DNA of 64,000 nt from positions 1 through 64,000 of IMG/VR virus record IMGVR_UViG_3300043464_001679; one strand, 5' to 3'. The translations under genes and the position numbers were made by a program. Positions 1 to 64,000 of the stretch are shown here, one piece after another. How positions within the stretch are numbered: position 1 is the first letter of the stretch; every line of letters starts with the position of its first letter. Source of the DNA: a virus. The notes beneath the pieces are model-generated. The model made no database searches and was not told where the DNA came from. It was given only the letters and a program-made list of their open reading frames with translations.

Positions 1-966
1 AATAAAACAGGTTTAATTTCAGAATCTGGTAGTGGTGGTTATGGTTGGGCACAATGGACAACTAAAAATTTAAAAGATAAATTTAAAGAATACGCTAACA
101 CAAAAAATGTTAATCTTGATAATACACCCGCTAATGATGAAATTAATTATGGTTATCTAATAGAATGGTTAACAAAAATAGAAGGGAATCTTTTTAATGG
201 ATTTAAAAGTAATACTAAAGTTTATGATGCAGCAAAATATGTAGCGGAAAAATGGGAAAGATGTGCTGATTGTAAAAAAGAAACTGAATGGAAAAAAAGA
301 GGTGGTTATGCTCAACAAGTTTATGATTTTTGTAAAAACGGTACAGGTAAATCTAATAGTGGAAACCTCACACCAAAAGGACAAAGTTGTGATAAAAACG
401 CTGTAAAATTTGGTTTAAATGGTGGTGGAAATTTAAGTGGGGCTTTAAATGTTATTGTTGGTTCTTCTTCAGTTGGTACTTTAAATGGTATAAGTAAGAG
501 TAGTACATACGGAAGTTTATCTTCTAATAACATCTATGTATACTATAACTGCCCTGGTAAAACTTTATCTTGGCTGGCTTCACAAGTAAAAGCGGACACA
601 AACACTTATAAAGAAGTTAAATCTTACTTCCAAGTAGGTATAGGTACAAATGATGGTTATCCAGTAAATAGTGACACTAAAAACAAAATTAAAAATTACA
701 CTAATACATTAAAGTCAAAATTCCCAAATGCAACACTTTATGTTTTACCAGGAACTTATGGTTGGGGAAGTGTTAGTAACGGGTATACTAAGCAAAAATT
801 AAAAGATTACTATAAACAATATACCGATAATGGGTGGACTTTATTGTGGCCTAGTAAAAATAGTAGTGAATTAGATCCTAATTTTGATACTAGTACTAAA
901 GCTCATAATGCGAGTAGTGAATGGTTTAAATATCAAATGAAACTTCTTAAGGATTATAGTGTTTAA
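1..966 (+). CDS. 5'-truncated virion protein: phage tail lysozyme-like domain followed by an SGNH/GDSL hydrolase-like domain
   Basis: Frame 1 is open from base 1 to TAA at 964-966 and is absent from the ORF track because it has no start. GGYGWAQWT...AAKYVAEKWER...R..YAQQVY fits Phage_lysozyme2. VIVGSSS, GIGTND and a C-terminal His (AHN) fit SGNH blocks I, III and V. Confidence 0.65.
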   Translation, partial: NKTGLISESGSGGYGWAQWTTKNLKDKFKEYANTKNVNLDNTPANDEINYGYLIEWLTKIEGNLFNGFKSNTKVYDAAKYVAEKWERCADCKKETEWKKRGGYAQQVYDFCKNGTGKSNSGNLTPKGQSCDKNAVKFGLNGGGNLSGALNVIVGSSSVGTLNGISKSSTYGSLSSNNIYVYYNCPGKTLSWLASQVKADTNTYKEVKSYFQVGIGTNDGYPVNSDTKNKIKNYTNTLKSKFPNATLYVLPGTYGWGSVSNGYTKQKLKDYYKQYTDNGWTLLWPSKNSSELDPNFDTSTKAHNASSEWFKYQMKLLKDYSV

Positions 967-1003
967 GATTGAAAATTATAACTTTTTTATTTATTTTTAA
1001 CAA

Positions 1004-1570
1004 ATGTTTTTAATTAAAATCACAACCGAAGATACTAGTTTAGTAAAACCTTACATGACAGAAATAATGTCTTTTGACGAAGGTGTTATTGAAATTATTG
1101 TTGGTTGGGATTTAGCTAAAGAAAAAGGAGCTTCAATATTAAATCATAAAATCGGTGAAAAATTTTATTGGACCTTTTCACCAAGAGAAAAAAGAAAAGT
1201 TTTTGAAGAACACATGAATTCTTTTTTAATTGAGTCATTGGAAGAAATTGTTAATAAAATTAAAATAAATAATTTAAATCCATTAGATTTTGAAACAAGG
1301 TGGGATTATTTAAATTTTGTTAAAAAGAACGTTAGTGGATGTGATGGATATTTATATTCGGATAGACTTTATATTTATTGTGGTAAAACAATTTATCATA
1401 TAGATATGGGTCTTTTATCTTTTATGTCTTGGGACATAATTGATGAAATTAAAAATCTAATAACAATGAAAAAATATGATGAATTACCAAAAAATATAGG
1501 TAACATTGATATAAAATATATCCCGTACTTAAATGCAAAAGAAGATAATATTAGTAGCGACATTTGTTAA
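1004..1570 (+). CDS. hypothetical protein
   Basis: 188 aa ORF with an A-rich leader; no recognised motif. Confidence 0.6.
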   Translation: MFLIKITTEDTSLVKPYMTEIMSFDEGVIEIIVGWDLAKEKGASILNHKIGEKFYWTFSPREKRKVFEEHMNSFLIESLEEIVNKIKINNLNPLDFETRWDYLNFVKKNVSGCDGYLYSDRLYIYCGKTIYHIDMGLLSFMSWDIIDEIKNLITMKKYDELPKNIGNIDIKYIPYLNAKEDNISSDIC

Positions 1571-1937
1571 CCCATCTTATCTAGATAAATTCTTATATAA
1601 AATATACAAAACTTTCGGGGTAAAAAAAAAGTCTGTTTTTCTTTTTGAAACTGATACTGAAGATTTACTATTAACCTACAAAATATTTTTAGAATTTGAC
1701 CAAAAAATAAATATAAAAAAAGAATTACCTAAAACAGTACAAATACATAAAAAGGGTACAACTTTTTTCACGATAAATGCTTTAAATAAATTAATAGAAA
1801 AAGATTTTAATTTAGATTCGGGTAATGTTAATTATTCGGAATATAATTTAGATTGGGGTAAATATGAAAATTCTATAATTCTAATTAAAAACAATGAATT
1901 AGATATTTTAAAGTTAAATATGAAAATTGTAGAATAA
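1533..1937 (+). CDS. hypothetical protein
   Basis: 134 aa ORF overlapping the previous gene. Confidence 0.6.
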   Translation: MQKKIILVATFVNPSYLDKFLYKIYKTFGVKKKSVFLFETDTEDLLLTYKIFLEFDQKINIKKELPKTVQIHKKGTTFFTINALNKLIEKDFNLDSGNVNYSEYNLDWGKYENSIILIKNNELDILKLNMKIVE

Positions 1938-1941
1938 GGGC

Positions 1942-1950
1942 ATATTTATA
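1942..1950 (+). promoter_or_regulatory. putative phage late promoter ATATTTATA
   Basis: The same motif recurs about 7-35 nt upstream of many structural gene starts. Confidence 0.6.
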
Positions 1951-1963
1951 AGAAAAAATAGTC

Positions 1964-2149
1964 ATGGAAGATATTAATAAAAAAAGAGAAAAAGAACTTC
2001 AAGACAAATTAAATAACTTTTTAACAGATAAAAAAAACTGTGAAGGTGAGGAGTGTCTTATAAAAGATAACCAAGAGTTAGTTCAAAGAGAACATAAAAA
2101 AATCATCACTAGTGATGGTCGTCAACTATTAAGTGAATATACTAGGTAA
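1964..2149 (+). CDS. small hypothetical protein
   Basis: 61 aa ORF directly after the late motif. Confidence 0.6.
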   Translation: MEDINKKREKELQDKLNNFLTDKKNCEGEECLIKDNQELVQREHKKIITSDGRQLLSEYTR

Positions 2150-2150
2150 A

Positions 2151-2948
2151 ATGGCTAATAAAATAAACGAAGATTTAGAAAGATTTAAATCCCTTATGGG
2201 TTATGACCCAACTAAGGGTATGATTACTGAAAAAGTAGGTCCAAATAGAAGTGCTTATTTTGGTGAATCTGAAATGTTAAATGAGGCTGACCCAGAGGAG
2301 GAACAAAAACCTGCCGAAGAAGAAAATCCTGATTTTGACTTTGGTGATACTGGTAATCCAGAAGATGCAGCAACTGCTGAGGAAGGAGGTGATGAAATGC
2401 CAGCTGAAGGTGGTGATACTGAAGAAACAGAAGATGAATTTGGTACTGCTAATGAATTTAGTGCTGTTGATGATCTAGAAGATGCTGGTGATTCTGAAGT
2501 TGAAGAAATTGACGTTACATCAATTGTATCTAAATCAGATGAGGCTAGAGAAATGGCACAACAAGCTGTATCAGTGGGTCAAGAAAACATGTCTTATTTA
2601 AAAGCTTTAACTGATAAACTTTCTAACCTTGAATCACAATTAACTAAAATGGATTCCATCGCTTCTAAAATTACTAAATTAGAGCAAGACATTAAAACAC
2701 CTGAAGAAAAATTAGAATTACGTTCTTTAGATAGTTATCCATTTAATATGAAATTAAGTGATTATTGGTCTGAAAAGGCAGCACAAAACAAACACTATGA
2801 TATTAGTGGTGGTGAAAGTAATGTCGATGGTAGGGAAGTTGAATATAAAATAACCCCTGAAGATGTTGACGATTTTAATGATGTTGACATTAAAAAATCT
2901 TTTGTACCCGAATCTAGAAACAAAAGAAAAATATTAAAAAATAGATAA
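2151..2948 (+). CDS. acidic putative head/scaffold-type protein
   Basis: ATG at 2151 preferred over GTG at 2133. Contains the INEDLERFKSLMGY motif, a long acidic low-complexity tract, a coiled coil and I/L-x-E sites. Confidence 0.45.
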   Translation: MANKINEDLERFKSLMGYDPTKGMITEKVGPNRSAYFGESEMLNEADPEEEQKPAEEENPDFDFGDTGNPEDAATAEEGGDEMPAEGGDTEETEDEFGTANEFSAVDDLEDAGDSEVEEIDVTSIVSKSDEAREMAQQAVSVGQENMSYLKALTDKLSNLESQLTKMDSIASKITKLEQDIKTPEEKLELRSLDSYPFNMKLSDYWSEKAAQNKHYDISGGESNVDGREVEYKITPEDVDDFNDVDIKKSFVPESRNKRKILKNR

Positions 2949-2954
2949 ATAAAA

Positions 2955-2978
2955 GGAGGTCCAAAAGACCTCTTTTTT
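2955..2978 (+). terminator. intrinsic terminator
   Basis: GAGGTC-caaaa-GACCTC hairpin followed by a T-run. Confidence 0.8.
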
Positions 2979-3050
2979 GTTTACTTTATAAGAATGTTTT
3001 ACTATAATTAACAATATAACAAATTTATTAATTAACAAAAAAAAGTAGTT

Positions 3051-3926
3051 ATGAGTGTACTCGATGCAATCGCAAAACAGTATGAAAACAACAAAACTGG
3101 AAACAGTAGTAGTAGTGGTTCATACGAACAAGATTTCAGTAAGTATTTTGCTGTAAGACTTGAAGAAGGTCATGATAATGGTGAATTTACCATTAGAATA
3201 ATGCCTCCTAAAAAAGGAGTTCATCCCCTTGTTAAAGAAGGTGATACTCCATTTGATGAAGGTCATTGGCATTCAGTTAAAGTGGGTGGTAAATGGCGTA
3301 AAATTTATTGTAGAAAACACAATGACGGTGAACATTGTCCATTGTGTGAAGTTTCCGACGACCTTTTCAAATCTTGGAAAGAAACAGGAAACAAAACAGA
3401 CAAAGAATTAGCAACACAGTATTCAGCTAAGAAATTTTATTTAGCTAGAATCATTGATAGAGCTAATGAAAAAGATGGTATTAAATTTTGGAGATTCCCA
3501 CACAACTATAAAGGTGAAGGGGCTTTGGATAAAATTATCCCTATCTTCACTAAAAAAGGTGACGTAACAGACCCAAGAGAAGGAAGAGACTTAACTTTGA
3601 TTATCGGTAAAGATAACAAAGGTTACGCTAAAATTACTTCTATTATGTCTGAAGACCAATCGGTTCTTACTGAACCTAAATCATCTCAAGCTAAAGAATG
3701 GATGGGTGATGGTTTGACTTGGAAAGAAATTTACAAAGCACAACCATTAGACTATGTTCAGTTAATTGCTGACGGTGAAACTCCTACATGGGATAAAAAT
3801 CTTGAGAAATTTGTCGCTAAAGGTGATGACACTGAAACTGAATCATCTTTTAAATCAAACACATCAGCACCAAAAACTAAAACAGTAGAGGTTAATGATG
3901 ATTATGAAGATGAAGATCCATTCTAA
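3051..3926 (+). CDS. single-stranded DNA-binding protein, T4 gp32-like
   Basis: IRIMP, H...YC..H...CPLCE Zn ligands, DPREGRDL motif, acidic C-terminal tail ending DEDPF; adjacent to the recombinase. Confidence 0.8.
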   Translation: MSVLDAIAKQYENNKTGNSSSSGSYEQDFSKYFAVRLEEGHDNGEFTIRIMPPKKGVHPLVKEGDTPFDEGHWHSVKVGGKWRKIYCRKHNDGEHCPLCEVSDDLFKSWKETGNKTDKELATQYSAKKFYLARIIDRANEKDGIKFWRFPHNYKGEGALDKIIPIFTKKGDVTDPREGRDLTLIIGKDNKGYAKITSIMSEDQSVLTEPKSSQAKEWMGDGLTWKEIYKAQPLDYVQLIADGETPTWDKNLEKFVAKGDDTETESSFKSNTSAPKTKTVEVNDDYEDEDPF

Positions 3927-3937
3927 AAAATTAAAAA

Positions 3938-4993
3938 ATGTCTAAGAAAACAATTCAGAAAAAAGAGTTTTCATTGGATTCTATATCCGATAGATTCTCA
4001 TCAAAAACAAAATATAAACCTGATAGGTTTATTGATTTAGGTAAAGTGTTCCAACAAGCTACTGGTGTACCAGGACCTGCTATTGGGCATTTAAATGTAT
4101 TCTTGGGGCATTCTGACACTGGAAAAACCACGGCACTCATTAAGAGTGCCATTTGGTGTCAGAAAAATAACATTTTACCAATCTTCATCATTACTGAAAA
4201 GAAATGGAGTTTTAAACACGCTCAATTGATGGGATTTGATTGTACTGAAAATGCACCAGGTGATTGGAGTGGGTTCTTTATTTTTAAAGATGACTTTGAA
4301 TATATTGAACAAATTACTGATTACATGAATGAAATTCTTGATGTACAAGCAAAAGAAAATTGGAGTAAGGATGGTAAACCTTTAGATATCTGTTTCCTTT
4401 GGGATTCAGTAGGTTCTATTCCTTGTAAGATGACTTTTGATGGTAAGGGTGGTAAAATGCACAACGCCTCTGTATTGGCTGATAAAATTGGTATGGGATT
4501 GAATGGTAGAATTACAGGTTCTAGAAAAGAAACTTCTACACATACAAACACATTGATTATTGTTAACCAACCGTGGGTAGAATTACCTGATTCACCTATG
4601 GGACAACCAAGAATTAAAATGAAAGGTGGTGAAGCTATCTATCTTAATAGTACTTTAATTTTCTTGTTTGGTAGTCAAAAAAATGCTGGAACAAATAAAT
4701 TAAAAGCAACTAAAAATGGTAGAAGTATTAATTACGGAACTCGTTCTAAAATCTCAATCCTTAAAAATCACGTAAATGGGATTGGGTATCAGGATGGTAA
4801 AGTTATTGTTACACCACACGACTTCATTGAAGACTCTAAGGAGGCTGAAAAAGATTACAAAGATCAGTACGCTGATTATTGGATTAACATGTTTATCCAA
4901 AGTGGACTTGATGAAGTTGATGAAAATGATTTAGATTTTGCTATTGAAGAATCTGAAGAATTTGATAGTGAGGAAATTGATGGTTTAATTTAA
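3938..4993 (+). CDS. uvsX: RecA/UvsX-like recombinase
   Basis: Walker A GHSDTGKT, Walker B FLWDSVG, IIVNQ, KGGEA, KISILKNH. Confidence 0.85.
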   Translation: MSKKTIQKKEFSLDSISDRFSSKTKYKPDRFIDLGKVFQQATGVPGPAIGHLNVFLGHSDTGKTTALIKSAIWCQKNNILPIFIITEKKWSFKHAQLMGFDCTENAPGDWSGFFIFKDDFEYIEQITDYMNEILDVQAKENWSKDGKPLDICFLWDSVGSIPCKMTFDGKGGKMHNASVLADKIGMGLNGRITGSRKETSTHTNTLIIVNQPWVELPDSPMGQPRIKMKGGEAIYLNSTLIFLFGSQKNAGTNKLKATKNGRSINYGTRSKISILKNHVNGIGYQDGKVIVTPHDFIEDSKEAEKDYKDQYADYWINMFIQSGLDEVDENDLDFAIEESEEFDSEEIDGLI

Positions 4994-4997
4994 GATT

Positions 4998-5249
4998 ATG
5001 GAAATAGATTATTATAGATTGTTAGACTTGAATAGAGAGGCTATGACAGAAAATGGTGAAAACCAATTGTCTTGTTATTATTTAATTCAAAGAACCATTG
5101 AGGATTACCTATTTAATGGTGTTCTTAATGAACAACAAAAACAATTTTTAATTGATTTAGAAGTCTTAATTGAATCTGAAGAAGAATCACAAAGAAGAAA
5201 TATTGTCGGACCTTTTAATTTCAGTACGAATGGGTCTGCGAATTCCTAA
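4998..5249 (+). CDS. hypothetical protein
   Basis: 83 aa ORF within the operon. Confidence 0.6.
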   Translation: MEIDYYRLLDLNREAMTENGENQLSCYYLIQRTIEDYLFNGVLNEQQKQFLIDLEVLIESEEESQRRNIVGPFNFSTNGSANS

Positions 5250-6270
5250 AGGAAAACCTAAAAAAACAAAAACACTGATTGTCGATGGTAACGTTCTTAT
5301 GAAACGTTCCTATAACGGGGCTAAGAACGTTTACCATAAAGACAAACACATTGGTGGTATATTTGCTTTCTATAGCACTTTACGTAAAATAATCGTTGAA
5401 CATAAAATTGATAAAGTAGTAATTACATGGGATGGTGAACGTGGTGGTACTTTACGTTTAGATTATTATCCTGAATACAAAGGTAATAGACCTAGATTTT
5501 TTGACCAAGATTACGAACTACAAAAACTCAGAGTTAAACAATACGCGGAAGATCTTTTTATTAGACAGTATGAACATCCTGATGTAGAATCAGATGATTT
5601 AATTGCCTTCTATTGCCAAAATAGAAATAAAATGGAAGAGGTTATGATTTATACTAATGATAGAGACCTTTGTCAATTGATTAATGAAAATATTACTATT
5701 TTCTTGGCTGATAAAAAGATGGAAATTGGTATAGGTAATTACCAATGGTTTTTTGAACATCATTATTCAAATGCTGGGTTAATTAAAATCATAGAAGGTT
5801 GTACTAGTGATAATATTAAAGGTATTGATGGTGTAACAGAAAATACTTTATTAACACACTTCCCACAACTAAAAGAACGTAAAATGACTTTGGATGAAAT
5901 ATTTGAACAAGGTAAATTAATCCAAGAGGAAAGAGGTGTTAAACCTTTTAAAGTTATTGATAATATCATTAAAGGAATTTCTAAAGGAGTTCATAGAGGT
6001 CCATTCTATGAAATAAATCAAAAAATAATTGATTTAAATCAACCTTTATTAACAGAAGAGGCTAGAGAATCAATTAAAAATTTAGTAGAATTACCATTAG
6101 ACCCCGAAGGTAGAGATTACAAAAACGTATTAAAAATGATGCTAGAAGACGGTGTGATGTACGCAATACCTGGAGGTGAAAACGGTTACCTAAATTTTAT
6201 GGAACCATTTATTAAATTATTAAAAAAAGAAAAGTTAAATTTTAAAAACAAAAAAGATGAAAAAATTTGA
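5230..6270 (+). CDS. 5'-3' exonuclease / T4 RNase H-like (PolI N-terminal family)
   Basis: LIVDGN, YPEYKGNR, ESDDLIA, TNDRDLCQL, SDNIKGIDGV; ATG at 5230 is the likely start. Confidence 0.9.
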   Translation: MGLRIPKGKPKKTKTLIVDGNVLMKRSYNGAKNVYHKDKHIGGIFAFYSTLRKIIVEHKIDKVVITWDGERGGTLRLDYYPEYKGNRPRFFDQDYELQKLRVKQYAEDLFIRQYEHPDVESDDLIAFYCQNRNKMEEVMIYTNDRDLCQLINENITIFLADKKMEIGIGNYQWFFEHHYSNAGLIKIIEGCTSDNIKGIDGVTENTLLTHFPQLKERKMTLDEIFEQGKLIQEERGVKPFKVIDNIIKGISKGVHRGPFYEINQKIIDLNQPLLTEEARESIKNLVELPLDPEGRDYKNVLKMMLEDGVMYAIPGGENGYLNFMEPFIKLLKKEKLNFKNKKDEKI

Positions 6271-6694
6271 ATTTGTATTGTACATTAATTCTAACATTAT
6301 TTGCCAAAGGTTTTTTTCCATTAAAAATTTCAACCAAAAAATCCTTAATTCACTAGAGTTGAAAGATTGTGTTGATGATTGTGTTAAGTTAATCGAAGAT
6401 GATTTGAAGGAAAAAACTTATGAATATTTGTACAAAAATTACAATCCTTACAAGGAACAAACAAAAGAAGAAATAGTTGTTGAGAACATCTATGAAAATG
6501 AAGACATATTTGACTTCGAAATTAAAATTGATGACAAATGTGTGGTTAAAAAGAGGTTTACTGGTAACGTTTATCCACAACGTGTAAGATATTCTGTGGA
6601 TGTTCGTAAGATTATTCCTGCCTTAATCAAACAAATCCAAGAAACATTTTCTTCAGAATATTTTAGTGTGGAACATAGCGGAATTACACAGTAA
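6257..6694 (+). CDS. hypothetical protein
   Basis: 145 aa ORF translationally coupled to the exonuclease. Confidence 0.65.
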   Translation: MKKFEFVLYINSNIICQRFFSIKNFNQKILNSLELKDCVDDCVKLIEDDLKEKTYEYLYKNYNPYKEQTKEEIVVENIYENEDIFDFEIKIDDKCVVKKRFTGNVYPQRVRYSVDVRKIIPALIKQIQETFSSEYFSVEHSGITQ

Positions 6695-6712
6695 AAATAT
6701 ACTTATTATTAA

Positions 6713-8134
6713 ATGTTGGATATGAGTAAAGAAGTTACATTAGGGTATTTAGGATATAAGTTTCAAACAGAATTAATAAATCAAATTCTACATCCAGCAA
6801 ACAAAAAATTCGGCGATAGGATTATTGACATAATACACGCGAAGTATTTTGATAATGAGTATTTCAGATTAATTATTGCTACAATAAAAGATTATTTTGA
6901 AAGATTTGAAAAAATACCTTCTTGGAGTACATTAGAAACAATTCTTAAAGTTGAAATTAAGGATAAGATAACACAAGATTATGTGTTTGAAATCACAAAA
7001 GAAATTAGAAATTTAGAAGTTGAAGATTGGGAGTTCGTCCAAGAAAAGGCTTTAAATTTCTGTAGACAACAAGAGCTCAAAAAGGCAAATGATAAGATAT
7101 CAAAAATTATTGATAACGGTGATTTTGATAAGTATGAGGAATGTGCAGAAATTATGAAAGAAGCTTTATCTGTGGGAGCAGAAAAAGATGATGGAACCTC
7201 TATCTCTGAAGGTTGGGATACAGTTTTGAAACCGGATTTTAGACATCCGATTCCTACGGGAATAAGTGGTATCGATGAATTGACTGACGGAGGGTTATCA
7301 CGAGGTGAGTTAGGTGTTATTTTAGCTCCTTATGGAGTTGGTAAAACTACCATCTTAACTAAAATTTCAAATACCGCATATAATATGGGGTATAATGTTT
7401 TACAAATTGTTTTTGAAGACATACCAGACGTTATCAAAAGAAAACATGCATCTTGTTGGAGTGGTATAGAGTTAAACGCTTTATCTGAACAAGAAGAAAA
7501 TGTTATTAATGTAATAAAAGATAGAACGAGTGGTAAAGAAAACGATTTAGTTATTAGAAAGTTTTCGTCTGAAGGAGTTACTGTTAACCACATTAAATCC
7601 TATATCAGACATTTAATTTCAGTTGGTTTTAAACCTGATATTATTATTCTTGATTACATTGATTGTGTTGAATCCACTAGAAGATACAATGATGAATGGT
7701 CTGGTGAAGGTAATGTTATGAGAGGTTTTGAATCTATGTTAGCTGAATATCAAATGGTGGGTTGGACAGCAGTTCAAGGAAACAGAAGTTCAATTTCATC
7801 AGACGTGGTTACAGGTGACCAAATGGGTGGGTCAATTAAGAAGGCTCAAATTGGTCACTTCATAATGTCTATCGCGAGGACTCTAACTCAAAAAGAAAGT
7901 AATAGAGCAACGATAGCAGTTTTAAAATCTAGATTCGGAAAAGATGGGGTTATTTTTGAAGATTGTACATTTGATAACGGAAGAGTGTTTATTGATACTG
8001 AAACTTCTGATACTTTCTTAGGTTATGAGAAAAAAGTTGAAGAAAGAAAAGACGATAACACTAGAGAAAGATTGAAAATGGCAAAACTTAGAAAACAACA
8101 AAAAGAATCAGAAGAGAACGTAAATAATAATTAA
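6713..8134 (+). CDS. dnaB: replicative DNA helicase (DnaB/gp41-like)
   Basis: IPTGISGIDELTDGGLSRGEL, Walker A APYGVGKT, IILDYID, TAVQGNR, KSRFG. Confidence 0.92.
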   Translation: MLDMSKEVTLGYLGYKFQTELINQILHPANKKFGDRIIDIIHAKYFDNEYFRLIIATIKDYFERFEKIPSWSTLETILKVEIKDKITQDYVFEITKEIRNLEVEDWEFVQEKALNFCRQQELKKANDKISKIIDNGDFDKYEECAEIMKEALSVGAEKDDGTSISEGWDTVLKPDFRHPIPTGISGIDELTDGGLSRGELGVILAPYGVGKTTILTKISNTAYNMGYNVLQIVFEDIPDVIKRKHASCWSGIELNALSEQEENVINVIKDRTSGKENDLVIRKFSSEGVTVNHIKSYIRHLISVGFKPDIIILDYIDCVESTRRYNDEWSGEGNVMRGFESMLAEYQMVGWTAVQGNRSSISSDVVTGDQMGGSIKKAQIGHFIMSIARTLTQKESNRATIAVLKSRFGKDGVIFEDCTFDNGRVFIDTETSDTFLGYEKKVEERKDDNTRERLKMAKLRKQQKESEENVNNN

Positions 8135-8158
8135 TAATTTATTTTAATTTTTTAAAAA

Positions 8159-10018
8159 ATGGAATTATCAAATCAAATTCTATCAGACATTACTGTCTAC
8201 ATGAAGTACGCAAAATATCTCCCTGAAAAACAAAGAAGAGAGACTTGGGAAGAATTGGTGACTAGAAACAAAGAAATGCACCAAAGAAAATACCCACAAT
8301 TAAAAGAAGAAATTGAGAATGTTTATAAGTTGGTATACGACAGAAAAGTTTTACCTTCCATGCGTTCTTTACAATTTGGTGGTAGACCGATTGAAATATC
8401 ACCTAACAGAGTATACAATTGTGCTTATTTACCTATTGACCATTTAGATGCCTTTTCAGAAACAATGTTTCTTTTATTAGGTGGTACTGGTGTAGGTTAT
8501 TCAGTACAAAAACATCACGTTGAAAAATTACCTGAAATACAAAAACCAAACCCTGACAGAACAAGAAGATACCTAGTTGGTGACTCTATTGAAGGTTGGG
8601 CTGACGCTATTAAAGTTTTAATGAAATCTTACTTTGGAGTAACATCATCAACACCAATGTTCGATTTTTCTGATATTAGACCAAAAGGGGCTTTATTAGT
8701 CACATCAGGAGGTAAAGCACCAGGTCCACAACCACTAAAAGACTGTGTTCACAACATTAAGAAAGTTTTGGATGCAAAAGAAAATGGTGAAAAACTTACA
8801 ACACTAGAAACACATGATATTGTATGTCACATTGCTGACGCTGTATTAGCTGGTGGTATCCGTAGAGCAGCACTTATCTCTTTATTTTCAGCCGATGACA
8901 ATGAAATGATTACTTGTAAATCAGGTGCATGGTGGGAACTTAACCCACAAAGAGGTAGAGCTAATAACTCAGCAGTTCTTCTTAGAAATAAAATTACAAA
9001 AGAATTTTTCTTAGATTTATGGAAAAGAGTTGAATTGTCTGGGGCTGGTGAACCTGGTATCTATTTTTCTTACGATAAAGATTGGGGAACAAACCCTTGT
9101 TGTGAAATTGCACTTAGACCTTATCAGTTCTGTAATCTTTGTGAGGTAAATGTATCTAACATTGAATCACAAGAAGACTTTGAAGAAAGAGTTAAAGCGG
9201 CAGCATTTATTGGGACACTTCAAGCAGGATATACAGATTTCCATTACTTAAGAGATGTTTGGAAAAGAACAACTGAAAAAGATGCTTTAATCGGTGTTTC
9301 CATGACAGGAATCGGTTCAGGTGTTGTATTGGGTTATGATATGAAAGCTGCGGCTGAAGCTGTTAAAACTGAAAATGAAAGAGTAGCGGGTATCATCGGT
9401 ATTAATCCGGCAGCAAGAACTACAACAGTTAAACCAGCGGGAACAACTTCTCTTACTCTTGGAACCTCTTCGGGTATTCACGCTTGGCATAATGATTATT
9501 ATATTCGTAGAGTACGTGTAGGTAAAAATGAGTCAATCTATACTTACCTATCTATCTACCACCCTGAATTAGTTGAAGATGAAGTATTCAGACCACATGA
9601 TACAGCTGTGATTTCAGTACCACAAAAATCACCTATCGGTTCAATCCTTAGACATGAATCACCATTCCAATTATTGGAAAGAGTGAAAAAAGTTTCACAA
9701 GAATGGATTAAACCTGGCCATAGAACAGGACAAAATACACATAATGTATCAGCAACAATTTCATTAAAAGATGAGGATTGGGAATTAGCTGGTGAATGGA
9801 TGTGGGATAATCGTAAATATTATAACGGATTATCGGTATTACCCTATAATGGAGGCAGTTATCAACAAGCTCCTTTTGAAGATTGTGATGAAGAAACTTA
9901 CGAAAGAATGATGAAATCACTTACTAATATAGATTTAAGTAAAGTAGTTGAGTTGAGTGATAACACTGATTTAAGTGGTGAATTAGCTTGTAGCGGATCA
10001 GGATGTGAAATCAAATAA
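8159..10018 (+). CDS. nrdJ: class II (adenosylcobalamin-dependent) monomeric ribonucleotide reductase
   Basis: PSMRSL, NCAY, GGIRRAA, GEPG, TNPCCEI, CNLCE, TVKPAGT, C-terminal CxxxC pair (ACSGSGCEI). Confidence 0.92.
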   Translation: MELSNQILSDITVYMKYAKYLPEKQRRETWEELVTRNKEMHQRKYPQLKEEIENVYKLVYDRKVLPSMRSLQFGGRPIEISPNRVYNCAYLPIDHLDAFSETMFLLLGGTGVGYSVQKHHVEKLPEIQKPNPDRTRRYLVGDSIEGWADAIKVLMKSYFGVTSSTPMFDFSDIRPKGALLVTSGGKAPGPQPLKDCVHNIKKVLDAKENGEKLTTLETHDIVCHIADAVLAGGIRRAALISLFSADDNEMITCKSGAWWELNPQRGRANNSAVLLRNKITKEFFLDLWKRVELSGAGEPGIYFSYDKDWGTNPCCEIALRPYQFCNLCEVNVSNIESQEDFEERVKAAAFIGTLQAGYTDFHYLRDVWKRTTEKDALIGVSMTGIGSGVVLGYDMKAAAEAVKTENERVAGIIGINPAARTTTVKPAGTTSLTLGTSSGIHAWHNDYYIRRVRVGKNESIYTYLSIYHPELVEDEVFRPHDTAVISVPQKSPIGSILRHESPFQLLERVKKVSQEWIKPGHRTGQNTHNVSATISLKDEDWELAGEWMWDNRKYYNGLSVLPYNGGSYQQAPFEDCDEETYERMMKSLTNIDLSKVVELSDNTDLSGELACSGSGCEIK

Positions 10019-10106
10019 AAAAGTAAAAGTGTCTTGGGGTAACGATATTACCTTAACACAACAAGTACTTATAGCATTTTACAATATTCGTAAACAAAAT
10101 GGTTAA
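10005..10106 (+). CDS. putative 33 aa peptide (VKSNKKVKVSWGNDITLTQQVLIAFYNIRKQNG)
   Basis: GTG start overlaps the nrdJ stop region; the ORF ends just before the terminator and is below the ORF-track cutoff. Confidence 0.4.
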   Translation: MKSNKKVKVSWGNDITLTQQVLIAFYNIRKQNG

Positions 10107-10110
10107 AACT

Positions 10111-10134
10111 AACCCCTCTTCGGAGGGGTTTTTT
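10111..10134 (+). terminator. intrinsic terminator with UUCG loop
   Basis: AACCCCTC-TTCG-GAGGGGTT followed by TTTT. Confidence 0.9.
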
Positions 10135-10154
10135 ATGCCTAAAATTTACATTTC

Positions 10155-10191
10155 ATATTTATAGTATAAATTATATGTTTGGATATTTATA
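10155..10191 (+). promoter_or_regulatory. tandem putative late promoters (ATATTTATA x2)
   Basis: Motif at 10155-10163 and 10183-10191, upstream of the baseplate operon. Confidence 0.6.
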
Positions 10192-10201
10192 AATAAAAAT
10201 A

Positions 10202-10606
10202 ATGGCAGAAAGATTTATAAACATAGCATTCCCGTTTAGAGATGATGAAGTAAAAAACTACTTCCTCCAAATGAATAAAAATAGTTATGATGCTATTAAA
10301 TCTGATTTAATACATCTTTTATTAACAACACCAGGGGATAGATTATATTTACCAGACTTTGGTACAAATTTAAGACAATATTTATTTGAACCTAATGATA
10401 ATAAAGTTAGAGATGATATTAAAACTGAAATACAAACCGCTGTTAGCAAGTATATACCAAATCTAACAATAACAACTTTAACTGTTGATAGACCCCAAGA
10501 TAATGAATATGGTAGTAAATCAGAACACACCGCTATAGTTCGTATTGATTACGTGGTTACTGAAGGGGCTTTAAATAAAGTGGATTTTATAACATTAACA
10601 GTTTAA
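10202..10606 (+). CDS. baseplate wedge protein, gp25/GPW-like
   Basis: IKSDLIHLLLTTPGDRLYLPDFGTNLRQYLFEP. Confidence 0.9.
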   Translation: MAERFINIAFPFRDDEVKNYFLQMNKNSYDAIKSDLIHLLLTTPGDRLYLPDFGTNLRQYLFEPNDNKVRDDIKTEIQTAVSKYIPNLTITTLTVDRPQDNEYGSKSEHTAIVRIDYVVTEGALNKVDFITLTV

Positions 10607-10617
10607 AATAAAAAAAT

Positions 10618-12504
10618 ATGGCAACACAAAGTAAAAAAATAAATTATTTTGCTAGAAATTTCGCTGACGTAAGAACGGAGTTAGTTAATTTTATTAAATT
10701 ATATTACCCAGAAGTATTTTCTGATTTTAATGATGCCTCAGTTGGTATGATGTTATTAGAATTAAATGCGGCTGTTGGTGATATGTTATCTTACCATACT
10801 GATAGGATGTTTAATGAAACATTTCTTGATTACGCACAAGAAAGAAAAAATGTTTTAGCAATAGCTAGAACATTAGGGTTAAAAATACCTGGATTAAGAC
10901 CTAGTATTACTTTGGTTGATTATTCTGTTGTTGTACCTGTTTATGGTGATACTTGGGATATTAGATATGCCCCTGTAATTAGATTTGGTTCACAAGTTTT
11001 AGGTGGTGGACAAGTTTTTGAAAATTTAGAGGATATTGATTTTTCATCACCTTATACTTCTGGTGGTGTACCTAATAGACTAATTTTACCTAATGTCGAT
11101 GATAATGGTGTTTTACAAAATTATACTATTGTAAAAAGAGAATTAGTAGTTAATGGTCTGACTAAGATATTCAAAAAAACTATATCTCCAGCAGACTCAG
11201 TACCTTTTTTAGAAGTTTTCTTACCTGATACAAATGTTTTATCTATAGAAAGTATTATAAATCTAGAAGGAACAAACTATGTAAACAACCCTACCATAGA
11301 TCAATTTATAGATCCTAGTTTAAGATGGTATGAAATGGACTCATTAGCTGAAGATAAAGTTTTCATTGAAGACGGTACTAGAGTTAGTGATAATGAGTCG
11401 GTAAAACCTGGTAAGTATGTTCATACCACAAGAAAATTTATTAGAGAATTCACTGATAATAATTATTGTAAAATAACTTTTGGTAGTGGGGTTAGTACTG
11501 ACCAAGAACAATCAGAAAGTTTAGTGGCTAGTGGAATAAAAATAGGTGATTTTATCAACACTATCGCTTTAGGTGAAATACCTAAACCTAATACAACAAT
11601 GTTTATTAGATATAGAGCTGGTGGTGGTCCTAGTAGTAACGTGGGTCCTAATATTATAAATGGTGTTGGAAATATGTTAATTAATGTTACAGGACCAAAT
11701 ACGGCAACTAATCAAACTGTTATTAGGTCGTTAAGGGTGAATAATCCAGTTCCAGCTATTGGTGGTGCTGGGGTGCCTTCCGTTGACCAAATAAGACAAT
11801 ATACAAAATATAATTTCGCTTCACAGAACAGAGCTGTAACCATTAAAGATTATGAGGCTATATTGGCTAAAATACCTGGTAAATTTGGTTCACCTTACAG
11901 ACACAAAATCACTGAAACACAAAATAAAATAGTTATTTACACATTAGGTTTAGATGCCTCAGGTAAGTTATCAAACCAATCAACAAATACCTTAAAAGAA
12001 AATATTGCCACTTGGTTAGCTGATTATCGTATGATTAATGATTATGTTTTAGTTGGGGATGGTAGAATAATAAATTTAGCTTTTGAAATGGATTTATTTA
12101 TTGATAAACAAGTAAACCAATCAGAAGTAATAAATAATGTCATAAATAAAGTTAAAAATTATTTTGACATTAAAAAATGGCAAATGGGTGAGACCATTTA
12201 TATGGCTCAATTAGTTGAGAGTATTAATAATGTTGGTGGGGTATTAAACGTTATTGATATTAGGGTTTATAACCTTATTGGGGCACCATACTCATTAAAT
12301 TCAATAACATCACAAAATTTTATACCAACAGCTAGTTTAACATCACCAATACCTTTTAATAACGCACAACAAATAGATTTGGGTAGTGATTACGCCTTAT
12401 TTGGTTCTGTTGATTCTATGTTTGAAATTAAATTCCCTGAAAACGATATAAAAGTAAGAGTAAAAAGAAGTTCTACTGTTACTGATACCGTAAATATCTC
12501 TTAA
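10618..12504 (+). CDS. baseplate wedge protein, T4 gp6/baseplate J-like
   Basis: RNFADVR, DFNDASVGMMLLEL, YRAGGG, QNRAVTIKDY. Confidence 0.85.
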   Translation: MATQSKKINYFARNFADVRTELVNFIKLYYPEVFSDFNDASVGMMLLELNAAVGDMLSYHTDRMFNETFLDYAQERKNVLAIARTLGLKIPGLRPSITLVDYSVVVPVYGDTWDIRYAPVIRFGSQVLGGGQVFENLEDIDFSSPYTSGGVPNRLILPNVDDNGVLQNYTIVKRELVVNGLTKIFKKTISPADSVPFLEVFLPDTNVLSIESIINLEGTNYVNNPTIDQFIDPSLRWYEMDSLAEDKVFIEDGTRVSDNESVKPGKYVHTTRKFIREFTDNNYCKITFGSGVSTDQEQSESLVASGIKIGDFINTIALGEIPKPNTTMFIRYRAGGGPSSNVGPNIINGVGNMLINVTGPNTATNQTVIRSLRVNNPVPAIGGAGVPSVDQIRQYTKYNFASQNRAVTIKDYEAILAKIPGKFGSPYRHKITETQNKIVIYTLGLDASGKLSNQSTNTLKENIATWLADYRMINDYVLVGDGRIINLAFEMDLFIDKQVNQSEVINNVINKVKNYFDIKKWQMGETIYMAQLVESINNVGGVLNVIDIRVYNLIGAPYSLNSITSQNFIPTASLTSPIPFNNAQQIDLGSDYALFGSVDSMFEIKFPENDIKVRVKRSSTVTDTVNIS

Positions 12505-14330
12505 TGGATAATATTAAACAAATAATAGGAAGTGCTAGATATAAATTAGCTCCAGATGAAGATTTTAACTACAAAATACATTTGGAGAGTACTTCTAGCG
12601 GTTTAAAAAATAATCTAAATAAAATAATTTCAGATTTTAGTGCCGAACAACTTTTTACTGATGAAAGAAATGATTCCACAAAATATAGAATTTTAGGTAG
12701 ATTAAATTTAATAACAGACAACTCTATTTTTTATACAGTAACAACTACTTCACCTGGGGGAGTACCTCAAATAACAACGTACCCTTCAAACACAGACTGG
12801 GATTTTTTATTTTATGTTGACCCTGTTAATGGTATACAACCTAAAAATTGGGTTCTACAAATATTATATCCAAGTAAAATTGATAAGTATACTAATGTGG
12901 GTACTAATCAGGCTTATAAAGGTATTTCTATTAATAGTCTCACATCAGTAAATCCTTCTGGTAGTAAAAACCAAGTATTACTTAACACAGAACAAAAAAA
13001 CAAATTATCCTTTGGTGATATTTGTTATGTATACAGTAATACCCATTTTAGTAATTATACTGGTTTTCATACAGTAGAGTATTTGGGTGTTGATGGTAAT
13101 TTTTTAGAAAATAATATTAGATTAACTACTGAATATATAGGACCAGCTAACGGCAATAAGTTAACACTAAAAAGAGTAATTAATGTTTCGGATGACGATA
13201 TTAATTTTGTTGACCCAAAACAAATTTTATCAGCCACACCAACAGACATTAGTGGTAATACCACAGTATCTTTAACTAATGCTAATTACACAACAATTAA
13301 AACAGGTAATTTAACACCTGCTTTTTCAGCTTCTACACATAATCTAAGAAAATCTGATTATGTTGAAATTAGATGCCCGAATGGTCCAGCATTATTAAAC
13401 GGTTTGTATAGAGTAGAACATATAATAGATAGATATAATTTTGTTATAGATTTAAGGACAGGTCTTACTCCTGGTACTAATATACCTTTAGGTGTTATAA
13501 AACCTTTATTTAGGAGATTAGATGGAATACCATCCGATTATTATATTAGAAAATTCACTTTATTAACAAGTAATGAGTATGATGTAAATAAAGCAACTTC
13601 TTTTGGAAATAGCATCTACCCAAAAGTTAATATAAATAAATTGGGTGTTGCTAACGATACTTGGTTGTTCACTTTCACTAATGATATAAATACTGTTGGT
13701 TTATATAGTCATAAAGGTGGTAATTTAACTGAATTATACTTAGGTATTATTAAAAAATCAGGTAAAAATAGTATTGATTGGTCTGATGTGACAGCACATT
13801 GGGATTTCCAATATTTAGTTGCTAACACAGCAAATGGTTTAGAAACAATATCAGAAAATAACCCGTTAGGTGGTGGGTCTATAGAAAAAAATATCCCTAA
13901 CTCTAGTGAATATTTTGGTGATTTTGTTGAATATAATAGGGGTGAGATTACGGAAAAAATAGTATCTAAAATAGTACATAGATTTGCTTTAAATAACAAT
14001 AACACACCACAAAGGGGTTATTACTATGATCCATTCCAAAGAATTTATATTAGAAAATTTTCTAATATAATAGAAACAGCCTTCACTGACGATAATGTTA
14101 TTGGTATACCTGGTGACGCTGAATTAAGACCCAATAAATCTTATGAATGGAAAGATATTTTAGAACCTGGTTATATAGAAGAAGGTAATAATGGTGTTGA
14201 TTACCCATTTTTAAATGGTGCTAATTACATATTTTTAAATAAATACGTTTATTTAAGAAGACAAATACCAGATGTACCGATACCAGTGACAAATAACACT
14301 AATAGCCAAAAAATAAGTCTAATCTGTTAA
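12504..14330 (+). CDS. putative virion structural (baseplate/tail) protein
   Basis: 608 aa, beta-rich and N/T-rich, coupled within the baseplate operon. Confidence 0.55.
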   Translation: MDNIKQIIGSARYKLAPDEDFNYKIHLESTSSGLKNNLNKIISDFSAEQLFTDERNDSTKYRILGRLNLITDNSIFYTVTTTSPGGVPQITTYPSNTDWDFLFYVDPVNGIQPKNWVLQILYPSKIDKYTNVGTNQAYKGISINSLTSVNPSGSKNQVLLNTEQKNKLSFGDICYVYSNTHFSNYTGFHTVEYLGVDGNFLENNIRLTTEYIGPANGNKLTLKRVINVSDDDINFVDPKQILSATPTDISGNTTVSLTNANYTTIKTGNLTPAFSASTHNLRKSDYVEIRCPNGPALLNGLYRVEHIIDRYNFVIDLRTGLTPGTNIPLGVIKPLFRRLDGIPSDYYIRKFTLLTSNEYDVNKATSFGNSIYPKVNINKLGVANDTWLFTFTNDINTVGLYSHKGGNLTELYLGIIKKSGKNSIDWSDVTAHWDFQYLVANTANGLETISENNPLGGGSIEKNIPNSSEYFGDFVEYNRGEITEKIVSKIVHRFALNNNNTPQRGYYYDPFQRIYIRKFSNIIETAFTDDNVIGIPGDAELRPNKSYEWKDILEPGYIEEGNNGVDYPFLNGANYIFLNKYVYLRRQIPDVPIPVTNNTNSQKISLIC

Positions 14331-15349
14331 TGAGTGTTTATAGATATCAAATAAGGAATAATTTTACTAATTTAACTGGTGGTACAATAGATCCCATGTT
14401 AAATCCTGCCACTGGTACACAAGAGTTTACTAGTTATTTAACCACTTATAGTAATAAACCTGGACAGAATTTTTCTAATGACACTTCCCCAGTAAATTTT
14501 GCTGAAAATTATTTTTTAAAACCTTTGTTTAATAATATTAAAGATTTATTAAATAACGGTGGGATACAAGAATTTTATGATATAACAAATCAAGGAATTT
14601 TAATATCTTCTGGGGCTACGATAGATCCAAAATATAACTATAAAAACATAAACATACCGGTAAACCTAAAAATAGAACCAGCAGATTATTCTGATGATAT
14701 TAATTCTTTTATAAAAAGAGAAAAATTAAAATCTATAAACCCTATAATAGATGGTGAGAGAGTTAAATACTTAACAACAGATTACCAACCAATAACAATA
14801 AATTTTAGGTTTTATAATAAAAACTCTGACTCCTTTGTTCCACCTGGCACAAATACTGGTGAAGGTTATCAGGCAGCAGGTTTTTTACCATCTGAAATAG
14901 GTTTAAAAAATAATTTTAAGAAAAGTTATTTTAGATTATATTTTTATGATAATAATGATACTAAAACACAAAATTTATTATTAACTGAAGATATAAGTAC
15001 CTATGGTAGTACAATACCTTCGTTTAATTTTAGTAAAATTTTTTGGTTAAAGAATGACCCAGTATTCTCTTCTACTACTATCATTAATAGGAGGGTTTAC
15101 ATGGAAGCAAGATTTTTTAATGCTAAAACTGGTAGAGTACATAGATTTATTAATACCCCTTTAAGCGTATCTTTTCCGGTAAACATAAGTATATTAGCTA
15201 ACAACCAAAGTTGGAAAAGTAGTAAAATTTTAATATTAAATCCTAAATTAAATAATGGAAATAGATATTTTGAAATAGACCAATCACTACCACTTGGGGC
15301 TAACACTACGAATAGTATAACATTTACAGAATATGTACTAGAAGTTTAA
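14330..15349 (+). CDS. putative virion structural protein
   Basis: 339 aa, translationally coupled. Confidence 0.5.
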   Translation: MSVYRYQIRNNFTNLTGGTIDPMLNPATGTQEFTSYLTTYSNKPGQNFSNDTSPVNFAENYFLKPLFNNIKDLLNNGGIQEFYDITNQGILISSGATIDPKYNYKNINIPVNLKIEPADYSDDINSFIKREKLKSINPIIDGERVKYLTTDYQPITINFRFYNKNSDSFVPPGTNTGEGYQAAGFLPSEIGLKNNFKKSYFRLYFYDNNDTKTQNLLLTEDISTYGSTIPSFNFSKIFWLKNDPVFSSTTIINRRVYMEARFFNAKTGRVHRFINTPLSVSFPVNISILANNQSWKSSKILILNPKLNNGNRYFEIDQSLPLGANTTNSITFTEYVLEV

Positions 15350-15350
15350 A

Positions 15351-17810
15351 ATGAGTTTTTATAATAGAAAAATACAATATTACAAATCTTTTAAATTAAT
15401 TGATACAGACGGTGATGGTGTTAATGATACCATGGCATATAGCCCAATATCTGAATATTATTACCTACAATTTGGATTAGATCAAGATGTTAGGGATATT
15501 GGGCATTACACAAAAGGTGTTGAGTTAAAAAAACCTTTTCTTGAAATAATACCCTCTATTGGTCTTTGGTCTAAAAAATCTTTTAACGATAATACTAATA
15601 AAAGCCCATTCTCAACACCAATTGAATCTGGTACAACAATACCTTTTTGTAACGACCCAGAAGCCAATAACTATAATTCATCTTTATTTGGTTTAGACGG
15701 TTATTTACCTTGTACTGAAAATGAATGTTGTACTTACAACCAAACAAAAAATTATACTAAAACTAAGTCTAACACAATAGAAGAAGATTTAAATTGTTTA
15801 GCCTTTTATACCGATTGGGGTCCATGGAACAACGAATTAATTTATAACGATACTAAACAATCATTTATAAAAAAAACAGATTGTAGTTTTTCTTTAAGGT
15901 TAATAAATCAATTAAGTATTGAAAATGAATTTGTTAAAGGTGGTTGGTATGGTTCCTCTATTTTAATAGAGGTGGATAGTGGTCTTGGTTACACAATTTT
16001 AGAACCTGGAAATCCTATAATATACAATATAGACAATGGAATTGTTTTCAACCAAGAAAGTAAAACTTTTACTTTAGATGATAAAATTAGAGTTTGGAAA
16101 GCCAATTCTAATACAAACCCAAATAAGTATTACACAACAAAACCTTATAGAGATATAACTTTTAAGGCTGACAATAATAGTAAAATTAGGGTAACTTATT
16201 TTAATTCCAATATTGATATTACTTCATACCAAAAATACGCTAAATATTTAAGATTACAAACAATAAAAGGTAGTGTCCCGTCAACAATACCAACACCACC
16301 AACATTAACAACAATATTAAGTGGTTTTACTTGGGCTCAAAATTTAGAAAATATAAACAATTTTTTAGGTACACCAATTAATAGACAAAACGAAAACGAA
16401 ACTTTCCATTTTATAAATGATGGTGAAATAGAAACTAAACATATAACTTGGAATAATTATTTAAACGGTTATAAAAACCCTACAACAAAAGTTTATTGGG
16501 GGCCTTCTTCTAGTGAAATAGAGGTTGGTACTTTTTATTCTAATCCTGGTGTAGGTGTATTAAGTGATTTTGGTGATTCTATCACAAAAAATATTTTATA
16601 CGGAATAAACAATAGTGATTTAAATTATTTTAGTAACCCTGAAGAATTATTAGAAGAGTATATTTTTACTTGTGAAACTAAAGAAAATTATATTTCTTTT
16701 TTTGATAGAAATGGTGATGGTATTGTAGAAAGTGGTAAAAACGGTTCAGTAGATGATGGTTTATTTAGTAAAACTAGGTATGATTCACCATATATTTTTA
16801 TAAAACCAGGTACAACAGACGGGGTAGAACTTTTAATTGATAATCCGTTAACTATTACCTCAGAACAAGAAAAAGATTTTCCTTATAGTCCAAGTTCAGT
16901 AGGTGGTTGGAAAAATTATGCTTACGTTACTACTAATTTATCTAAACAATTAAGTAATAATACGGGTAAATACTCTTTTAAAAATGTTTCACCTACATGT
17001 CAAATGGGTGGAATCAACAATTTAAAAACTTTTGATGGTAACTTAGTAGATTCATCAAACGTGAATATATTTTTACAACAACCAATATTTAATGACATCT
17101 CACAGAAAGCTGATTTTGGTACTGGAACGACTGTACCTCATTTATGGAATAGTGACTTTATAAAATATAAAGGTGGTTGTTGTAGTAAATCTTATGACAG
17201 TTCATTAGATATATCTAAAAACGGACCTTATTATAATAGTGAGTGTTTTAATTGTCATACTCAAATGACATCTAGGTCTGCACAACCTATTTTGGAAAAT
17301 TCAGTTAGAATATCTATGCAAACAACTGATAGTGATGTTTATTACGGACCTTTTTATGACCCTCAAAACCCAACTTATAACGGTTACGGTTTAGCTTTTT
17401 CAAAGGCAAATAAATTTTGTAGAGAAGTTAAAAATAAAAATGGTGTTGAGGTCATAAATTCTGAAACTGGTGTAAACGGTGATGAACTTTACCTTGGTGG
17501 TATATTACACGGAGGTGGTGTACAGTATACCCCGAATACAAGTTTAGAGAATAATTATGGGGTAATAAAAAGTGTTCAGTTAGGTTTTGAGGAGATAACA
17601 TCAGTAAATTCTAATTCAAATTGTGTTAATGGAACTAAAATACCTCTTAAATGTAGTAAAGTATTTAATGACCCTAACTGTCCAAAGAACAATTGTATGA
17701 AATGTATATTTTGTTTTAAATGTAATTCAGAGGATAAACAACCTGGCATATTTACAGGTAATAACAGTGACCTAAAAGGGCCAACTGACGGTATAAATTA
17801 TTTAGGGTGA
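15351..17810 (+). CDS. Cys-rich putative virion structural protein with Ca-binding-like loops
   Basis: DTDGDGVND and DRNGDGIVE DxDxDG loops, CNDPEANNYN motif, Cys-rich C-terminus. Confidence 0.5.
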   Translation: MSFYNRKIQYYKSFKLIDTDGDGVNDTMAYSPISEYYYLQFGLDQDVRDIGHYTKGVELKKPFLEIIPSIGLWSKKSFNDNTNKSPFSTPIESGTTIPFCNDPEANNYNSSLFGLDGYLPCTENECCTYNQTKNYTKTKSNTIEEDLNCLAFYTDWGPWNNELIYNDTKQSFIKKTDCSFSLRLINQLSIENEFVKGGWYGSSILIEVDSGLGYTILEPGNPIIYNIDNGIVFNQESKTFTLDDKIRVWKANSNTNPNKYYTTKPYRDITFKADNNSKIRVTYFNSNIDITSYQKYAKYLRLQTIKGSVPSTIPTPPTLTTILSGFTWAQNLENINNFLGTPINRQNENETFHFINDGEIETKHITWNNYLNGYKNPTTKVYWGPSSSEIEVGTFYSNPGVGVLSDFGDSITKNILYGINNSDLNYFSNPEELLEEYIFTCETKENYISFFDRNGDGIVESGKNGSVDDGLFSKTRYDSPYIFIKPGTTDGVELLIDNPLTITSEQEKDFPYSPSSVGGWKNYAYVTTNLSKQLSNNTGKYSFKNVSPTCQMGGINNLKTFDGNLVDSSNVNIFLQQPIFNDISQKADFGTGTTVPHLWNSDFIKYKGGCCSKSYDSSLDISKNGPYYNSECFNCHTQMTSRSAQPILENSVRISMQTTDSDVYYGPFYDPQNPTYNGYGLAFSKANKFCREVKNKNGVEVINSETGVNGDELYLGGILHGGGVQYTPNTSLENNYGVIKSVQLGFEEITSVNSNSNCVNGTKIPLKCSKVFNDPNCPKNNCMKCIFCFKCNSEDKQPGIFTGNNSDLKGPTDGINYLG

Positions 17811-18286
17811 TAATTACAGGATTTACAGACTCAAGGCTAAATGAAGTTAAAACTTATGACGATAATAATCCTTATGTTGTAGGCGTAAACGGTGTTACAA
17901 ATGTTGTTTACGAAACTACTTATGGTATCGATTCTTCAGGTAATACTTTAACAGAACAATCATTATCTAGTGTTGAATATGAAATAAATGGTATTAAATA
18001 TACCACTAATATATTAAACCCGTTGTTCCCAGACTCAAATCTATTTTTTAAAACACAGACTGTTTATTTTTTTGAAAGTAGTGGGTTAACTGTACAAAAT
18101 ATAAACTTAATAAAAAGAGAAGCTGAAATGGGTATATCTTTTCCTCCTAAAGTTGAAAATCAGATATTTATTGAAAGACAGTCAATATCGGTATTTGAAA
18201 GACATTTAAGATTGGAAGATATAGAAAGTATTGATCAGTTTGATACATATAGAAATGGATATTACAATATTTTTAATATAGAATAA
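17807..18286 (+). CDS. putative virion structural protein
   Basis: 159 aa; GTG start overlaps the upstream stop. Confidence 0.5.
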   Translation: MIITGFTDSRLNEVKTYDDNNPYVVGVNGVTNVVYETTYGIDSSGNTLTEQSLSSVEYEINGIKYTTNILNPLFPDSNLFFKTQTVYFFESSGLTVQNINLIKREAEMGISFPPKVENQIFIERQSISVFERHLRLEDIESIDQFDTYRNGYYNIFNIE

Positions 18287-18287
18287 A

Positions 18288-19181
18288 ATGGCTACAGGAA
18301 ATTACGGAACAATAAGACCGGCTAACGTATCACCAGATGATATAGATATTTTTTATACCTACTCACCTAGTAGAGACGTACCACCTACAGTTCCCGTTAG
18401 AGTTTTAGATGCTAACTCTTTTTTAACACAATTTAATAACCCATTAAGCGTTAATGGAGTACAACCAATATTGGGCGGTCTATATAACTTAAATTTACCG
18501 GCAAACCTTTTTTCTTCAAAAGGTTACTACACAATAATGATAAGACCTAAGCAATACTATGTAACAATAGCTGATTGTGGTGTTTTATCTGCTTATCCTG
18601 ATATAAAAGGTATTGTATTTAATACAAATGACTTACCACCAATCTTAGCACAAAATGATTCTATGGTTGGTTATAGAATAGAATATTTGGATGACACTAA
18701 TCAAATATTACCGAATACTTATAGAATTGTAACATCAGCTAATTTAACTGAGGCGGTTAATCAAAATTTATCTAATACCTCACAAAAAGCTATTAGATAT
18801 AGATTTAATGACAATTCTAATTTATTGTTCTGTACATTAACACCTTCCTCACCTTCAGTAGTAACACCAAATAAAATACCTTTTATTGGTTCACCTGGAC
18901 AATCGGTTGTAATAACAAACACATTTTTTAATCCAATTACTATTGAATTAGAAATGGTTGAACATGATATTGAGACATTAGCTTACGGTTTATTTGGTAA
19001 CCAAAGTAAAAGTATTGCTGATGGTAAATACACTATCTACGATTTTGATAATAGAATTTATAAACAATACAATCTTTACGAAATACAAGATCAGTTTACT
19101 AGTCAACCACTTTATGAAATTAGAGAAGAAGTTGATGAAATTGATGATACTAAAGATTTTGATACAATAACTACCCTTTAA
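18288..19181 (+). CDS. putative virion structural protein
   Basis: 297 aa in the tail operon. Confidence 0.55.
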   Translation: MATGNYGTIRPANVSPDDIDIFYTYSPSRDVPPTVPVRVLDANSFLTQFNNPLSVNGVQPILGGLYNLNLPANLFSSKGYYTIMIRPKQYYVTIADCGVLSAYPDIKGIVFNTNDLPPILAQNDSMVGYRIEYLDDTNQILPNTYRIVTSANLTEAVNQNLSNTSQKAIRYRFNDNSNLLFCTLTPSSPSVVTPNKIPFIGSPGQSVVITNTFFNPITIELEMVEHDIETLAYGLFGNQSKSIADGKYTIYDFDNRIYKQYNLYEIQDQFTSQPLYEIREEVDEIDDTKDFDTITTL

Positions 19182-19196
19182 AATTTTTAAAATTTA

Positions 19197-22100
19197 ATGC
19201 CTAATAAAATAGTAGTACCGGGGTCAATAACAGAACCATATAAAATAGGTCAAGGTGACTTTGCCCCAAATTTGGTGGGACAACAATTTACAGATGGTGT
19301 TACACTTTTTACTTTAGGTAATTTTGCTATTACAACTAACGCTAATCCCGTTACTAGTAATGTTTATAGTACTGGTACATTTTCTGAATCTTATAATTTA
19401 AATGATTTAGATTTAACCAACATAGACTCAGAAGAATTATCAAACGAAAGTTTAAAAATAATTCTAAATTTAGATCCCAACAGGATAGAAAGATATGTTT
19501 ACTTTGGTAGTTTTTATGAATTTATTAAAAGTAATATAGAACAAATTTTATTAAAATGGAAAGGTTCTTTATTTATAGAAAATTTATTAGACGATGACCC
19601 AACTAGAACATATAAAAACACTGTCCTTAATTATCAATATGATAGTTTGTCAGGTACTTCCACTTTTAAAATACCGACAGTTTTAATAAAAAATAAATTC
19701 GCTTTAATTTATAGTAGTGAAGTACTCTTTAGTACATATGATAATTATGGTGATATTTCTAATTTAAATACAAGTTTCCAAGATTACCAAATAAGTAATA
19801 TTTTCGGTGATTTTTATGTTTTAGGTTTTACTGGTAGTACTAATATAGATAACTACATTTATTTACAGGTTAATGGTAATCCTTGGCCAAATTTAGTGGG
19901 TGTTGGTTTTGGTAGTTTCAATTATCACGTAAGACCCAAAGAAGAAATTATAAATAAATATTTTTTTAGTAAGTTAAATGAGTTTGAGTCACTAATATTA
20001 AACAGATTAGTATCACCACCTTATACAATATCTGTTGATTTACCATTAAGAAATGAATCTGGGGCAATCTTTTCTAGTAATAGAAGATTAACTTGGCCAA
20101 CAACAGACGGTTATAATTTAGATAATGGATCAACAGAATTCACCAACTATCTTAATGATTGGATAGACATAGCTTTACAAATGGACCAAAATAAAACAGA
20201 CCTTGTTGCTAGAAGGTTTGTTACTGAGTCTATTATAGAGTTTGATACTGAAGGTGATGGTACTGAAATTTATGGTAGAAAAGTTAATAAATTATTAAGA
20301 CTTTATGGAAGAGAGTTTGACCAAGTAAAACAATATATAGATGGTATAACATTTTCTAGGGTAGTTACTTATAATAAAAAAGATAACACCGCTGATGAGT
20401 TAGTGAAAGTATTAGCTTCAGAATTAGGTTTAGATGTTTTATTAAGTTATTTTGATAATAATTTATTTGGTAATTTCTTACCTTCTAATTCTGGTGAAGA
20501 GGGGTATGGGGCAACTTTTAATACACCTTTTTCGGGTTATTCTAGGGGTTTATCCCCAAGAGAGCTAGACTTTGAGTTATGGAGAAGATTAGTTATAAAT
20601 GCTTGGTGGTTATTTAAATCAAAAGGTCATAGAAAAGTTTTAGAGTTTTTCCTTAATTTATTTAGAATACAAGAGTGTGTGGTTAGTTTAGATGAGTACT
20701 TATACATAGTTAAGGACAGACTTAATGTTGATGAAACGTTAAATACGATTGCTGATTATCTAGGTATTCCATTAGATGAATTATTAGTACAAAGTGGTGA
20801 TGGTATTATAAATGGTGGTTATCCTATAGATAATTTTGGGTTCCCTTATATACAACCATTTGACGTGGCCACAGAAGATAATGATAGAGTCACAAGGTAC
20901 TATCAAGCTTATGGTTTTTGGTATAATGGAGGTAATTTATCTGATTTAGGTAATAACCCACACATTGGTGTATATGATTATGGTAAACATTATGTAGATG
21001 GTTTTAGATGTTTTATTGATAATTTTTCAGCAGTTACAATAAATACGGTAAACTTTATAACATTAGATAATTTATTCACAGAATATAGTACAGAGGATTC
21101 TAACACACAAGATAATGTACCTTCTTATGGTGAAAATTTTGCTGAAATATTAAATAATAATGGACAAGTTTCATCTAACGCTACTATTTTAGCCGCAGGA
21201 GCTTCTACTGACATTGTTTATAATAGTAATAGTACACCAATAAGAATCACATTTAATTATGGTGGTTCTAACTGTGAATTAACGTGCCCTACTGATTTAG
21301 TTTACTATGATAATGGTGTAATATTCGCTAACGAACAAACAACTTTAATTTTAACCGAATCTAATATAAGTGGTTATATAGATACAAATCAACAAGATTT
21401 AATTGATGCAACAGAAATATCACAAACTTGTTGTTTGGAATTGGGTGGATATTATTTACCAGCTAGTACTTTAATACCTAATGGTGTTGGTGGTGGAATA
21501 TGCCCTTCTGAAGGACAATTAATGATATTAGAATCTGGATTAGTTTTAGGAATAAATAAACAAGCTTGTTGCCAAAATAGTGTAGTAGGTTCTAATGTTT
21601 ACTGGGATGGTAGTAGGTGTTTACTTGTAGGTACTAATATTAATGCCGTAGAAGATATTTTTACTGTAAACGAATTATTTGGTAATACTATTACAGATAA
21701 TTTAGCTTGTTTTTGGTGTCCACCAACAAAATTAGTTTGTGACGATGATTATTATAACCTTAAATCAAATATTACAGTAGAACCTAATAAACGTGAAGTT
21801 AAAGGTGTGAGTATTAACACTGATTTCACTTTTAAAAGTGGTTGTAATTTAGCTAATGGTAGTCTTTACACAGACCCAGATGGTTATACATATGTAATAC
21901 AAGAGTCACCTAGTACATTACCATTAATAATGTGTGATTCATTTTATAGTAGTAGTTGGGAACAAATACCTGGGTCTACTCTATTTCAAAAAGGATGTTG
22001 TAAAGGTTATAGAACATGTGATAAAGTAAGTACATTAGATAGTACTGGTTGTGAAATAAATCCCCTAACAGTGGTGACTAGACCTGATAAAGTTTTAATT

Positions 22101-22412
22101 AACGAAGGAACACCAATTGGAGGGGAATGCTGTGATAGCCAAATTTTGGGTTATGACGTTCATTGGAATGGTGAATATTGTATACTAGGAAATGCACCAG
22201 AAACACCTACAGTTAATTGTGTTATAGTTAGTATTTCCGATAAAAATATAACAAATGAAAAATGTTGTAATACTAAAGGTGGTGTTTTAGGTGAAGATTC
22301 TTTAGGTAATATAATTTGTTTAAAAAATATTGCTATAACAAATAATGGCTCTACACCTGTTGATGTTCTTGATGGTATATCTTTAACTGATATAAATCAA
22401 ACTACAGACTAA
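19197..22412 (+). CDS. baseplate wedge gp7/P2 gpI-like protein with Cys-rich C-terminal repeats
   Basis: LWRRLVINAWWLFKSKGHRKVLEFFL resembles the KG(T) motif of gp7/gpI; the C-terminal third carries CC...W...C repeats. Confidence 0.55.
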   Translation: MPNKIVVPGSITEPYKIGQGDFAPNLVGQQFTDGVTLFTLGNFAITTNANPVTSNVYSTGTFSESYNLNDLDLTNIDSEELSNESLKIILNLDPNRIERYVYFGSFYEFIKSNIEQILLKWKGSLFIENLLDDDPTRTYKNTVLNYQYDSLSGTSTFKIPTVLIKNKFALIYSSEVLFSTYDNYGDISNLNTSFQDYQISNIFGDFYVLGFTGSTNIDNYIYLQVNGNPWPNLVGVGFGSFNYHVRPKEEIINKYFFSKLNEFESLILNRLVSPPYTISVDLPLRNESGAIFSSNRRLTWPTTDGYNLDNGSTEFTNYLNDWIDIALQMDQNKTDLVARRFVTESIIEFDTEGDGTEIYGRKVNKLLRLYGREFDQVKQYIDGITFSRVVTYNKKDNTADELVKVLASELGLDVLLSYFDNNLFGNFLPSNSGEEGYGATFNTPFSGYSRGLSPRELDFELWRRLVINAWWLFKSKGHRKVLEFFLNLFRIQECVVSLDEYLYIVKDRLNVDETLNTIADYLGIPLDELLVQSGDGIINGGYPIDNFGFPYIQPFDVATEDNDRVTRYYQAYGFWYNGGNLSDLGNNPHIGVYDYGKHYVDGFRCFIDNFSAVTINTVNFITLDNLFTEYSTEDSNTQDNVPSYGENFAEILNNNGQVSSNATILAAGASTDIVYNSNSTPIRITFNYGGSNCELTCPTDLVYYDNGVIFANEQTTLILTESNISGYIDTNQQDLIDATEISQTCCLELGGYYLPASTLIPNGVGGGICPSEGQLMILESGLVLGINKQACCQNSVVGSNVYWDGSRCLLVGTNINAVEDIFTVNELFGNTITDNLACFWCPPTKLVCDDDYYNLKSNITVEPNKREVKGVSINTDFTFKSGCNLANGSLYTDPDGYTYVIQESPSTLPLIMCDSFYSSSWEQIPGSTLFQKGCCKGYRTCDKVSTLDSTGCEINPLTVVTRPDKVLINEGTPIGGECCDSQILGYDVHWNGEYCILGNAPETPTVNCVIVSISDKNITNEKCCNTKGGVLGEDSLGNIICLKNIAITNNGSTPVDVLDGISLTDINQTTD

Positions 22413-22428
22413 TAAATTAAAGAAAATA

Positions 22429-22437
22429 ATATTTATA
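22429..22437 (+). promoter_or_regulatory. putative late promoter ATATTTATA
   Basis: Ends 7 nt upstream of ATG 22445. Confidence 0.55.
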
Positions 22438-22444
22438 AAAATAA

Positions 22445-25045
22445 ATGGCGGAAACAATTAATAATAGTGAATGGCTTGGAGGTGGGGGTGGTGATATCAT
22501 CACTACTTCATATTGTTGTACATTATCACCCGGATCAAATATTTTTAATGCACCAGTCAATCAATTACCTCCCGGTGTTACCACAGGAACAATTGACCTT
22601 CAAATAGCTTCTTCTAGTACACCTTGTATTGGTGTTGGTGACATGTGTCCTGAATATAATTCAAGTCTTACATGGGCTTTACAGGTTGGTACTTCGCCAG
22701 TTACATACACTAGAGGTTGTTGTGTAGCTTATTATTTTCCTGGTGGTGTTGGTCCCAGTTCTGGTATAGATACGGATGGTGATACTGGGCCTTGTGCTGA
22801 TTACCCAACCATACTAAGTTGTGAGGAACTTTTTAATAGTAATGGTTATAACGACATTGATTATTGGGAAAACCCAGAGGGAACAATAGTCAACGGAACT
22901 TATCCAAACAATAATCCATTATCTAACATATCCCTTAACCCTGATTGGGATTTAGCACTAAATGCAGGATGCCCATTAACAGATATAGAATCTTGTTGTA
23001 CCGAACAAAATATAGGTTTCCCAGTTCAATGGGTAAACACACCCTACAATGGTTTTAATAGTGGTAGTATTACTTTAACATCTGAACAATCTTCTTTGTT
23101 ACAAGGTAGATGTATTTCACTTAATAATTGTACCTCACAAATTGAGGGCTTTACTATTCTTGAAGACAATTCTATAGAATATAATGTTGGTTTTACAAAT
23201 ACCACACTTCCTGTGCCACAAAACTGTTGTACAAATTATGTTGTAGGTGGTTTAGGTTATTCTGTTACATGGGATCCAACTTTACAAAAATGTTTTTCAG
23301 TACCAGACCCATGTCCTACTGTATCAACAGTGGTATTAGATACAACTAATTACATCGTATTAAATGCGACTAGATATGATTGTTGTATACCCGAAAATAT
23401 TGGTATAGATACTGTTTATTGGGATTACATAACAAACCAATGTCGTTATATACCACAAAATGATGGTAATATTGTTAATCCCTGTACTTACGATTCTTAT
23501 GAAATAGCACCATACCAAACAACGGCACAAAATTTAACACCCCAAAATGTACAACAACTTTTTGGTTATGTTGATGGTGAATTATTACCTGTTAGTAGAG
23601 GTTGTTGTAGTTCTGAAGTCACTGGTTATAATGTAGAGTGGAATCCAGATTTAAAAATATGTCAGTATACTTCTACTAATGGTATAGATATTGTTTTAAA
23701 TGATGAACCTATATCTATAGATGGTTGTGATGATGTATTAGTTTCCGTTAAAATGTATTTTACAAAACCTTCAGATGAATGTATTACTTCTGAAGATTCT
23801 ATAACAGTATCCCTATTACCAAATAACCCAAATATTACAGTAACACAAATAGATGTGTTTGATTCTATTACTGATGGATTTGATGAATGGATTAATTTAA
23901 GTGCCAGATTTTCATCTGTTTCAGGTGGAACCTTTAACCTAAATTTAAATATAAGTGGTGGTATTGTTTTGTGTTGTGAATACGATATTAGAGTAGACGA
24001 TATTAGGGTGGATTGTTACAAAGAAAATGAAAGACTTTTCTTTGACACCAAAAAGTGTGTTGGTTTTGATCTAACTAGAGTTATAGATAATAAACGTTCA
24101 TGGGTGTATAACCCTGGTGCTGATGACATAGGTTCTACACAAGATAATTTAATTAGAGATAGAGGGGAAGATGGCCTAATACAAGGTTATGGTTTTATAA
24201 ATAGAACTTTTGCTCCTAGTGCTGATGCTGATATTCCTTGGAGGTATACTGACTACTATGAACAATCTAATATATTAGAACCACATAGTAAGGCTGTTAT
24301 AATCAGTAAAGAAATGGAACTCACATTTAATATGTGTAGTGAATGTTGTGCAACTTATTCACAATGTCCTTCTGATTATACATTAGTAACAACCACAGGT
24401 GGGACAAAATATTGCACTAAAACTACAATTTATTGTCCTAGTGGGTATACTTTAAGTGCTGGTACTTGTTATAGTGGTATTACAACCGCTAGTACAATAT
24501 CGGAAACAATAACTGGTGAAACAGGTTCTTATTGTGTACAAACAGCTAACTTATTACAATTAGAGGAATACAAAAAAGTTTTCCAAAGTTTTTGGGTTAG
24601 AATGATTGAACAATTTGTTCCGGCCACAACAATATTCATTTCGGGTGAAAAATGGTGTAATAATGACGCTTTTATTTGTACACAATTTGAAGAGTGTGAT
24701 TATGATTTTGAATACGTTGATTCTGAAATAACCATATTAGAATACTCAACAGATCCAGAATTACCTGAAGGTCCTCATAACACTAATGGAGGTGATGTTG
24801 ATGAGACTTTTGAACCAGGTCTACCTATGGATAACACACCTAATTCTGAATTAAGTGGGTCAAATAATGAACCAATAGTTATTGATGGATTTAATATAAC
24901 ACCAGCAGACCCAGACCCAACCGGTGGGGGTGGTATATTGGTTGAAAGAGAAATAACACCAAGATTAAATAGACCTTTTGAGGTGATTAAAGAAAGATAT
25001 TATAACGGTATCATTAAAGGAGGGGTAAAAGAAATATTTCAATAA
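22445..25045 (+). CDS. Cys-rich baseplate/tail protein
   Basis: Four CC..G..V.W..C repeats, CPSGY-type repeats, and EQFVPATT near the C-terminus. Confidence 0.55.
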   Translation: MAETINNSEWLGGGGGDIITTSYCCTLSPGSNIFNAPVNQLPPGVTTGTIDLQIASSSTPCIGVGDMCPEYNSSLTWALQVGTSPVTYTRGCCVAYYFPGGVGPSSGIDTDGDTGPCADYPTILSCEELFNSNGYNDIDYWENPEGTIVNGTYPNNNPLSNISLNPDWDLALNAGCPLTDIESCCTEQNIGFPVQWVNTPYNGFNSGSITLTSEQSSLLQGRCISLNNCTSQIEGFTILEDNSIEYNVGFTNTTLPVPQNCCTNYVVGGLGYSVTWDPTLQKCFSVPDPCPTVSTVVLDTTNYIVLNATRYDCCIPENIGIDTVYWDYITNQCRYIPQNDGNIVNPCTYDSYEIAPYQTTAQNLTPQNVQQLFGYVDGELLPVSRGCCSSEVTGYNVEWNPDLKICQYTSTNGIDIVLNDEPISIDGCDDVLVSVKMYFTKPSDECITSEDSITVSLLPNNPNITVTQIDVFDSITDGFDEWINLSARFSSVSGGTFNLNLNISGGIVLCCEYDIRVDDIRVDCYKENERLFFDTKKCVGFDLTRVIDNKRSWVYNPGADDIGSTQDNLIRDRGEDGLIQGYGFINRTFAPSADADIPWRYTDYYEQSNILEPHSKAVIISKEMELTFNMCSECCATYSQCPSDYTLVTTTGGTKYCTKTTIYCPSGYTLSAGTCYSGITTASTISETITGETGSYCVQTANLLQLEEYKKVFQSFWVRMIEQFVPATTIFISGEKWCNNDAFICTQFEECDYDFEYVDSEITILEYSTDPELPEGPHNTNGGDVDETFEPGLPMDNTPNSELSGSNNEPIVIDGFNITPADPDPTGGGGILVEREITPRLNRPFEVIKERYYNGIIKGGVKEIFQ

Positions 25046-26676
25046 TGTGTTTATTATGTAAATATAAAAAAACAAGTATACCTACAGTAGATTTAGAATC
25101 TGTAGCTCAAATTGAGGTAGATAGATCAAGAGGACTATCTAATGTTTATAATATCGGTAATGAAGTAAGTTTTGTTGATGAGGTTTTTTTAGAACCATTA
25201 TATACATTATCAGGGGCAACAATACCTAACTCAGGTTTTACTACTACTAATTGTAGTGGTGTTACAACAGCTAGTACTTATACAACATCAGGTTGTACAG
25301 CAGTTTATAACTTATCAGAAGTTGATGAAATAGACCTCGTATTTCAAATAACAGGAAATACAGAATATACTGGTTATACAGGTAGTTTTTGTTACCACAC
25401 CTTTAATTTAAATAGAATACCTAAAGATAGGGTGTATGTCACAAAAAAAGATGCAGTATATTCTAAATGTTTTGAATATTCAGCTATAACCGCTAATACA
25501 ATTTATGATACAATAAATTCTTTTTCTATAGATAAAGGTGATTATGAATATATAATAAAAGATTATAACATTTTTACAACAAAAAACTTTTTAGATAATT
25601 TAGAAGTAAATTCATTTGATTTAACTACATATCCTAAAGAAGATTTATTTAATGATGGTTGGTATTTTGTAACATCTGTTAATCCCGAAAAACCTATAGT
25701 TAGTAAAACTAGGGCTTTTGACATAACACAAGATACTATTTTAGTAACAGAAACACCTAATTTGATTGAGGGTCAAACTACTATATTTAAAATTGGTGGT
25801 TATGCTTTAAATAACAAATTTATTGTATTTGTTAATGGTATTTTATTAACAGAAAATTTAGATTGGATTTACAGACCTGATTTAGGTAATGGGTATTTTG
25901 AACTTATTTCAGGAACACTAGAGCCAACAAAAGACGTTATCCAAGTTAGTTACCTAAAAAATATTTCAGTAGATGTTGATATAATTAATCTTAATGAAAC
26001 AGGTTTAATTGTGGATGCCGGTATAGTTAACTCAATAACTACAGGTATAACTTCTGGTGTTACTAATTTAACTGTAAATTATAACCCTATAAAATCTAGA
26101 CAAGAAATATTACTCACCTACCCGAATAGAAGTGGTTCAGGTTTAATATTTGTTGTGAATGGGATTAAATTGAAAGAAAATGTAGAGTATTTTATTAGTA
26201 CTAGTGATAGTAGAAAATTAATAATGAATCCGTCTAATGAAATAAAAATTGGTGATGCTTTATCTATTTTTTATATTACGGACCAAAGTCTTCTTTATTA
26301 TGATTTAGGTTATTTTAGAACACTTACACCAACTGTTTATTGGTCGGCACCTGATAGTTATTCTAATTATAGAAGTGAAGATGGTAAATTCTTATTACAA
26401 GTTACTACTGGAGATGATACTGAATTTTTAAATCCAATCCAATCCAAATTTTATGATTTTTATAATCCATTAGGACAAATAAATGTTAGTGCGGTAACTG
26501 AAACTTATTCAGCAACACTAGACCAATTACCAACAAATGTAGGTGAAAATTTCTTATTTAGAGTATCTTTTTTCAAAGATTATCATATATTATTCAATAA
26601 TACAATAACAACTAGAGCTGTTAGTGAAATTGTTGCTTTTAGAGTAAACATAGCTTACGCACAAAATAGTTATTAA
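25045..26676 (+). CDS. putative tail/baseplate protein
   Basis: Two VNGI.L.E..[DE][WY] beta-repeats; S/T-G-x-T rich. Confidence 0.5.
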   Translation: MCLLCKYKKTSIPTVDLESVAQIEVDRSRGLSNVYNIGNEVSFVDEVFLEPLYTLSGATIPNSGFTTTNCSGVTTASTYTTSGCTAVYNLSEVDEIDLVFQITGNTEYTGYTGSFCYHTFNLNRIPKDRVYVTKKDAVYSKCFEYSAITANTIYDTINSFSIDKGDYEYIIKDYNIFTTKNFLDNLEVNSFDLTTYPKEDLFNDGWYFVTSVNPEKPIVSKTRAFDITQDTILVTETPNLIEGQTTIFKIGGYALNNKFIVFVNGILLTENLDWIYRPDLGNGYFELISGTLEPTKDVIQVSYLKNISVDVDIINLNETGLIVDAGIVNSITTGITSGVTNLTVNYNPIKSRQEILLTYPNRSGSGLIFVVNGIKLKENVEYFISTSDSRKLIMNPSNEIKIGDALSIFYITDQSLLYYDLGYFRTLTPTVYWSAPDSYSNYRSEDGKFLLQVTTGDDTEFLNPIQSKFYDFYNPLGQINVSAVTETYSATLDQLPTNVGENFLFRVSFFKDYHILFNNTITTRAVSEIVAFRVNIAYAQNSY

Positions 26677-26678
26677 TA

Positions 26679-29168
26679 ATGGAGAATAAGACTATAAGAA
26701 TACGAACTACACCAGGTGAAGATAAAAATATTAGTGTAGATTTAAATCAGGATTTTGATTTTATAGAGATTCTAAGTTTAAAAATCACACAGAAAGATGT
26801 TTATGAATCTTTTTGCGCTGATTATGGTGTCGTTATTGGCAGAGTAATAGCTAATCAAGGATTTGGTGTACCAAACGCCAAAGTTTCTATTTTTATTCCC
26901 ATTTCTGACGAAGACCAAAAAAATGAATTAATAAGTACTTTATATCCTTACAAAACAGTTACCAGTACTAATAGTGAAGGGATTAGATATAATCTATTAC
27001 TGGAAGAATCTACCTGTAATCTTAGTGTCGCTGTTGGGACATTCCCAACCAAAGAAACTATATTAAACAATGACACTTATTTAGAGATATTTGATAAATA
27101 CTACAAATATACGACAACAACTAATGATGCTGGAGATTATATAATATTTGGTGTACCAACTGGACAACAGACAGTACACATGGATGTTGACTTAAGTGAT
27201 ATAGGTTTTTTAAGTTTAAGACCATACGATTTAATAGAACAAGGATTTTCAGAGTCATTATTTGACGGTAAAAATTTTAAAACATCTAATAATTTAGATA
27301 CTTTAGCACAAATTAGAACACAAAATAAAGGTGTTGATGTTGTTCCTTTTTGGGGTGATACTGAAAAATGTAATTTTGGTATTACTAGAGTAGACTTTAA
27401 TATTGGTAATGATTTAGTTGCTAACGCTATTTTTATGGGATCTATTTTTACAGATTCAGATAAAAACGCTTTAAAACAAAATTGTAATGTTAAGAAATCT
27501 ATGGGAGAACAAGAACAATTAATAACTGGCCCTGGACAAGTAGACATTTTAAAATTAAATTACATACCAAACCAAAATGTTACACCTAGCAATCCAAACA
27601 TAGATTCACCAACCTTTATTGAAAAATTATCACCAAAAGAGATAGATGAAAATGGGGTTTACGCTTTTACGATACCTTTATATTATGATAAAGTTATAAC
27701 AGATGAATTTGGTAACCTTGTTAGATCTTTAGACCAAACAAAAGGGGTCCCAACAAAAGGTAAATACAGGTTTAAATTAAAATTCAATGATAATACCACA
27801 ATTTTTAAAGGTAAAAAAACGTTTAGAACGGCTAGTTTAATTATACCTAGCAATCAAGATTCAGTTAGATTTACGGCTGACATAGATTCTTATATAAATG
27901 ATGATGTTGAGTGTGATTTTCACCTTTTTGAATGGAAACAAGTTTATACAACAACACAATATATTAGAAAAATAAAAAATAACAACTCTGGTAGATTTGA
28001 TTTTATAGGTTTAAAGGATTGTGGCCAATTTTTATTACAAACTGTTGGTTCACCCGATGTGACAGGTATTGGTGAGACAGAAGAAGGTGATACTAACACT
28101 AAATCAAATTTAGATATACCATATAACAACGCTATAAAGAGGACCTTTAGTGAACTTAGTAAACAAAAGAAAATTAAACTATGTTTTTATGATTCTTGGT
28201 TAAATGGGGGTTGTTATTTGTATAAATTTAGGGTTAAATCAAAAAATAATGGGGAATATAAATGTTGTGGTTTTGGCCATAATAATAGTGCATCTTTTTT
28301 AACTGAAAACAATAATACTTATACACCGAATACAACGGGTTATCCCACTGGTAATGCTTGGGGTGATGCTATTAATAATGGGACAGAATTTCCATCAGGT
28401 GTTAGATGTACCTTCATAACACCAAAATCTATACCAGGGGTATTAAATGGGGCGAATGATACTGAAGAATTTGTTTACTGTAAATGGACCTCAAACACCG
28501 TAATAATGAATATAGGCTCAATGTTAATGTGTAAAGAAACTTTAGATACTTTAAAAAGTAGTCTATCTTCAGATACCGATAGTAGTTTAAAACCATTCAC
28601 TAAAGGTGGTGGGAGTAATTGTATTGGAGGATATTGTCAAAATTCAGAAAAAGGTATTAGAACAGTAAATTTAATACCTTTTTTAGCTACAACAACATAT
28701 ACAGATTTAAATGATCTATTTCCATACCAAATGGCTGGTGAAAACGGTTTCGATGGTAATTTATATGAAAAATGGGGTAAAGCTTTAAATATATTTCCAG
28801 CTAATTCTTTTTTAAACTCTGGTTATTCCGAAAAAGAACTAAAAGCAGAAGTAGGTGGTACTATTTTAAAATACTATTGTAGGATTGATTATGATGAACC
28901 TGATCCTGTAGATTGGCTTCCTGGTAATATACCTACATATTCAGGTGGTGAACCATTACCTATTGGTCCACCAGAAATAAATCTTAATGATTATGGTAAT
29001 TTAAATCCTAATGCTTTAGATTCTGAATTAAACAGTTATTTTGGGTGTACTTATAATCTAGGTAAAGACGTGTATTATTATGCTAAAAATGATCATCCAT
29101 ATTTTTATTTTGGTCTTACTGAAGGCTCAACAGCTCTAGATAAATTGAAAAAAGATTTTTTTGATTAA
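26679..29168 (+). CDS. putative tail protein with an N-terminal carboxypeptidase-regulatory/prealbumin-like beta domain
   Basis: GVVIGRV...GVPNAKVSI...TTTNDAGDYIIFGVPTG pattern. Confidence 0.5.
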   Translation: MENKTIRIRTTPGEDKNISVDLNQDFDFIEILSLKITQKDVYESFCADYGVVIGRVIANQGFGVPNAKVSIFIPISDEDQKNELISTLYPYKTVTSTNSEGIRYNLLLEESTCNLSVAVGTFPTKETILNNDTYLEIFDKYYKYTTTTNDAGDYIIFGVPTGQQTVHMDVDLSDIGFLSLRPYDLIEQGFSESLFDGKNFKTSNNLDTLAQIRTQNKGVDVVPFWGDTEKCNFGITRVDFNIGNDLVANAIFMGSIFTDSDKNALKQNCNVKKSMGEQEQLITGPGQVDILKLNYIPNQNVTPSNPNIDSPTFIEKLSPKEIDENGVYAFTIPLYYDKVITDEFGNLVRSLDQTKGVPTKGKYRFKLKFNDNTTIFKGKKTFRTASLIIPSNQDSVRFTADIDSYINDDVECDFHLFEWKQVYTTTQYIRKIKNNNSGRFDFIGLKDCGQFLLQTVGSPDVTGIGETEEGDTNTKSNLDIPYNNAIKRTFSELSKQKKIKLCFYDSWLNGGCYLYKFRVKSKNNGEYKCCGFGHNNSASFLTENNNTYTPNTTGYPTGNAWGDAINNGTEFPSGVRCTFITPKSIPGVLNGANDTEEFVYCKWTSNTVIMNIGSMLMCKETLDTLKSSLSSDTDSSLKPFTKGGGSNCIGGYCQNSEKGIRTVNLIPFLATTTYTDLNDLFPYQMAGENGFDGNLYEKWGKALNIFPANSFLNSGYSEKELKAEVGGTILKYYCRIDYDEPDPVDWLPGNIPTYSGGEPLPIGPPEINLNDYGNLNPNALDSELNSYFGCTYNLGKDVYYYAKNDHPYFYFGLTEGSTALDKLKKDFFD

Positions 29169-29181
29169 AACGATAATAATG

Positions 29182-29190
29182 ATATTTATA
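29182..29190 (+). promoter_or_regulatory. putative late promoter ATATTTATA
   Basis: Upstream of GTG 29205. Confidence 0.6.
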
Positions 29191-29204
29191 AAAAAACATA
29201 AAAA

Positions 29205-31241
29205 GTGAGTTATATAGATAAAAATTCAAATATTGTTGTAAGTGCTAGACTTACAGATAAAGGTAGAGAATTATTGGCTAATGGAGCCTTAACTTTTAAC
29301 ACCTTTAAATTAGGTGATTCAGAAATTGATTATACAACTTTAGGTCCTACTTATGACATTACTTTAAATAATGTTTTAAGAGCTAAAGCTAATCAACCTG
29401 ATATGAAAACATTCTTGTTACCTACAACAACAAGTACACCAAATCAGGCTTTCATGGGAATAACCCAACTTACAGCTCTAGAATTAGTAACAACAACTCA
29501 GGCACCTGAATTAGGATTTTTTGAAACAAGTACTGCTAGTACAGAATATACAGCTTATACAAGTACTAGTTATGTTTTACAGGCTGATAGTATAATTCCT
29601 TTAAGTGGTTTAACAGGTTGTACTAATGTTGTACCTGTAATACAATCAGCTTCTTATGGTGTAAATACATACGAACCTTCTATTGGTGATTTTATGTTGG
29701 TAAAAATGAGTAATGACCAGTTAACTTTACCACAAACAGACGGTGTTATTGATGAGAACGTACCTGTCCCTTACCTTTGGTTTAGGGTACAAGATAAAAG
29801 TGGTACCCTGTCGGCAAACACATTGAACGTAACTTTAGATAGAAATTTCCCTTATTACCCTGGTTATGTGGGTTCTAATCATTGTTGGACAGCTTTTTAT
29901 CCTACAGGAAATACTTTTAGTACGGGTGGAATTTATTCAGCTGGGACAGTGTGGAACATGAATAATGTGTGGTCATACCCTATAGCAGGAGCTGATGATG
30001 GTTTAGGTACTTATGAAACTTTTAATAATTATGGTAGTGAAAATTATATTGGTTCTAAAGAATATTTTGGATATACATCTGAAATTACTAGTAATTGTGA
30101 AGATGAAAAGTCTATAGCTATTATACATTACACAAACGTACAGACTTGCAACAATCAATCAGAAAATGTTTACGGACAAAGATTTTATATTGATACAACA
30201 GTTCCGTCAGCACCTAAAATAAAAATGCCAACTTTAATGTGGCATGGTAGAGTTTTTTCGGGTTCAGGAACAGCGGATAAAATTGGTGAGTCTTTTTCTG
30301 GTACAGGTGTTGAAAAATATGTTACTTTAAGTGGGGTTTCTACAGAAGTTAGATATTACGATTTAGTTGATAGTAGTGGTAATAACTTTGTTGGTAGAGT
30401 TTTCCCTGACCATGAAGTATTTACCGTAGATAACCAAGAGTTAGTTGCAGCACTTTCATACAAATCAAATAGAAACTGGACCTTACCAACAATGGATTAC
30501 GGTCTATTTACATCAGCTAATGGTTTGATTGGTCAAACACAAGATTTATATGTTTCTTATATGTTTGAAAATACTTCAGCATGTACCACAAGTTTACACG
30601 CACAAAATTATACTTGTGTTGTTGTAAGTGAGGAAGAGTGTCCAGATAACGCTAAGAAAGATGTACAGTTAACATTCCCAACCTCTAGTTTACCTTATAT
30701 GATGGTAAGTGGGGGGACAGGTTTCCAAGCAGATAAGTTTTATATTATAGCTCAAAGAGTGACAACAGGTAACAAACCAACATCAGATGGTTGGTTTATT
30801 ATGGACTATACTAATCAAATAAATGGTCACACAACTGGTACAACAATAAACCCTATTAATCTAGAAAACACAACATTCACCATAAATAACGCGATGTATA
30901 TTTCTGGTTCTACTTTGTTTGATTTACATAACTATATTAATATACCTACTACATCAGAAACTAATTTATTACAATTTGGGGATGAGAATTTCTTTTTTGG
31001 CAATATAGAAGCAGCTGGTTCAGTAAGGAAATGGAGAACTAAATTTAACATAGTAGTACCGCCTACAATGTTTAATACAACAACTAACCCAACTTGGTTG
31101 AATAGTGCACAAAACGTACACATTTCTGAGGTTGGTATTTATAGTACTGGTGGTGATTTAGTGGCAATAGGCAAAATGAATCTACCTATTGAAAAAAATA
31201 ACACAACAACAGTTATAATTGAAATAGCTTTTGATTTATAA
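29205..31241 (+). CDS. tail-collar/fibre-attachment-like structural protein
   Basis: N-terminal LTDKGRELLA...FKLGDSE and C-terminal ISEVGIYSTGGDLVAIGK, typical of tail-collar fibre (DUF3751-like) domains. Confidence 0.55.
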   Translation: MSYIDKNSNIVVSARLTDKGRELLANGALTFNTFKLGDSEIDYTTLGPTYDITLNNVLRAKANQPDMKTFLLPTTTSTPNQAFMGITQLTALELVTTTQAPELGFFETSTASTEYTAYTSTSYVLQADSIIPLSGLTGCTNVVPVIQSASYGVNTYEPSIGDFMLVKMSNDQLTLPQTDGVIDENVPVPYLWFRVQDKSGTLSANTLNVTLDRNFPYYPGYVGSNHCWTAFYPTGNTFSTGGIYSAGTVWNMNNVWSYPIAGADDGLGTYETFNNYGSENYIGSKEYFGYTSEITSNCEDEKSIAIIHYTNVQTCNNQSENVYGQRFYIDTTVPSAPKIKMPTLMWHGRVFSGSGTADKIGESFSGTGVEKYVTLSGVSTEVRYYDLVDSSGNNFVGRVFPDHEVFTVDNQELVAALSYKSNRNWTLPTMDYGLFTSANGLIGQTQDLYVSYMFENTSACTTSLHAQNYTCVVVSEEECPDNAKKDVQLTFPTSSLPYMMVSGGTGFQADKFYIIAQRVTTGNKPTSDGWFIMDYTNQINGHTTGTTINPINLENTTFTINNAMYISGSTLFDLHNYINIPTTSETNLLQFGDENFFFGNIEAAGSVRKWRTKFNIVVPPTMFNTTTNPTWLNSAQNVHISEVGIYSTGGDLVAIGKMNLPIEKNNTTTVIIEIAFDL

Positions 31242-31483
31242 TGGGTTTTTTAGACAAAAATAATGATGAAGTGAAGTTGATTTTAACACCTCACGGTAAA
31301 GTAAAATTTTTATCTGAAGGTCTTAAAGATACTTTTGTATATTTTACTTTTTCGGATGATGACTTATTATATCATTTATGTGTTGAACCACAAGGTATTT
31401 TAGAAATAAATGGTAGTCATAAAAGTTCTACTACCATAAAAGAACCTAAATATAAAGTAAAAATAAGAGATAATGGCGAATAA
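31241..31483 (+). CDS. small paralog of the N-terminus of the 29205 protein
   Basis: MGFLDKN...LTPHGKVKFL...FTFSDDD. Confidence 0.55.
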   Translation: MGFLDKNNDEVKLILTPHGKVKFLSEGLKDTFVYFTFSDDDLLYHLCVEPQGILEINGSHKSSTTIKEPKYKVKIRDNGE

Positions 31484-32621
31484 TGTAAATTTAAAATTAA
31501 CTAATCACGGTTTACGTAAGATTATGAGTGAAGGAGCTAAAAAATCTTTCGCTTTTTTCAGTCTTGGTGATATGAATGAACGTTACGATGTTAGTACTGA
31601 ACCTAATTTATCTGATATAAATAACATAAGTGGTTCTAAAACTTTATTTACTGCTAGAAAATCTTGTATTGATTCGGTACCTACTAAAGTAGAAGTTATA
31701 GAACCACCAGTAGAATCAGTCACTAAAACAGCACAAAGATGGGTTATTAATTTTTACAAACAAAATTGTGGTTTACAGGATTACACAAAAAGTAATCTAA
31801 CTATGACTATAAATTTACATGAGTATTTTGATTGGTTAACAGATATTGCAACTAATTCAGCTTACACAGAAAGTTTAGAAACTAGTTTAAAAATAATACA
31901 AGGTATTTATCTGATTAAACAAGAACAAAATTTTGTTTCTAATGCGTGGTCAAACTTATTAACAACAAATAATTTCTCACTAAACTTTATGTTTAAGAGT
32001 AGTGAGGATAAAGACAATTATTTAAAATTAAACAGTAAATATGTTTCATATAACAATAATAGTTTAAAAACACAAATAGATAATTCTTTTGATAGGTTTT
32101 ATACTAGTCTATTGTTTGGTTTTGGTGCTAATATAGAGGGTTCTAGATATCTAGAAGGTCATAACGCATTTTTAACTTTTCAACCACCACAATTTGGTTA
32201 TGTAGTTAACGGTAAAACAAACTTTATACCACTAACCAAAATGGGTGATGTTAGTAGATATGAAACCATTACACCTGCAGTGATTTTAGATTCTTCTAAG
32301 ACAGGGGTTTATTATCTTACAGAACCTAGTAGATTCATAACACAGGATATAAATGGGTTTATGGCTCAAGCAATATGGGGTTATAAAAATTCTACTGGTC
32401 AATCATTAATAGAAGGTATGATTGCTAAAGCTAAAAATCATATAGAATTTTATTTTAAAGAAACCACAACCAACAAATGGGAATTACCTATTAATTCACA
32501 ATTGGTTGTAACAAGTAATAGTGAAAACCTACCAGTTATAGGTGGTAATTTAAGTCTTAACTTTGTATACGATTTAAATGCAACTATTTCAGGATATAAC
32601 AATATATTAATAGTCGGGTAA
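31473..32621 (+). CDS. structural protein with a tail-collar-like N-terminus
   Basis: LTNHGLRKIM...FFSLGD. Confidence 0.5.
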   Translation: MANNVNLKLTNHGLRKIMSEGAKKSFAFFSLGDMNERYDVSTEPNLSDINNISGSKTLFTARKSCIDSVPTKVEVIEPPVESVTKTAQRWVINFYKQNCGLQDYTKSNLTMTINLHEYFDWLTDIATNSAYTESLETSLKIIQGIYLIKQEQNFVSNAWSNLLTTNNFSLNFMFKSSEDKDNYLKLNSKYVSYNNNSLKTQIDNSFDRFYTSLLFGFGANIEGSRYLEGHNAFLTFQPPQFGYVVNGKTNFIPLTKMGDVSRYETITPAVILDSSKTGVYYLTEPSRFITQDINGFMAQAIWGYKNSTGQSLIEGMIAKAKNHIEFYFKETTTNKWELPINSQLVVTSNSENLPVIGGNLSLNFVYDLNATISGYNNILIVG

Positions 32622-32623
32622 TA

Positions 32624-32929
32624 ATGTTAAAAGTATATTATAATAGTTCAAGAGACTATAACAATAAGAATAGATTTAAAGATTCAGTTGAGGGTAATTC
32701 TCTTAATGTTGAATATAACTCTTTTGTTTCTGCTAGTTCTGTAGATCTTTATTATAAAGTTAACGGTAGACTACAAACGATAAATTTTCAAATGTCTGAT
32801 ATAGTACCTCTAGCTATTTATGATGCCGATTTAAAACCCGGCAGTAATAATACAAAAATAGATAACAGTAATGGTGTTGTAATAGAATATAATAGTATTA
32901 ATAACACACAAACAATAACAAACCTTTAA
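32624..32929 (+). CDS. hypothetical protein (tail operon)
   Basis: 101 aa ORF. Confidence 0.55.
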   Translation: MLKVYYNSSRDYNNKNRFKDSVEGNSLNVEYNSFVSASSVDLYYKVNGRLQTINFQMSDIVPLAIYDADLKPGSNNTKIDNSNGVVIEYNSINNTQTITNL

Positions 32930-32940
32930 ATAAAAAATAA

Positions 32941-34092
32941 ATGAGTTCTTTAGTACCAGTAGAAAATGTTAACGTAAGTAATAAAGAAGAGGAAAGTCCG
33001 TATTTTTATGCTATTCCTGGGGGTAATATAGAATGGACTTACATACCACCTTCAACAGATACTGGATTTACAACAAATTCATGGTCTCATTTTTACGCTA
33101 ATTTAGGCATATATACAAACGAGATAGCTAATAATTATAACATTTCTTTTGATGATGGTGGGTATTTAAACACTTCATTAGAGAAATTATATGACGCTTA
33201 TTATAATACAGGAATTGTTGTAGGTTTAATTGATAATGAAACTTATAGACAAGCAATTATCGGTAGAGACGGGGCTGTTGTAATACCTACTAGTTTTACT
33301 GGAGCTACTCTTTCAGGTATAACAGCATTAACTAATTATTTTACTTTTTACGAATCACCTGATTTATTAAATAGAACTACATCTGGTGTTTGTGCTAAAA
33401 CTGTTGCTGATACAAGAAAATTTGAATCTTTAAGAGAAGCCGTAATAAATACAGGTATCGGACAAGGTGAAGGTAGAGGAAATAATGGTGGTGAATATGA
33501 AAGTGGGGTAGCCTTCATCTTTAATGATTATACTAGTTTAACTTCAGGTTCTACATCAGGATTCAGCCAATCACACAAAGTAACAAATCCATACGCAAAC
33601 GGTAAAAAAACAGCTTTATTTAATGGTACAGGTTATCATAGAGCGGCTGGTATGATAGATTGTATTAGTGGTATTATTACTTTTTGGGACCCAGAAATTG
33701 TACAAGGATTTAATTTTGGTTTGGGTACAGGTGGTACAGGTACAACTAGTGTGACATTCGCATCTAACACGGCTTATGCAGTTGTAACAGATTATGATAG
33801 TAGTGTATCAGCTGAAGTTAGAATAAATGCTTCACCTGGTATTCTAAAATACACTACTAACCCTTCTAGAAAACAGGCAATAGCCAACGGTGATACAGGC
33901 TGTGAAGAAGTTGTTAATATAACCCAAGTTTGTTTATATGATACAAATGGGCAAGTAACAGCAATTGGTGTTCCTACAAATATTATCAAAAAAGAAAATA
34001 ACTACGTAACAATGAATTTAAGTGTTACACTAGATGGTGGTATTGGAGATGTTTGGGGTACTTCGGTAGATACATCTTTATATCCATCATAA
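32941..34092 (+). CDS. structural protein with a tail-collar-like C-terminus
   Basis: ITQVCLYDTNGQVTAIG...IKK resembles the C-terminus of the 29205 protein. Confidence 0.5.
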   Translation: MSSLVPVENVNVSNKEEESPYFYAIPGGNIEWTYIPPSTDTGFTTNSWSHFYANLGIYTNEIANNYNISFDDGGYLNTSLEKLYDAYYNTGIVVGLIDNETYRQAIIGRDGAVVIPTSFTGATLSGITALTNYFTFYESPDLLNRTTSGVCAKTVADTRKFESLREAVINTGIGQGEGRGNNGGEYESGVAFIFNDYTSLTSGSTSGFSQSHKVTNPYANGKKTALFNGTGYHRAAGMIDCISGIITFWDPEIVQGFNFGLGTGGTGTTSVTFASNTAYAVVTDYDSSVSAEVRINASPGILKYTTNPSRKQAIANGDTGCEEVVNITQVCLYDTNGQVTAIGVPTNIIKKENNYVTMNLSVTLDGGIGDVWGTSVDTSLYPS

Positions 34093-34150
34093 TATAAAAA
34101 TTTTAGGTTTAGATGTTTTAACTAATTTTTTTTCACAAAACTATATATTT

Positions 34151-34990
34151 ATGTATATGATAGTAAGTGAAATAGTGTACATATATGGTTTAGTTGACCC
34201 GTTAACAAACCAATTAAGATATGTGGGTAAAAGTGTAAATCCCAAATCTAGACTTAGGAGACATATAGCTGATAGAAATATAAATGATTCATATAAAGAT
34301 AGGTGGATTAGATCATTGAATGAAAAAAGTCTTAAACCAACATTATTAATAATAGATGTTGTTAATAAAAATGAGTGGGTTTATTGGGAACAATTTTATA
34401 TATCTTATTTTAAATTTATTGGTTTTAACATGGTCAATGGTACTATTGGTGGTGATGAACCTCCCTCTACAAAAGGCAGAAAACACACTGAAGAATCAAA
34501 ATTAAAAATGTCTAGATCAAAAAAAGGTAAACCAATACCATGGTTAAACAACAATAAATCTAGAAGTGAAAGACACAAAAAAAAATTATCTGATTCATTA
34601 AAAGGTAGAAAATCTGAAAAAAAAGGTAAAACATATGATGATATATATGGTAAAGAAGTTAGTGAAATATTAAAGAAAAAACTTAGTGATTCACATAAAG
34701 GTTTAAATTGTGGTGTTAATCACCCCATGTATAATAAAAAACATAGTGAGGAGGTTATAGAAAAAATTAGAAAAAAAAGATCTGAACAAATTTTTTCTGA
34801 AGAGTCTATAAAAAAAAGAACAAATTCTATTAAAAGAAAGGTTTACAAATATGATTTAGATGGTAATCTAATAAAAATTTACGATTCACTTGGTGAGGTG
34901 TATAAAGAAATAAGTCATAAAAAATTAAATAAACACTTTGAAAGTGGAAATCCAATTAATGGGTATATATGGAAAAAACAAATAAAATAA
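34151..34990 (+). mobile_element. free-standing GIY-YIG homing endonuclease with NUMOD3/NUMOD1 repeats
   Basis: YIYGL...RYVGKS...R; GRKHTEESKLKMS and HPMYNKKHSEE (NUMOD3); VYKYDLDGNLIKIYDS (NUMOD1). Confidence 0.85.
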
Positions 34991-35628
34991 AAGAAGAAAA
35001 AGTTATAATGGGTTTGGATGTTTCCAGCAAAACTATAGGTATATGTCTTTTTAATACAAATGGCAAATTATTAGAATTAACTCACATAACACCAAAAATA
35101 AAACCCCAACCCGAAACAAAACTAGAAGAATTGTTTAAAAAGGTTGATGCTTTTGAAAGATTAATTACAAGATATATCGAATTAGATATTGAAAGGGTTA
35201 TAATTGAGGAACCTTTATTAAGTAGTAATAATGTGTATACTGTGGCTACTTTGTTAAAGTTTAACGGAATGATTTCTAAAGTAGTTTCAGAAGTATTAAA
35301 TGTTATACCTGAGTTTATTTCTTCTAATGATTCTAGAAGATATTCTTTTCCAGAATTAGTACAAAAAAGAACACATAATAAAAAAGGTGAACCATATAGT
35401 CAAAAGGACATTGATAAAGCTAAACCTGTTTTGTTTGGTTCTTACTCATGGGATGTAGATAAAAAACAGATTGTTTGGGATAAAGTGGCTAATTTAGAAC
35501 CTCAGATTGTGTGGGAGTACGACAAAAATCAAAAACTTAAGAAAGAAAACTTTGATATGACCGATGCTTATTCTTGTGTTAGAGCTATTATGTGTCGTGA
35601 TAATATATGGGATTGTACTAAAAAATAG
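34969..35628 (+). CDS. ruvC: RuvC-like Holliday junction resolvase
   Basis: MGLDVSSKTIG, VIIEEP, FDMTDAY catalytic acidic motifs. Confidence 0.75.
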   Translation: MEKTNKIKEEKVIMGLDVSSKTIGICLFNTNGKLLELTHITPKIKPQPETKLEELFKKVDAFERLITRYIELDIERVIIEEPLLSSNNVYTVATLLKFNGMISKVVSEVLNVIPEFISSNDSRRYSFPELVQKRTHNKKGEPYSQKDIDKAKPVLFGSYSWDVDKKQIVWDKVANLEPQIVWEYDKNQKLKKENFDMTDAYSCVRAIMCRDNIWDCTKK

Positions 35629-35651
35629 TTTTTTATTTAAATATAAATTAT

Positions 35652-35682
35652 AATATCGGTTTTTTTGACCGATATTTTTTTT
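35652..35682 (+). terminator. hairpin terminator; left copy of the inverted-repeat pair
   Basis: AATATCGGT-TTTTTTG-ACCGATATT followed by a T-run. Confidence 0.75.
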
Positions 35683-35697
35683 GTAACATTTTTTCAT

Positions 35698-35705
35698 TAT
35701 ATTTG
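35698..35705 (+). promoter_or_regulatory. Bacteroidota-type -7 promoter element TATATTTG
   Basis: Matches TAnnTTTG, upstream of ATG 35730. Confidence 0.6.
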
Positions 35706-35729
35706 CATTGTAATTTAAATACAACCAAT

Positions 35730-36746
35730 ATGACCAACCAAACAACTTATGACATTACTAATAAAGATAGAATGTTCGTCTATCTATGGAGTGAAGACGA
35801 TAATGAATGTAAATTCGGTCAAAGATTCGTATTTTTGGGACAAGACCCACATGTAGAATGTAATAAACGTATACGTGAGTCTTTGGGTGTTAGAAAGGAT
35901 AAATTTGATGGTGGTGGTATTACTGTTCACGGTATTTTTGATGTTAGTGAATATGCTAAAAAAAATAACATATTTGATAAGAAATCTAAAGTAGATGACC
36001 ATATACGTAAAGAAATAGGGTTTGTTAAACAAGGAGAGGTACATAGTGTATCAGCGGAAGTTTTTATAAAATATTTTACAAATTACATGATTAAAAGTAT
36101 GACGGTATTTAGGCCTAAGTATGTACCTAGGTTCTACCAAGATTATGTACATATGTTATTTATTGAAAAACTAATAGAGTCTAATAAAGAAAAAATTGAT
36201 TTTGCTTTGGAGTTAGCTCCACGTTTTGGTAAAACCATATGGGCAATTAATTTAATACAAACCTTATTTAATGATTTTGGTTATAAAATATGTTTTTTAC
36301 CATCTTACATGTTAACTGTAATGCCTTCTTTTAAAAAAGATTTTTATGGTTTTGACGGTTATACGGAAAATATGGTATATGTGAGTGATAAAGAGGATTT
36401 AAACACAGTCATTAATGAGTGTTATGGTAAAAAAATGATTATTGTGGAGACTTCTTTACATATGAATGAACATGAAAGTAAGTTGGATTTAGTTAATAAT
36501 ATACCAGTGAGAGAAAAAGTTTGTTTTATGGATGAAGCCGATTTTGGTACACATCGTATTAAAAGTCAAGATTTTATTAGATTTATCAACTCTAAACTTA
36601 ATGTTTATATGACTGGTACGGCTATTGAAAAGGTAATCAAACCGTTAGAAAATATAGATGATAATATTATTCGTTGGTCTTATACAGATATGTTAATGGT
36701 TAAAAATGGCCAACACCCACTACAAAAATTTTTGGCCAATAATTAA
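35730..36746 (+). CDS. R-M-like subunit: N-terminal nuclease-like (GIY-YIG/T5orf172-like) domain plus SF2 helicase RecA1 domain
   Basis: VYLW...CKFGQ...RIRES N-terminus; PRFYQ Q-motif, APRFGKT Walker A, MDEADFG, MTGT; ATG 35730 preferred as start. Confidence 0.7.
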   Translation: MTNQTTYDITNKDRMFVYLWSEDDNECKFGQRFVFLGQDPHVECNKRIRESLGVRKDKFDGGGITVHGIFDVSEYAKKNNIFDKKSKVDDHIRKEIGFVKQGEVHSVSAEVFIKYFTNYMIKSMTVFRPKYVPRFYQDYVHMLFIEKLIESNKEKIDFALELAPRFGKTIWAINLIQTLFNDFGYKICFLPSYMLTVMPSFKKDFYGFDGYTENMVYVSDKEDLNTVINECYGKKMIIVETSLHMNEHESKLDLVNNIPVREKVCFMDEADFGTHRIKSQDFIRFINSKLNVYMTGTAIEKVIKPLENIDDNIIRWSYTDMLMVKNGQHPLQKFLANN

Positions 36747-36762
36747 TTAATTACTATATTTG
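36731..36762 (+). promoter_or_regulatory. Bacteroidota sigma promoter (TTTG-N20-TATATTTG)
   Basis: -33 element at 36731-34 and -7 element at 36755-62, 4 nt before ATG 36767. Confidence 0.7.
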
Positions 36763-36766
36763 TTTC

Positions 36767-39286
36767 ATGGAAAAAATAATAAACATTCTTAAACAAAAAT
36801 ACACTTTACAAAAATCTATAGATTCCGTTAAAGATATAGTCAACCCCAATTTTTTTAGGTTATCATTAGGTGGTGTTATAGATAAATCTAATAATGTATC
36901 TGAAAATTATAAAACAGATTGGTCTAAATTATTGATTGATGTTAAAAAATCAAGAGGAACCATTTCCAACTTAATTAAAGGTTTGTTCGGTACTTATGGG
37001 GGTGAAATGGAATATATTATAGATTTAAATACCGACGAAAAATCCCCAAAAGACGTAACCATGGTTTTTGCAGGTACACCTAAAAAAGAACAACAAGAAG
37101 AATTAGTTAAAGTTTTTCAAGAATCTTTGGGTCCACAATATGAAGTGGTATTAATTAATGGTGATGAAACTAGTAATCGTGAAGCTGAAGAGTTGGCTAA
37201 AAAAACTGTAGCAAAGGCAAAAAGAGAAGGTAAAAAAGTTGTTTTTGTTAGTAAAGATATGGGTTCACGTAGTTTTTCTGTTTCAGAAATTGATACTGTT
37301 ATTTTGATGTTTGATAGGGGTTCTTATGCAACTATTAGTCAAAAAATATCTAGAGTATTAACACCTGGTAAAACATACCATGGTAAAGAAAAAACTGATG
37401 GTTATGTAATATCATTGTCTTTAGATCCCAATAGAAATGAAATTAACCCAATTGATGAGTACATTGTTTATGAAGCTGAAAAAGTAAACGTAAATGAACT
37501 ATCTGATGGTATTAAAAGAGTTTTAAACTCTATAAACATTTTTACTAATGGTAATGGAGGTTTATTTAATCTTGAGATTGACCAATATGTTGATAGATTA
37601 ATTAACTCTAGTTCCCTAATTAGATTGGGTAAATATTCTTCTAATCCTGACACTATTATGATGGATGATAACCTAATCAATTTGTTGACGGGTATTGACG
37701 TTTATAAGGGTGAAAAAGAAAATGATGAAAAATTGGTTGGCATTGATTCTTCTTTGGTTAAAAAATTCTTGGAAAAAGAAGTTAAAGAAAGTCAGGAATC
37801 TGTAGATGATGAAAAAGAAAACAAAAAAATCATCTCTATCCGTGAAAAGATTAGAGAACACATGGAAAATATTGTTGATAACATTGTTGAAATCTCTGAA
37901 ATAAATAATTGTGAATCAAATGATGTTATTGAGTGTTTGAACATGATTAAAGATAAGGGTTACGAAAAGGGAGTTCTTTTTGAAGTTGATATGGATTGTG
38001 ATACTCTTAAAAAAATTATTGAACTAGGTGGTGTGTCTCATAAATTGTTAAATACTATTATTACTTCATATAATAGAAATCCTGAATCTAATAAATGGAA
38101 ACAAAATCCTGGTAAAGGTGAAGTTTTTACCCCAAAAGAGTTGGTTAACGAAATGTTAGATAGAATACCTGAAAAAGTTTGGAAAAACCCAAAATCAACA
38201 TTTTGTGATTTATCTATGGGTACCGGTTCTTTTTTGATTGAAATTGTTAATCGTTTAGTTAATATTTATAAGTATACAGAAGAAGACGCAAAATCCCGTG
38301 TCTTTGGTTATGACATTCACGTTAAATATGTAAATTATTTAAAAAGAATGGGGTATAAAAATCTGTTTTGTACAGATTCTTTAAAAGAAAATTTTAAAAT
38401 GAGATTTGATGTTGTGATTGGTAATCCTCCTTATCAAAAACAGGTAGGACCTAAAAAAACAGAAGCTATTTGGCCTAAATTTGTTGAAAAATCTTTTGAT
38501 ATATGTAAAGAGGGTGGATATGTGAGTTTAATACACCCAAGTGGGTGGAGAGACGTAAAAGGTAATTTTTCGTTCATAAAAGACTTATTAAAATCTAAAA
38601 ATATTAAACATCTAAATGTGAACGATTTTAACACAGGAAAAGAAGTTTTTGGTGTTGGAACTAATTTTGATTGGTATGTAATTGAGAACTCTGAAAATAT
38701 AAATGATATTACGGAAATTAATAGTATAGATAATGAGGTTTATGATTTTAATTTAAACAATATTAGTTATATACCTAATGGTATGATTGATATCTATGAT
38801 ATTTTGGTTGCTAAAGAAGGTGAAGAGACAGTTGAGGTTTTGTATAGTCGTTCTGGTTATGGCACAGACAAATCACATATGTTAAAAGTTAGAACAGAAG
38901 AAAATATTTATCCTTGTGTTTATACTATAACAATAAAGGATGGTTTGAAATTTTTTTATTCCAATACAAATGATAACGGTTTTTTTGGCGTACCTAAATT
39001 AATATGGTCTAACGGATTAGGTACTTATCCTGTTTTAGATTTAGATGGTGAATATGGTTTAACACAATTTGCTTACGCCATTGTAGATACAAAAAAAAAC
39101 TTACCTTTAATTAAAGAAGTTATGGAAAGTGATATTTTTATAAATTTAATGAATTATGTTAAGTTTACAAACAATAAATATCACTATAAAATCATATCAA
39201 CCTTCAAAAAAGACTTCTGGAAATACTTTTTAGATGAAAATAACAATGTTATTGAACCTAATTTTGAAAATGTTGAACGAGTATAA
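36767..39286 (+). CDS. helicase C-terminal domain fused to an N6-adenine DNA methyltransferase (Eco57I/type IIG-like) with a target recognition region
   Basis: MGSRSFSVSEIDTVILMFD...QKISRVLTP (SF2 motifs V and VI); GEVFTP, DLSMGTGSF, VIGNPPY. Confidence 0.8.
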   Translation: MEKIINILKQKYTLQKSIDSVKDIVNPNFFRLSLGGVIDKSNNVSENYKTDWSKLLIDVKKSRGTISNLIKGLFGTYGGEMEYIIDLNTDEKSPKDVTMVFAGTPKKEQQEELVKVFQESLGPQYEVVLINGDETSNREAEELAKKTVAKAKREGKKVVFVSKDMGSRSFSVSEIDTVILMFDRGSYATISQKISRVLTPGKTYHGKEKTDGYVISLSLDPNRNEINPIDEYIVYEAEKVNVNELSDGIKRVLNSINIFTNGNGGLFNLEIDQYVDRLINSSSLIRLGKYSSNPDTIMMDDNLINLLTGIDVYKGEKENDEKLVGIDSSLVKKFLEKEVKESQESVDDEKENKKIISIREKIREHMENIVDNIVEISEINNCESNDVIECLNMIKDKGYEKGVLFEVDMDCDTLKKIIELGGVSHKLLNTIITSYNRNPESNKWKQNPGKGEVFTPKELVNEMLDRIPEKVWKNPKSTFCDLSMGTGSFLIEIVNRLVNIYKYTEEDAKSRVFGYDIHVKYVNYLKRMGYKNLFCTDSLKENFKMRFDVVIGNPPYQKQVGPKKTEAIWPKFVEKSFDICKEGGYVSLIHPSGWRDVKGNFSFIKDLLKSKNIKHLNVNDFNTGKEVFGVGTNFDWYVIENSENINDITEINSIDNEVYDFNLNNISYIPNGMIDIYDILVAKEGEETVEVLYSRSGYGTDKSHMLKVRTEENIYPCVYTITIKDGLKFFYSNTNDNGFFGVPKLIWSNGLGTYPVLDLDGEYGLTQFAYAIVDTKKNLPLIKEVMESDIFINLMNYVKFTNNKYHYKIISTFKKDFWKYFLDENNNVIEPNFENVERV

Positions 39287-39689
39287 AGAACATATCAGAA
39301 ACAGACCTTATATGTCGGGTGTTGATCGAGATAAACTTAGAGTTAAAAAAACAGCAGAAGTTTTTACACCACAACACCTAGTGATAGAAATGTTAGATAA
39401 GTTAGAACAGGAAAATCCTGAATTATTCACAGACCCTACCAAAACATTTATTGATAATAGTTGTGGTGATGGTGAATTTTTAGGTGAGATTGTTATTAGA
39501 AAAATGGAAAGAAGTGGATGTCCATTAGAACAGGCATTATCTACAACATATGGTGTTGATTTAATGGAAGATAATGTCGAGGAATGTAAAAAAAGATTAT
39601 CAGGACCAAACCCAACAGAAGAGATTTTAAATATTTTAAATAAAAATATTGTTTGTCATGATGGGTTAACATATGATTATAACTTTTAA
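39270..39689 (+). CDS. DNA methyltransferase SAM-binding half (motifs X and I-III, no NPPY)
   Basis: RVKKTAEVFTP, DNSCGDGEFL, YGVDLMEDN; ATG 39270 is the likely start. Confidence 0.75.
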   Translation: MLNEYKEHIRNRPYMSGVDRDKLRVKKTAEVFTPQHLVIEMLDKLEQENPELFTDPTKTFIDNSCGDGEFLGEIVIRKMERSGCPLEQALSTTYGVDLMEDNVEECKKRLSGPNPTEEILNILNKNIVCHDGLTYDYNF

Positions 39690-39719
39690 ATATCGGTCAA
39701 AAAACCGATATTTTTTTTT
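39689..39719 (+). terminator. hairpin terminator; right copy of the inverted-repeat pair
   Basis: AATATCGGT-CAAAAA-ACCGATATT followed by a T-run. Confidence 0.75.
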
Positions 39720-39764
39720 AACACATAAATAGACTTTATCCTTAAAATTGACTATATTTAATAT

Positions 39765-40241
39765 ATGACTGAAAATAAAAAATTAGCATTAGAATGTTTG
39801 TGGGAAGAAGCTAAAATGTATTCTAAATTATATTATGAAACAGATAATGAATACAAAAAACATAAGTACGTTTCACATTTTAGGAGTCCAATCTATGACG
39901 AGACAAACATTTCATTTTTTCAAAAAGAGTTTATTTCTTTAAGAGCCTTTAATAAAGAAGGTAAAATCACAGAAGAACATTGTAATGGTAGAACTAATTG
40001 TTCTAAAAAATTATTAGAAAAAATACATTTAAAAGAAATTGTAACTTTTGATGAATTTGTTAACTTCCTAAAAGAATATTGTTATACAATAAAAATCTTA
40101 TCAGAAGAAAATGTTTCTGTAGCAACTTATCTTAAAAAACATAAAGAAAAAAATTTTATAGAAGCTTACAATGATTTAGGTATTATAATTTGTGACCAAA
40201 AAGGTACAATAATCGAAAAACTTGATTTACCTATTATTTAA
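39765..40241 (+). CDS. hypothetical protein, possibly His-Me finger/HNH-like
   Basis: TEEH..GR...TIKILSEEN pattern is only weakly suggestive. Confidence 0.4.
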   Translation: MTENKKLALECLWEEAKMYSKLYYETDNEYKKHKYVSHFRSPIYDETNISFFQKEFISLRAFNKEGKITEEHCNGRTNCSKKLLEKIHLKEIVTFDEFVNFLKEYCYTIKILSEENVSVATYLKKHKEKNFIEAYNDLGIIICDQKGTIIEKLDLPII

Positions 40242-41207
40242 ATGGCTGAAAACACCTTAATTTACGGTATAATATTAGATATTCTAGGAAGACCTAAAAA
40301 AAAGAACGAATCAAAACAACAATATAGTTTTGATTGTCCTGTTTGTTCTGCTGAAAAAGGTGAGTATGACGGTGACGGGAAAGGTAATCTAGAAGTTAAT
40401 CTAGGTGAAGGTGTTTATAACTGTTGGGCTTGTGGTGATATTAATGGGACAAAGGGTAGTTTAAAAAAATTATTTAAAAGTTTTGCTAATAAACAACAAG
40501 TTAAAAAATTAAAAATGATTGGTTATTCTTTGGATGACTTTAAATCTAAAGTTAAAGAAACCAATGTAATTGAAGACTTAACCCTACCAAAGGGTTTTAT
40601 TAGTTTCGAAGATGGTAATACAAAATCACTCTTATATAAACAGGCATGGAATTATTTAACTAAAGAAAGAAAATTAACCCCCGAAATAATTAAAAGACAT
40701 AAAATGGGTTATGTTAGTGGGGGTCAATATGATTCTAGGGTTGTAATACCTTCATATGATATAGATAATAAATTAAATTATTGGGTAACAAGAACTTATG
40801 TTAATGCTAAACCAAAATATTTAAATCCTGATTCAGATAAAGAGGTTTTAATATTTAATGAGTGTTGTGTTAATTGGGATTCTGATGTTTATTTAGTTGA
40901 AGGTCCTTTTGACCACATTGTTGTACACAACTCAATTCCACTTTTAGGTAAGAAAATTTCAGATAAATTAATGCACTCACTTTTCCACAAAGCTAGTAGT
41001 AATGTAATAATTCTTTTAGATTCAGATGCGTGGGATGACGCAAAAAAACATTATGCAAAGTTGAATGTTGGAAAATTATTCGATAGAATTAAAATAATTA
41101 AAATGAAAGAGGGATATGATATCGCTAAAATACATGAAGATTTTGGTAGACAAGGTGTTATTGAGGTTATGAAAAGTGGGATAAAATTAAAAGAAAGTGA
41201 ATTATAG
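40242..41207 (+). CDS. dnaG: DNA primase (Zn ribbon + TOPRIM)
   Basis: CPVC...CWAC, RVVIP, PKYLNP, LVEGPFD, LLDSDA. Confidence 0.88.
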   Translation: MAENTLIYGIILDILGRPKKKNESKQQYSFDCPVCSAEKGEYDGDGKGNLEVNLGEGVYNCWACGDINGTKGSLKKLFKSFANKQQVKKLKMIGYSLDDFKSKVKETNVIEDLTLPKGFISFEDGNTKSLLYKQAWNYLTKERKLTPEIIKRHKMGYVSGGQYDSRVVIPSYDIDNKLNYWVTRTYVNAKPKYLNPDSDKEVLIFNECCVNWDSDVYLVEGPFDHIVVHNSIPLLGKKISDKLMHSLFHKASSNVIILLDSDAWDDAKKHYAKLNVGKLFDRIKIIKMKEGYDIAKIHEDFGRQGVIEVMKSGIKLKESEL

Positions 41208-41209
41208 TT

Positions 41210-41416
41210 ATGGGGTTTAATAAGAAGATAATTAAAAAAGAAATTTTAATAGAAAGATTTAAATTAGAAGGTTATCAGGGTATAATAGATTATATTGGTA
41301 ATTCTGAATCTTTATTTGGGTTAGACGAAGAAATAAAAAATGTTCTAGATTTAGTTTACTGTGATATTTGCCCAACTAAAAAAAATATAGAAATAAATAA
41401 GATAATATATGGCTAG
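41210..41416 (+). CDS. hypothetical protein
   Basis: 68 aa ORF in the operon. Confidence 0.55.
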   Translation: MGFNKKIIKKEILIERFKLEGYQGIIDYIGNSESLFGLDEEIKNVLDLVYCDICPTKKNIEINKIIYG

Positions 41417-41660
41417 TATATGTGACCCCCCTTATTTTGAGTATGAGGGACCAAGAATTAATGAAGAGTATGTGGCTATTAAAGTCAATGAAGAACTTTT
41501 ACAAAGAATTGAATCATTAGAACGAAAGGTTGATGATTTACAAAATAGGAATAAAAAATTAGAAAATATTTTAAAATATTCTTTTATGTCTTTTAAGTTT
41601 AAAGGTGAAGCAAAACCAACCGAGTCTTATCAAAGATTTAGAACCCTTCTTGGTTTATGA
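41409..41660 (+). CDS. coiled-coil hypothetical protein
   Basis: 83 aa; ends ESYQRFRTLLGL. Confidence 0.55.
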   Translation: MASICDPPYFEYEGPRINEEYVAIKVNEELLQRIESLERKVDDLQNRNKKLENILKYSFMSFKFKGEAKPTESYQRFRTLLGL

Positions 41661-42400
41661 AAAGAGAATGTGATGTTTATCTTGAACCGATAGAACACGT
41701 TTATATACACCGTAAAACAGGTGAGAAGTTTAAATCGGTTACCACAGTTCTAGGGATGTTAGAACCACATTTTCCTGCAGAAGAAGTTGCTCTTAGAATT
41801 TCTTTACAATCCGATGAAGTAAGAAAACCTGAATATAGGGGAATGACCCAACAACAAATTTTAGATGAATGGGTTAGAATAAATAAAGAAGCTAATGAGT
41901 ATGGTACTGAAATACATGAGATACTTGAAAGATATCTTTTAGCTGGTAAAATATATTTCCCTAAAAACGACTACGAAAGAAAAATAATTACCCTTTTCCA
42001 AGAGGTGGATGATATGAGGGGTACTATTTACCCTGAAACAGTTTTATTTTCTGCCAAACATAAATTAGCTGGTACCGCTGATATTATTGAAGACTGTGGT
42101 GATTATTTTAATGTTAGGGACTTTAAAACAAACAAAAAAATTAACTATATATCGGAATACGGTCATTGGTTAAACCCACCCGTTTCACATTTAACTGATT
42201 GTCAGTATAGTATCTATAGCCTACAAATGTCAATTTATGCCTACATGTATCAAATTGAGACACGTAAAAAAGTTGGTAAAATGAATCTTTTTTATTTAAA
42301 TCCTGAGACTGAAAAGTTTGAGGTTATCTATGTACCTTATATGGGTTTGGAAGCAAAAAAGGTACTTGATTATTGGAAAGAAACTCAATTAAATAAGTAA
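41657..42400 (+). CDS. PD-(D/E)XK exonuclease (RecB/Cas4-like)
   Basis: SVTT, GTEIHEILE, E...AGTADII, DFKT, YSLQMSIYA. Confidence 0.85.
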   Translation: MKRECDVYLEPIEHVYIHRKTGEKFKSVTTVLGMLEPHFPAEEVALRISLQSDEVRKPEYRGMTQQQILDEWVRINKEANEYGTEIHEILERYLLAGKIYFPKNDYERKIITLFQEVDDMRGTIYPETVLFSAKHKLAGTADIIEDCGDYFNVRDFKTNKKINYISEYGHWLNPPVSHLTDCQYSIYSLQMSIYAYMYQIETRKKVGKMNLFYLNPETEKFEVIYVPYMGLEAKKVLDYWKETQLNK

Positions 42401-42458
42401 TCAAAAAAGTATTTATTGTTTAAAATATTTTGATTATTTTTAAATAAATAAAAAGAAT

Positions 42459-43598
42459 ATGCCTGAAGAAATTAAATTAACAAGAGAAGAAACACTTGAA
42501 ATTAAAGATAGATTTATGAATTTCTATAAAGATTTAGAGTCTATCCAAGACTACTTCCTTGCCAGAAAAAAAGAAAAAATTATTGGTATTGACCATGATA
42601 AATATACTAAAGACATGTTTACCGATTATAACATGCAACCAAAAGATATGGACTTTGAAATGGAGGTCATTGAAGGTAGTTTGTTTAGTCCCACCACACA
42701 AATTATAACTTCTTTACCACTAGAATCACAAATTGGTAGACAAATTATGTTGGGTGTTAAAGAAAAAAACACAAACAAATATATCGGATTTATTCGTATG
42801 GCTTCACCTGTTTTATCCATTAAACCTAGAAATGACCATTTTGGACAAACTATTAGAGCTACTGCTGTAAATAAACATATGATTAATGGAGCTATCATTG
42901 TTCCTGTACAACCTTTTGGATATAATTATTTAGGGGGTAAACTTTTAGCTTTAATGGCATGTTCACATGAAATTAGAAACATGTTAAAAGAAAAATATGG
43001 TGATAAAATAGATACTTGTTTCATGGAAACAACGTCTTTATATGGTGATATTAAAGGTATGAGTCAATACGATGGTTTAAAACCATTTATCCGTTACCAA
43101 GACATGACAGAATCAGATTTGTTTCTTTTCCCAACAGAGGAAGTTTATGGACCAATCAGACGTAAAATTAGAGAGCTTTATGGTAAACCTGAGTGGGGTG
43201 GAAATACTGTAGACCCAGGACCATCAGGGCCTAAGATGAGAGAATTTAATAAAGCTATTTCTATATTAAAAAATCACCTTAGAGAATATGATATGGATGC
43301 TTATAATGAGTTCCATAAATTTACTAAGACACATATGAAAGCTAAAACTAAGAAAAGATATTATTATTCTAATTTTGGTTTTGATAATGTTATTGAACAT
43401 GTTAATTCTAATGGTGAAACTCCTTTGGTTGAGGGGCAAAATTATCATAAACATAATCTTTCATACATGATTGAATGGTGGAAGAAAAAATCTCAAAAAA
43501 GATATAATACTTTAAAAGAAGAAGGTAGACTTAGAACTGAATTAGAAATATATACTGAAGATAGTATAAATAACAAAGAAGTTGATATGGTTAGGTAA
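42459..43598 (+). CDS. DUF4338 / Druantia DruA-like protein
   Basis: IGFIRMASPV...PR, VPVQPFGYNYLGGKLLAL...SHE, ETTSLYG...SQY. Confidence 0.6.
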   Translation: MPEEIKLTREETLEIKDRFMNFYKDLESIQDYFLARKKEKIIGIDHDKYTKDMFTDYNMQPKDMDFEMEVIEGSLFSPTTQIITSLPLESQIGRQIMLGVKEKNTNKYIGFIRMASPVLSIKPRNDHFGQTIRATAVNKHMINGAIIVPVQPFGYNYLGGKLLALMACSHEIRNMLKEKYGDKIDTCFMETTSLYGDIKGMSQYDGLKPFIRYQDMTESDLFLFPTEEVYGPIRRKIRELYGKPEWGGNTVDPGPSGPKMREFNKAISILKNHLREYDMDAYNEFHKFTKTHMKAKTKKRYYYSNFGFDNVIEHVNSNGETPLVEGQNYHKHNLSYMIEWWKKKSQKRYNTLKEEGRLRTELEIYTEDSINNKEVDMVR

Positions 43599-43951
43599 TG
43601 AAAGATAATAAATTAAAACATAGTTTTGTTGAAAAAGATGAATCTACAGAAACTTTTTTAAATGAATGGTTAAGACTTACCACACCACAGGCTCAACCTT
43701 TCACAATAGAACAATCTTTTCGTAATTATGAAGATGTCGTTGTAAGTGAAGCAATATTAGACCATTTGTTAGTGGATAATAATGATGATTATGTTGAATA
43801 TGTTAAAAAAGAATTATCACATAGACTAGCAAAAATATTATTAGACGAGGGTTTTATTGATTTTTCTGTACATAAAAACATTTATACAGACTATACTGAT
43901 TTTAGGATGAGAATAAAAGTTATTAGAAACTCCGAAAATAATGTACGTTGA
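43598..43951 (+). CDS. hypothetical protein with a partial KHxF motif at the N-terminus
   Basis: 117 aa, begins MKDNKLKHSF. Confidence 0.6.
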   Translation: MKDNKLKHSFVEKDESTETFLNEWLRLTTPQAQPFTIEQSFRNYEDVVVSEAILDHLLVDNNDDYVEYVKKELSHRLAKILLDEGFIDFSVHKNIYTDYTDFRMRIKVIRNSENNVR

Positions 43952-44360
43952 GATATCTGCTAGACAAACAGGTAAGACTACTAGATTAGTGGATGATTTA
44001 GTAAATTTTTTACAAACAAATGGTGATAAATCAGCTTTAGTTGTTTCATCACACAACCCCTCTAGAAAATCAATAAAACAAAAAATAATGGAGAAATGTG
44101 GTTTACCCTGTGTTAATAGGACTATAACTTCACACAAAATGTTACCACCTTCTAATAGTATGAAACAATATGTGGACGAGTTTTTTTATCTAGAACCAAA
44201 CAAATTAGTTTTGGATGAAAATGCATATTATACAGGTACCCCCAAAGAACGAATATATGGAATATATGAAGAAATTTACTGTACATTTCAAATAAAAAAT
44301 AATGGTAATATGGTACCTATTAAACCAATAAAAAGACATGGATTTGGAGGAAATAGTTGA
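43941..44360 (+). CDS. miniature terminase-ATPase-like P-loop protein with a C-terminal tag
   Basis: ARQTGKTT Walker A, YVDEF Walker B, YTGTP motif III; only 139 aa; ends PIKPIKRHGF. Confidence 0.6.
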   Translation: MYVEISARQTGKTTRLVDDLVNFLQTNGDKSALVVSSHNPSRKSIKQKIMEKCGLPCVNRTITSHKMLPPSNSMKQYVDEFFYLEPNKLVLDENAYYTGTPKERIYGIYEEIYCTFQIKNNGNMVPIKPIKRHGFGGNS

Positions 44361-44724
44361 AAAATGGGAGATTACGGGTCTTCTATCTGATTTACCTAAT
44401 GAGTGGATTAAACAAAATTTAGCTTTAACTTACGAAAAAATAACCACTCACTTATTAGATGGTGACGCTAGTTATGTTACACTAACTTTCCCTATAGTAC
44501 ATAGAATTTGTAAAACAGGTTTAGTTATTACAAATATAGAACATTTTTTGGGTGAGGTGAATAATTTTTTCCATTCTAATCAACATTTATTAGATGGTAC
44601 TTATGATAGTATTGATATAGAGTTTGAACTTTGTAGGGTTTTTTCTGAAGATTATATGGAATGGTTAATAGATAACCCACAAAATCTAGAACCTAATAAA
44701 TTTTTACCAAAACATAATCTATGA
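44338..44724 (+). CDS. protein resembling the N-terminus of gp23-type major capsid protein, with a C-terminal tag
   Basis: EKW..TGLL..LP...KQNLA..YE...FPIVHRI; ends PNKFLPKHNL. Confidence 0.5.
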   Translation: MDLEEIVEKWEITGLLSDLPNEWIKQNLALTYEKITTHLLDGDASYVTLTFPIVHRICKTGLVITNIEHFLGEVNNFFHSNQHLLDGTYDSIDIEFELCRVFSEDYMEWLIDNPQNLEPNKFLPKHNL

Positions 44725-45014
44725 TAGCTTTATATACATTGCTTGATATATGGTTTAATGAAACATACGGGTATTTAGGTTTTAAAATTTCAGAACCATA
44801 CCAAGATGAAGAAAATTTAAAGTTTTATTTTGGCATACTACATAACAACAATAAAACAGATATACGTAGAGTAAACTTAGAAAACATTATGGATTTTACT
44901 GTTGGTAATTTTGAACTTAGAAAAACAATATTTGATACTTTACTAAAATCACATGGGTATAGATTAGATAATGACTTTACACCGATAAAAAAAATCAATA
45001 AACTTAGTTTATGA
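44721..45014 (+). CDS. hypothetical protein with a C-terminal tag
   Basis: 97 aa; ends FTPIKKINKLSL. Confidence 0.6.
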   Translation: MIALYTLLDIWFNETYGYLGFKISEPYQDEENLKFYFGILHNNNKTDIRRVNLENIMDFTVGNFELRKTIFDTLLKSHGYRLDNDFTPIKKINKLSL

Positions 45015-45346
45015 AGGTTGCTGTGATTGGTAGTAGAAATTTTAATGACTACGAAGAAGTCGAACAGGTGTTATCAAGTGTAAAGATAACATTATTGGTT
45101 TCTGGTGGTGCTAAAGGTGCTGATACCCTAGGTCAAAAGTACGCTGAAGAACATAATATTGAAACTAAAATATTTTTACCTGATTGGAAAAAATATGGTA
45201 AAAAGGCGGGTTTTTTAAGGAATTCAGATATTATAAACGAATCTGAATTAGTTGTAGCTTTTTGGGATGGTTTTTCTAAAGGTACCTTAGATTCTATAAA
45301 AAAGGCTGAAAAAAAAGGTAAAAATATATTATTAATAAGAATATAA
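45011..45346 (+). CDS. SLOG-superfamily protein (DUF2493/YspA-like)
   Basis: KVAVIGSRNF, VSGGAKGADTL, PDWKKYGKKAGFLRN, AFWDG.SKGT. Confidence 0.85.
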   Translation: MKVAVIGSRNFNDYEEVEQVLSSVKITLLVSGGAKGADTLGQKYAEEHNIETKIFLPDWKKYGKKAGFLRNSDIINESELVVAFWDGFSKGTLDSIKKAEKKGKNILLIRI

Positions 45347-45350
45347 AAAT

Positions 45351-46175
45351 ATGACTGAAAATAAAAAAATACGTTTTATTTATCATTGTGCTGATTTACA
45401 CATCAGACTTTATAAAAGACACGATGAATACCGTGAACAATTTCAAAAGTTCTTTGATTCAGTTAAAGAACATATGGAAGAAAACAACCTTAACAGAGAA
45501 GAGGTTAGGATTGTTATTGCTGGTGATGTGGTACACTCTAAGAATCAATTAACACCTGAATTGGTGGATTTAACAACATGGTTCTTTAAGAATTGTTGTG
45601 ACATTTGTGATACCATAGTTATTTTGGGTAACCACGATTTCTTAGCTAATAACTTAGATAGAATGGATGCTCTAACACCCATCATTGAAACGATGAATGA
45701 TAATAGACTTAAGTTTTTAAAACACACAGGATGTTTTGAGGATAAGAATATTGTTTGGTGTTTATATGGCCATATGGAAGGTTCACAGAGACCTGAAATA
45801 GAGAAGGCCAAAGAAGAGTTTGGTGACAAAACATACGTTGGTTTATATCACGACCCTTTGATTGGTTTAAAGACAAATGTGGGGTTTGAATTTGAGGACG
45901 GACAGGACATTTCTATTTTTGATGGTTGTGACTTTGTTTGTTGTGGAGATATTCACTTATATCAGGTAATGAATTATCATGGAATTACTATCGTACAACC
46001 ATCATCAATGATACAACAAGATTTTGGTGAGTCTGTAGATAAACATGGGTTTGTTATATGGGATGTAGAAAGTAAAAAACACAAACACATACATTTAGAA
46101 TCTGATTACGGGTTCTACACATTTAAAATAAGTTCAATAGAAGATATTGAATCAGAATTAGAAAGATTAGTTTAA
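45351..46175 (+). CDS. sbcD: Mre11/SbcD/gp47-like metallophosphoesterase nuclease subunit
   Basis: ADLH, AGDVVH, GNHD, YH, GDIH, QQDFGE. Confidence 0.85.
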   Translation: MTENKKIRFIYHCADLHIRLYKRHDEYREQFQKFFDSVKEHMEENNLNREEVRIVIAGDVVHSKNQLTPELVDLTTWFFKNCCDICDTIVILGNHDFLANNLDRMDALTPIIETMNDNRLKFLKHTGCFEDKNIVWCLYGHMEGSQRPEIEKAKEEFGDKTYVGLYHDPLIGLKTNVGFEFEDGQDISIFDGCDFVCCGDIHLYQVMNYHGITIVQPSSMIQQDFGESVDKHGFVIWDVESKKHKHIHLESDYGFYTFKISSIEDIESELERLV

Positions 46176-46363
46176 TGGAACCAATAAAAAAATTAAAAAA
46201 ACACCATGTAACAAAGGTTAAATATGATGAATCTTTATGGCAGGAATTAAGTAATCTTTTTGAATCTAATAATACGAGGAATAGGGGTTTTATTAACTGG
46301 ATTATCACATCACCAGAATTAGCAAAAATTATAAATAATATGGATAATGAAAATAGGGGATAA
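46175..46363 (+). CDS. small protein with an N-terminal tag
   Basis: 62 aa; begins MEPIKKLKKHHV. Confidence 0.55.
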   Translation: MEPIKKLKKHHVTKVKYDESLWQELSNLFESNNTRNRGFINWIITSPELAKIINNMDNENRG

Positions 46364-46571
46364 AGTAAAATTTGAGGATAATTTTTCTGATACTATGTAT
46401 GGAATCATAGTCGGTAAAGAAGTACCTAGATGTAAATGTAAGGGTATGGGAAAATGGGTTATCGATTTTAATGGAGAAACAAAGTATATAAAAATAGGTG
46501 ACATTAGATTAAGTCACCATAATATGGAACCAAGTAAAAGTTCTTTAGGTTTTAATTTCAGTAATGGCTAA
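46347..46571 (+). CDS. small SH3/KOW-like protein
   Basis: MKIGDKVKF...GIIVG pattern. Confidence 0.5.
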   Translation: MKIGDKVKFEDNFSDTMYGIIVGKEVPRCKCKGMGKWVIDFNGETKYIKIGDIRLSHHNMEPSKSSLGFNFSNG

Positions 46572-46971
46572 AAAATATCCTGATAATATTGTCTTTAACG
46601 AAGAAACAGATAAGTTTGACGCTAATTTAAAACATTACCCTACAACTGTGGGGTCACAAAAATTTGAAATTTTACAAATTGATAAATCTGATGCTTTAAA
46701 AGCTGATAAATACTTTAATAAAAGGTTGGAGGAGTTAAAAGAAGAGTACAATAAATTAATAAATGAGTACGAAACAACAAAATTATTATATAGTACGAGT
46801 TACGGATTTCAACCAATATTAGGGCATTTATACCACATTTATAGGGGTAAAGATGGGAATACTTTTCTTAGTTTAATTAATCCTAATGAGTGGAATAAAG
46901 AATATTTAGGTTCCTACAGACTAAATACTAACGGTACATGGGAAAATATTAATGTTAATTTAAAAATATAA
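46564..46971 (+). CDS. DUF2452-like protein
   Basis: YPTTVGS, FQPILGHLYHIY...FLSLINPNEW. Confidence 0.65.
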   Translation: MAKKYPDNIVFNEETDKFDANLKHYPTTVGSQKFEILQIDKSDALKADKYFNKRLEELKEEYNKLINEYETTKLLYSTSYGFQPILGHLYHIYRGKDGNTFLSLINPNEWNKEYLGSYRLNTNGTWENINVNLKI

Positions 46972-46975
46972 ATAA

Positions 46976-47575
46976 ATGAATCGTAATTTAACCTTACAAG
47001 AAAAAAAAGAAAAACTACTATCAAATTCTTTCCATACTTTAAATCAAAACATAACTAGTGGTAATCAACAAATTAGTCGTGATAGATATGAGGGTTTTAG
47101 GGAAGATATTACAGCTTTAATGGAATACTTTGAACACCATAGAGTTTACGTTGTAGATCTTCCAGCTAATATAATACCACACCCTGAAAACAGAAGAAGA
47201 AGAGTAGACCCTGAATTAGCTAACACCCCAACAACAAAAACTTTAGTAGTAAACTCATGGCGCTTTGATAACTTATATCTATTAACAGAAAAGTTCAATC
47301 AACTTTTAGATGAAAATAAAGAAATATTTGTTTATGTTATAGAGACGGTACAATTTTATGATCCTATGAATTTTGAACCAACCTATAGATATATGGTTAG
47401 GTTTGGAACTATTGATTTAGATTATTGGTATAATCCTGAGTATAGAGAAGAAATAAATGAACCTGTACAACCTGAACAATATTTTGAGAGATATACTAGA
47501 AATAGGACTGAAAATAATTTAGAAGAAAATAAACCGATGTCTGTGGGTAAAAGTATTTTAAAACATAAATTTTAA
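46976..47575 (+). CDS. protein containing a gp23 major-capsid C-terminal-like segment, with a C-terminal tag
   Basis: YDPMNFEPTYRYMVRFG; ends GKSILKHKF. Confidence 0.5.
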   Translation: MNRNLTLQEKKEKLLSNSFHTLNQNITSGNQQISRDRYEGFREDITALMEYFEHHRVYVVDLPANIIPHPENRRRRVDPELANTPTTKTLVVNSWRFDNLYLLTEKFNQLLDENKEIFVYVIETVQFYDPMNFEPTYRYMVRFGTIDLDYWYNPEYREEINEPVQPEQYFERYTRNRTENNLEENKPMSVGKSILKHKF

Positions 47576-47581
47576 ATAAGA

Positions 47582-48952
47582 ATGGAGTTAATTATTAAAA
47601 ACATAGAGCCAATAAACGAAGAACAAAAAAGAGTTATTAAAGAAGTTAGAAATTTCATTAATAACGGTGATCCAAATGATTGGTTTGTTTTAGAAGGAAA
47701 AGCAGGAACGGGTAAAACAACTATAATTACCAAAGTCATCGAACCTTATATCAATAAAAAAAGAATTGAGGTTTCAGCTTTATCTCATAAAGCTAAAAAA
47801 GTTTTATGGAATAAGGTTATTGATGTTTATGGTGAGGAAAATATTGGTTTAAGTTCTAGGAGTGTTTCTTCCATGTTAGGAATGACTTTAGATATGGAAA
47901 GTGGTAAATTTACTAAAATCTTTAGCAAAAAGAAACCACCTATTAGATGGGACGATATTATTATTGTTGATGAAGCATCAATGATTAATGAGGAGGGTTT
48001 AAAACTAATAATGGAATTAAAAAAACCTAAAGCCAAAGTTATTTTTATTGGTGATGTAGGTCAGTTACCACCGATAAGGGAAGATGGTGATGAAAATGTT
48101 GGTAAAATAAGCCCCGTTTTTAATACCATGAATAAAATAACTTTATTAAATAGGGTTAGACAAAGTTCCGATAGTAATATATTACCATACTCTGATTTTT
48201 ATTGGGATAATTCAGTTAAAAATGATGGTATAGATGAAGACCCGATACCACTAAATAAAAGAAAAAGTTGTGAACAAATGGTTTTTTCTGATAATTTAGA
48301 AGAAGTTTTATCAGAAAATGTTGATTTATTTTTGGAATCAATACAAAATAAAAATACTGATTTAGTTAAAGTTATTGTTTATAGAAATAACACAAAAAAA
48401 GCTATTAACTGGTACATTAGAAATTTATTATTTGGTCAACCTAAAGAATATGAGTTAGGTGAAATTATTATTTTTAACGATAATTATATTGTAGACGATA
48501 TTGATGAAGATATAATAGAAAATTCATCAGAATGGAATATAGTTCAAATTACAGAAAAAGTTTTTTATAAAAAATATAAAGGTTATACTTTAGTTCTTAC
48601 TGATGAACAAAATACTTACAATGTTGATGTTATCAGCAGTGAAAGTATTAATGATTGGAATAAACATGTTTCAGATTTATTTACAAAAGCTAAAAAAGAA
48701 CCTTTTGGTAAGTCTAGAAAATTAGCCTTAATGAAGGCATGGGAGGCAAAGAAAAGATTTGCTGATATTGATTATGCGTATACAATAACATCACATAAAT
48801 CACAAGGTTCAACCTATAAAAATGTTATTGTTGTTGAAGATGATATTTTGGAAGTGGCTATGATAGGTAATATTGAAAAATCACAATCTTTGTATGTCGC
48901 GATAACTAGAGCATCAGATAAAGTTTATATTGTGTCAGGATTGAATAGTTAA
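47582..48952 (+). CDS. dda: Dda/RecD-like SF1B helicase
   Basis: GKAGTGKT, IVDEASM, GDVGQLPPI, VRQ, YTITSHKSQGST, YVAITRA. Confidence 0.88.
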   Translation: MELIIKNIEPINEEQKRVIKEVRNFINNGDPNDWFVLEGKAGTGKTTIITKVIEPYINKKRIEVSALSHKAKKVLWNKVIDVYGEENIGLSSRSVSSMLGMTLDMESGKFTKIFSKKKPPIRWDDIIIVDEASMINEEGLKLIMELKKPKAKVIFIGDVGQLPPIREDGDENVGKISPVFNTMNKITLLNRVRQSSDSNILPYSDFYWDNSVKNDGIDEDPIPLNKRKSCEQMVFSDNLEEVLSENVDLFLESIQNKNTDLVKVIVYRNNTKKAINWYIRNLLFGQPKEYELGEIIIFNDNYIVDDIDEDIIENSSEWNIVQITEKVFYKKYKGYTLVLTDEQNTYNVDVISSESINDWNKHVSDLFTKAKKEPFGKSRKLALMKAWEAKKRFADIDYAYTITSHKSQGSTYKNVIVVEDDILEVAMIGNIEKSQSLYVAITRASDKVYIVSGLNS

Positions 48953-48953
48953 A

Positions 48954-49697
48954 ATGGAGTTACCTAAAGATTTAAAAGACGAAATATGGGAGTTCTGCCG
49001 ATTGAATGATATTACTGATTTGAATGCTTTTATGCTTAGGATGTTGAGACAAGGTTATACAACGGAAAAATATGGACCAACACCATTTAAAATAGGTGGT
49101 GAGACTATAAAGGAGGTTGTTGTGGAAAAAATTGTTGAGGTACCTGTTGAGGTTATTAAGGAAATAGAAAAAATTGTTGAAGTACCTGTTGAAGTTATTA
49201 AGGAAATAGAAAAAATTGTTGAGGTTATTAAAGAGGTTCCTGTTGATAGACTAGTAGAAATTATTAAAGAGGTTCCTGTTGAGGTGATAAAAGAGGTAAT
49301 TGTAGAAAAAACAAGTGGAGAACAAGAAAAATGGGTGGAAAAGGAGGTAATTGTTGAAAAACGAGTGGAAATACCTGTTGAAGTCATCAAAGAGGTCGAA
49401 AAAATTGTTGAGGTACCTGTTGAAGTTATAAAGGAAGTTTTTATTGAAAAAGAGGTTGTAAAAGAAGTCCTCGTTGAAATAGAAAAAATTGTTGAGGTAC
49501 CCATTAAAAACGATGAACAGGTTAAAAAATTAGAACAGCAAATCCAAAACCTTAAAATAGAGTTAGAACTAGAACAAAATAGGAATTATCAACCAGTGAA
49601 ATTAGAAAAACCAAAAGAAGAAAAAAATAAAAATATGTTAGGTAGTATTATTAATTGGGTTTCTAAGGGTGAAAGAGATGATTTATATGGTGAATAA
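48954..49697 (+). CDS. V/E/K/P-repeat (alveolin/articulin-like) protein
   Basis: Tandem EKIVEVPVEVIKE repeats and a C-terminal coiled coil. Confidence 0.7.
   Translation: MELPKDLKDEIWEFCRLNDITDLNAFMLRMLRQGYTTEKYGPTPFKIGGETIKEVVVEKIVEVPVEVIKEIEKIVEVPVEVIKEIEKIVEVIKEVPVDRLVEIIKEVPVEVIKEVIVEKTSGEQEKWVEKEVIVEKRVEIPVEVIKEVEKIVEVPVEVIKEVFIEKEVVKEVLVEIEKIVEVPIKNDEQVKKLEQQIQNLKIELELEQNRNYQPVKLEKPKEEKNKNMLGSIINWVSKGERDDLYGE
49108..49503 (+). repeat. degenerate coding tandem repeat (GAAAAAATTGTTGAGGTACCTGTTGAGGTTATTAAGGAAATA-like units)
   Basis: Several near-identical ~42 nt units are visible. Confidence 0.8.
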
Positions 49698-49748
49698 CCA
49701 ACCCTTTATTTAATCAAAAATTTTAATTATCTTTTATAAAAAATAAGT

Positions 49749-52127
49749 ATGAACGACTTAGTTAAAGAAGTAAAAAATATTGTGCCTGAAAAGGCGAAAG
49801 TTCGTGTTATATGGGAAGATTTACCCGAAAATTACACACAAGAAAGATCAAAAAGAATTGTTAAATACATAACCGAAAAATACGGTAACCCAAATGTACA
49901 GGTTATCTTTAAACCTAAAAAAGTACTTACCGAAGGTGGTGAAGTAGAAATGACTGTCGCTGATAATGTAATGGATTCTACTTATCAAAGAAAATTATTT
50001 AAACAATGGGTTACAGATAATAAAGTTGATGTAGATTGGGATAGATTATTACGTTTAGACGATAAGGTTAATGAAAAATTATCTCAACAAAGAGAAACAG
50101 ATTATAGATATAGAAATTGGTATATTAAAGAGTTAGAGTGGTCTAATTTTCTTTCTTATGGTGATGGTAATAAAATATCTTTTAAAGAGTTAGAGGGTAT
50201 CACTGTTATTACATCTGACCCACTTAACATGGGTGGTAAAACTACTTTAGCTTTAGATTTACTTTTGTTCTTATTTTTTAACACAACAACAAAAGGTAGT
50301 ACAGCTATTAAAATGTTTAATCTTTTTAGAGAGGATTGTAATGAAGTTTCAGTTAAAGGTAAAGTGGCTATTGATGGTGTTGATTATATTATTGAAAGAA
50401 CTGTAGTACGTAAGGCTAAAAGAACTGGTGATGATTATACCACAAGAACTGATTTGTCTTTTTATAGAATATTACCTGATGGAAGTATAGAAAATTTAGA
50501 AGGTGAACAAAGACGAGAAACGGAGGAGTTTATTAAAAAATCGGTTGGTTCTGTGAATGATTTCTTATTAACAATAATTGCTGATGCTGACAATCTTGAG
50601 GACATCATTCATACCAAACCAACCGAAAAAGGTAGAATTCTATCTAGATTCATTGGTTTGGAGATAATTGAAGATAAAGAAACCATAGTAAAGGAGATGA
50701 AATCTAATTGGTCAAAGGGTCTTAAATCAGATATTTATAACATAACAGATTTATCTTCTGAAATAGAAAATCTAAAAGACACCAATATTAAAAATGAGTC
50801 TGATATTGAAGAAAATAAAAGTGATATAAAAGTTTTAGAAGAATCAATTCAATCAGCTACTAATAAAAAAGAAGATTTAATTTCTAGAAAAATAGAAATA
50901 GATTCAGAAGTTATTAATTTAAGGCCTGAAGATATTGATAGGGAAATAGAAGATATTTTAGAGAAGGGTAAGAAAAAGAAGGCTGAATATGAAGATGCCA
51001 ATTCTATTTTTAAAGAAATGGTGGAACCTGTTTATGATGAAGATTTACACAAAGAATATGTTAAACAAGAAAGAGAATTAACTTTAGAAGTTGAAAGGGT
51101 AAAATCTAAAATTAAAGAAACACAAGGAAGAATTAAAAATCTAGAAGAAGGTGAGTTTTGTTCACTTTGTAAACAACCCTTAGTTGATGTTGACCATTCT
51201 GAAGAAATTGAAGAGAATAAAAATTTATTAAATAAGTTAGGTTCAGACTTGCTTTCTTTAGGTGAAAAGTTGGTAGAAATTAGTACTTTAGTAAAAGAAC
51301 AAGATACAATTAAATCATCTGTTTCTGAATACGATAGGTCTTCATTAAAAGTGGATAAATTAAGTTTAGATTTGGAAAAATTTAAACTAGAGTTAAAGGA
51401 GAAAAAAGATTTAAAACAAAAATACGAGTCTAATCTAGACAATATCCAAAAGAACAAAGATTTGGATAGTAAAATTTTGGGTTATAATTCTAAAATAGGT
51501 AACCTACAATTAGAAAAAACTGAAAAAATAAAATTAGGTGAAAGATTATCTTCCGAGATTGAAAGTAATAAAATAAAAATAGCTAAAAACGAAGAATATA
51601 TTAAAACGATTAAATCAGAGGAAGAAATTAAATTAATTTTTGATATCTACGCTAGGATGGTTGGTAAAAATGGTATTCTAAAGATGATAATGAAAAGTGT
51701 TATGCCTTTGATTAATTCTGAATTAGATAGATTATTGATTGATACAGCACCATTTAAACTTGAGGTCGATATAAATGATAAGAAAGAGGTTGAGTTCTTA
51801 ATAATAAAAGAAAATGAAAATGGTGAAACAATAAAGTATCCTGTTAACGAGGGTAGTGGTTTTGAAAAAACTGTTGCGTCATTAGCATTACGTTGTGTTA
51901 TGTCTAAAGTTAGCTGTCTACCAAAACCTAATATAATCGTTTTTGATGAAATTTTGGGAAAAGTGGCTAATACAAATTTAGAGTTGATAGGTAATTTCTT
52001 TCAAAAATGTGCAGAAATGTTCCCTAATATTTTTATTATAACACATAATGAAATCGTTAGGGATTGGGCAAATAAAATCATTACTATTAAAAAGAAAAAT
52101 AATATTTCATCTTTAACGGTACAATAA
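49749..52127 (+). CDS. sbcC: Rad50/SbcC/gp46-like ABC ATPase with an extra N-terminal domain
   Basis: WSNFLSYG, NMGGKTT, CSLC zinc hook within a coiled coil, GSGFEK signature, VFDE, IITH. Confidence 0.88.
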   Translation: MNDLVKEVKNIVPEKAKVRVIWEDLPENYTQERSKRIVKYITEKYGNPNVQVIFKPKKVLTEGGEVEMTVADNVMDSTYQRKLFKQWVTDNKVDVDWDRLLRLDDKVNEKLSQQRETDYRYRNWYIKELEWSNFLSYGDGNKISFKELEGITVITSDPLNMGGKTTLALDLLLFLFFNTTTKGSTAIKMFNLFREDCNEVSVKGKVAIDGVDYIIERTVVRKAKRTGDDYTTRTDLSFYRILPDGSIENLEGEQRRETEEFIKKSVGSVNDFLLTIIADADNLEDIIHTKPTEKGRILSRFIGLEIIEDKETIVKEMKSNWSKGLKSDIYNITDLSSEIENLKDTNIKNESDIEENKSDIKVLEESIQSATNKKEDLISRKIEIDSEVINLRPEDIDREIEDILEKGKKKKAEYEDANSIFKEMVEPVYDEDLHKEYVKQERELTLEVERVKSKIKETQGRIKNLEEGEFCSLCKQPLVDVDHSEEIEENKNLLNKLGSDLLSLGEKLVEISTLVKEQDTIKSSVSEYDRSSLKVDKLSLDLEKFKLELKEKKDLKQKYESNLDNIQKNKDLDSKILGYNSKIGNLQLEKTEKIKLGERLSSEIESNKIKIAKNEEYIKTIKSEEEIKLIFDIYARMVGKNGILKMIMKSVMPLINSELDRLLIDTAPFKLEVDINDKKEVEFLIIKENENGETIKYPVNEGSGFEKTVASLALRCVMSKVSCLPKPNIIVFDEILGKVANTNLELIGNFFQKCAEMFPNIFIITHNEIVRDWANKIITIKKKNNISSLTVQ

Positions 52128-52134
52128 TTTTACA

Positions 52135-52158
52135 TATCTTTGTACCAAGATATTTATA
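52135..52158 (+). promoter_or_regulatory. adjacent host-type (TATCTTTG) and late-type (ATATTTATA) motifs
   Basis: At 52135-42 and 52150-58, upstream of ATG 52171. Confidence 0.5.
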
Positions 52159-52170
52159 AATAAAAAGGTT

Positions 52171-52629
52171 ATGGAGAAAAGATATATAATCATTGTCTTT
52201 GGATCTTACAGAGGTGTTTACGAAGATTTAAACCATATCGCTAGTTCTGAAAACGGCGTTAATTATGTAGATGGTAATGGTATTTTTATGGGTACTTTTT
52301 ATAGTATTTACGATACTAAAGAAATGTATGACCTATTGTTAAGTATACCAGCATATTTGTTATTTGAAATAACCGATTCAAATACCAGTGTAGTAAACCT
52401 ACCAACAAAATATTTAAAGGGTTTATTCCCTGAAATAGAATCTGTAATAGACGAATTACAAAAAGGACCGTCTATTAAAGAGAAGAAGACTAGAAGAAGA
52501 AATAAAAAGTCTGTTGAGGTTGAGGAATATAATACTATTGATGATATTCTAGATAAACTTAGTAGAAACAATTATGATAGAACTTGTTTAACTGCTGGTG
52601 AAATAGAAATATTAGAAAAAGGTTCTTAA
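52171..52629 (+). CDS. hypothetical protein with a C-terminal IDDILDKL..G..LT..E motif (DUF6576-like)
   Basis: TIDDILDKLSRNNYDRTCLTAGEIEIL. Confidence 0.55.
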   Translation: MEKRYIIIVFGSYRGVYEDLNHIASSENGVNYVDGNGIFMGTFYSIYDTKEMYDLLLSIPAYLLFEITDSNTSVVNLPTKYLKGLFPEIESVIDELQKGPSIKEKKTRRRNKKSVEVEEYNTIDDILDKLSRNNYDRTCLTAGEIEILEKGS

Positions 52630-52661
52630 TTTGGTTTTTTATTAATTTTTTATTATATTTG
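52630..52661 (+). promoter_or_regulatory. Bacteroidota sigma promoter (TTTG-N20-TATATTTG)
   Basis: -33 element at 52630-33 and -7 element at 52654-61. Confidence 0.7.
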
Positions 52662-52688
52662 TAAACTTAATTGTTTTTAAGTTAATCA

Positions 52689-53105
52689 TTGACCCACCAA
52701 ATTAAAAAATTAATGGAATACGCCAAGTACGAAAAAATATTAAAAAAAGGGGAAAAAGTAGATTGGTATGGTGTTGAAGTTCCTGAAGAATTATTAACAT
52801 CTTCAGTTAGATTTGCTTCAGAAAATTTATCCCATGAATTAGATAAATTAGAATCTAGTTTAGATGAATTAAAAGGTTCTGATTTAGAAAAAAGAAAAAG
52901 TTATATTAAGGTTCTTTTACGTAATTTACAAAATTTACCATATGTTTTAAATGGTGATTTTTATTTAAAAAAGAAAAAAAGTATAGAATCTGAAATAGAA
53001 GATACTGATAAAAAAATTGTAAAAGAAAAGAAAAAAATTAGTAAATCTTCAGATAAAAAAGTCGTCAGAACAAAAAATAATGATTTAATCTTTGGTAAAA
53101 AATAA
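52689..53105 (+). CDS. Lys-rich hypothetical protein
   Basis: 138 aa; the start may instead be ATG 52713. Confidence 0.55.
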   Translation: MTHQIKKLMEYAKYEKILKKGEKVDWYGVEVPEELLTSSVRFASENLSHELDKLESSLDELKGSDLEKRKSYIKVLLRNLQNLPYVLNGDFYLKKKKSIESEIEDTDKKIVKEKKKISKSSDKKVVRTKNNDLIFGKK

Positions 53106-53142
53106 ATTATATAAAAAGGTGTTTTAATACATTTTTAATTGG

Positions 53143-53150
53143 TATCTTTG
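53143..53150 (+). promoter_or_regulatory. Bacteroidota-type -7 element TATCTTTG upstream of the sigma gene
   Basis: Matches TAnnTTTG; implies a ~120 nt leader. Confidence 0.55.
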
Positions 53151-53275
53151 CTTTAAATCTGATACCATCTATAATGACAGAAAATTGGACTAGTTTAATG
53201 GTTCGGTCTTGAAAAACTTTAATACAAATACAATTAATTAATCTAACAAAAGAAGAATAATAAATAAAAAAAAAT

Positions 53276-54091
53276 ATGGTAGGAAACAAACGTTACATTG
53301 ACACAACAGAAGATTCAATCTCTAACTACTTAAAAGAGGTTAGAAAAATTAATTTAATAACACCCGAAGAAGAAGTTGAATTGACTAAAAAAATTGCTGA
53401 AGGTGATAAAAGATCACTAGACAAATTGGTTAACGCAAATCTTAGATTTGTTATCTCAATCGCTAAAGAGTATCAAGGTCAGGGTATTCCTTTAGTAGAC
53501 CTTATTTCTGAAGGTAATTACGGTTTAATAAAAGCCGCAACAAAATTTGACCACACCAAGGGATTCAGATTTATATCTTACGCTGTATGGTGGGTTAAAC
53601 AATCTATCCTACAATCTTTATGTGAGAACTCACGCACTGTTAGACTACCAGTTAATATCACAAATCAGTTAACTAAAGTTAAAAAAGAAATCGCTGCTTT
53701 TGAACAAGAACATCAGAGAATGCCAATCAACGGTGAAATGGATTTATCTGTGTTAAACCATCCTACATGTACTTCATTGAATGAAAAAATAAATGAAGAA
53801 GGTGATGAGATTATGGACTTAATTGCTGATAATACATTTGCTAGACCTGATGATGATTTAATGACAGAAGACATTTTGAAATCAGAACTAGAGAGAACCC
53901 TTTCAATATTAAGTGATAGAGAAAGAAAAATTATTGACATGTATTTTGGTGTTGATGGTGGCTCTTTAACTCTTGAACAAATTGGTGACGAGTTTGGGTT
54001 AACTAAAGAGCGTATTCGTCAGATTAAAGAAAAGGCTTTAAGAAAACTTAAGAATAATTGTGAAAATTTGTTTGAGTTTATCCATAAATAA
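53276..54091 (+). CDS. rpoD: RNA polymerase sigma-70 factor, Bacteroidota primary-sigma type
   Basis: YLKEV (region 1.2), ANLRFVISIAKEYQGQG..L.DLISEGN.GL, GFRFISYAVWW, TLEQIG..FGLTKERIRQIKEKAL; no region 1.1. Confidence 0.88.
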   Translation: MVGNKRYIDTTEDSISNYLKEVRKINLITPEEEVELTKKIAEGDKRSLDKLVNANLRFVISIAKEYQGQGIPLVDLISEGNYGLIKAATKFDHTKGFRFISYAVWWVKQSILQSLCENSRTVRLPVNITNQLTKVKKEIAAFEQEHQRMPINGEMDLSVLNHPTCTSLNEKINEEGDEIMDLIADNTFARPDDDLMTEDILKSELERTLSILSDRERKIIDMYFGVDGGSLTLEQIGDEFGLTKERIRQIKEKALRKLKNNCENLFEFIHK

Positions 54092-54093
54092 TA

Positions 54094-54123
54094 TTGCCAA
54101 TCAAAATAGAAACTTTATATTTG
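54094..54123 (+). promoter_or_regulatory. Bacteroidota sigma promoter (TTG-N19-TATATTTG)
   Basis: Immediately after the sigma stop, with no long ORF downstream. Confidence 0.6.
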
Positions 54124-54128
54124 TATTA

Positions 54129-54207
54129 TAGATAAGGAAATAAATTAAATGTTCTTCTTGTCAGAATACATTAAGAACAGCCACGGTCAGAACACCGTGG
54201 TTTTTTT
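54129..54207 (+). ncRNA. candidate ~80 nt small RNA with two CAGAAY-loop hairpins
   Basis: Has its own promoter, a hairpin at 54150-54179 and a terminator hairpin at 54181-54200 followed by T7. Confidence 0.4.
54181..54207 (+). terminator. intrinsic terminator
   Basis: CCACGGT-cagaac-ACCGTGG followed by TTTTTTT. Confidence 0.85.
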
Positions 54208-54601
54208 ATGGTACAAATATTTGTAATTGTCCAGAACTTACAGTAAAATCAGATTTCTTCATCACTGTAATAGTCACCAAATTCCAATGAGTAGTATCTA
54301 ATTTTTCGGGGTTAATAACAACATTTAAATAATCACCACCATCCCTAGATATAATAAATCTTCTATTATGTCTAATTTCTCCGTCTATGATACTATAAAC
54401 TATCTCTTCTTTAGCATCGTTAAGTAACTTAACAATATCAATGTCATATATTTTTTCACCACTACCATGTCTCCATTTTCTTTGAGCTGTATGACCACCA
54501 GAATCATGATGTAAATCAAACGTGAAAGTAATTTCACTATTTAATTGATGAAATTTTTCTTCCCTCAATATAGACTCTTTTATAATTCTTTTAACATTCA
54601 C
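54206..54601 (-). CDS. the only credible minus-strand gene; putative head-packaged protein, possible BECR/RelE-like fold
   Basis: KRIIKESILREE leader; H..QR..RH and a terminal LVTITVM strand; late motif directly upstream on the - strand. Confidence 0.6.
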   Translation of the reverse strand: MNVKRIIKESILREEKFHQLNSEITFTFDLHHDSGGHTAQRKWRHGSGEKIYDIDIVKLLNDAKEEIVYSIIDGEIRHNRRFIISRDGGDYLNVVINPEKLDTTHWNLVTITVMKKSDFTVSSGQLQIFVP

Positions 54602-54605
54602 ATAT

Positions 54606-54619
54606 TATAAATATTTATA
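54606..54619. promoter_or_regulatory. palindromic bidirectional late promoter TATAAATATTTATA
   Basis: Perfect 14 bp palindrome containing ATATTTATA on both strands, between divergent genes. Confidence 0.6.
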
Positions 54620-54676
54620 TAAAGATAAATGGTATACTTTTACCTATAAATTAATTAAAATTAAAAAAAAAATATT

Positions 54677-55006
54677 ATGAAAAATTTTATAGAATTTATT
54701 AAAAAATATAAGATACATATCTTATCATCTCTTTTATTTATCTTCTTTTTTCGTTCTTGCGTTAATTCTGGACAAGTTAGAAAATTGGAAAAAGTAGAAA
54801 CAGAAAATAATAAAACTATTGACAGTCTTAATTTTTTAATCAAAGGACAACAGGATACTATTAATAATATATCTGAGGTTATCAGATTAGAGAAAATTAA
54901 GGTTCACACAGAATACGATAATTATATTTCTGAAAGGGATAGAGGTGAACAATTAATGGAATTGCATAAGATAGTTAAACAAAATCTTAAAGAACTTCAA
55001 AAATGA
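54677..55006 (+). CDS. membrane-anchored/lipoprotein-like coiled-coil protein (spanin-like)
   Basis: N-terminal hydrophobic stretch ending FFRSC, then a coiled coil. Confidence 0.45.
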   Translation: MKNFIEFIKKYKIHILSSLLFIFFFRSCVNSGQVRKLEKVETENNKTIDSLNFLIKGQQDTINNISEVIRLEKIKVHTEYDNYISERDRGEQLMELHKIVKQNLKELQK

Positions 55007-55899
55007 AAAAACTTTGGAATTGGGTTAAAGATAATCCGAATAGGTCTATGTTCTTGGTACCGATACTCTTGGTAGCCGGAATCTCAATATCACACGTAGT
55101 TTCGTGGTATAATATCGCTAACCCATTTAATTGGGCAGTTTATCTGTCAATTGCTATTGAGGTAGGTGCGATGACTGCTTTAGTTGCAGCAACAAATAAA
55201 ATTAAAGGTGGTGTGTGGTTTATGTTTGGTATCGTGACATTGATCCAAATGATAGGTAATATTTTCTTCACTTATAAAGAAATTGATCAAAATGGAGAAC
55301 TTTTTAAATCTTGGGTTGAATTAACAGGACCTATTTGGGAAATGGTTGGTTCAGACCCGGCTGATATATTATCAATGAAAAGATGGTTAGCATTTTTAGA
55401 AGGAGGTCTTCTACCTATTATATCTTTAACGTCACTTCACTTTTTTGTTAAATATGATGGTAAAAAAGAAGAAGAAACTGAAACAACCCCACAAGTACTA
55501 CACAAGCACCCCACAAGTAACGACGAAGTAATTGATGAAAAAAATGTAGAAAAATTAACTGATTTACAAAAAGAGTCAAATAAAGTTTGGGAAAAGGTAA
55601 GTGAACTTAGAGAAGAGGGTAAATTACCCACACAACCTACTGAAAAAGAATTAGAAGAAGAACCTACGGCATTAGCTTTTACGCCATACGACATCCAAGA
55701 AGAAGAATATGATGAACAACCTGTTTTAGTTGAGGAAGAAAATCCTGAAGACGAAATAATATTCCCAATAACAGGTAATACCGAAACAAAAAATTTTGAA
55801 GAGAGTATTAATGACCAAAAAACTTTAGGAGACGAACTAACCAAAACTTGGAATAGGATTATTAAAAAAACAAATAATAATATCCAAAGAATCGATTAA
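55003..55899 (+). CDS. multi-pass membrane protein with an acidic tail (possible holin-like)
   Basis: About 4 hydrophobic helices in the first 150 aa. Confidence 0.5.
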   Translation: MKKLWNWVKDNPNRSMFLVPILLVAGISISHVVSWYNIANPFNWAVYLSIAIEVGAMTALVAATNKIKGGVWFMFGIVTLIQMIGNIFFTYKEIDQNGELFKSWVELTGPIWEMVGSDPADILSMKRWLAFLEGGLLPIISLTSLHFFVKYDGKKEEETETTPQVLHKHPTSNDEVIDEKNVEKLTDLQKESNKVWEKVSELREEGKLPTQPTEKELEEEPTALAFTPYDIQEEEYDEQPVLVEEENPEDEIIFPITGNTETKNFEESINDQKTLGDELTKTWNRIIKKTNNNIQRID

Positions 55900-56492
55900 T
55901 GATTAATACATTAACATATATTTTACCTGAAAATAATTTTTACAAAGAAGTTTATCACAAAACTCAAATAGTTATTGGTCATAATAGTAGGAAGGATATG
56001 AGACATTATTATACTTGGATTAATAGGAGAAATGGTAACTATAAAAAAACCGCCACATACTCAATAGATAAAGACGGGACAATATATCAACACTACGACC
56101 CAAAATACTACTCTGATTTTTTAGGTTGTGACCAAGATAAATGTAACATTTCAATTATGTTAGTTAACGAAGGTTGGTTAAAATTAAATGAGATGAATGT
56201 ATTTGTTGATTGGTTAGGGCATACTTATAGTAAGAACATTGACTTAATAGAAAAGAATTGGAGAAATCACAAGTATTGGGTAATGTATACAGAAGAACAA
56301 TTTAATTCTTTAAAATACTTAGTAGGTCATCTTTGTGATGAGTTTGGAATAGAAACTGATTTCATAGGTAATAATGTTTATAATGAAAACGCTGATTTAT
56401 TTAAAGGAATAACTTTTAGAAGTAATTACTTTAAAGATATAACGGATGTGAGTCCGGCTTTTGAACTAGAAAAAATAACACAAAATGGATGA
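55899..56492 (+). CDS. N-acetylmuramoyl-L-alanine amidase-like (Amidase_2 fold), apparently degenerate
   Basis: KTQIVIGH, YSIDKDGTIYQ, YTEEQFNSLKYLV..LC, DVSP. Confidence 0.65.
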   Translation: MINTLTYILPENNFYKEVYHKTQIVIGHNSRKDMRHYYTWINRRNGNYKKTATYSIDKDGTIYQHYDPKYYSDFLGCDQDKCNISIMLVNEGWLKLNEMNVFVDWLGHTYSKNIDLIEKNWRNHKYWVMYTEEQFNSLKYLVGHLCDEFGIETDFIGNNVYNENADLFKGITFRSNYFKDITDVSPAFELEKITQNG

Positions 56493-57012
56493 AAGAAAAT
56501 TTCTTAGTAAGATTAGAAAATTACAAGAAAGTGGTGAAAAAATTGGTTTAACTGAATTTCCATCTAAATTAAAAGATGGTGATAAATTTTTAATGTCTGA
56601 AAATAAAATTATTTTAAAAGAAGATGACGTTCAAACAGTTGAACCTGATGAACAAAGAGACGAAGAAAATAAATTTAGAGATACTGTAACTAACCTAGTT
56701 AAATTCCAACCAATTAAAGTACACAAAGAAAATGTAGTTTGGTCTGGTTATTTAGTTAGAGAAAAAATAAGATGGAATTATTCATTGGATGAAAGTGTTG
56801 GTTGTTATATACAATCAATGGGTGAAGATGATACTAGTAGTTCTATACAATTAACTGACGAAACTTTAACAGTAATTAAAAAAATTAGAGGTTATTATGA
56901 CGTATGGAGTGAAGAATGGGCTTCTAGATTAACAGGTGGTTCAGCTGAAGAAAACGAGGAAGGTATGAGTGGAAATGAAACTGGTGGTGAAACTGGTGGA
57001 TTTGAGTTTTAA
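56485..57012 (+). CDS. hypothetical protein, putative virion-associated
   Basis: 175 aa with L/I-x-E sites. Confidence 0.55.
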   Translation: MDERKFLSKIRKLQESGEKIGLTEFPSKLKDGDKFLMSENKIILKEDDVQTVEPDEQRDEENKFRDTVTNLVKFQPIKVHKENVVWSGYLVREKIRWNYSLDESVGCYIQSMGEDDTSSSIQLTDETLTVIKKIRGYYDVWSEEWASRLTGGSAEENEEGMSGNETGGETGGFEF

Positions 57013-57023
57013 TTAATTTAAAT

Positions 57024-57815
57024 ATGAGAGATAAAATTTTATTTGGTGGTATACTTGTTTTAATTTTTCTTTTAATAGTTAACCATTGTGAAAAAGTTAA
57101 ATTAGAAAAAGATTTATATGAACAAGTTAGAACAACCAATATAGAGGTTGTTAAAAACAGTAAACTAATAAAAGAGAAAGACGGTCAGTATGCTAAATTT
57201 GTTAACAATTTTAATGAACAAAAAGATTTGTTAAAACAATTAAAAGAAGAAAACAAAGATTTATACAAAACCATCAAAAAAAATGACGAGAAATTATTAA
57301 TGATTAATAATACGTTAATTACTTTGGATGGTAAAGTTGAAGAAGGTTTTGGTAAATTTAATCCTAATGATAGTAATTTAATTGATTTAAAATTAAAATA
57401 CCCTGACGATAAAGCTTGGTTTATATCTTGGGATGGTAGTGTTCATAAAAAGACCGCACATTACAAAGGTGATTGGAAATTTGGTAACTTACCTTTACAA
57501 ATAGTATTAACTGAAACTGAAAAAGGTATATGGAATAGTAGATTAATTGGCCCTGAATGGTTAAAAGTGGAAAAAATGGAAGTTAATGCTATTAAACCAG
57601 AAAACATAGTTTCCCCATACGTACCACAACCAAGAAACTACGGATTTATTTTAGGTGGTGGTTATGTAAAAGATTTAAACAATAACCCACAAAATGGATT
57701 CTCAGTCGGAGCTGGAATCTACTTTAAAAATAGTTCTTTTATAATTAATGGTATGTCTAATAACATTGTGGGCTTTAATTATTATTATAGATTTGTTACA
57801 TTTAAGAAAAAATAA
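57024..57815 (+). CDS. membrane-anchored coiled-coil protein (spanin-like/envelope)
   Basis: N-terminal TM segment ending IVNHC, a coiled coil, and C-terminal Gly/aromatic beta strands. Confidence 0.45.
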   Translation: MRDKILFGGILVLIFLLIVNHCEKVKLEKDLYEQVRTTNIEVVKNSKLIKEKDGQYAKFVNNFNEQKDLLKQLKEENKDLYKTIKKNDEKLLMINNTLITLDGKVEEGFGKFNPNDSNLIDLKLKYPDDKAWFISWDGSVHKKTAHYKGDWKFGNLPLQIVLTETEKGIWNSRLIGPEWLKVEKMEVNAIKPENIVSPYVPQPRNYGFILGGGYVKDLNNNPQNGFSVGAGIYFKNSSFIINGMSNNIVGFNYYYRFVTFKKK

Positions 57816-57818
57816 GTT

Positions 57819-58145
57819 ATGTCACAAAATTTACAAATAAAAAGATTGTTAGAAGAAATACAGGAAAATAGTCACAAAAAGATTGTTTTTTATACATTAG
57901 ATGGTTGTCCAGCTTGTAATGAATTAAAAGAAAAATCCGAAAAAATTGGTTTAGTTTGGGAAAGTGTTGAGATGAATGGTAATGAAGTTATGTGGAAAAA
58001 ATTAGAAGATATGGGTGGTAGTGAATATGTGCCACAAGTACAAGTAGAGGATTACTTAATTAAAGAAAATGAATATGAAGATGTTAATGAATTAATTAGT
58101 AAAACCTTAAGTAGGTTATTAGAAAGAAGAATTATTATAAAATAA
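57819..58145 (+). CDS. glutaredoxin-like protein
   Basis: YTLDGCPAC and YVPQV (cis-Pro) motifs. Confidence 0.8.
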   Translation: MSQNLQIKRLLEEIQENSHKKIVFYTLDGCPACNELKEKSEKIGLVWESVEMNGNEVMWKKLEDMGGSEYVPQVQVEDYLIKENEYEDVNELISKTLSRLLERRIIIK

Positions 58146-58171
58146 AAAAGCCACCACAAGGTGGTTTTTTT
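58144..58171 (+). terminator. intrinsic, possibly bidirectional, terminator
   Basis: AAAAAAGCCACC-acaa-GGTGGTTTTTTT. Confidence 0.85.
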
Positions 58172-58184
58172 ATGCTTTAAAGAC

Positions 58185-58193
58185 ATATTTATT
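58185..58193 (+). promoter_or_regulatory. putative late promoter ATATTTATT
   Basis: Follows the terminator and precedes ATG 58229. Confidence 0.5.
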
Positions 58194-58228
58194 TAATAAA
58201 TAATAATCGATTATTAAAAACCAAAAAA

Positions 58229-58390
58229 ATGTCTAAAAAAGTATTACGCTACACAGAAGAAGAATTTGTAACTCTATTAGAAAATATTGTTAAAAGAGTT
58301 AAAAAAGAACAAATGTTAGAAGAAGCTAGAAAATCTAGAAGAGCTAACTTATCAGAAAGATTCGAAAGAGAAAGAAGACGTAGATTTTAA
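58229..58390 (+). CDS. 53 aa basic protein (MSKKVLRYTEEEFVTLLENIVKRVKKEQMLEEARKSRRANLSERFERERRRRF)
   Basis: Not in the ORF track (<60 aa). A-rich leader; fills the gap between the promoter and the next gene. Confidence 0.7.
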   Translation: MSKKVLRYTEEEFVTLLENIVKRVKKEQMLEEARKSRRANLSERFERERRRRF

Positions 58391-58396
58391 TAAATC

Positions 58397-58666
58397 ATGA
58401 AAAAAGTAATTAAACAAATCCTCAAGGAAGAATTAACTCGTGCCGATAAAGCTGAAATCAAAAAAATAGCTAAAGCTGAATTTGAAGACATGCTTAAAAC
58501 GACTAATATTAAGTCAAAAATTGAGGATTTGGTTAAGAAACAACTTAAAAATGATAAATCAACACAAAAAGAAGTTGCTGATATCACACAAAAAGTTTTA
58601 GTACAATTCTATAAAACCCTTTGGACTAAAAGAAGTTTTTGGGCAAATAAATTAGACAGTATTTAA
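58397..58666 (+). CDS. small putative head protein
   Basis: MKKVIKQILKEE leader. Confidence 0.6.
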   Translation: MKKVIKQILKEELTRADKAEIKKIAKAEFEDMLKTTNIKSKIEDLVKKQLKNDKSTQKEVADITQKVLVQFYKTLWTKRSFWANKLDSI

Positions 58667-60258
58667 TGAGTTGGTTCGAGAAAAATACAAATTTTGACCC
58701 AATAGCTAAAGTGGGTATGAGAATTAGGATGGGTGATACTGATGCTTTTAACCCTGAAGGTTTAAAAGAAAAAAATCCAGTAAAACCTGATATGGAGGGT
58801 ACCATTGATAAAATTGATAGCATTGGTACTTTACATGTTTTATGGGATCCAGATGAAAATGGGAGTCAAAGATATTTTGGGGTTATACCTAATATAGATG
58901 ATTATACATTGTTACCATCTTTAAAAGACCAAGTAACTATAGATAGTTTTAATGAATCTAAAGAAATTAACCCTTCTGTGGGTAAAAGAATAGATTCCGA
59001 TTTGAAAAAAACCGCTAATAAAATTAAACCAATAGAAAAATTAAAAGCTTTTGAATCTGAAAAAGATTTAGAAGAAACTGTGGTCACTGGGTCAGCAGCA
59101 GGACCATATTATGGTCCATTAGGTAGTAGAAAAAATGAATCCATTAAAGTAAAAGATTTTATTAGTGAAACAACTGGTGTTAGTGCTATTAGTGCTACTG
59201 TAGACTTTTTAATAAGTAATTTAATGGGTTGGGGTACTATAGAGGATATGAGTCCACCTTGGCCTAGTTTAACAAAAAAGGCTGACAACAATAAAAAAGA
59301 AGATTGGTGGTGGCAAAAAATACCCACATACAATGGTGGTGTAATAACAGACCCATACGCTAAGACAAACCAAACGTGGGATGATGATAGTCTTGAGGTC
59401 GATGTAGATCAAGATCTTAATATCTTTAGAAAAGAGGTAGAAAAAAACCCTAAAAAATATAAACAATCTGTTATTACAATAGATAAGGGGTTTGATTTAA
59501 ATATTGATCCTCGTAATGAGGATTGGAAATCTTCTTTACAAAAAGGTGTTGATTTAAAAAATGACCATACAACTGGAGAGATACAAACTTTTCGTAATAA
59601 ATCATACAGTAGAACACTAAAAAAAGAAGATATTACTAATTTTTTAGATAATCTAATTTCAGAAGGTAAAAAAAAGGATAAAAAAACTAAAGTACACACC
59701 AAAAAATGGGACCGTTGTGTTGAAGCTGTAAAAATGAAAAACAAAGAAAACGGTACAGATTATAATCCTTATTCTGTTTGCCAATCTTCAATTGGATACG
59801 AAGGTTCGATAAAAAAACCACATAGAAGACAAGAAGTTGATGAGGAGGGGGTTAATGAAACGACTACTTTCGGTTCTGTTTTTGGTGGTGGATTTCCTGT
59901 AACACCTATGTTTGCAGCTAAAAAAGGACAACACAGACCTTCTAAAAAACCTTTATGGAAAGGCGGTCAAATCATACAAAAAGTGGATGGTCACGGTATA
60001 TTTAATGAATCTGAAGAAAAAGTTTCTTTATTGGATGAAATAAATAAAGTTAAGTGGACTAAGGGAGCTAAATACGTTAAGATAAAAGACAAATGTGCTA
60101 AATACAATAACCAACCGTGGTGTAGTCAGGGGGCTATTGATAATCCATTAGAATTGAGTGATAAAACTTTTGAATCTGTATCTAATTTGGCTAAAAAATT
60201 AGGTTTATCAGAAGAATTTATATTGGATAAAATAAATAAGACTTTAAATAAAAAATAA
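58666..60258 (+). CDS. multi-module putative head protein with a DUF4314-like N-terminus
   Basis: GMRIRM...EGTIDKIDSIGTLHVLWD...GVIP..D; repeated [LIV]xE-T junctions; small Cys modules. Confidence 0.55.
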   Translation: MSWFEKNTNFDPIAKVGMRIRMGDTDAFNPEGLKEKNPVKPDMEGTIDKIDSIGTLHVLWDPDENGSQRYFGVIPNIDDYTLLPSLKDQVTIDSFNESKEINPSVGKRIDSDLKKTANKIKPIEKLKAFESEKDLEETVVTGSAAGPYYGPLGSRKNESIKVKDFISETTGVSAISATVDFLISNLMGWGTIEDMSPPWPSLTKKADNNKKEDWWWQKIPTYNGGVITDPYAKTNQTWDDDSLEVDVDQDLNIFRKEVEKNPKKYKQSVITIDKGFDLNIDPRNEDWKSSLQKGVDLKNDHTTGEIQTFRNKSYSRTLKKEDITNFLDNLISEGKKKDKKTKVHTKKWDRCVEAVKMKNKENGTDYNPYSVCQSSIGYEGSIKKPHRRQEVDEEGVNETTTFGSVFGGGFPVTPMFAAKKGQHRPSKKPLWKGGQIIQKVDGHGIFNESEEKVSLLDEINKVKWTKGAKYVKIKDKCAKYNNQPWCSQGAIDNPLELSDKTFESVSNLAKKLGLSEEFILDKINKTLNKK

Positions 60259-60267
60259 GTTTAAGTT

Positions 60268-62469
60268 ATGGATTTAAAAGTAACTAACTTATATAATAAA
60301 TCCCTAGATAGATTAAACGATCCAATATATATTAAAAATGTGTTGGGTATATCTGTGCCATTAAATGAATCTTTTGGTGGTTATAACCCTGAATTAAGAA
60401 ATTTAATAATCCAAGAACAATTAATTTTAAAGGGTTTTATGGATTCTTTAAATAAATGGGTTAAAGATACAAAAGAAACTGTTGTTAGTGTAATAAAGTC
60501 ACCAGCAGACATAGCTTTATTATTAAAAAATTTAATTGAAAACCCTAAAGTATTAGATTCTTTAAATAGTGCCTACAGGAAAAAAATAGAATCTTTTAGT
60601 GATAAATTTGAGGAAAAACTAAATGGTATTGCTAATTCTTTGGATAAGGTAGGTATTATAGTAAAATCTAAAGCTCCAGAAACTTTTGAAACCATTAAAA
60701 AAGTTTATCTTTCTTTTTCTGAAAGTTTAAAAAATTATGTCAAAAAATTTAATGATTTTTTAAATAAAAACAAAACAGAGGGGTGGTTAGGTTTTTTAAA
60801 ATCCCTTGTTTTAAGTGCCACATTAAGTTATGTTAATGGTAAGATAGATTTTTATGTTAAAAAAATAAATGCCTATTTAAATGCTGTTGGTGACCCACAA
60901 AATTTTTCTAAAGACGAAACTAAGGATGGTTTAAACAAATTAAAAAAAGAGGTTGAGGGTGGTTTAAGTGATCATGTTAGTTCTATTTTAACGGGTGTAG
61001 GTAGTTTGGCAAAAGATAGTTTTGACAGTATTGCTAATTTTTTTAAAGCTATTGCTGGTAAATACAAATGGTTATGGACCTCTGTTGTGGGGTATTTGGT
61101 TGAGGTTTCTAAAATTGTTAGAAATAGTATAGAAAATGATAAAGGTATTGATTTAACACATTATCGTAGTATGGATAGAGAGTTGGCATCAATAAAAGAT
61201 TCGTATAAAAGAGATGGTATAGGTAAAATAATTGAAGAAAATAAGGCTAAATCATCAGATAATGATATTTATATAAAAAAAACAGATATGTCAGATAATA
61301 TCAAAAAAATAGTAAAAAATAAATTGAACACTTTACTTGAAACTAAAGGGTTTGAGGATATGGAAGTGGCTTTCGGTGTTAAGCACAAAAGTGATAATCT
61401 TTCTGATGCTGAAAAAGGTCAGTTTGGTTCATTAGAAACAATCCAAGATAAAGAAACAGGTTTAGTTAACCTGGGTAGTGCTTCAGTACAACCTAAATTG
61501 GATAAGGTACACAAAGAAGATGTTAAGGATGCTGAAGAATATTATAAAATGGTTTTGGATAGAATGAGAAACTTCCAAAAAACAGATACAGCAGAACCAT
61601 CACAAATAGGTGAGGCATTTGAACCTAAAAAAGTTAATAGAGAGGACGACCAAACAAAAGATTATGATGTATACGATACTGAAGCTTTAGGACCTGGTAT
61701 GTTAGCTTTAAGATATGATAATGAAGGTACACCTGTACATGATGAGTTTATGAAAAGACAGGATGAATTAAATGGAAACGATTCTACTTATCTAAAACTT
61801 AGAAATTATTCAGAAAAATATTTAAAACATAAATACGAAAAACCTGATGAGTATCACTATTCACCAAAAGTAAGAACAACAGAAAAACCTATTAGTGAGT
61901 CTGAAATAAATAAAGCAAAAACTCATGATGTAACAACTACAGATGGTAAAACCATTGTCGGTACACATCAGTATGGCGTTGGTTTCAAACCTAATAATAT
62001 AGGGATTGAAATGGGTTTTAAAGAAGATCCTGAAGTGATACCAAAGGGTACTAGAATACAAAAAGATACGCCATTATTAAGAATAGGACAAAAAAACCCT
62101 ACAAGAATGGAATCAGAAAATAAATATTCTGATGTTATGACTGAAAATATTTTTAAAGTTAAAGGTGAAATTAAATCAAAAGAACAAGTTCTTAAATTAA
62201 CAGAAAAGTTACCTTCTAGAGTTAAAATGGATGAGACTATATTCGCTGTAACTGACGGTGAAAACTATTATAGATTAATATGGGAGGGTAATGAAGATGG
62301 TGAAGCTGTTATTACCCATGAAAAAAATATTAACATAGTTAATGAAAGTATTGATAAGATGAAACACTTATGGGGATTTAAATCTTCAAAAAACAATTCA
62401 ACAAAAAATATTGTTAAAGAAAGTGAAGAAGAAAATTTTAAAAAATTGTTTAGAAAATTAAAAAAATAA
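60268..62469 (+). CDS. large putative head/internal protein, possibly a two-gene fusion with an internal start at 61288
   Basis: 733 aa with many L/I/V-x-E sites; internal late motif and an in-frame ATG. Confidence 0.6.
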   Translation: MDLKVTNLYNKSLDRLNDPIYIKNVLGISVPLNESFGGYNPELRNLIIQEQLILKGFMDSLNKWVKDTKETVVSVIKSPADIALLLKNLIENPKVLDSLNSAYRKKIESFSDKFEEKLNGIANSLDKVGIIVKSKAPETFETIKKVYLSFSESLKNYVKKFNDFLNKNKTEGWLGFLKSLVLSATLSYVNGKIDFYVKKINAYLNAVGDPQNFSKDETKDGLNKLKKEVEGGLSDHVSSILTGVGSLAKDSFDSIANFFKAIAGKYKWLWTSVVGYLVEVSKIVRNSIENDKGIDLTHYRSMDRELASIKDSYKRDGIGKIIEENKAKSSDNDIYIKKTDMSDNIKKIVKNKLNTLLETKGFEDMEVAFGVKHKSDNLSDAEKGQFGSLETIQDKETGLVNLGSASVQPKLDKVHKEDVKDAEEYYKMVLDRMRNFQKTDTAEPSQIGEAFEPKKVNREDDQTKDYDVYDTEALGPGMLALRYDNEGTPVHDEFMKRQDELNGNDSTYLKLRNYSEKYLKHKYEKPDEYHYSPKVRTTEKPISESEINKAKTHDVTTTDGKTIVGTHQYGVGFKPNNIGIEMGFKEDPEVIPKGTRIQKDTPLLRIGQKNPTRMESENKYSDVMTENIFKVKGEIKSKEQVLKLTEKLPSRVKMDETIFAVTDGENYYRLIWEGNEDGEAVITHEKNINIVNESIDKMKHLWGFKSSKNNSTKNIVKESEEENFKKLFRKLKK

Positions 62470-62476
62470 AAATTAT

Positions 62477-62503
62477 AAACCCTCTAATTTAGAGGGTTTT
62501 TTT
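62477..62503 (+). terminator. intrinsic terminator
   Basis: AAACCCTCTA-att-TAGAGGGTTT followed by a T-run. Confidence 0.85.
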
Positions 62504-62513
62504 ATATCTATTA

Positions 62514-62522
62514 ATATTTATA
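62514..62522 (+). promoter_or_regulatory. putative late promoter ATATTTATA
   Basis: Upstream of the endolysin ATG at 62535. Confidence 0.6.
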
Positions 62523-62534
62523 AATAAAAAAGAT

Positions 62535-63149
62535 ATGAGTCTAAAAAAATTACAAGAAAAGATTGGCACAACACCAGACGGTGCCTTTGGGCCAAACACT
62601 CTTAAAAAGGCTATGGAGTATTTTAAAATGACACCTGAAAGGGCTGCCCATTTCTTTGCACAAACAGCACATGAAACAGGTGAATTTAAATTATTTACAG
62701 AAAATTTAAATTATTCAGCAGCTGGATTAAGAAATGTATTCGGTAAATATTTCCCAAGCACATTGGCTGAATCATACGCTAGACAACCAGAAAAAATAGC
62801 ATCAAGAGTTTATGCTGAGAGAATGGGTAATGGTAACGAAGCTTCAAAAGAAGGTTGGGTATTTCGTGGAAGAGGTGCGTTACAATTAACTGGTAAATCA
62901 AATTACAAAGTATTTTCTGATTATTTGAAAAAACCAGAAATAATGACTAACCCTGATTTGGTATCCACTGATTTTGCTTTTGAATCGGCAATATTTTTCT
63001 TTGATAATAATAAACTTTGGTCTATATGTGATAGAGGTGTTTCAGACGCAACCATATTATCTTTAACAAGAAGAATAAATGGGGGGACAAATGGATTAGA
63101 ACATAGAAATGAATTAACTAAAAAATATTATGGTTGGTTAAAAAAATAA
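62535..63149 (+). CDS. GH19 (chitinase-class) endolysin with a short PG-binding N-terminus
   Basis: LQEKIG..PDGAFGPNT; AHFFAQTAHET, ENLNYS, FRGRGALQLTGKSNY, TRRINGGTNGL..R. Confidence 0.9.
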   Translation: MSLKKLQEKIGTTPDGAFGPNTLKKAMEYFKMTPERAAHFFAQTAHETGEFKLFTENLNYSAAGLRNVFGKYFPSTLAESYARQPEKIASRVYAERMGNGNEASKEGWVFRGRGALQLTGKSNYKVFSDYLKKPEIMTNPDLVSTDFAFESAIFFFDNNKLWSICDRGVSDATILSLTRRINGGTNGLEHRNELTKKYYGWLKK

Positions 63150-63153
63150 CATT

Positions 63154-63762
63154 ATGTATACAAGAGAACAAATTAAAAATTCTGTTGAGGTAAAGGGTTA
63201 TAAATGGTTTAATGATGAATCAAATAAAAGTTATGACGTTAATATTGTAGGAATACGTAATTCCTCTACAGGAAAGAAAGTAACAAACGTATTTGATGAT
63301 TATATTACCATATCATTTAAAGATGAGAGTGGTAATTGGCAATTCTATTCTTGGAATGCAACTACTGACCCAGGTAAAAAATCCATGTTAGAATGGAATA
63401 AAATGGGTATTAAAGGTGGATGTGCCAGATTAGTACCCAACCAATACAGAAGTGTTTGGGGTGTGAGCAAACACCAAGGTAAATACGACGCATTATGTCA
63501 GATAAATGGTAAAGTAAAAGTTTATCGTGATGCTGATTTTGACCTTGAATATGATGAGAATAAAATCACTGAGGGTATTTACGGAATTAACATACATAAA
63601 GCAGGGCAAGATTCAACTTGGGTAGAAAATTGGTCTGCGGGATGCCAAGTATTTAAAAGAGTTAAAGATTTTGATGTATTCATGAAGATATGTAAAAAAG
63701 CTTCTAAAATACATGGTAATAAATTCAGTTACACATTATTAGAATCGATTGATATTGTGTAA
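63154..63762 (+). CDS. L,D-transpeptidase/YkuD-like cysteine enzyme
   Basis: GINIH...WSAGCQV matches the H-x(n)-S-x-G-C catalytic motif. Confidence 0.6.
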   Translation: MYTREQIKNSVEVKGYKWFNDESNKSYDVNIVGIRNSSTGKKVTNVFDDYITISFKDESGNWQFYSWNATTDPGKKSMLEWNKMGIKGGCARLVPNQYRSVWGVSKHQGKYDALCQINGKVKVYRDADFDLEYDENKITEGIYGINIHKAGQDSTWVENWSAGCQVFKRVKDFDVFMKICKKASKIHGNKFSYTLLESIDIV

Positions 63763-63802
63763 AAGGTTTACAAAGGAAAATCTATCTATTACTAATTAAA
63801 CA

Positions 63803-64000
63803 ATGACTAAAATTAAAAAAATATTAAATACGATAGATTTCATAGAATACATATCAAAAGCTATGAAAAAGGAAGATTTATTTTTACTATATAAAATAAA
63901 CAATATCACACAGGAAAGAATGGAATTATTTTCAGACTTTATCTATGCGTTAAATGAGTTAGTTATTACTACTTATATGGGTGATGATATTACTATAGGA
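63803..64000 (+). CDS. 3'-truncated hypothetical protein
   Basis: ATG at 63803, open to the window end (MTKIKKILNTIDFIEY...). Confidence 0.55.
   Translation, partial: MTKIKKILNTIDFIEYISKAMKKEDLFLLYKINNITQERMELFSDFIYALNELVITTYMGDDITIG

Follow-up and report, generated by a model that had tools for sequence, protein, structure and literature searches.

Several small and otherwise unrelated proteins encoded at one locus of a virus genome begin or end with the same ten-residue peptide (hereafter, the tag), and comparison with their orthologs confirms that the tag is a real terminal module conserved at the protein level. The DNA examined comprised 64,000 nt of the virus record IMGVR_UViG_3300043464_001679 (positions 1 to 64,000; hereafter, the window), with a focus on positions 42,459 to 47,575 (Table 1). 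The tag has the consensus P-x-K-x-[ILV]-K-[KR]-H-x-[FLM], with a variant form in which F, Y, or L replaces H, and lies no more than 10 residues from the end of 6-7 small proteins encoded at 43598-47575. Tag-bearing genomes form a group of huge (jumbo) lake-water phages, five of which were scored (G000, G001, G002, G004, and G011); two complete sister phages that lack the tag (G006 and G007; capsid protein 61-63% identical) served as controls. The tag system was not found in any cultured relative.

Table 1. Genes of the tag-bearing locus, with window positions of each reading frame and tag.
Protein	Coordinates	Strand	Tag	Features and evidence
DruA-like GNAT-fold protein, 379 aa	42459..43598	+		Pfam PF14236, E 1.9e-14; phrog_19197, E 3e-93
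117-aa protein	43598..43951	+	Partial, N-terminal, 43598-43627	Orthologs begin with the full motif; no capsid likeness
139-aa P-loop NTPase	43941..44360	+	C-terminal, 44316-44345, then 4 residues	Walker A and Walker B; alignments A1 and A5
128-aa protein	44338..44724	+	C-terminal, 44692-44721	N-terminal 60 residues match capsid residues 22-84; hhalign 97.4%, E 1.3e-11
97-aa protein	44721..45014	+	Variant, C-terminal, 44982-45011 (L or F for H)	BLAST to 98-109-aa paralogs
YspA/SLOG-domain protein, 111 aa	45011..45346	+	Untagged	Pfam PF10686, E 1e-15
SbcD/Mre11-like nuclease, 274 aa	45351..46175	+	Untagged	phrog_100; conserved core gene that anchors the locus
62-aa protein	46175..46363	+	N-terminal, 46181-46210	Body matches capsid residues 434-479; hhalign 92.3%, E 5.7e-7 (family)
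74-aa protein	46347..46571	+	Degenerate variant near C-terminus, 46530-46559 (tentative)	Tail conserved in orthologs
199-aa protein	46976..47575	+	C-terminal, 47543-47572	H197 and K198 invariant

Placement and Enrichment of the Tag

The six tag stretches named in a first-pass annotation of this DNA (all of those in Table 1 apart from the degenerate one) were re-read as claimed; the degenerate seventh variant, at the end of the 74-aa protein, was absent from that list. The first-pass annotation had not seen the motif elsewhere in the window, and a search of the 20,347 window residues for K-x-[IL]-x-[KR]-H-x-[FLV] gave four instances, each inside 43941-47575 and no more than 10 residues from a protein end. 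The weak instances are real variants: orthologs of the 117-aa protein begin with M-D-G-N-K-L-K-H-K-F, and those of the 97-aa protein finish with K-[QEK]-F-[EK]-L. A tag match in an orphan minus-strand open reading frame (53107-53289) has no homologs and is therefore probably spurious, and a look-alike inside the primase (40242-41207) is an ordinary primase motif.

Enrichment was evaluated with a position matrix in the five tag-bearing genomes, against shuffles that kept the composition of each protein. At a score of at least 14, a total of 19 terminal matches were observed versus 0.13 expected, far beyond what chance would yield in Lys-rich proteins (a lack of such enrichment was what the first-pass annotation had said would undo its proposal); the matrix was seeded with instances from the scored genomes and their orthologs, and non-seed terminal matches were also present in G004, in G011, and in G002 at its second locus. 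Internal matches at the same score were at chance level (3 observed versus 1.78 expected), and at a score of at least 18 the matches numbered 14 terminal and 0 internal. Neither tag-free control genome yielded a terminal match. Most copies are C-terminal, and the motif has the same orientation at either terminus. Moreover, 0-6 residues can trail the motif and N-terminal copies exist, indicating that no free end is needed. Tags sit on low-confidence, apparently disordered tails in AF2 models (pLDDT about 30, as for residues 125-139 of the P-loop NTPase), and no long DNA repeats were found beside them. Together, the sequences and models suggest that the tag behaves as a portable linear motif.

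Conservation and Selection on the Peptide

Conservation of the tag in orthologs, a further point on which the proposal depended, is borne out by alignments A1-A3, in which the K and H residues of the tag never vary although the protein bodies contain large indels, and the tag is invariant in orthologs whose bodies have diverged to 27-60% identity. In the 128-aa protein, P119 and H126 are invariant. The P-loop NTPase allows the deepest comparison: among 120 homologs, the tag is kept at the end of nearly all complete sequences, with conservative residue replacements within it. Here, G11, K12, and D79 do not vary in either A1 or A5, and T14, E80, K131, and H133 are invariant in A1, while H133 is at least 90% conserved over the 74 homologs in A5 (mean column identity, 33%). 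Tag residues and Walker residues are conserved to the same degree in this carrier.

A DNA or RNA signal at the borders of genes, or a chance outcome of Lys-rich composition, is scarcely credible as the origin of the motif. Every instance does lie at a gene boundary, and AAA and CAT codons recur; the first-pass statement that the DNA differs among copies is thus only partly right, with the recurrence of AAA and CAT attributable to codon bias. However, synonymous codons change at P, I, H, F, and L while the residue class stays, indicating that selection acts on the peptide, and the strict threshold (score of at least 18) gave 0 matches in the other five reading frames versus 13 in the coding frame. 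The distance from the tag to the next start codon is also variable, and both the conservative replacements and the terminal excess described above argue against such a signal.

Capsid-Derived Bodies

Profile comparisons show that the majority of carriers reproduce, as free-standing proteins, conserved segments (about residues 20-92, 352-420, 434-479, and 524-588) of the T4-type major capsid protein that the phage itself encodes. A profile built from 71 capsid sequences recovered 18 small proteins at E<0.01, representing four or five non-overlapping capsid segments. Of these 18, 16 are tagged and two, both N-terminal pieces, are not (G001:349549-350172 and G004:76821-77426). Two tagged proteins of relatives, of 141 aa (79.4 bits) and 78 aa (29.0 bits), pass the cut-off of Pfam Gp23 (PF07068; 24.4 bits), and a capsid piece with a near-terminal tag is encoded in a further lineage (G011). 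In the window, the 128-aa protein matches the capsid profile HMM at E 7e-5 (orthologs down to 2.6e-11), and a homolog of the 62-aa protein (G002:154461-154775) does so at E 4e-4. The 97-aa protein is probably a diverged paralog of the capsid C-terminal pieces: its 98-109-aa paralogs match capsid residues 546-588 at E about 1e-6, and the joint family reaches 80% in hhalign (capsid residues 542-588), with the 97-aa family alone not significant. At both the DNA and the peptide level, the 74-aa protein resembles the beginning of the tag at 46175. A capsid C-terminal segment in the 199-aa protein, whose tail (residues 158-199) is disordered in the AF2 model, is suggestive only; residues 103-145 weakly resemble capsid residues 522-566 (hhalign, 0.5-1.2%), and Foldseek lists T4 gp23 at E 0.75.

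The copies retain the conserved capsid core and omit the insertion domain. Each spans just 40-75 residues of the 600-residue capsid protein, short of a complete HK97-type fold, and they are therefore pieces rather than capsid proteins. Neither the P-loop carrier nor the 117-aa carrier shows capsid likeness, and the same is true of several tagged proteins of relatives; thus, a description as capsid mimics fails to cover every carrier. The earlier description of several carriers as fragments of virion-assembly proteins stands for capsid, with more pieces than had been claimed, and is not established for terminase.

The P-loop carrier had been likened to a terminase ATPase, an identity that was not established. 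It encodes Walker A followed by Walker B in that order, but these motifs are common to any P-loop NTPase and so do not discriminate for terminase. No Pfam match was obtained for the protein, and a genome search with PF03237 missed its G001 ortholog. Among its homologs, a precomputed match to Terminase_6N was present in just 2 of 120, and one distant homolog scored 21.6 bits versus a PF03237 cut-off of 22. Alignment with the terminase of relatives gave 0.6% in hhalign, or 11.6% with a deeper alignment, and fold searches with a model of pLDDT 62 (Foldseek, VIA-align) listed generic alpha/beta folds (Z up to 6.3) and no terminase.

Genomic Setting

Comparison of related genomes shows that the tagged set is accessory and fast-evolving. 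Genomes G006, G007, G012, and G013 encode a full capsid gene and no capsid pieces, and the gene content of the locus varies among close relatives. For example, the YspA/SLOG gene has no homolog in related loci (L001-L017), from which this insert is absent. Identity is 31-77% for the tagged bodies but 84-96% for the flanking SbcD/Mre11-like nuclease. The tagged genes are located among replication and recombination genes, outside of the late structural module, and within the window none of the genes for polymerase, helicase, primase, or nuclease bears a tag.

Potential Roles of the Tagged Proteins

The reading favored here, held tentatively, is that the ten-residue peptide is a docking motif read by one conserved partner and that the capsid-like bodies, together with this handle, act in a conflict role. 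A tag on a flexible tail, at either protein end, would act as a short linear docking motif, presumably for a single reader. A capsid-like body would engage whatever normally contacts that part of the capsid, with candidate targets being a capsid sensor of the host, capsid protein made by a co-infecting relative, or a factor involved in assembly, and the common handle would then couple the bound target to one shared output. A role in conflict would be compatible with the observation that conserved capsid cores are sensed by many bacterial receptors (PMC13581612). Known Avs sensors bind extended folded surfaces (PMC13581612), and 40-70-residue pieces probably do not adopt the fold of the capsid protein, which argues against mimicry. 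Likewise, the pieces are 45-62% similar to capsid proteins, about equally across all clades; being no closer to the capsid protein of their own clade than to those of others, they appear to argue against simple self-mimicry.

Short terminal peptides that pack proteins into shells are known from the cargo-loading peptides of encapsulins and from the capsid-targeting sequence of phage T4. The tag could similarly be an encapsidation signal that docks inside the assembling capsid or on its scaffold, such that accessory proteins are packed and delivered with the DNA, a reading that is considered fairly unlikely. Like the T4 sequence (on IPI-III and Alt), the tag is a terminal peptide of about ten residues on unrelated small accessory proteins, and the genes occupy a hypervariable locus of a T4-type phage, as T4 internal-protein genes occupy a hyperplastic one. 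Several carriers derive from the N-terminal part of the capsid protein, the part that faces the scaffold in T4, and at its C-terminus the scaffold of the tag-bearing clade differs from that of others and is faintly tag-like. However, the T4 sequence occurs only at the N-terminus and terminates in a prohead-protease site (L/I-x-E), whereas the tags are mostly C-terminal, adjoin no consistent L/I-x-E site by inspection, and present an unrelated motif on carriers that are pieces of capsid protein. In addition, the head-module proteins of G001 are untagged, the tagged genes lie amid replication and recombination genes, and a different N-terminal motif shared in the same genomes is a better candidate for T4-like targeting. 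Encapsulin cargo peptides resemble the tag in being short, terminal, borne on a flexible linker, and one address for unrelated proteins, and their shell protein has an HK97 fold, a likeness to the capsid-based set described here; they differ in consensus, and a shell-protein receptor for the tag would be putative. The Ccm capsid homolog of phage-inducible islands is likewise a capsid-derived accessory factor encoded outside of the structural module, but it is a full HK97 fold made by a phage parasite that redirects helper capsid assembly, whereas the phage itself encodes the pieces, which span 40-70 residues and are each joined to a tag.

Other known uses of terminal peptides were weighed against the same data. 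Clamp- and polymerase-binding tails (T4 gp45 clients; the acidic tails of T7 gp2.5 and gp4; PIP-box; beta-clamp) are common to several proteins that dock on a single hub, and the tagged genes share a replication and recombination neighborhood. Yet such tails are hydrophobic or acidic and their clients are replication enzymes, whereas the tag is basic with an invariant His and is found on capsid pieces and a small NTPase; the tag was rejected as a clamp-binding tail on the basis of both its consensus and its carriers, which are not replication or repair enzymes. It is improbable that the tag is a degron or timer that hands the proteins to a host or phage protease, keeping capsid pieces that could poison assembly short-lived. 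The tag is terminal, basic and hydrophobic, and in a disordered tail, and ClpX recognizes signals at either terminus, with a basic class among the C-terminal ones. An end-dependent degron (ssrA-like, or MuA-like ClpX C-motifs) was nonetheless rejected, given the trailing residues and the N-terminal copies, which keep one orientation. A degron would also not usually have such strictly invariant His and Pro residues, and the locus has no linked protease gene. A substrate or docking role toward the DruA-like protein or Mom-family paralogs, in which the tag is bound or its lysines are acylated, is quite improbable. Directly upstream of the tagged P-loop gene, all 24 loci with sequence there have the DruA-like gene, which is among only 23 G001 genes that the tag-bearing genomes share but G006 and G007 lack, and which belongs to a family whose DUF4338 has been called a GNAT domain (PMC10853773); Mom-family GNAT genes also abut tagged genes in G004 and G002. 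This adjacency is confounded by common ancestry and synteny, however, and the DruA-like family is far wider than the tag system, with no tags near DruA-like genes (38-59% identity) in at least 50 other viral loci and in T4-like cyanophages. Some tagged genes also lie far from any GNAT gene. As a reader or modifier of the tag, the DruA-like protein is an unproven candidate. Finally, the tags could be connectors that pair or share a bridge, such that the pieces reassemble a capsid-like hetero-oligomer (a paralog as a "gene in pieces"), and this seems very improbable. The pieces of G002 jointly span most of the conserved core, N-terminal pieces are tagged C-terminally while middle and C-terminal pieces are mostly tagged N-terminally, and some middle pieces are tag-like at both ends. 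Nevertheless, the pieces are scattered, non-collinear, and duplicated, the 98-109-aa C-terminal pieces carry C-terminal tags, identical Lys-rich peptides should repel each other, and non-capsid carriers exist.

Implications

Returning to the reading of the tag as a docking motif, a more specific version, regarded as distinctly doubtful, is that this clade of lake jumbo phages keeps a library of capsid mimics from which the shared peptide passes a captured factor to one inactivating effector. That factor would be one that recognizes conserved capsid segments, for instance a capsid sensor of the host or capsid protein from a rival phage. If this were true, the combination of a mimic library and a recruiting peptide would constitute a modular, adaptor-like form of counter-defense that was previously undescribed.

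Conservation and terminal placement of the tag

Small, otherwise unrelated proteins of this phage group (carriers) bear near one end a ten-residue peptide of the form P-x-K-x-[ILV]-K-[KR]-H-x-[FLM] (the tag). On re-reading of the sequence, every tag stretch named in the first-pass annotation reads as it had been given, and K-x-[IL]-x-[KR]-H-x-[FLV] matches four times among 20,347 residues in the window, each time within positions 43941-47575 and at most ten residues from a protein end. A position matrix, trained on instances from the scanned genomes themselves, was run over the whole of five tag-bearing genomes and gave 19 terminal matches at a score of at least 14, versus 0.13 in shuffles that preserve the composition of each protein, and 3 internal matches versus 1.78 by chance. 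Matches outside the training seeds, in G004, G011, and the second locus of G002 (all related phages), were likewise terminal, and the claim that the tag is enriched at termini beyond composition is thereby upheld. At a score of at least 18, 13 matches fell in the coding frame and 0 in the other five frames. In the tag, Pro, Ile, His, Phe, and Leu are encoded by differing synonymous codons, and residue replacements stay within class (I/L/V/M, K/R, F/L/M). No long DNA repeat flanks the tags; only stretches of 16-23 nt were found, and these arise because codons are shared. The terminal enrichment, the restriction to one frame, the synonymous codons, and the lack of a long repeat therefore identify the tag as a peptide feature and not a nucleic-acid signal.

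The tag is also conserved in orthologs: it is kept at 17 related loci where the protein bodies have diverged to 27-60% identity with large indels. Across 74 P-loop carrier homologs with a mean column identity of 33%, the His of the tag is at least 90% conserved, near the level of the Walker residues, and among 120 such homologs, nearly all complete ones have the motif at their end, with 0-6 residues after it. N-terminal tags run in the same orientation as C-terminal ones, and in both available AF2 models (the P-loop carrier and the 199-aa protein) the tag sits in a tail with pLDDT of ~30. In a second class of tag, F, Y, or L stands in place of His; the 97-aa family belongs to this class, and the 74-aa family is tentatively assigned to it.

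Several tag-like sequences were rejected. A match inside the primase is a conserved primase motif in which the His is not kept. A minus-strand ORF of 60 aa has a high-scoring match at its end but no homolog in four relatives; judging from its sequence, it is probably antisense low-complexity sequence and not a gene. The N-terminus of the capsid protein itself (G-L-K-H) appeared tag-like at first sight and was rejected because relatives vary the preceding Lys (K/N/E/D) and the hydrophobic position is occupied by Lys.

Pieces of the major capsid protein among the carriers

A search of every ORF in four genomes and several loci with a profile of 71 capsid proteins from this phage group detected 18 small proteins at E<0.01, 16 of which are tagged. 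These capsid pieces cover differing, non-overlapping segments of the conserved core, skipping the long middle insertion, and two of them pass the curated Pfam Gp23 cut-off. They are 45-62% similar, about equally, to the capsid proteins of all sampled clades. The protein at 44338-44724 aligns with capsid residues 22-84 (hhalign; 97.4% probability), and the 199-aa protein aligns without significance with the C-terminal capsid segment that the most distal pieces cover. The P-loop carrier is a real NTPase by its Walker A/B motifs; its likeness to terminase was not established by Pfam, hhalign, or fold searches, and the 117-aa carrier had no detectable relative among known families. Searches of PDB profiles with three tagged-carrier alignments and the DruA-like protein returned nothing significant, Foldseek returned nothing at E<=0.001 for both AF2 models, and a wide VIA-align search with the P-loop model returned generic folds only. 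Of the suggestion that carriers resemble virion proteins, the capsid part is supported by the profile and by hhalign, and the terminase part is not established.

Features of the window and related genomes, with the capsid residues covered by each class of capsid piece
Feature	Coordinates	Capsid residues	Basis
80-aa ORF, untagged partial copy (residues 4-58) of the next gene, 31473-32621	31241-31483		
151-aa ORF, untagged partial copy (residues 450-525) of helicase/methyltransferase 36767-39286	39234-39689		
DruA-like gene	42459-43598		
117-aa carrier	43598-43951		
P-loop carrier (139 aa)	43941-44360		
Capsid piece, one of several families	44338-44724	20-92	capsid profile
Capsid piece		352-420 joined to 69-111	capsid profile
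97-aa carrier, its family linked to capsid pieces of these residues	44721-45014	546-588	BLAST link
YspA/SLOG-domain gene	45011-45346		
SbcD-like gene	45351-46175		
Capsid piece family	46175-46363	434-479	hhalign, 92%
Capsid piece		524-588	capsid profile
74-aa carrier	46347-46571		
199-aa carrier	46976-47575		
247-aa protein, mostly E-V-I-K-E-V/I-P-V-E-V-type repeats; no family match	48954-49697		
Acidic 152-aa protein	52171-52629		
60-aa ORF, rejected	53107-53289 (-)		
M-K-N-L-I-R-K motif, window	58397-58666		
M-K-N-L-I-R-K motif, example in a relative	G004:67551-68618		
Scaffold-like protein (also the scaffold genes of loci L044-L123)	G001:154338-155576		
Two tandem Mom-family genes	L140:3085-4612 (G002:183085-184612)		

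Genomic setting and distribution

The viral record, of which the window makes up the first 64 kb, is 78.8 kb long and 24% complete (CheckV); related genomes of up to 318-380 kb are rated complete, and relatives encode a T4-type major capsid protein and a terminase. The GC content is ~29%, and the + strand holds nearly all genes. Lake-water metagenomes from at least 18 studies contain near-identical DNA, and the sequencing runs listed for it include none of RNA; none of the cultured relatives carries the tagged P-loop gene. The neighborhood of the tag locus is one of replication and recombination (UvsX-like, DnaB-like, RNR, primase, PD-(D/E)XK-type exonuclease, SbcD-like, Dda-like helicase, SbcC-like, and sigma factor genes). 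In T4, genes 47 and 46, the counterparts of SbcD and SbcC, are adjacent. Here, the SbcD-like and SbcC-like genes (within 45351-52127) lie ~3.6 kb apart, and the gap holds small tagged genes, a DUF2452 gene, a Dda-like helicase, and a repeat protein. Between tagged genes and the SbcD-like gene lies an inserted gene with a YspA/SLOG domain, which 17 of 17 related loci lack. The T4 late-promoter word TATAAATA, considered as a clue to timing, is no commoner than chance (26 observed versus 21.8 expected), so the expression timing of the genes cannot be inferred from it; a sigma-70 promoter scan gave fewer matches than in shuffles.

G006 (345 kb) and G007 (296 kb) are complete genomes of sister phages whose capsid proteins are 61-63% identical; neither encodes a terminal tag, a capsid piece, or a P-loop homolog. 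Two further genomes (G012 and G013) encode distant, untagged P-loop homologs, and their capsid sequence is confined to the full capsid gene. In G011, a basal lineage that bears the tag, the P-loop protein is again tagged and a capsid piece has a tag close to its end. Close relatives differ in which genes the tag locus contains, and the rate of evolution of tagged bodies is two to three times that of the flanking core genes. This kind of capsid can be built without the tagged set.

Candidate partners and other terminal motifs

Phyletic profiling identified 23 genes common to the tag-bearing genomes and missing from G006 and G007. These are candidates for a hypothetical partner that recognizes the tag, and they include DruA-like and Mom-like GNATs and the acidic 152-aa protein. 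At 24 of 24 loci with the tagged P-loop gene, the DruA-like gene lies upstream of it. Its product, a homolog of the Druantia protein DruA with a GNAT fold, has a mean column identity of 73% in 16 relatives, and all copies end in D/N-M/I-I/V-R. Its family, PF14236, is a GNAT domain (PMC10853773); the Druantia literature held no statement on the role of DruA. The family is far wider than the tag, and other members, including those of T4-like cyanophages and pelagiphages (36-39% identical and annotated only as hypothetical), have no tags nearby; the association may be no more than conserved synteny. A single complex prediction, pairing the DruA-like alignment with the C-terminal 36 residues of the P-loop carrier, scored 0.00, which is evidence neither way. 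Mom-family GNAT genes abut tagged genes in two relatives: in G002, a tandem pair (GNAT-like DNA-modification genes) lies just upstream of its two N-terminally tagged capsid pieces and, in G004, a Mom-like gene directly follows the tagged P-loop gene.

A second shared N-terminal motif, roughly M-K-N-L-I-R-K-I-L-R-E-E-F-D-D-F-D-W, starts 6-9 proteins of very different lengths in G001, G002, and G004, 3 in G007, 1 in G000, and 0 in G006; internal copies are nearly absent. An L-x-E word within it resembles T4 prohead-protease sites, and in these phages the motif may act as the actual signal for capsid targeting or as a propeptide. The last 15 residues of the scaffold-like protein encoded upstream of the capsid gene take clade-specific forms, that of the tag-bearing clade ending in Y-x-Y-K-H/K/N; as a model for the tag, this C-terminus was rejected since the likeness is only faint.

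Possible roles of the tagged set

The anatomy of the tag, namely a flexible tail at either terminus of unrelated bodies with an invariant His and a hydrophobic end, is that of a short linear docking motif recognized by a single partner. A few systems are known in which a shared terminal peptide gives unrelated proteins one address; these are T4 internal proteins, encapsulin cargo, and clamp clients. Unlike in those systems, the proteins addressed here come from the virus's own capsid protein, as conserved pieces with separate genes; as far as the searches reached, such tagged pieces have not been described before. The first-pass annotation had envisaged a "bait plus tag" system, the architecture of which is recovered in part, as docking-motif-like tails on copies of conserved capsid segments. 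Because the bodies copy conserved capsid segments and the set is dispensable for such a capsid, an accessory "mimic plus handle" module with a role in conflict is tentatively favored as a possible reading. Its strongest rival is an encapsidation signal of the kind used by T4 or encapsulins, which is considered unlikely; a degron, a GNAT substrate, and self-pairing connectors are ranked after it.

Only one clade has the tagged set; sister phages with the same kind of capsid lack it entirely. Under either the mimic or the encapsidation reading, the tag is short, sharply defined, and testable as a peptide. If it is an encapsidation signal, cargo could be loaded into a jumbo phage head by means of this peptide as it stands. 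If the pieces are mimics, they would represent a compact natural example of a "bait plus handle" design and a way into how phages handle the many bacterial receptors that sense capsid proteins.
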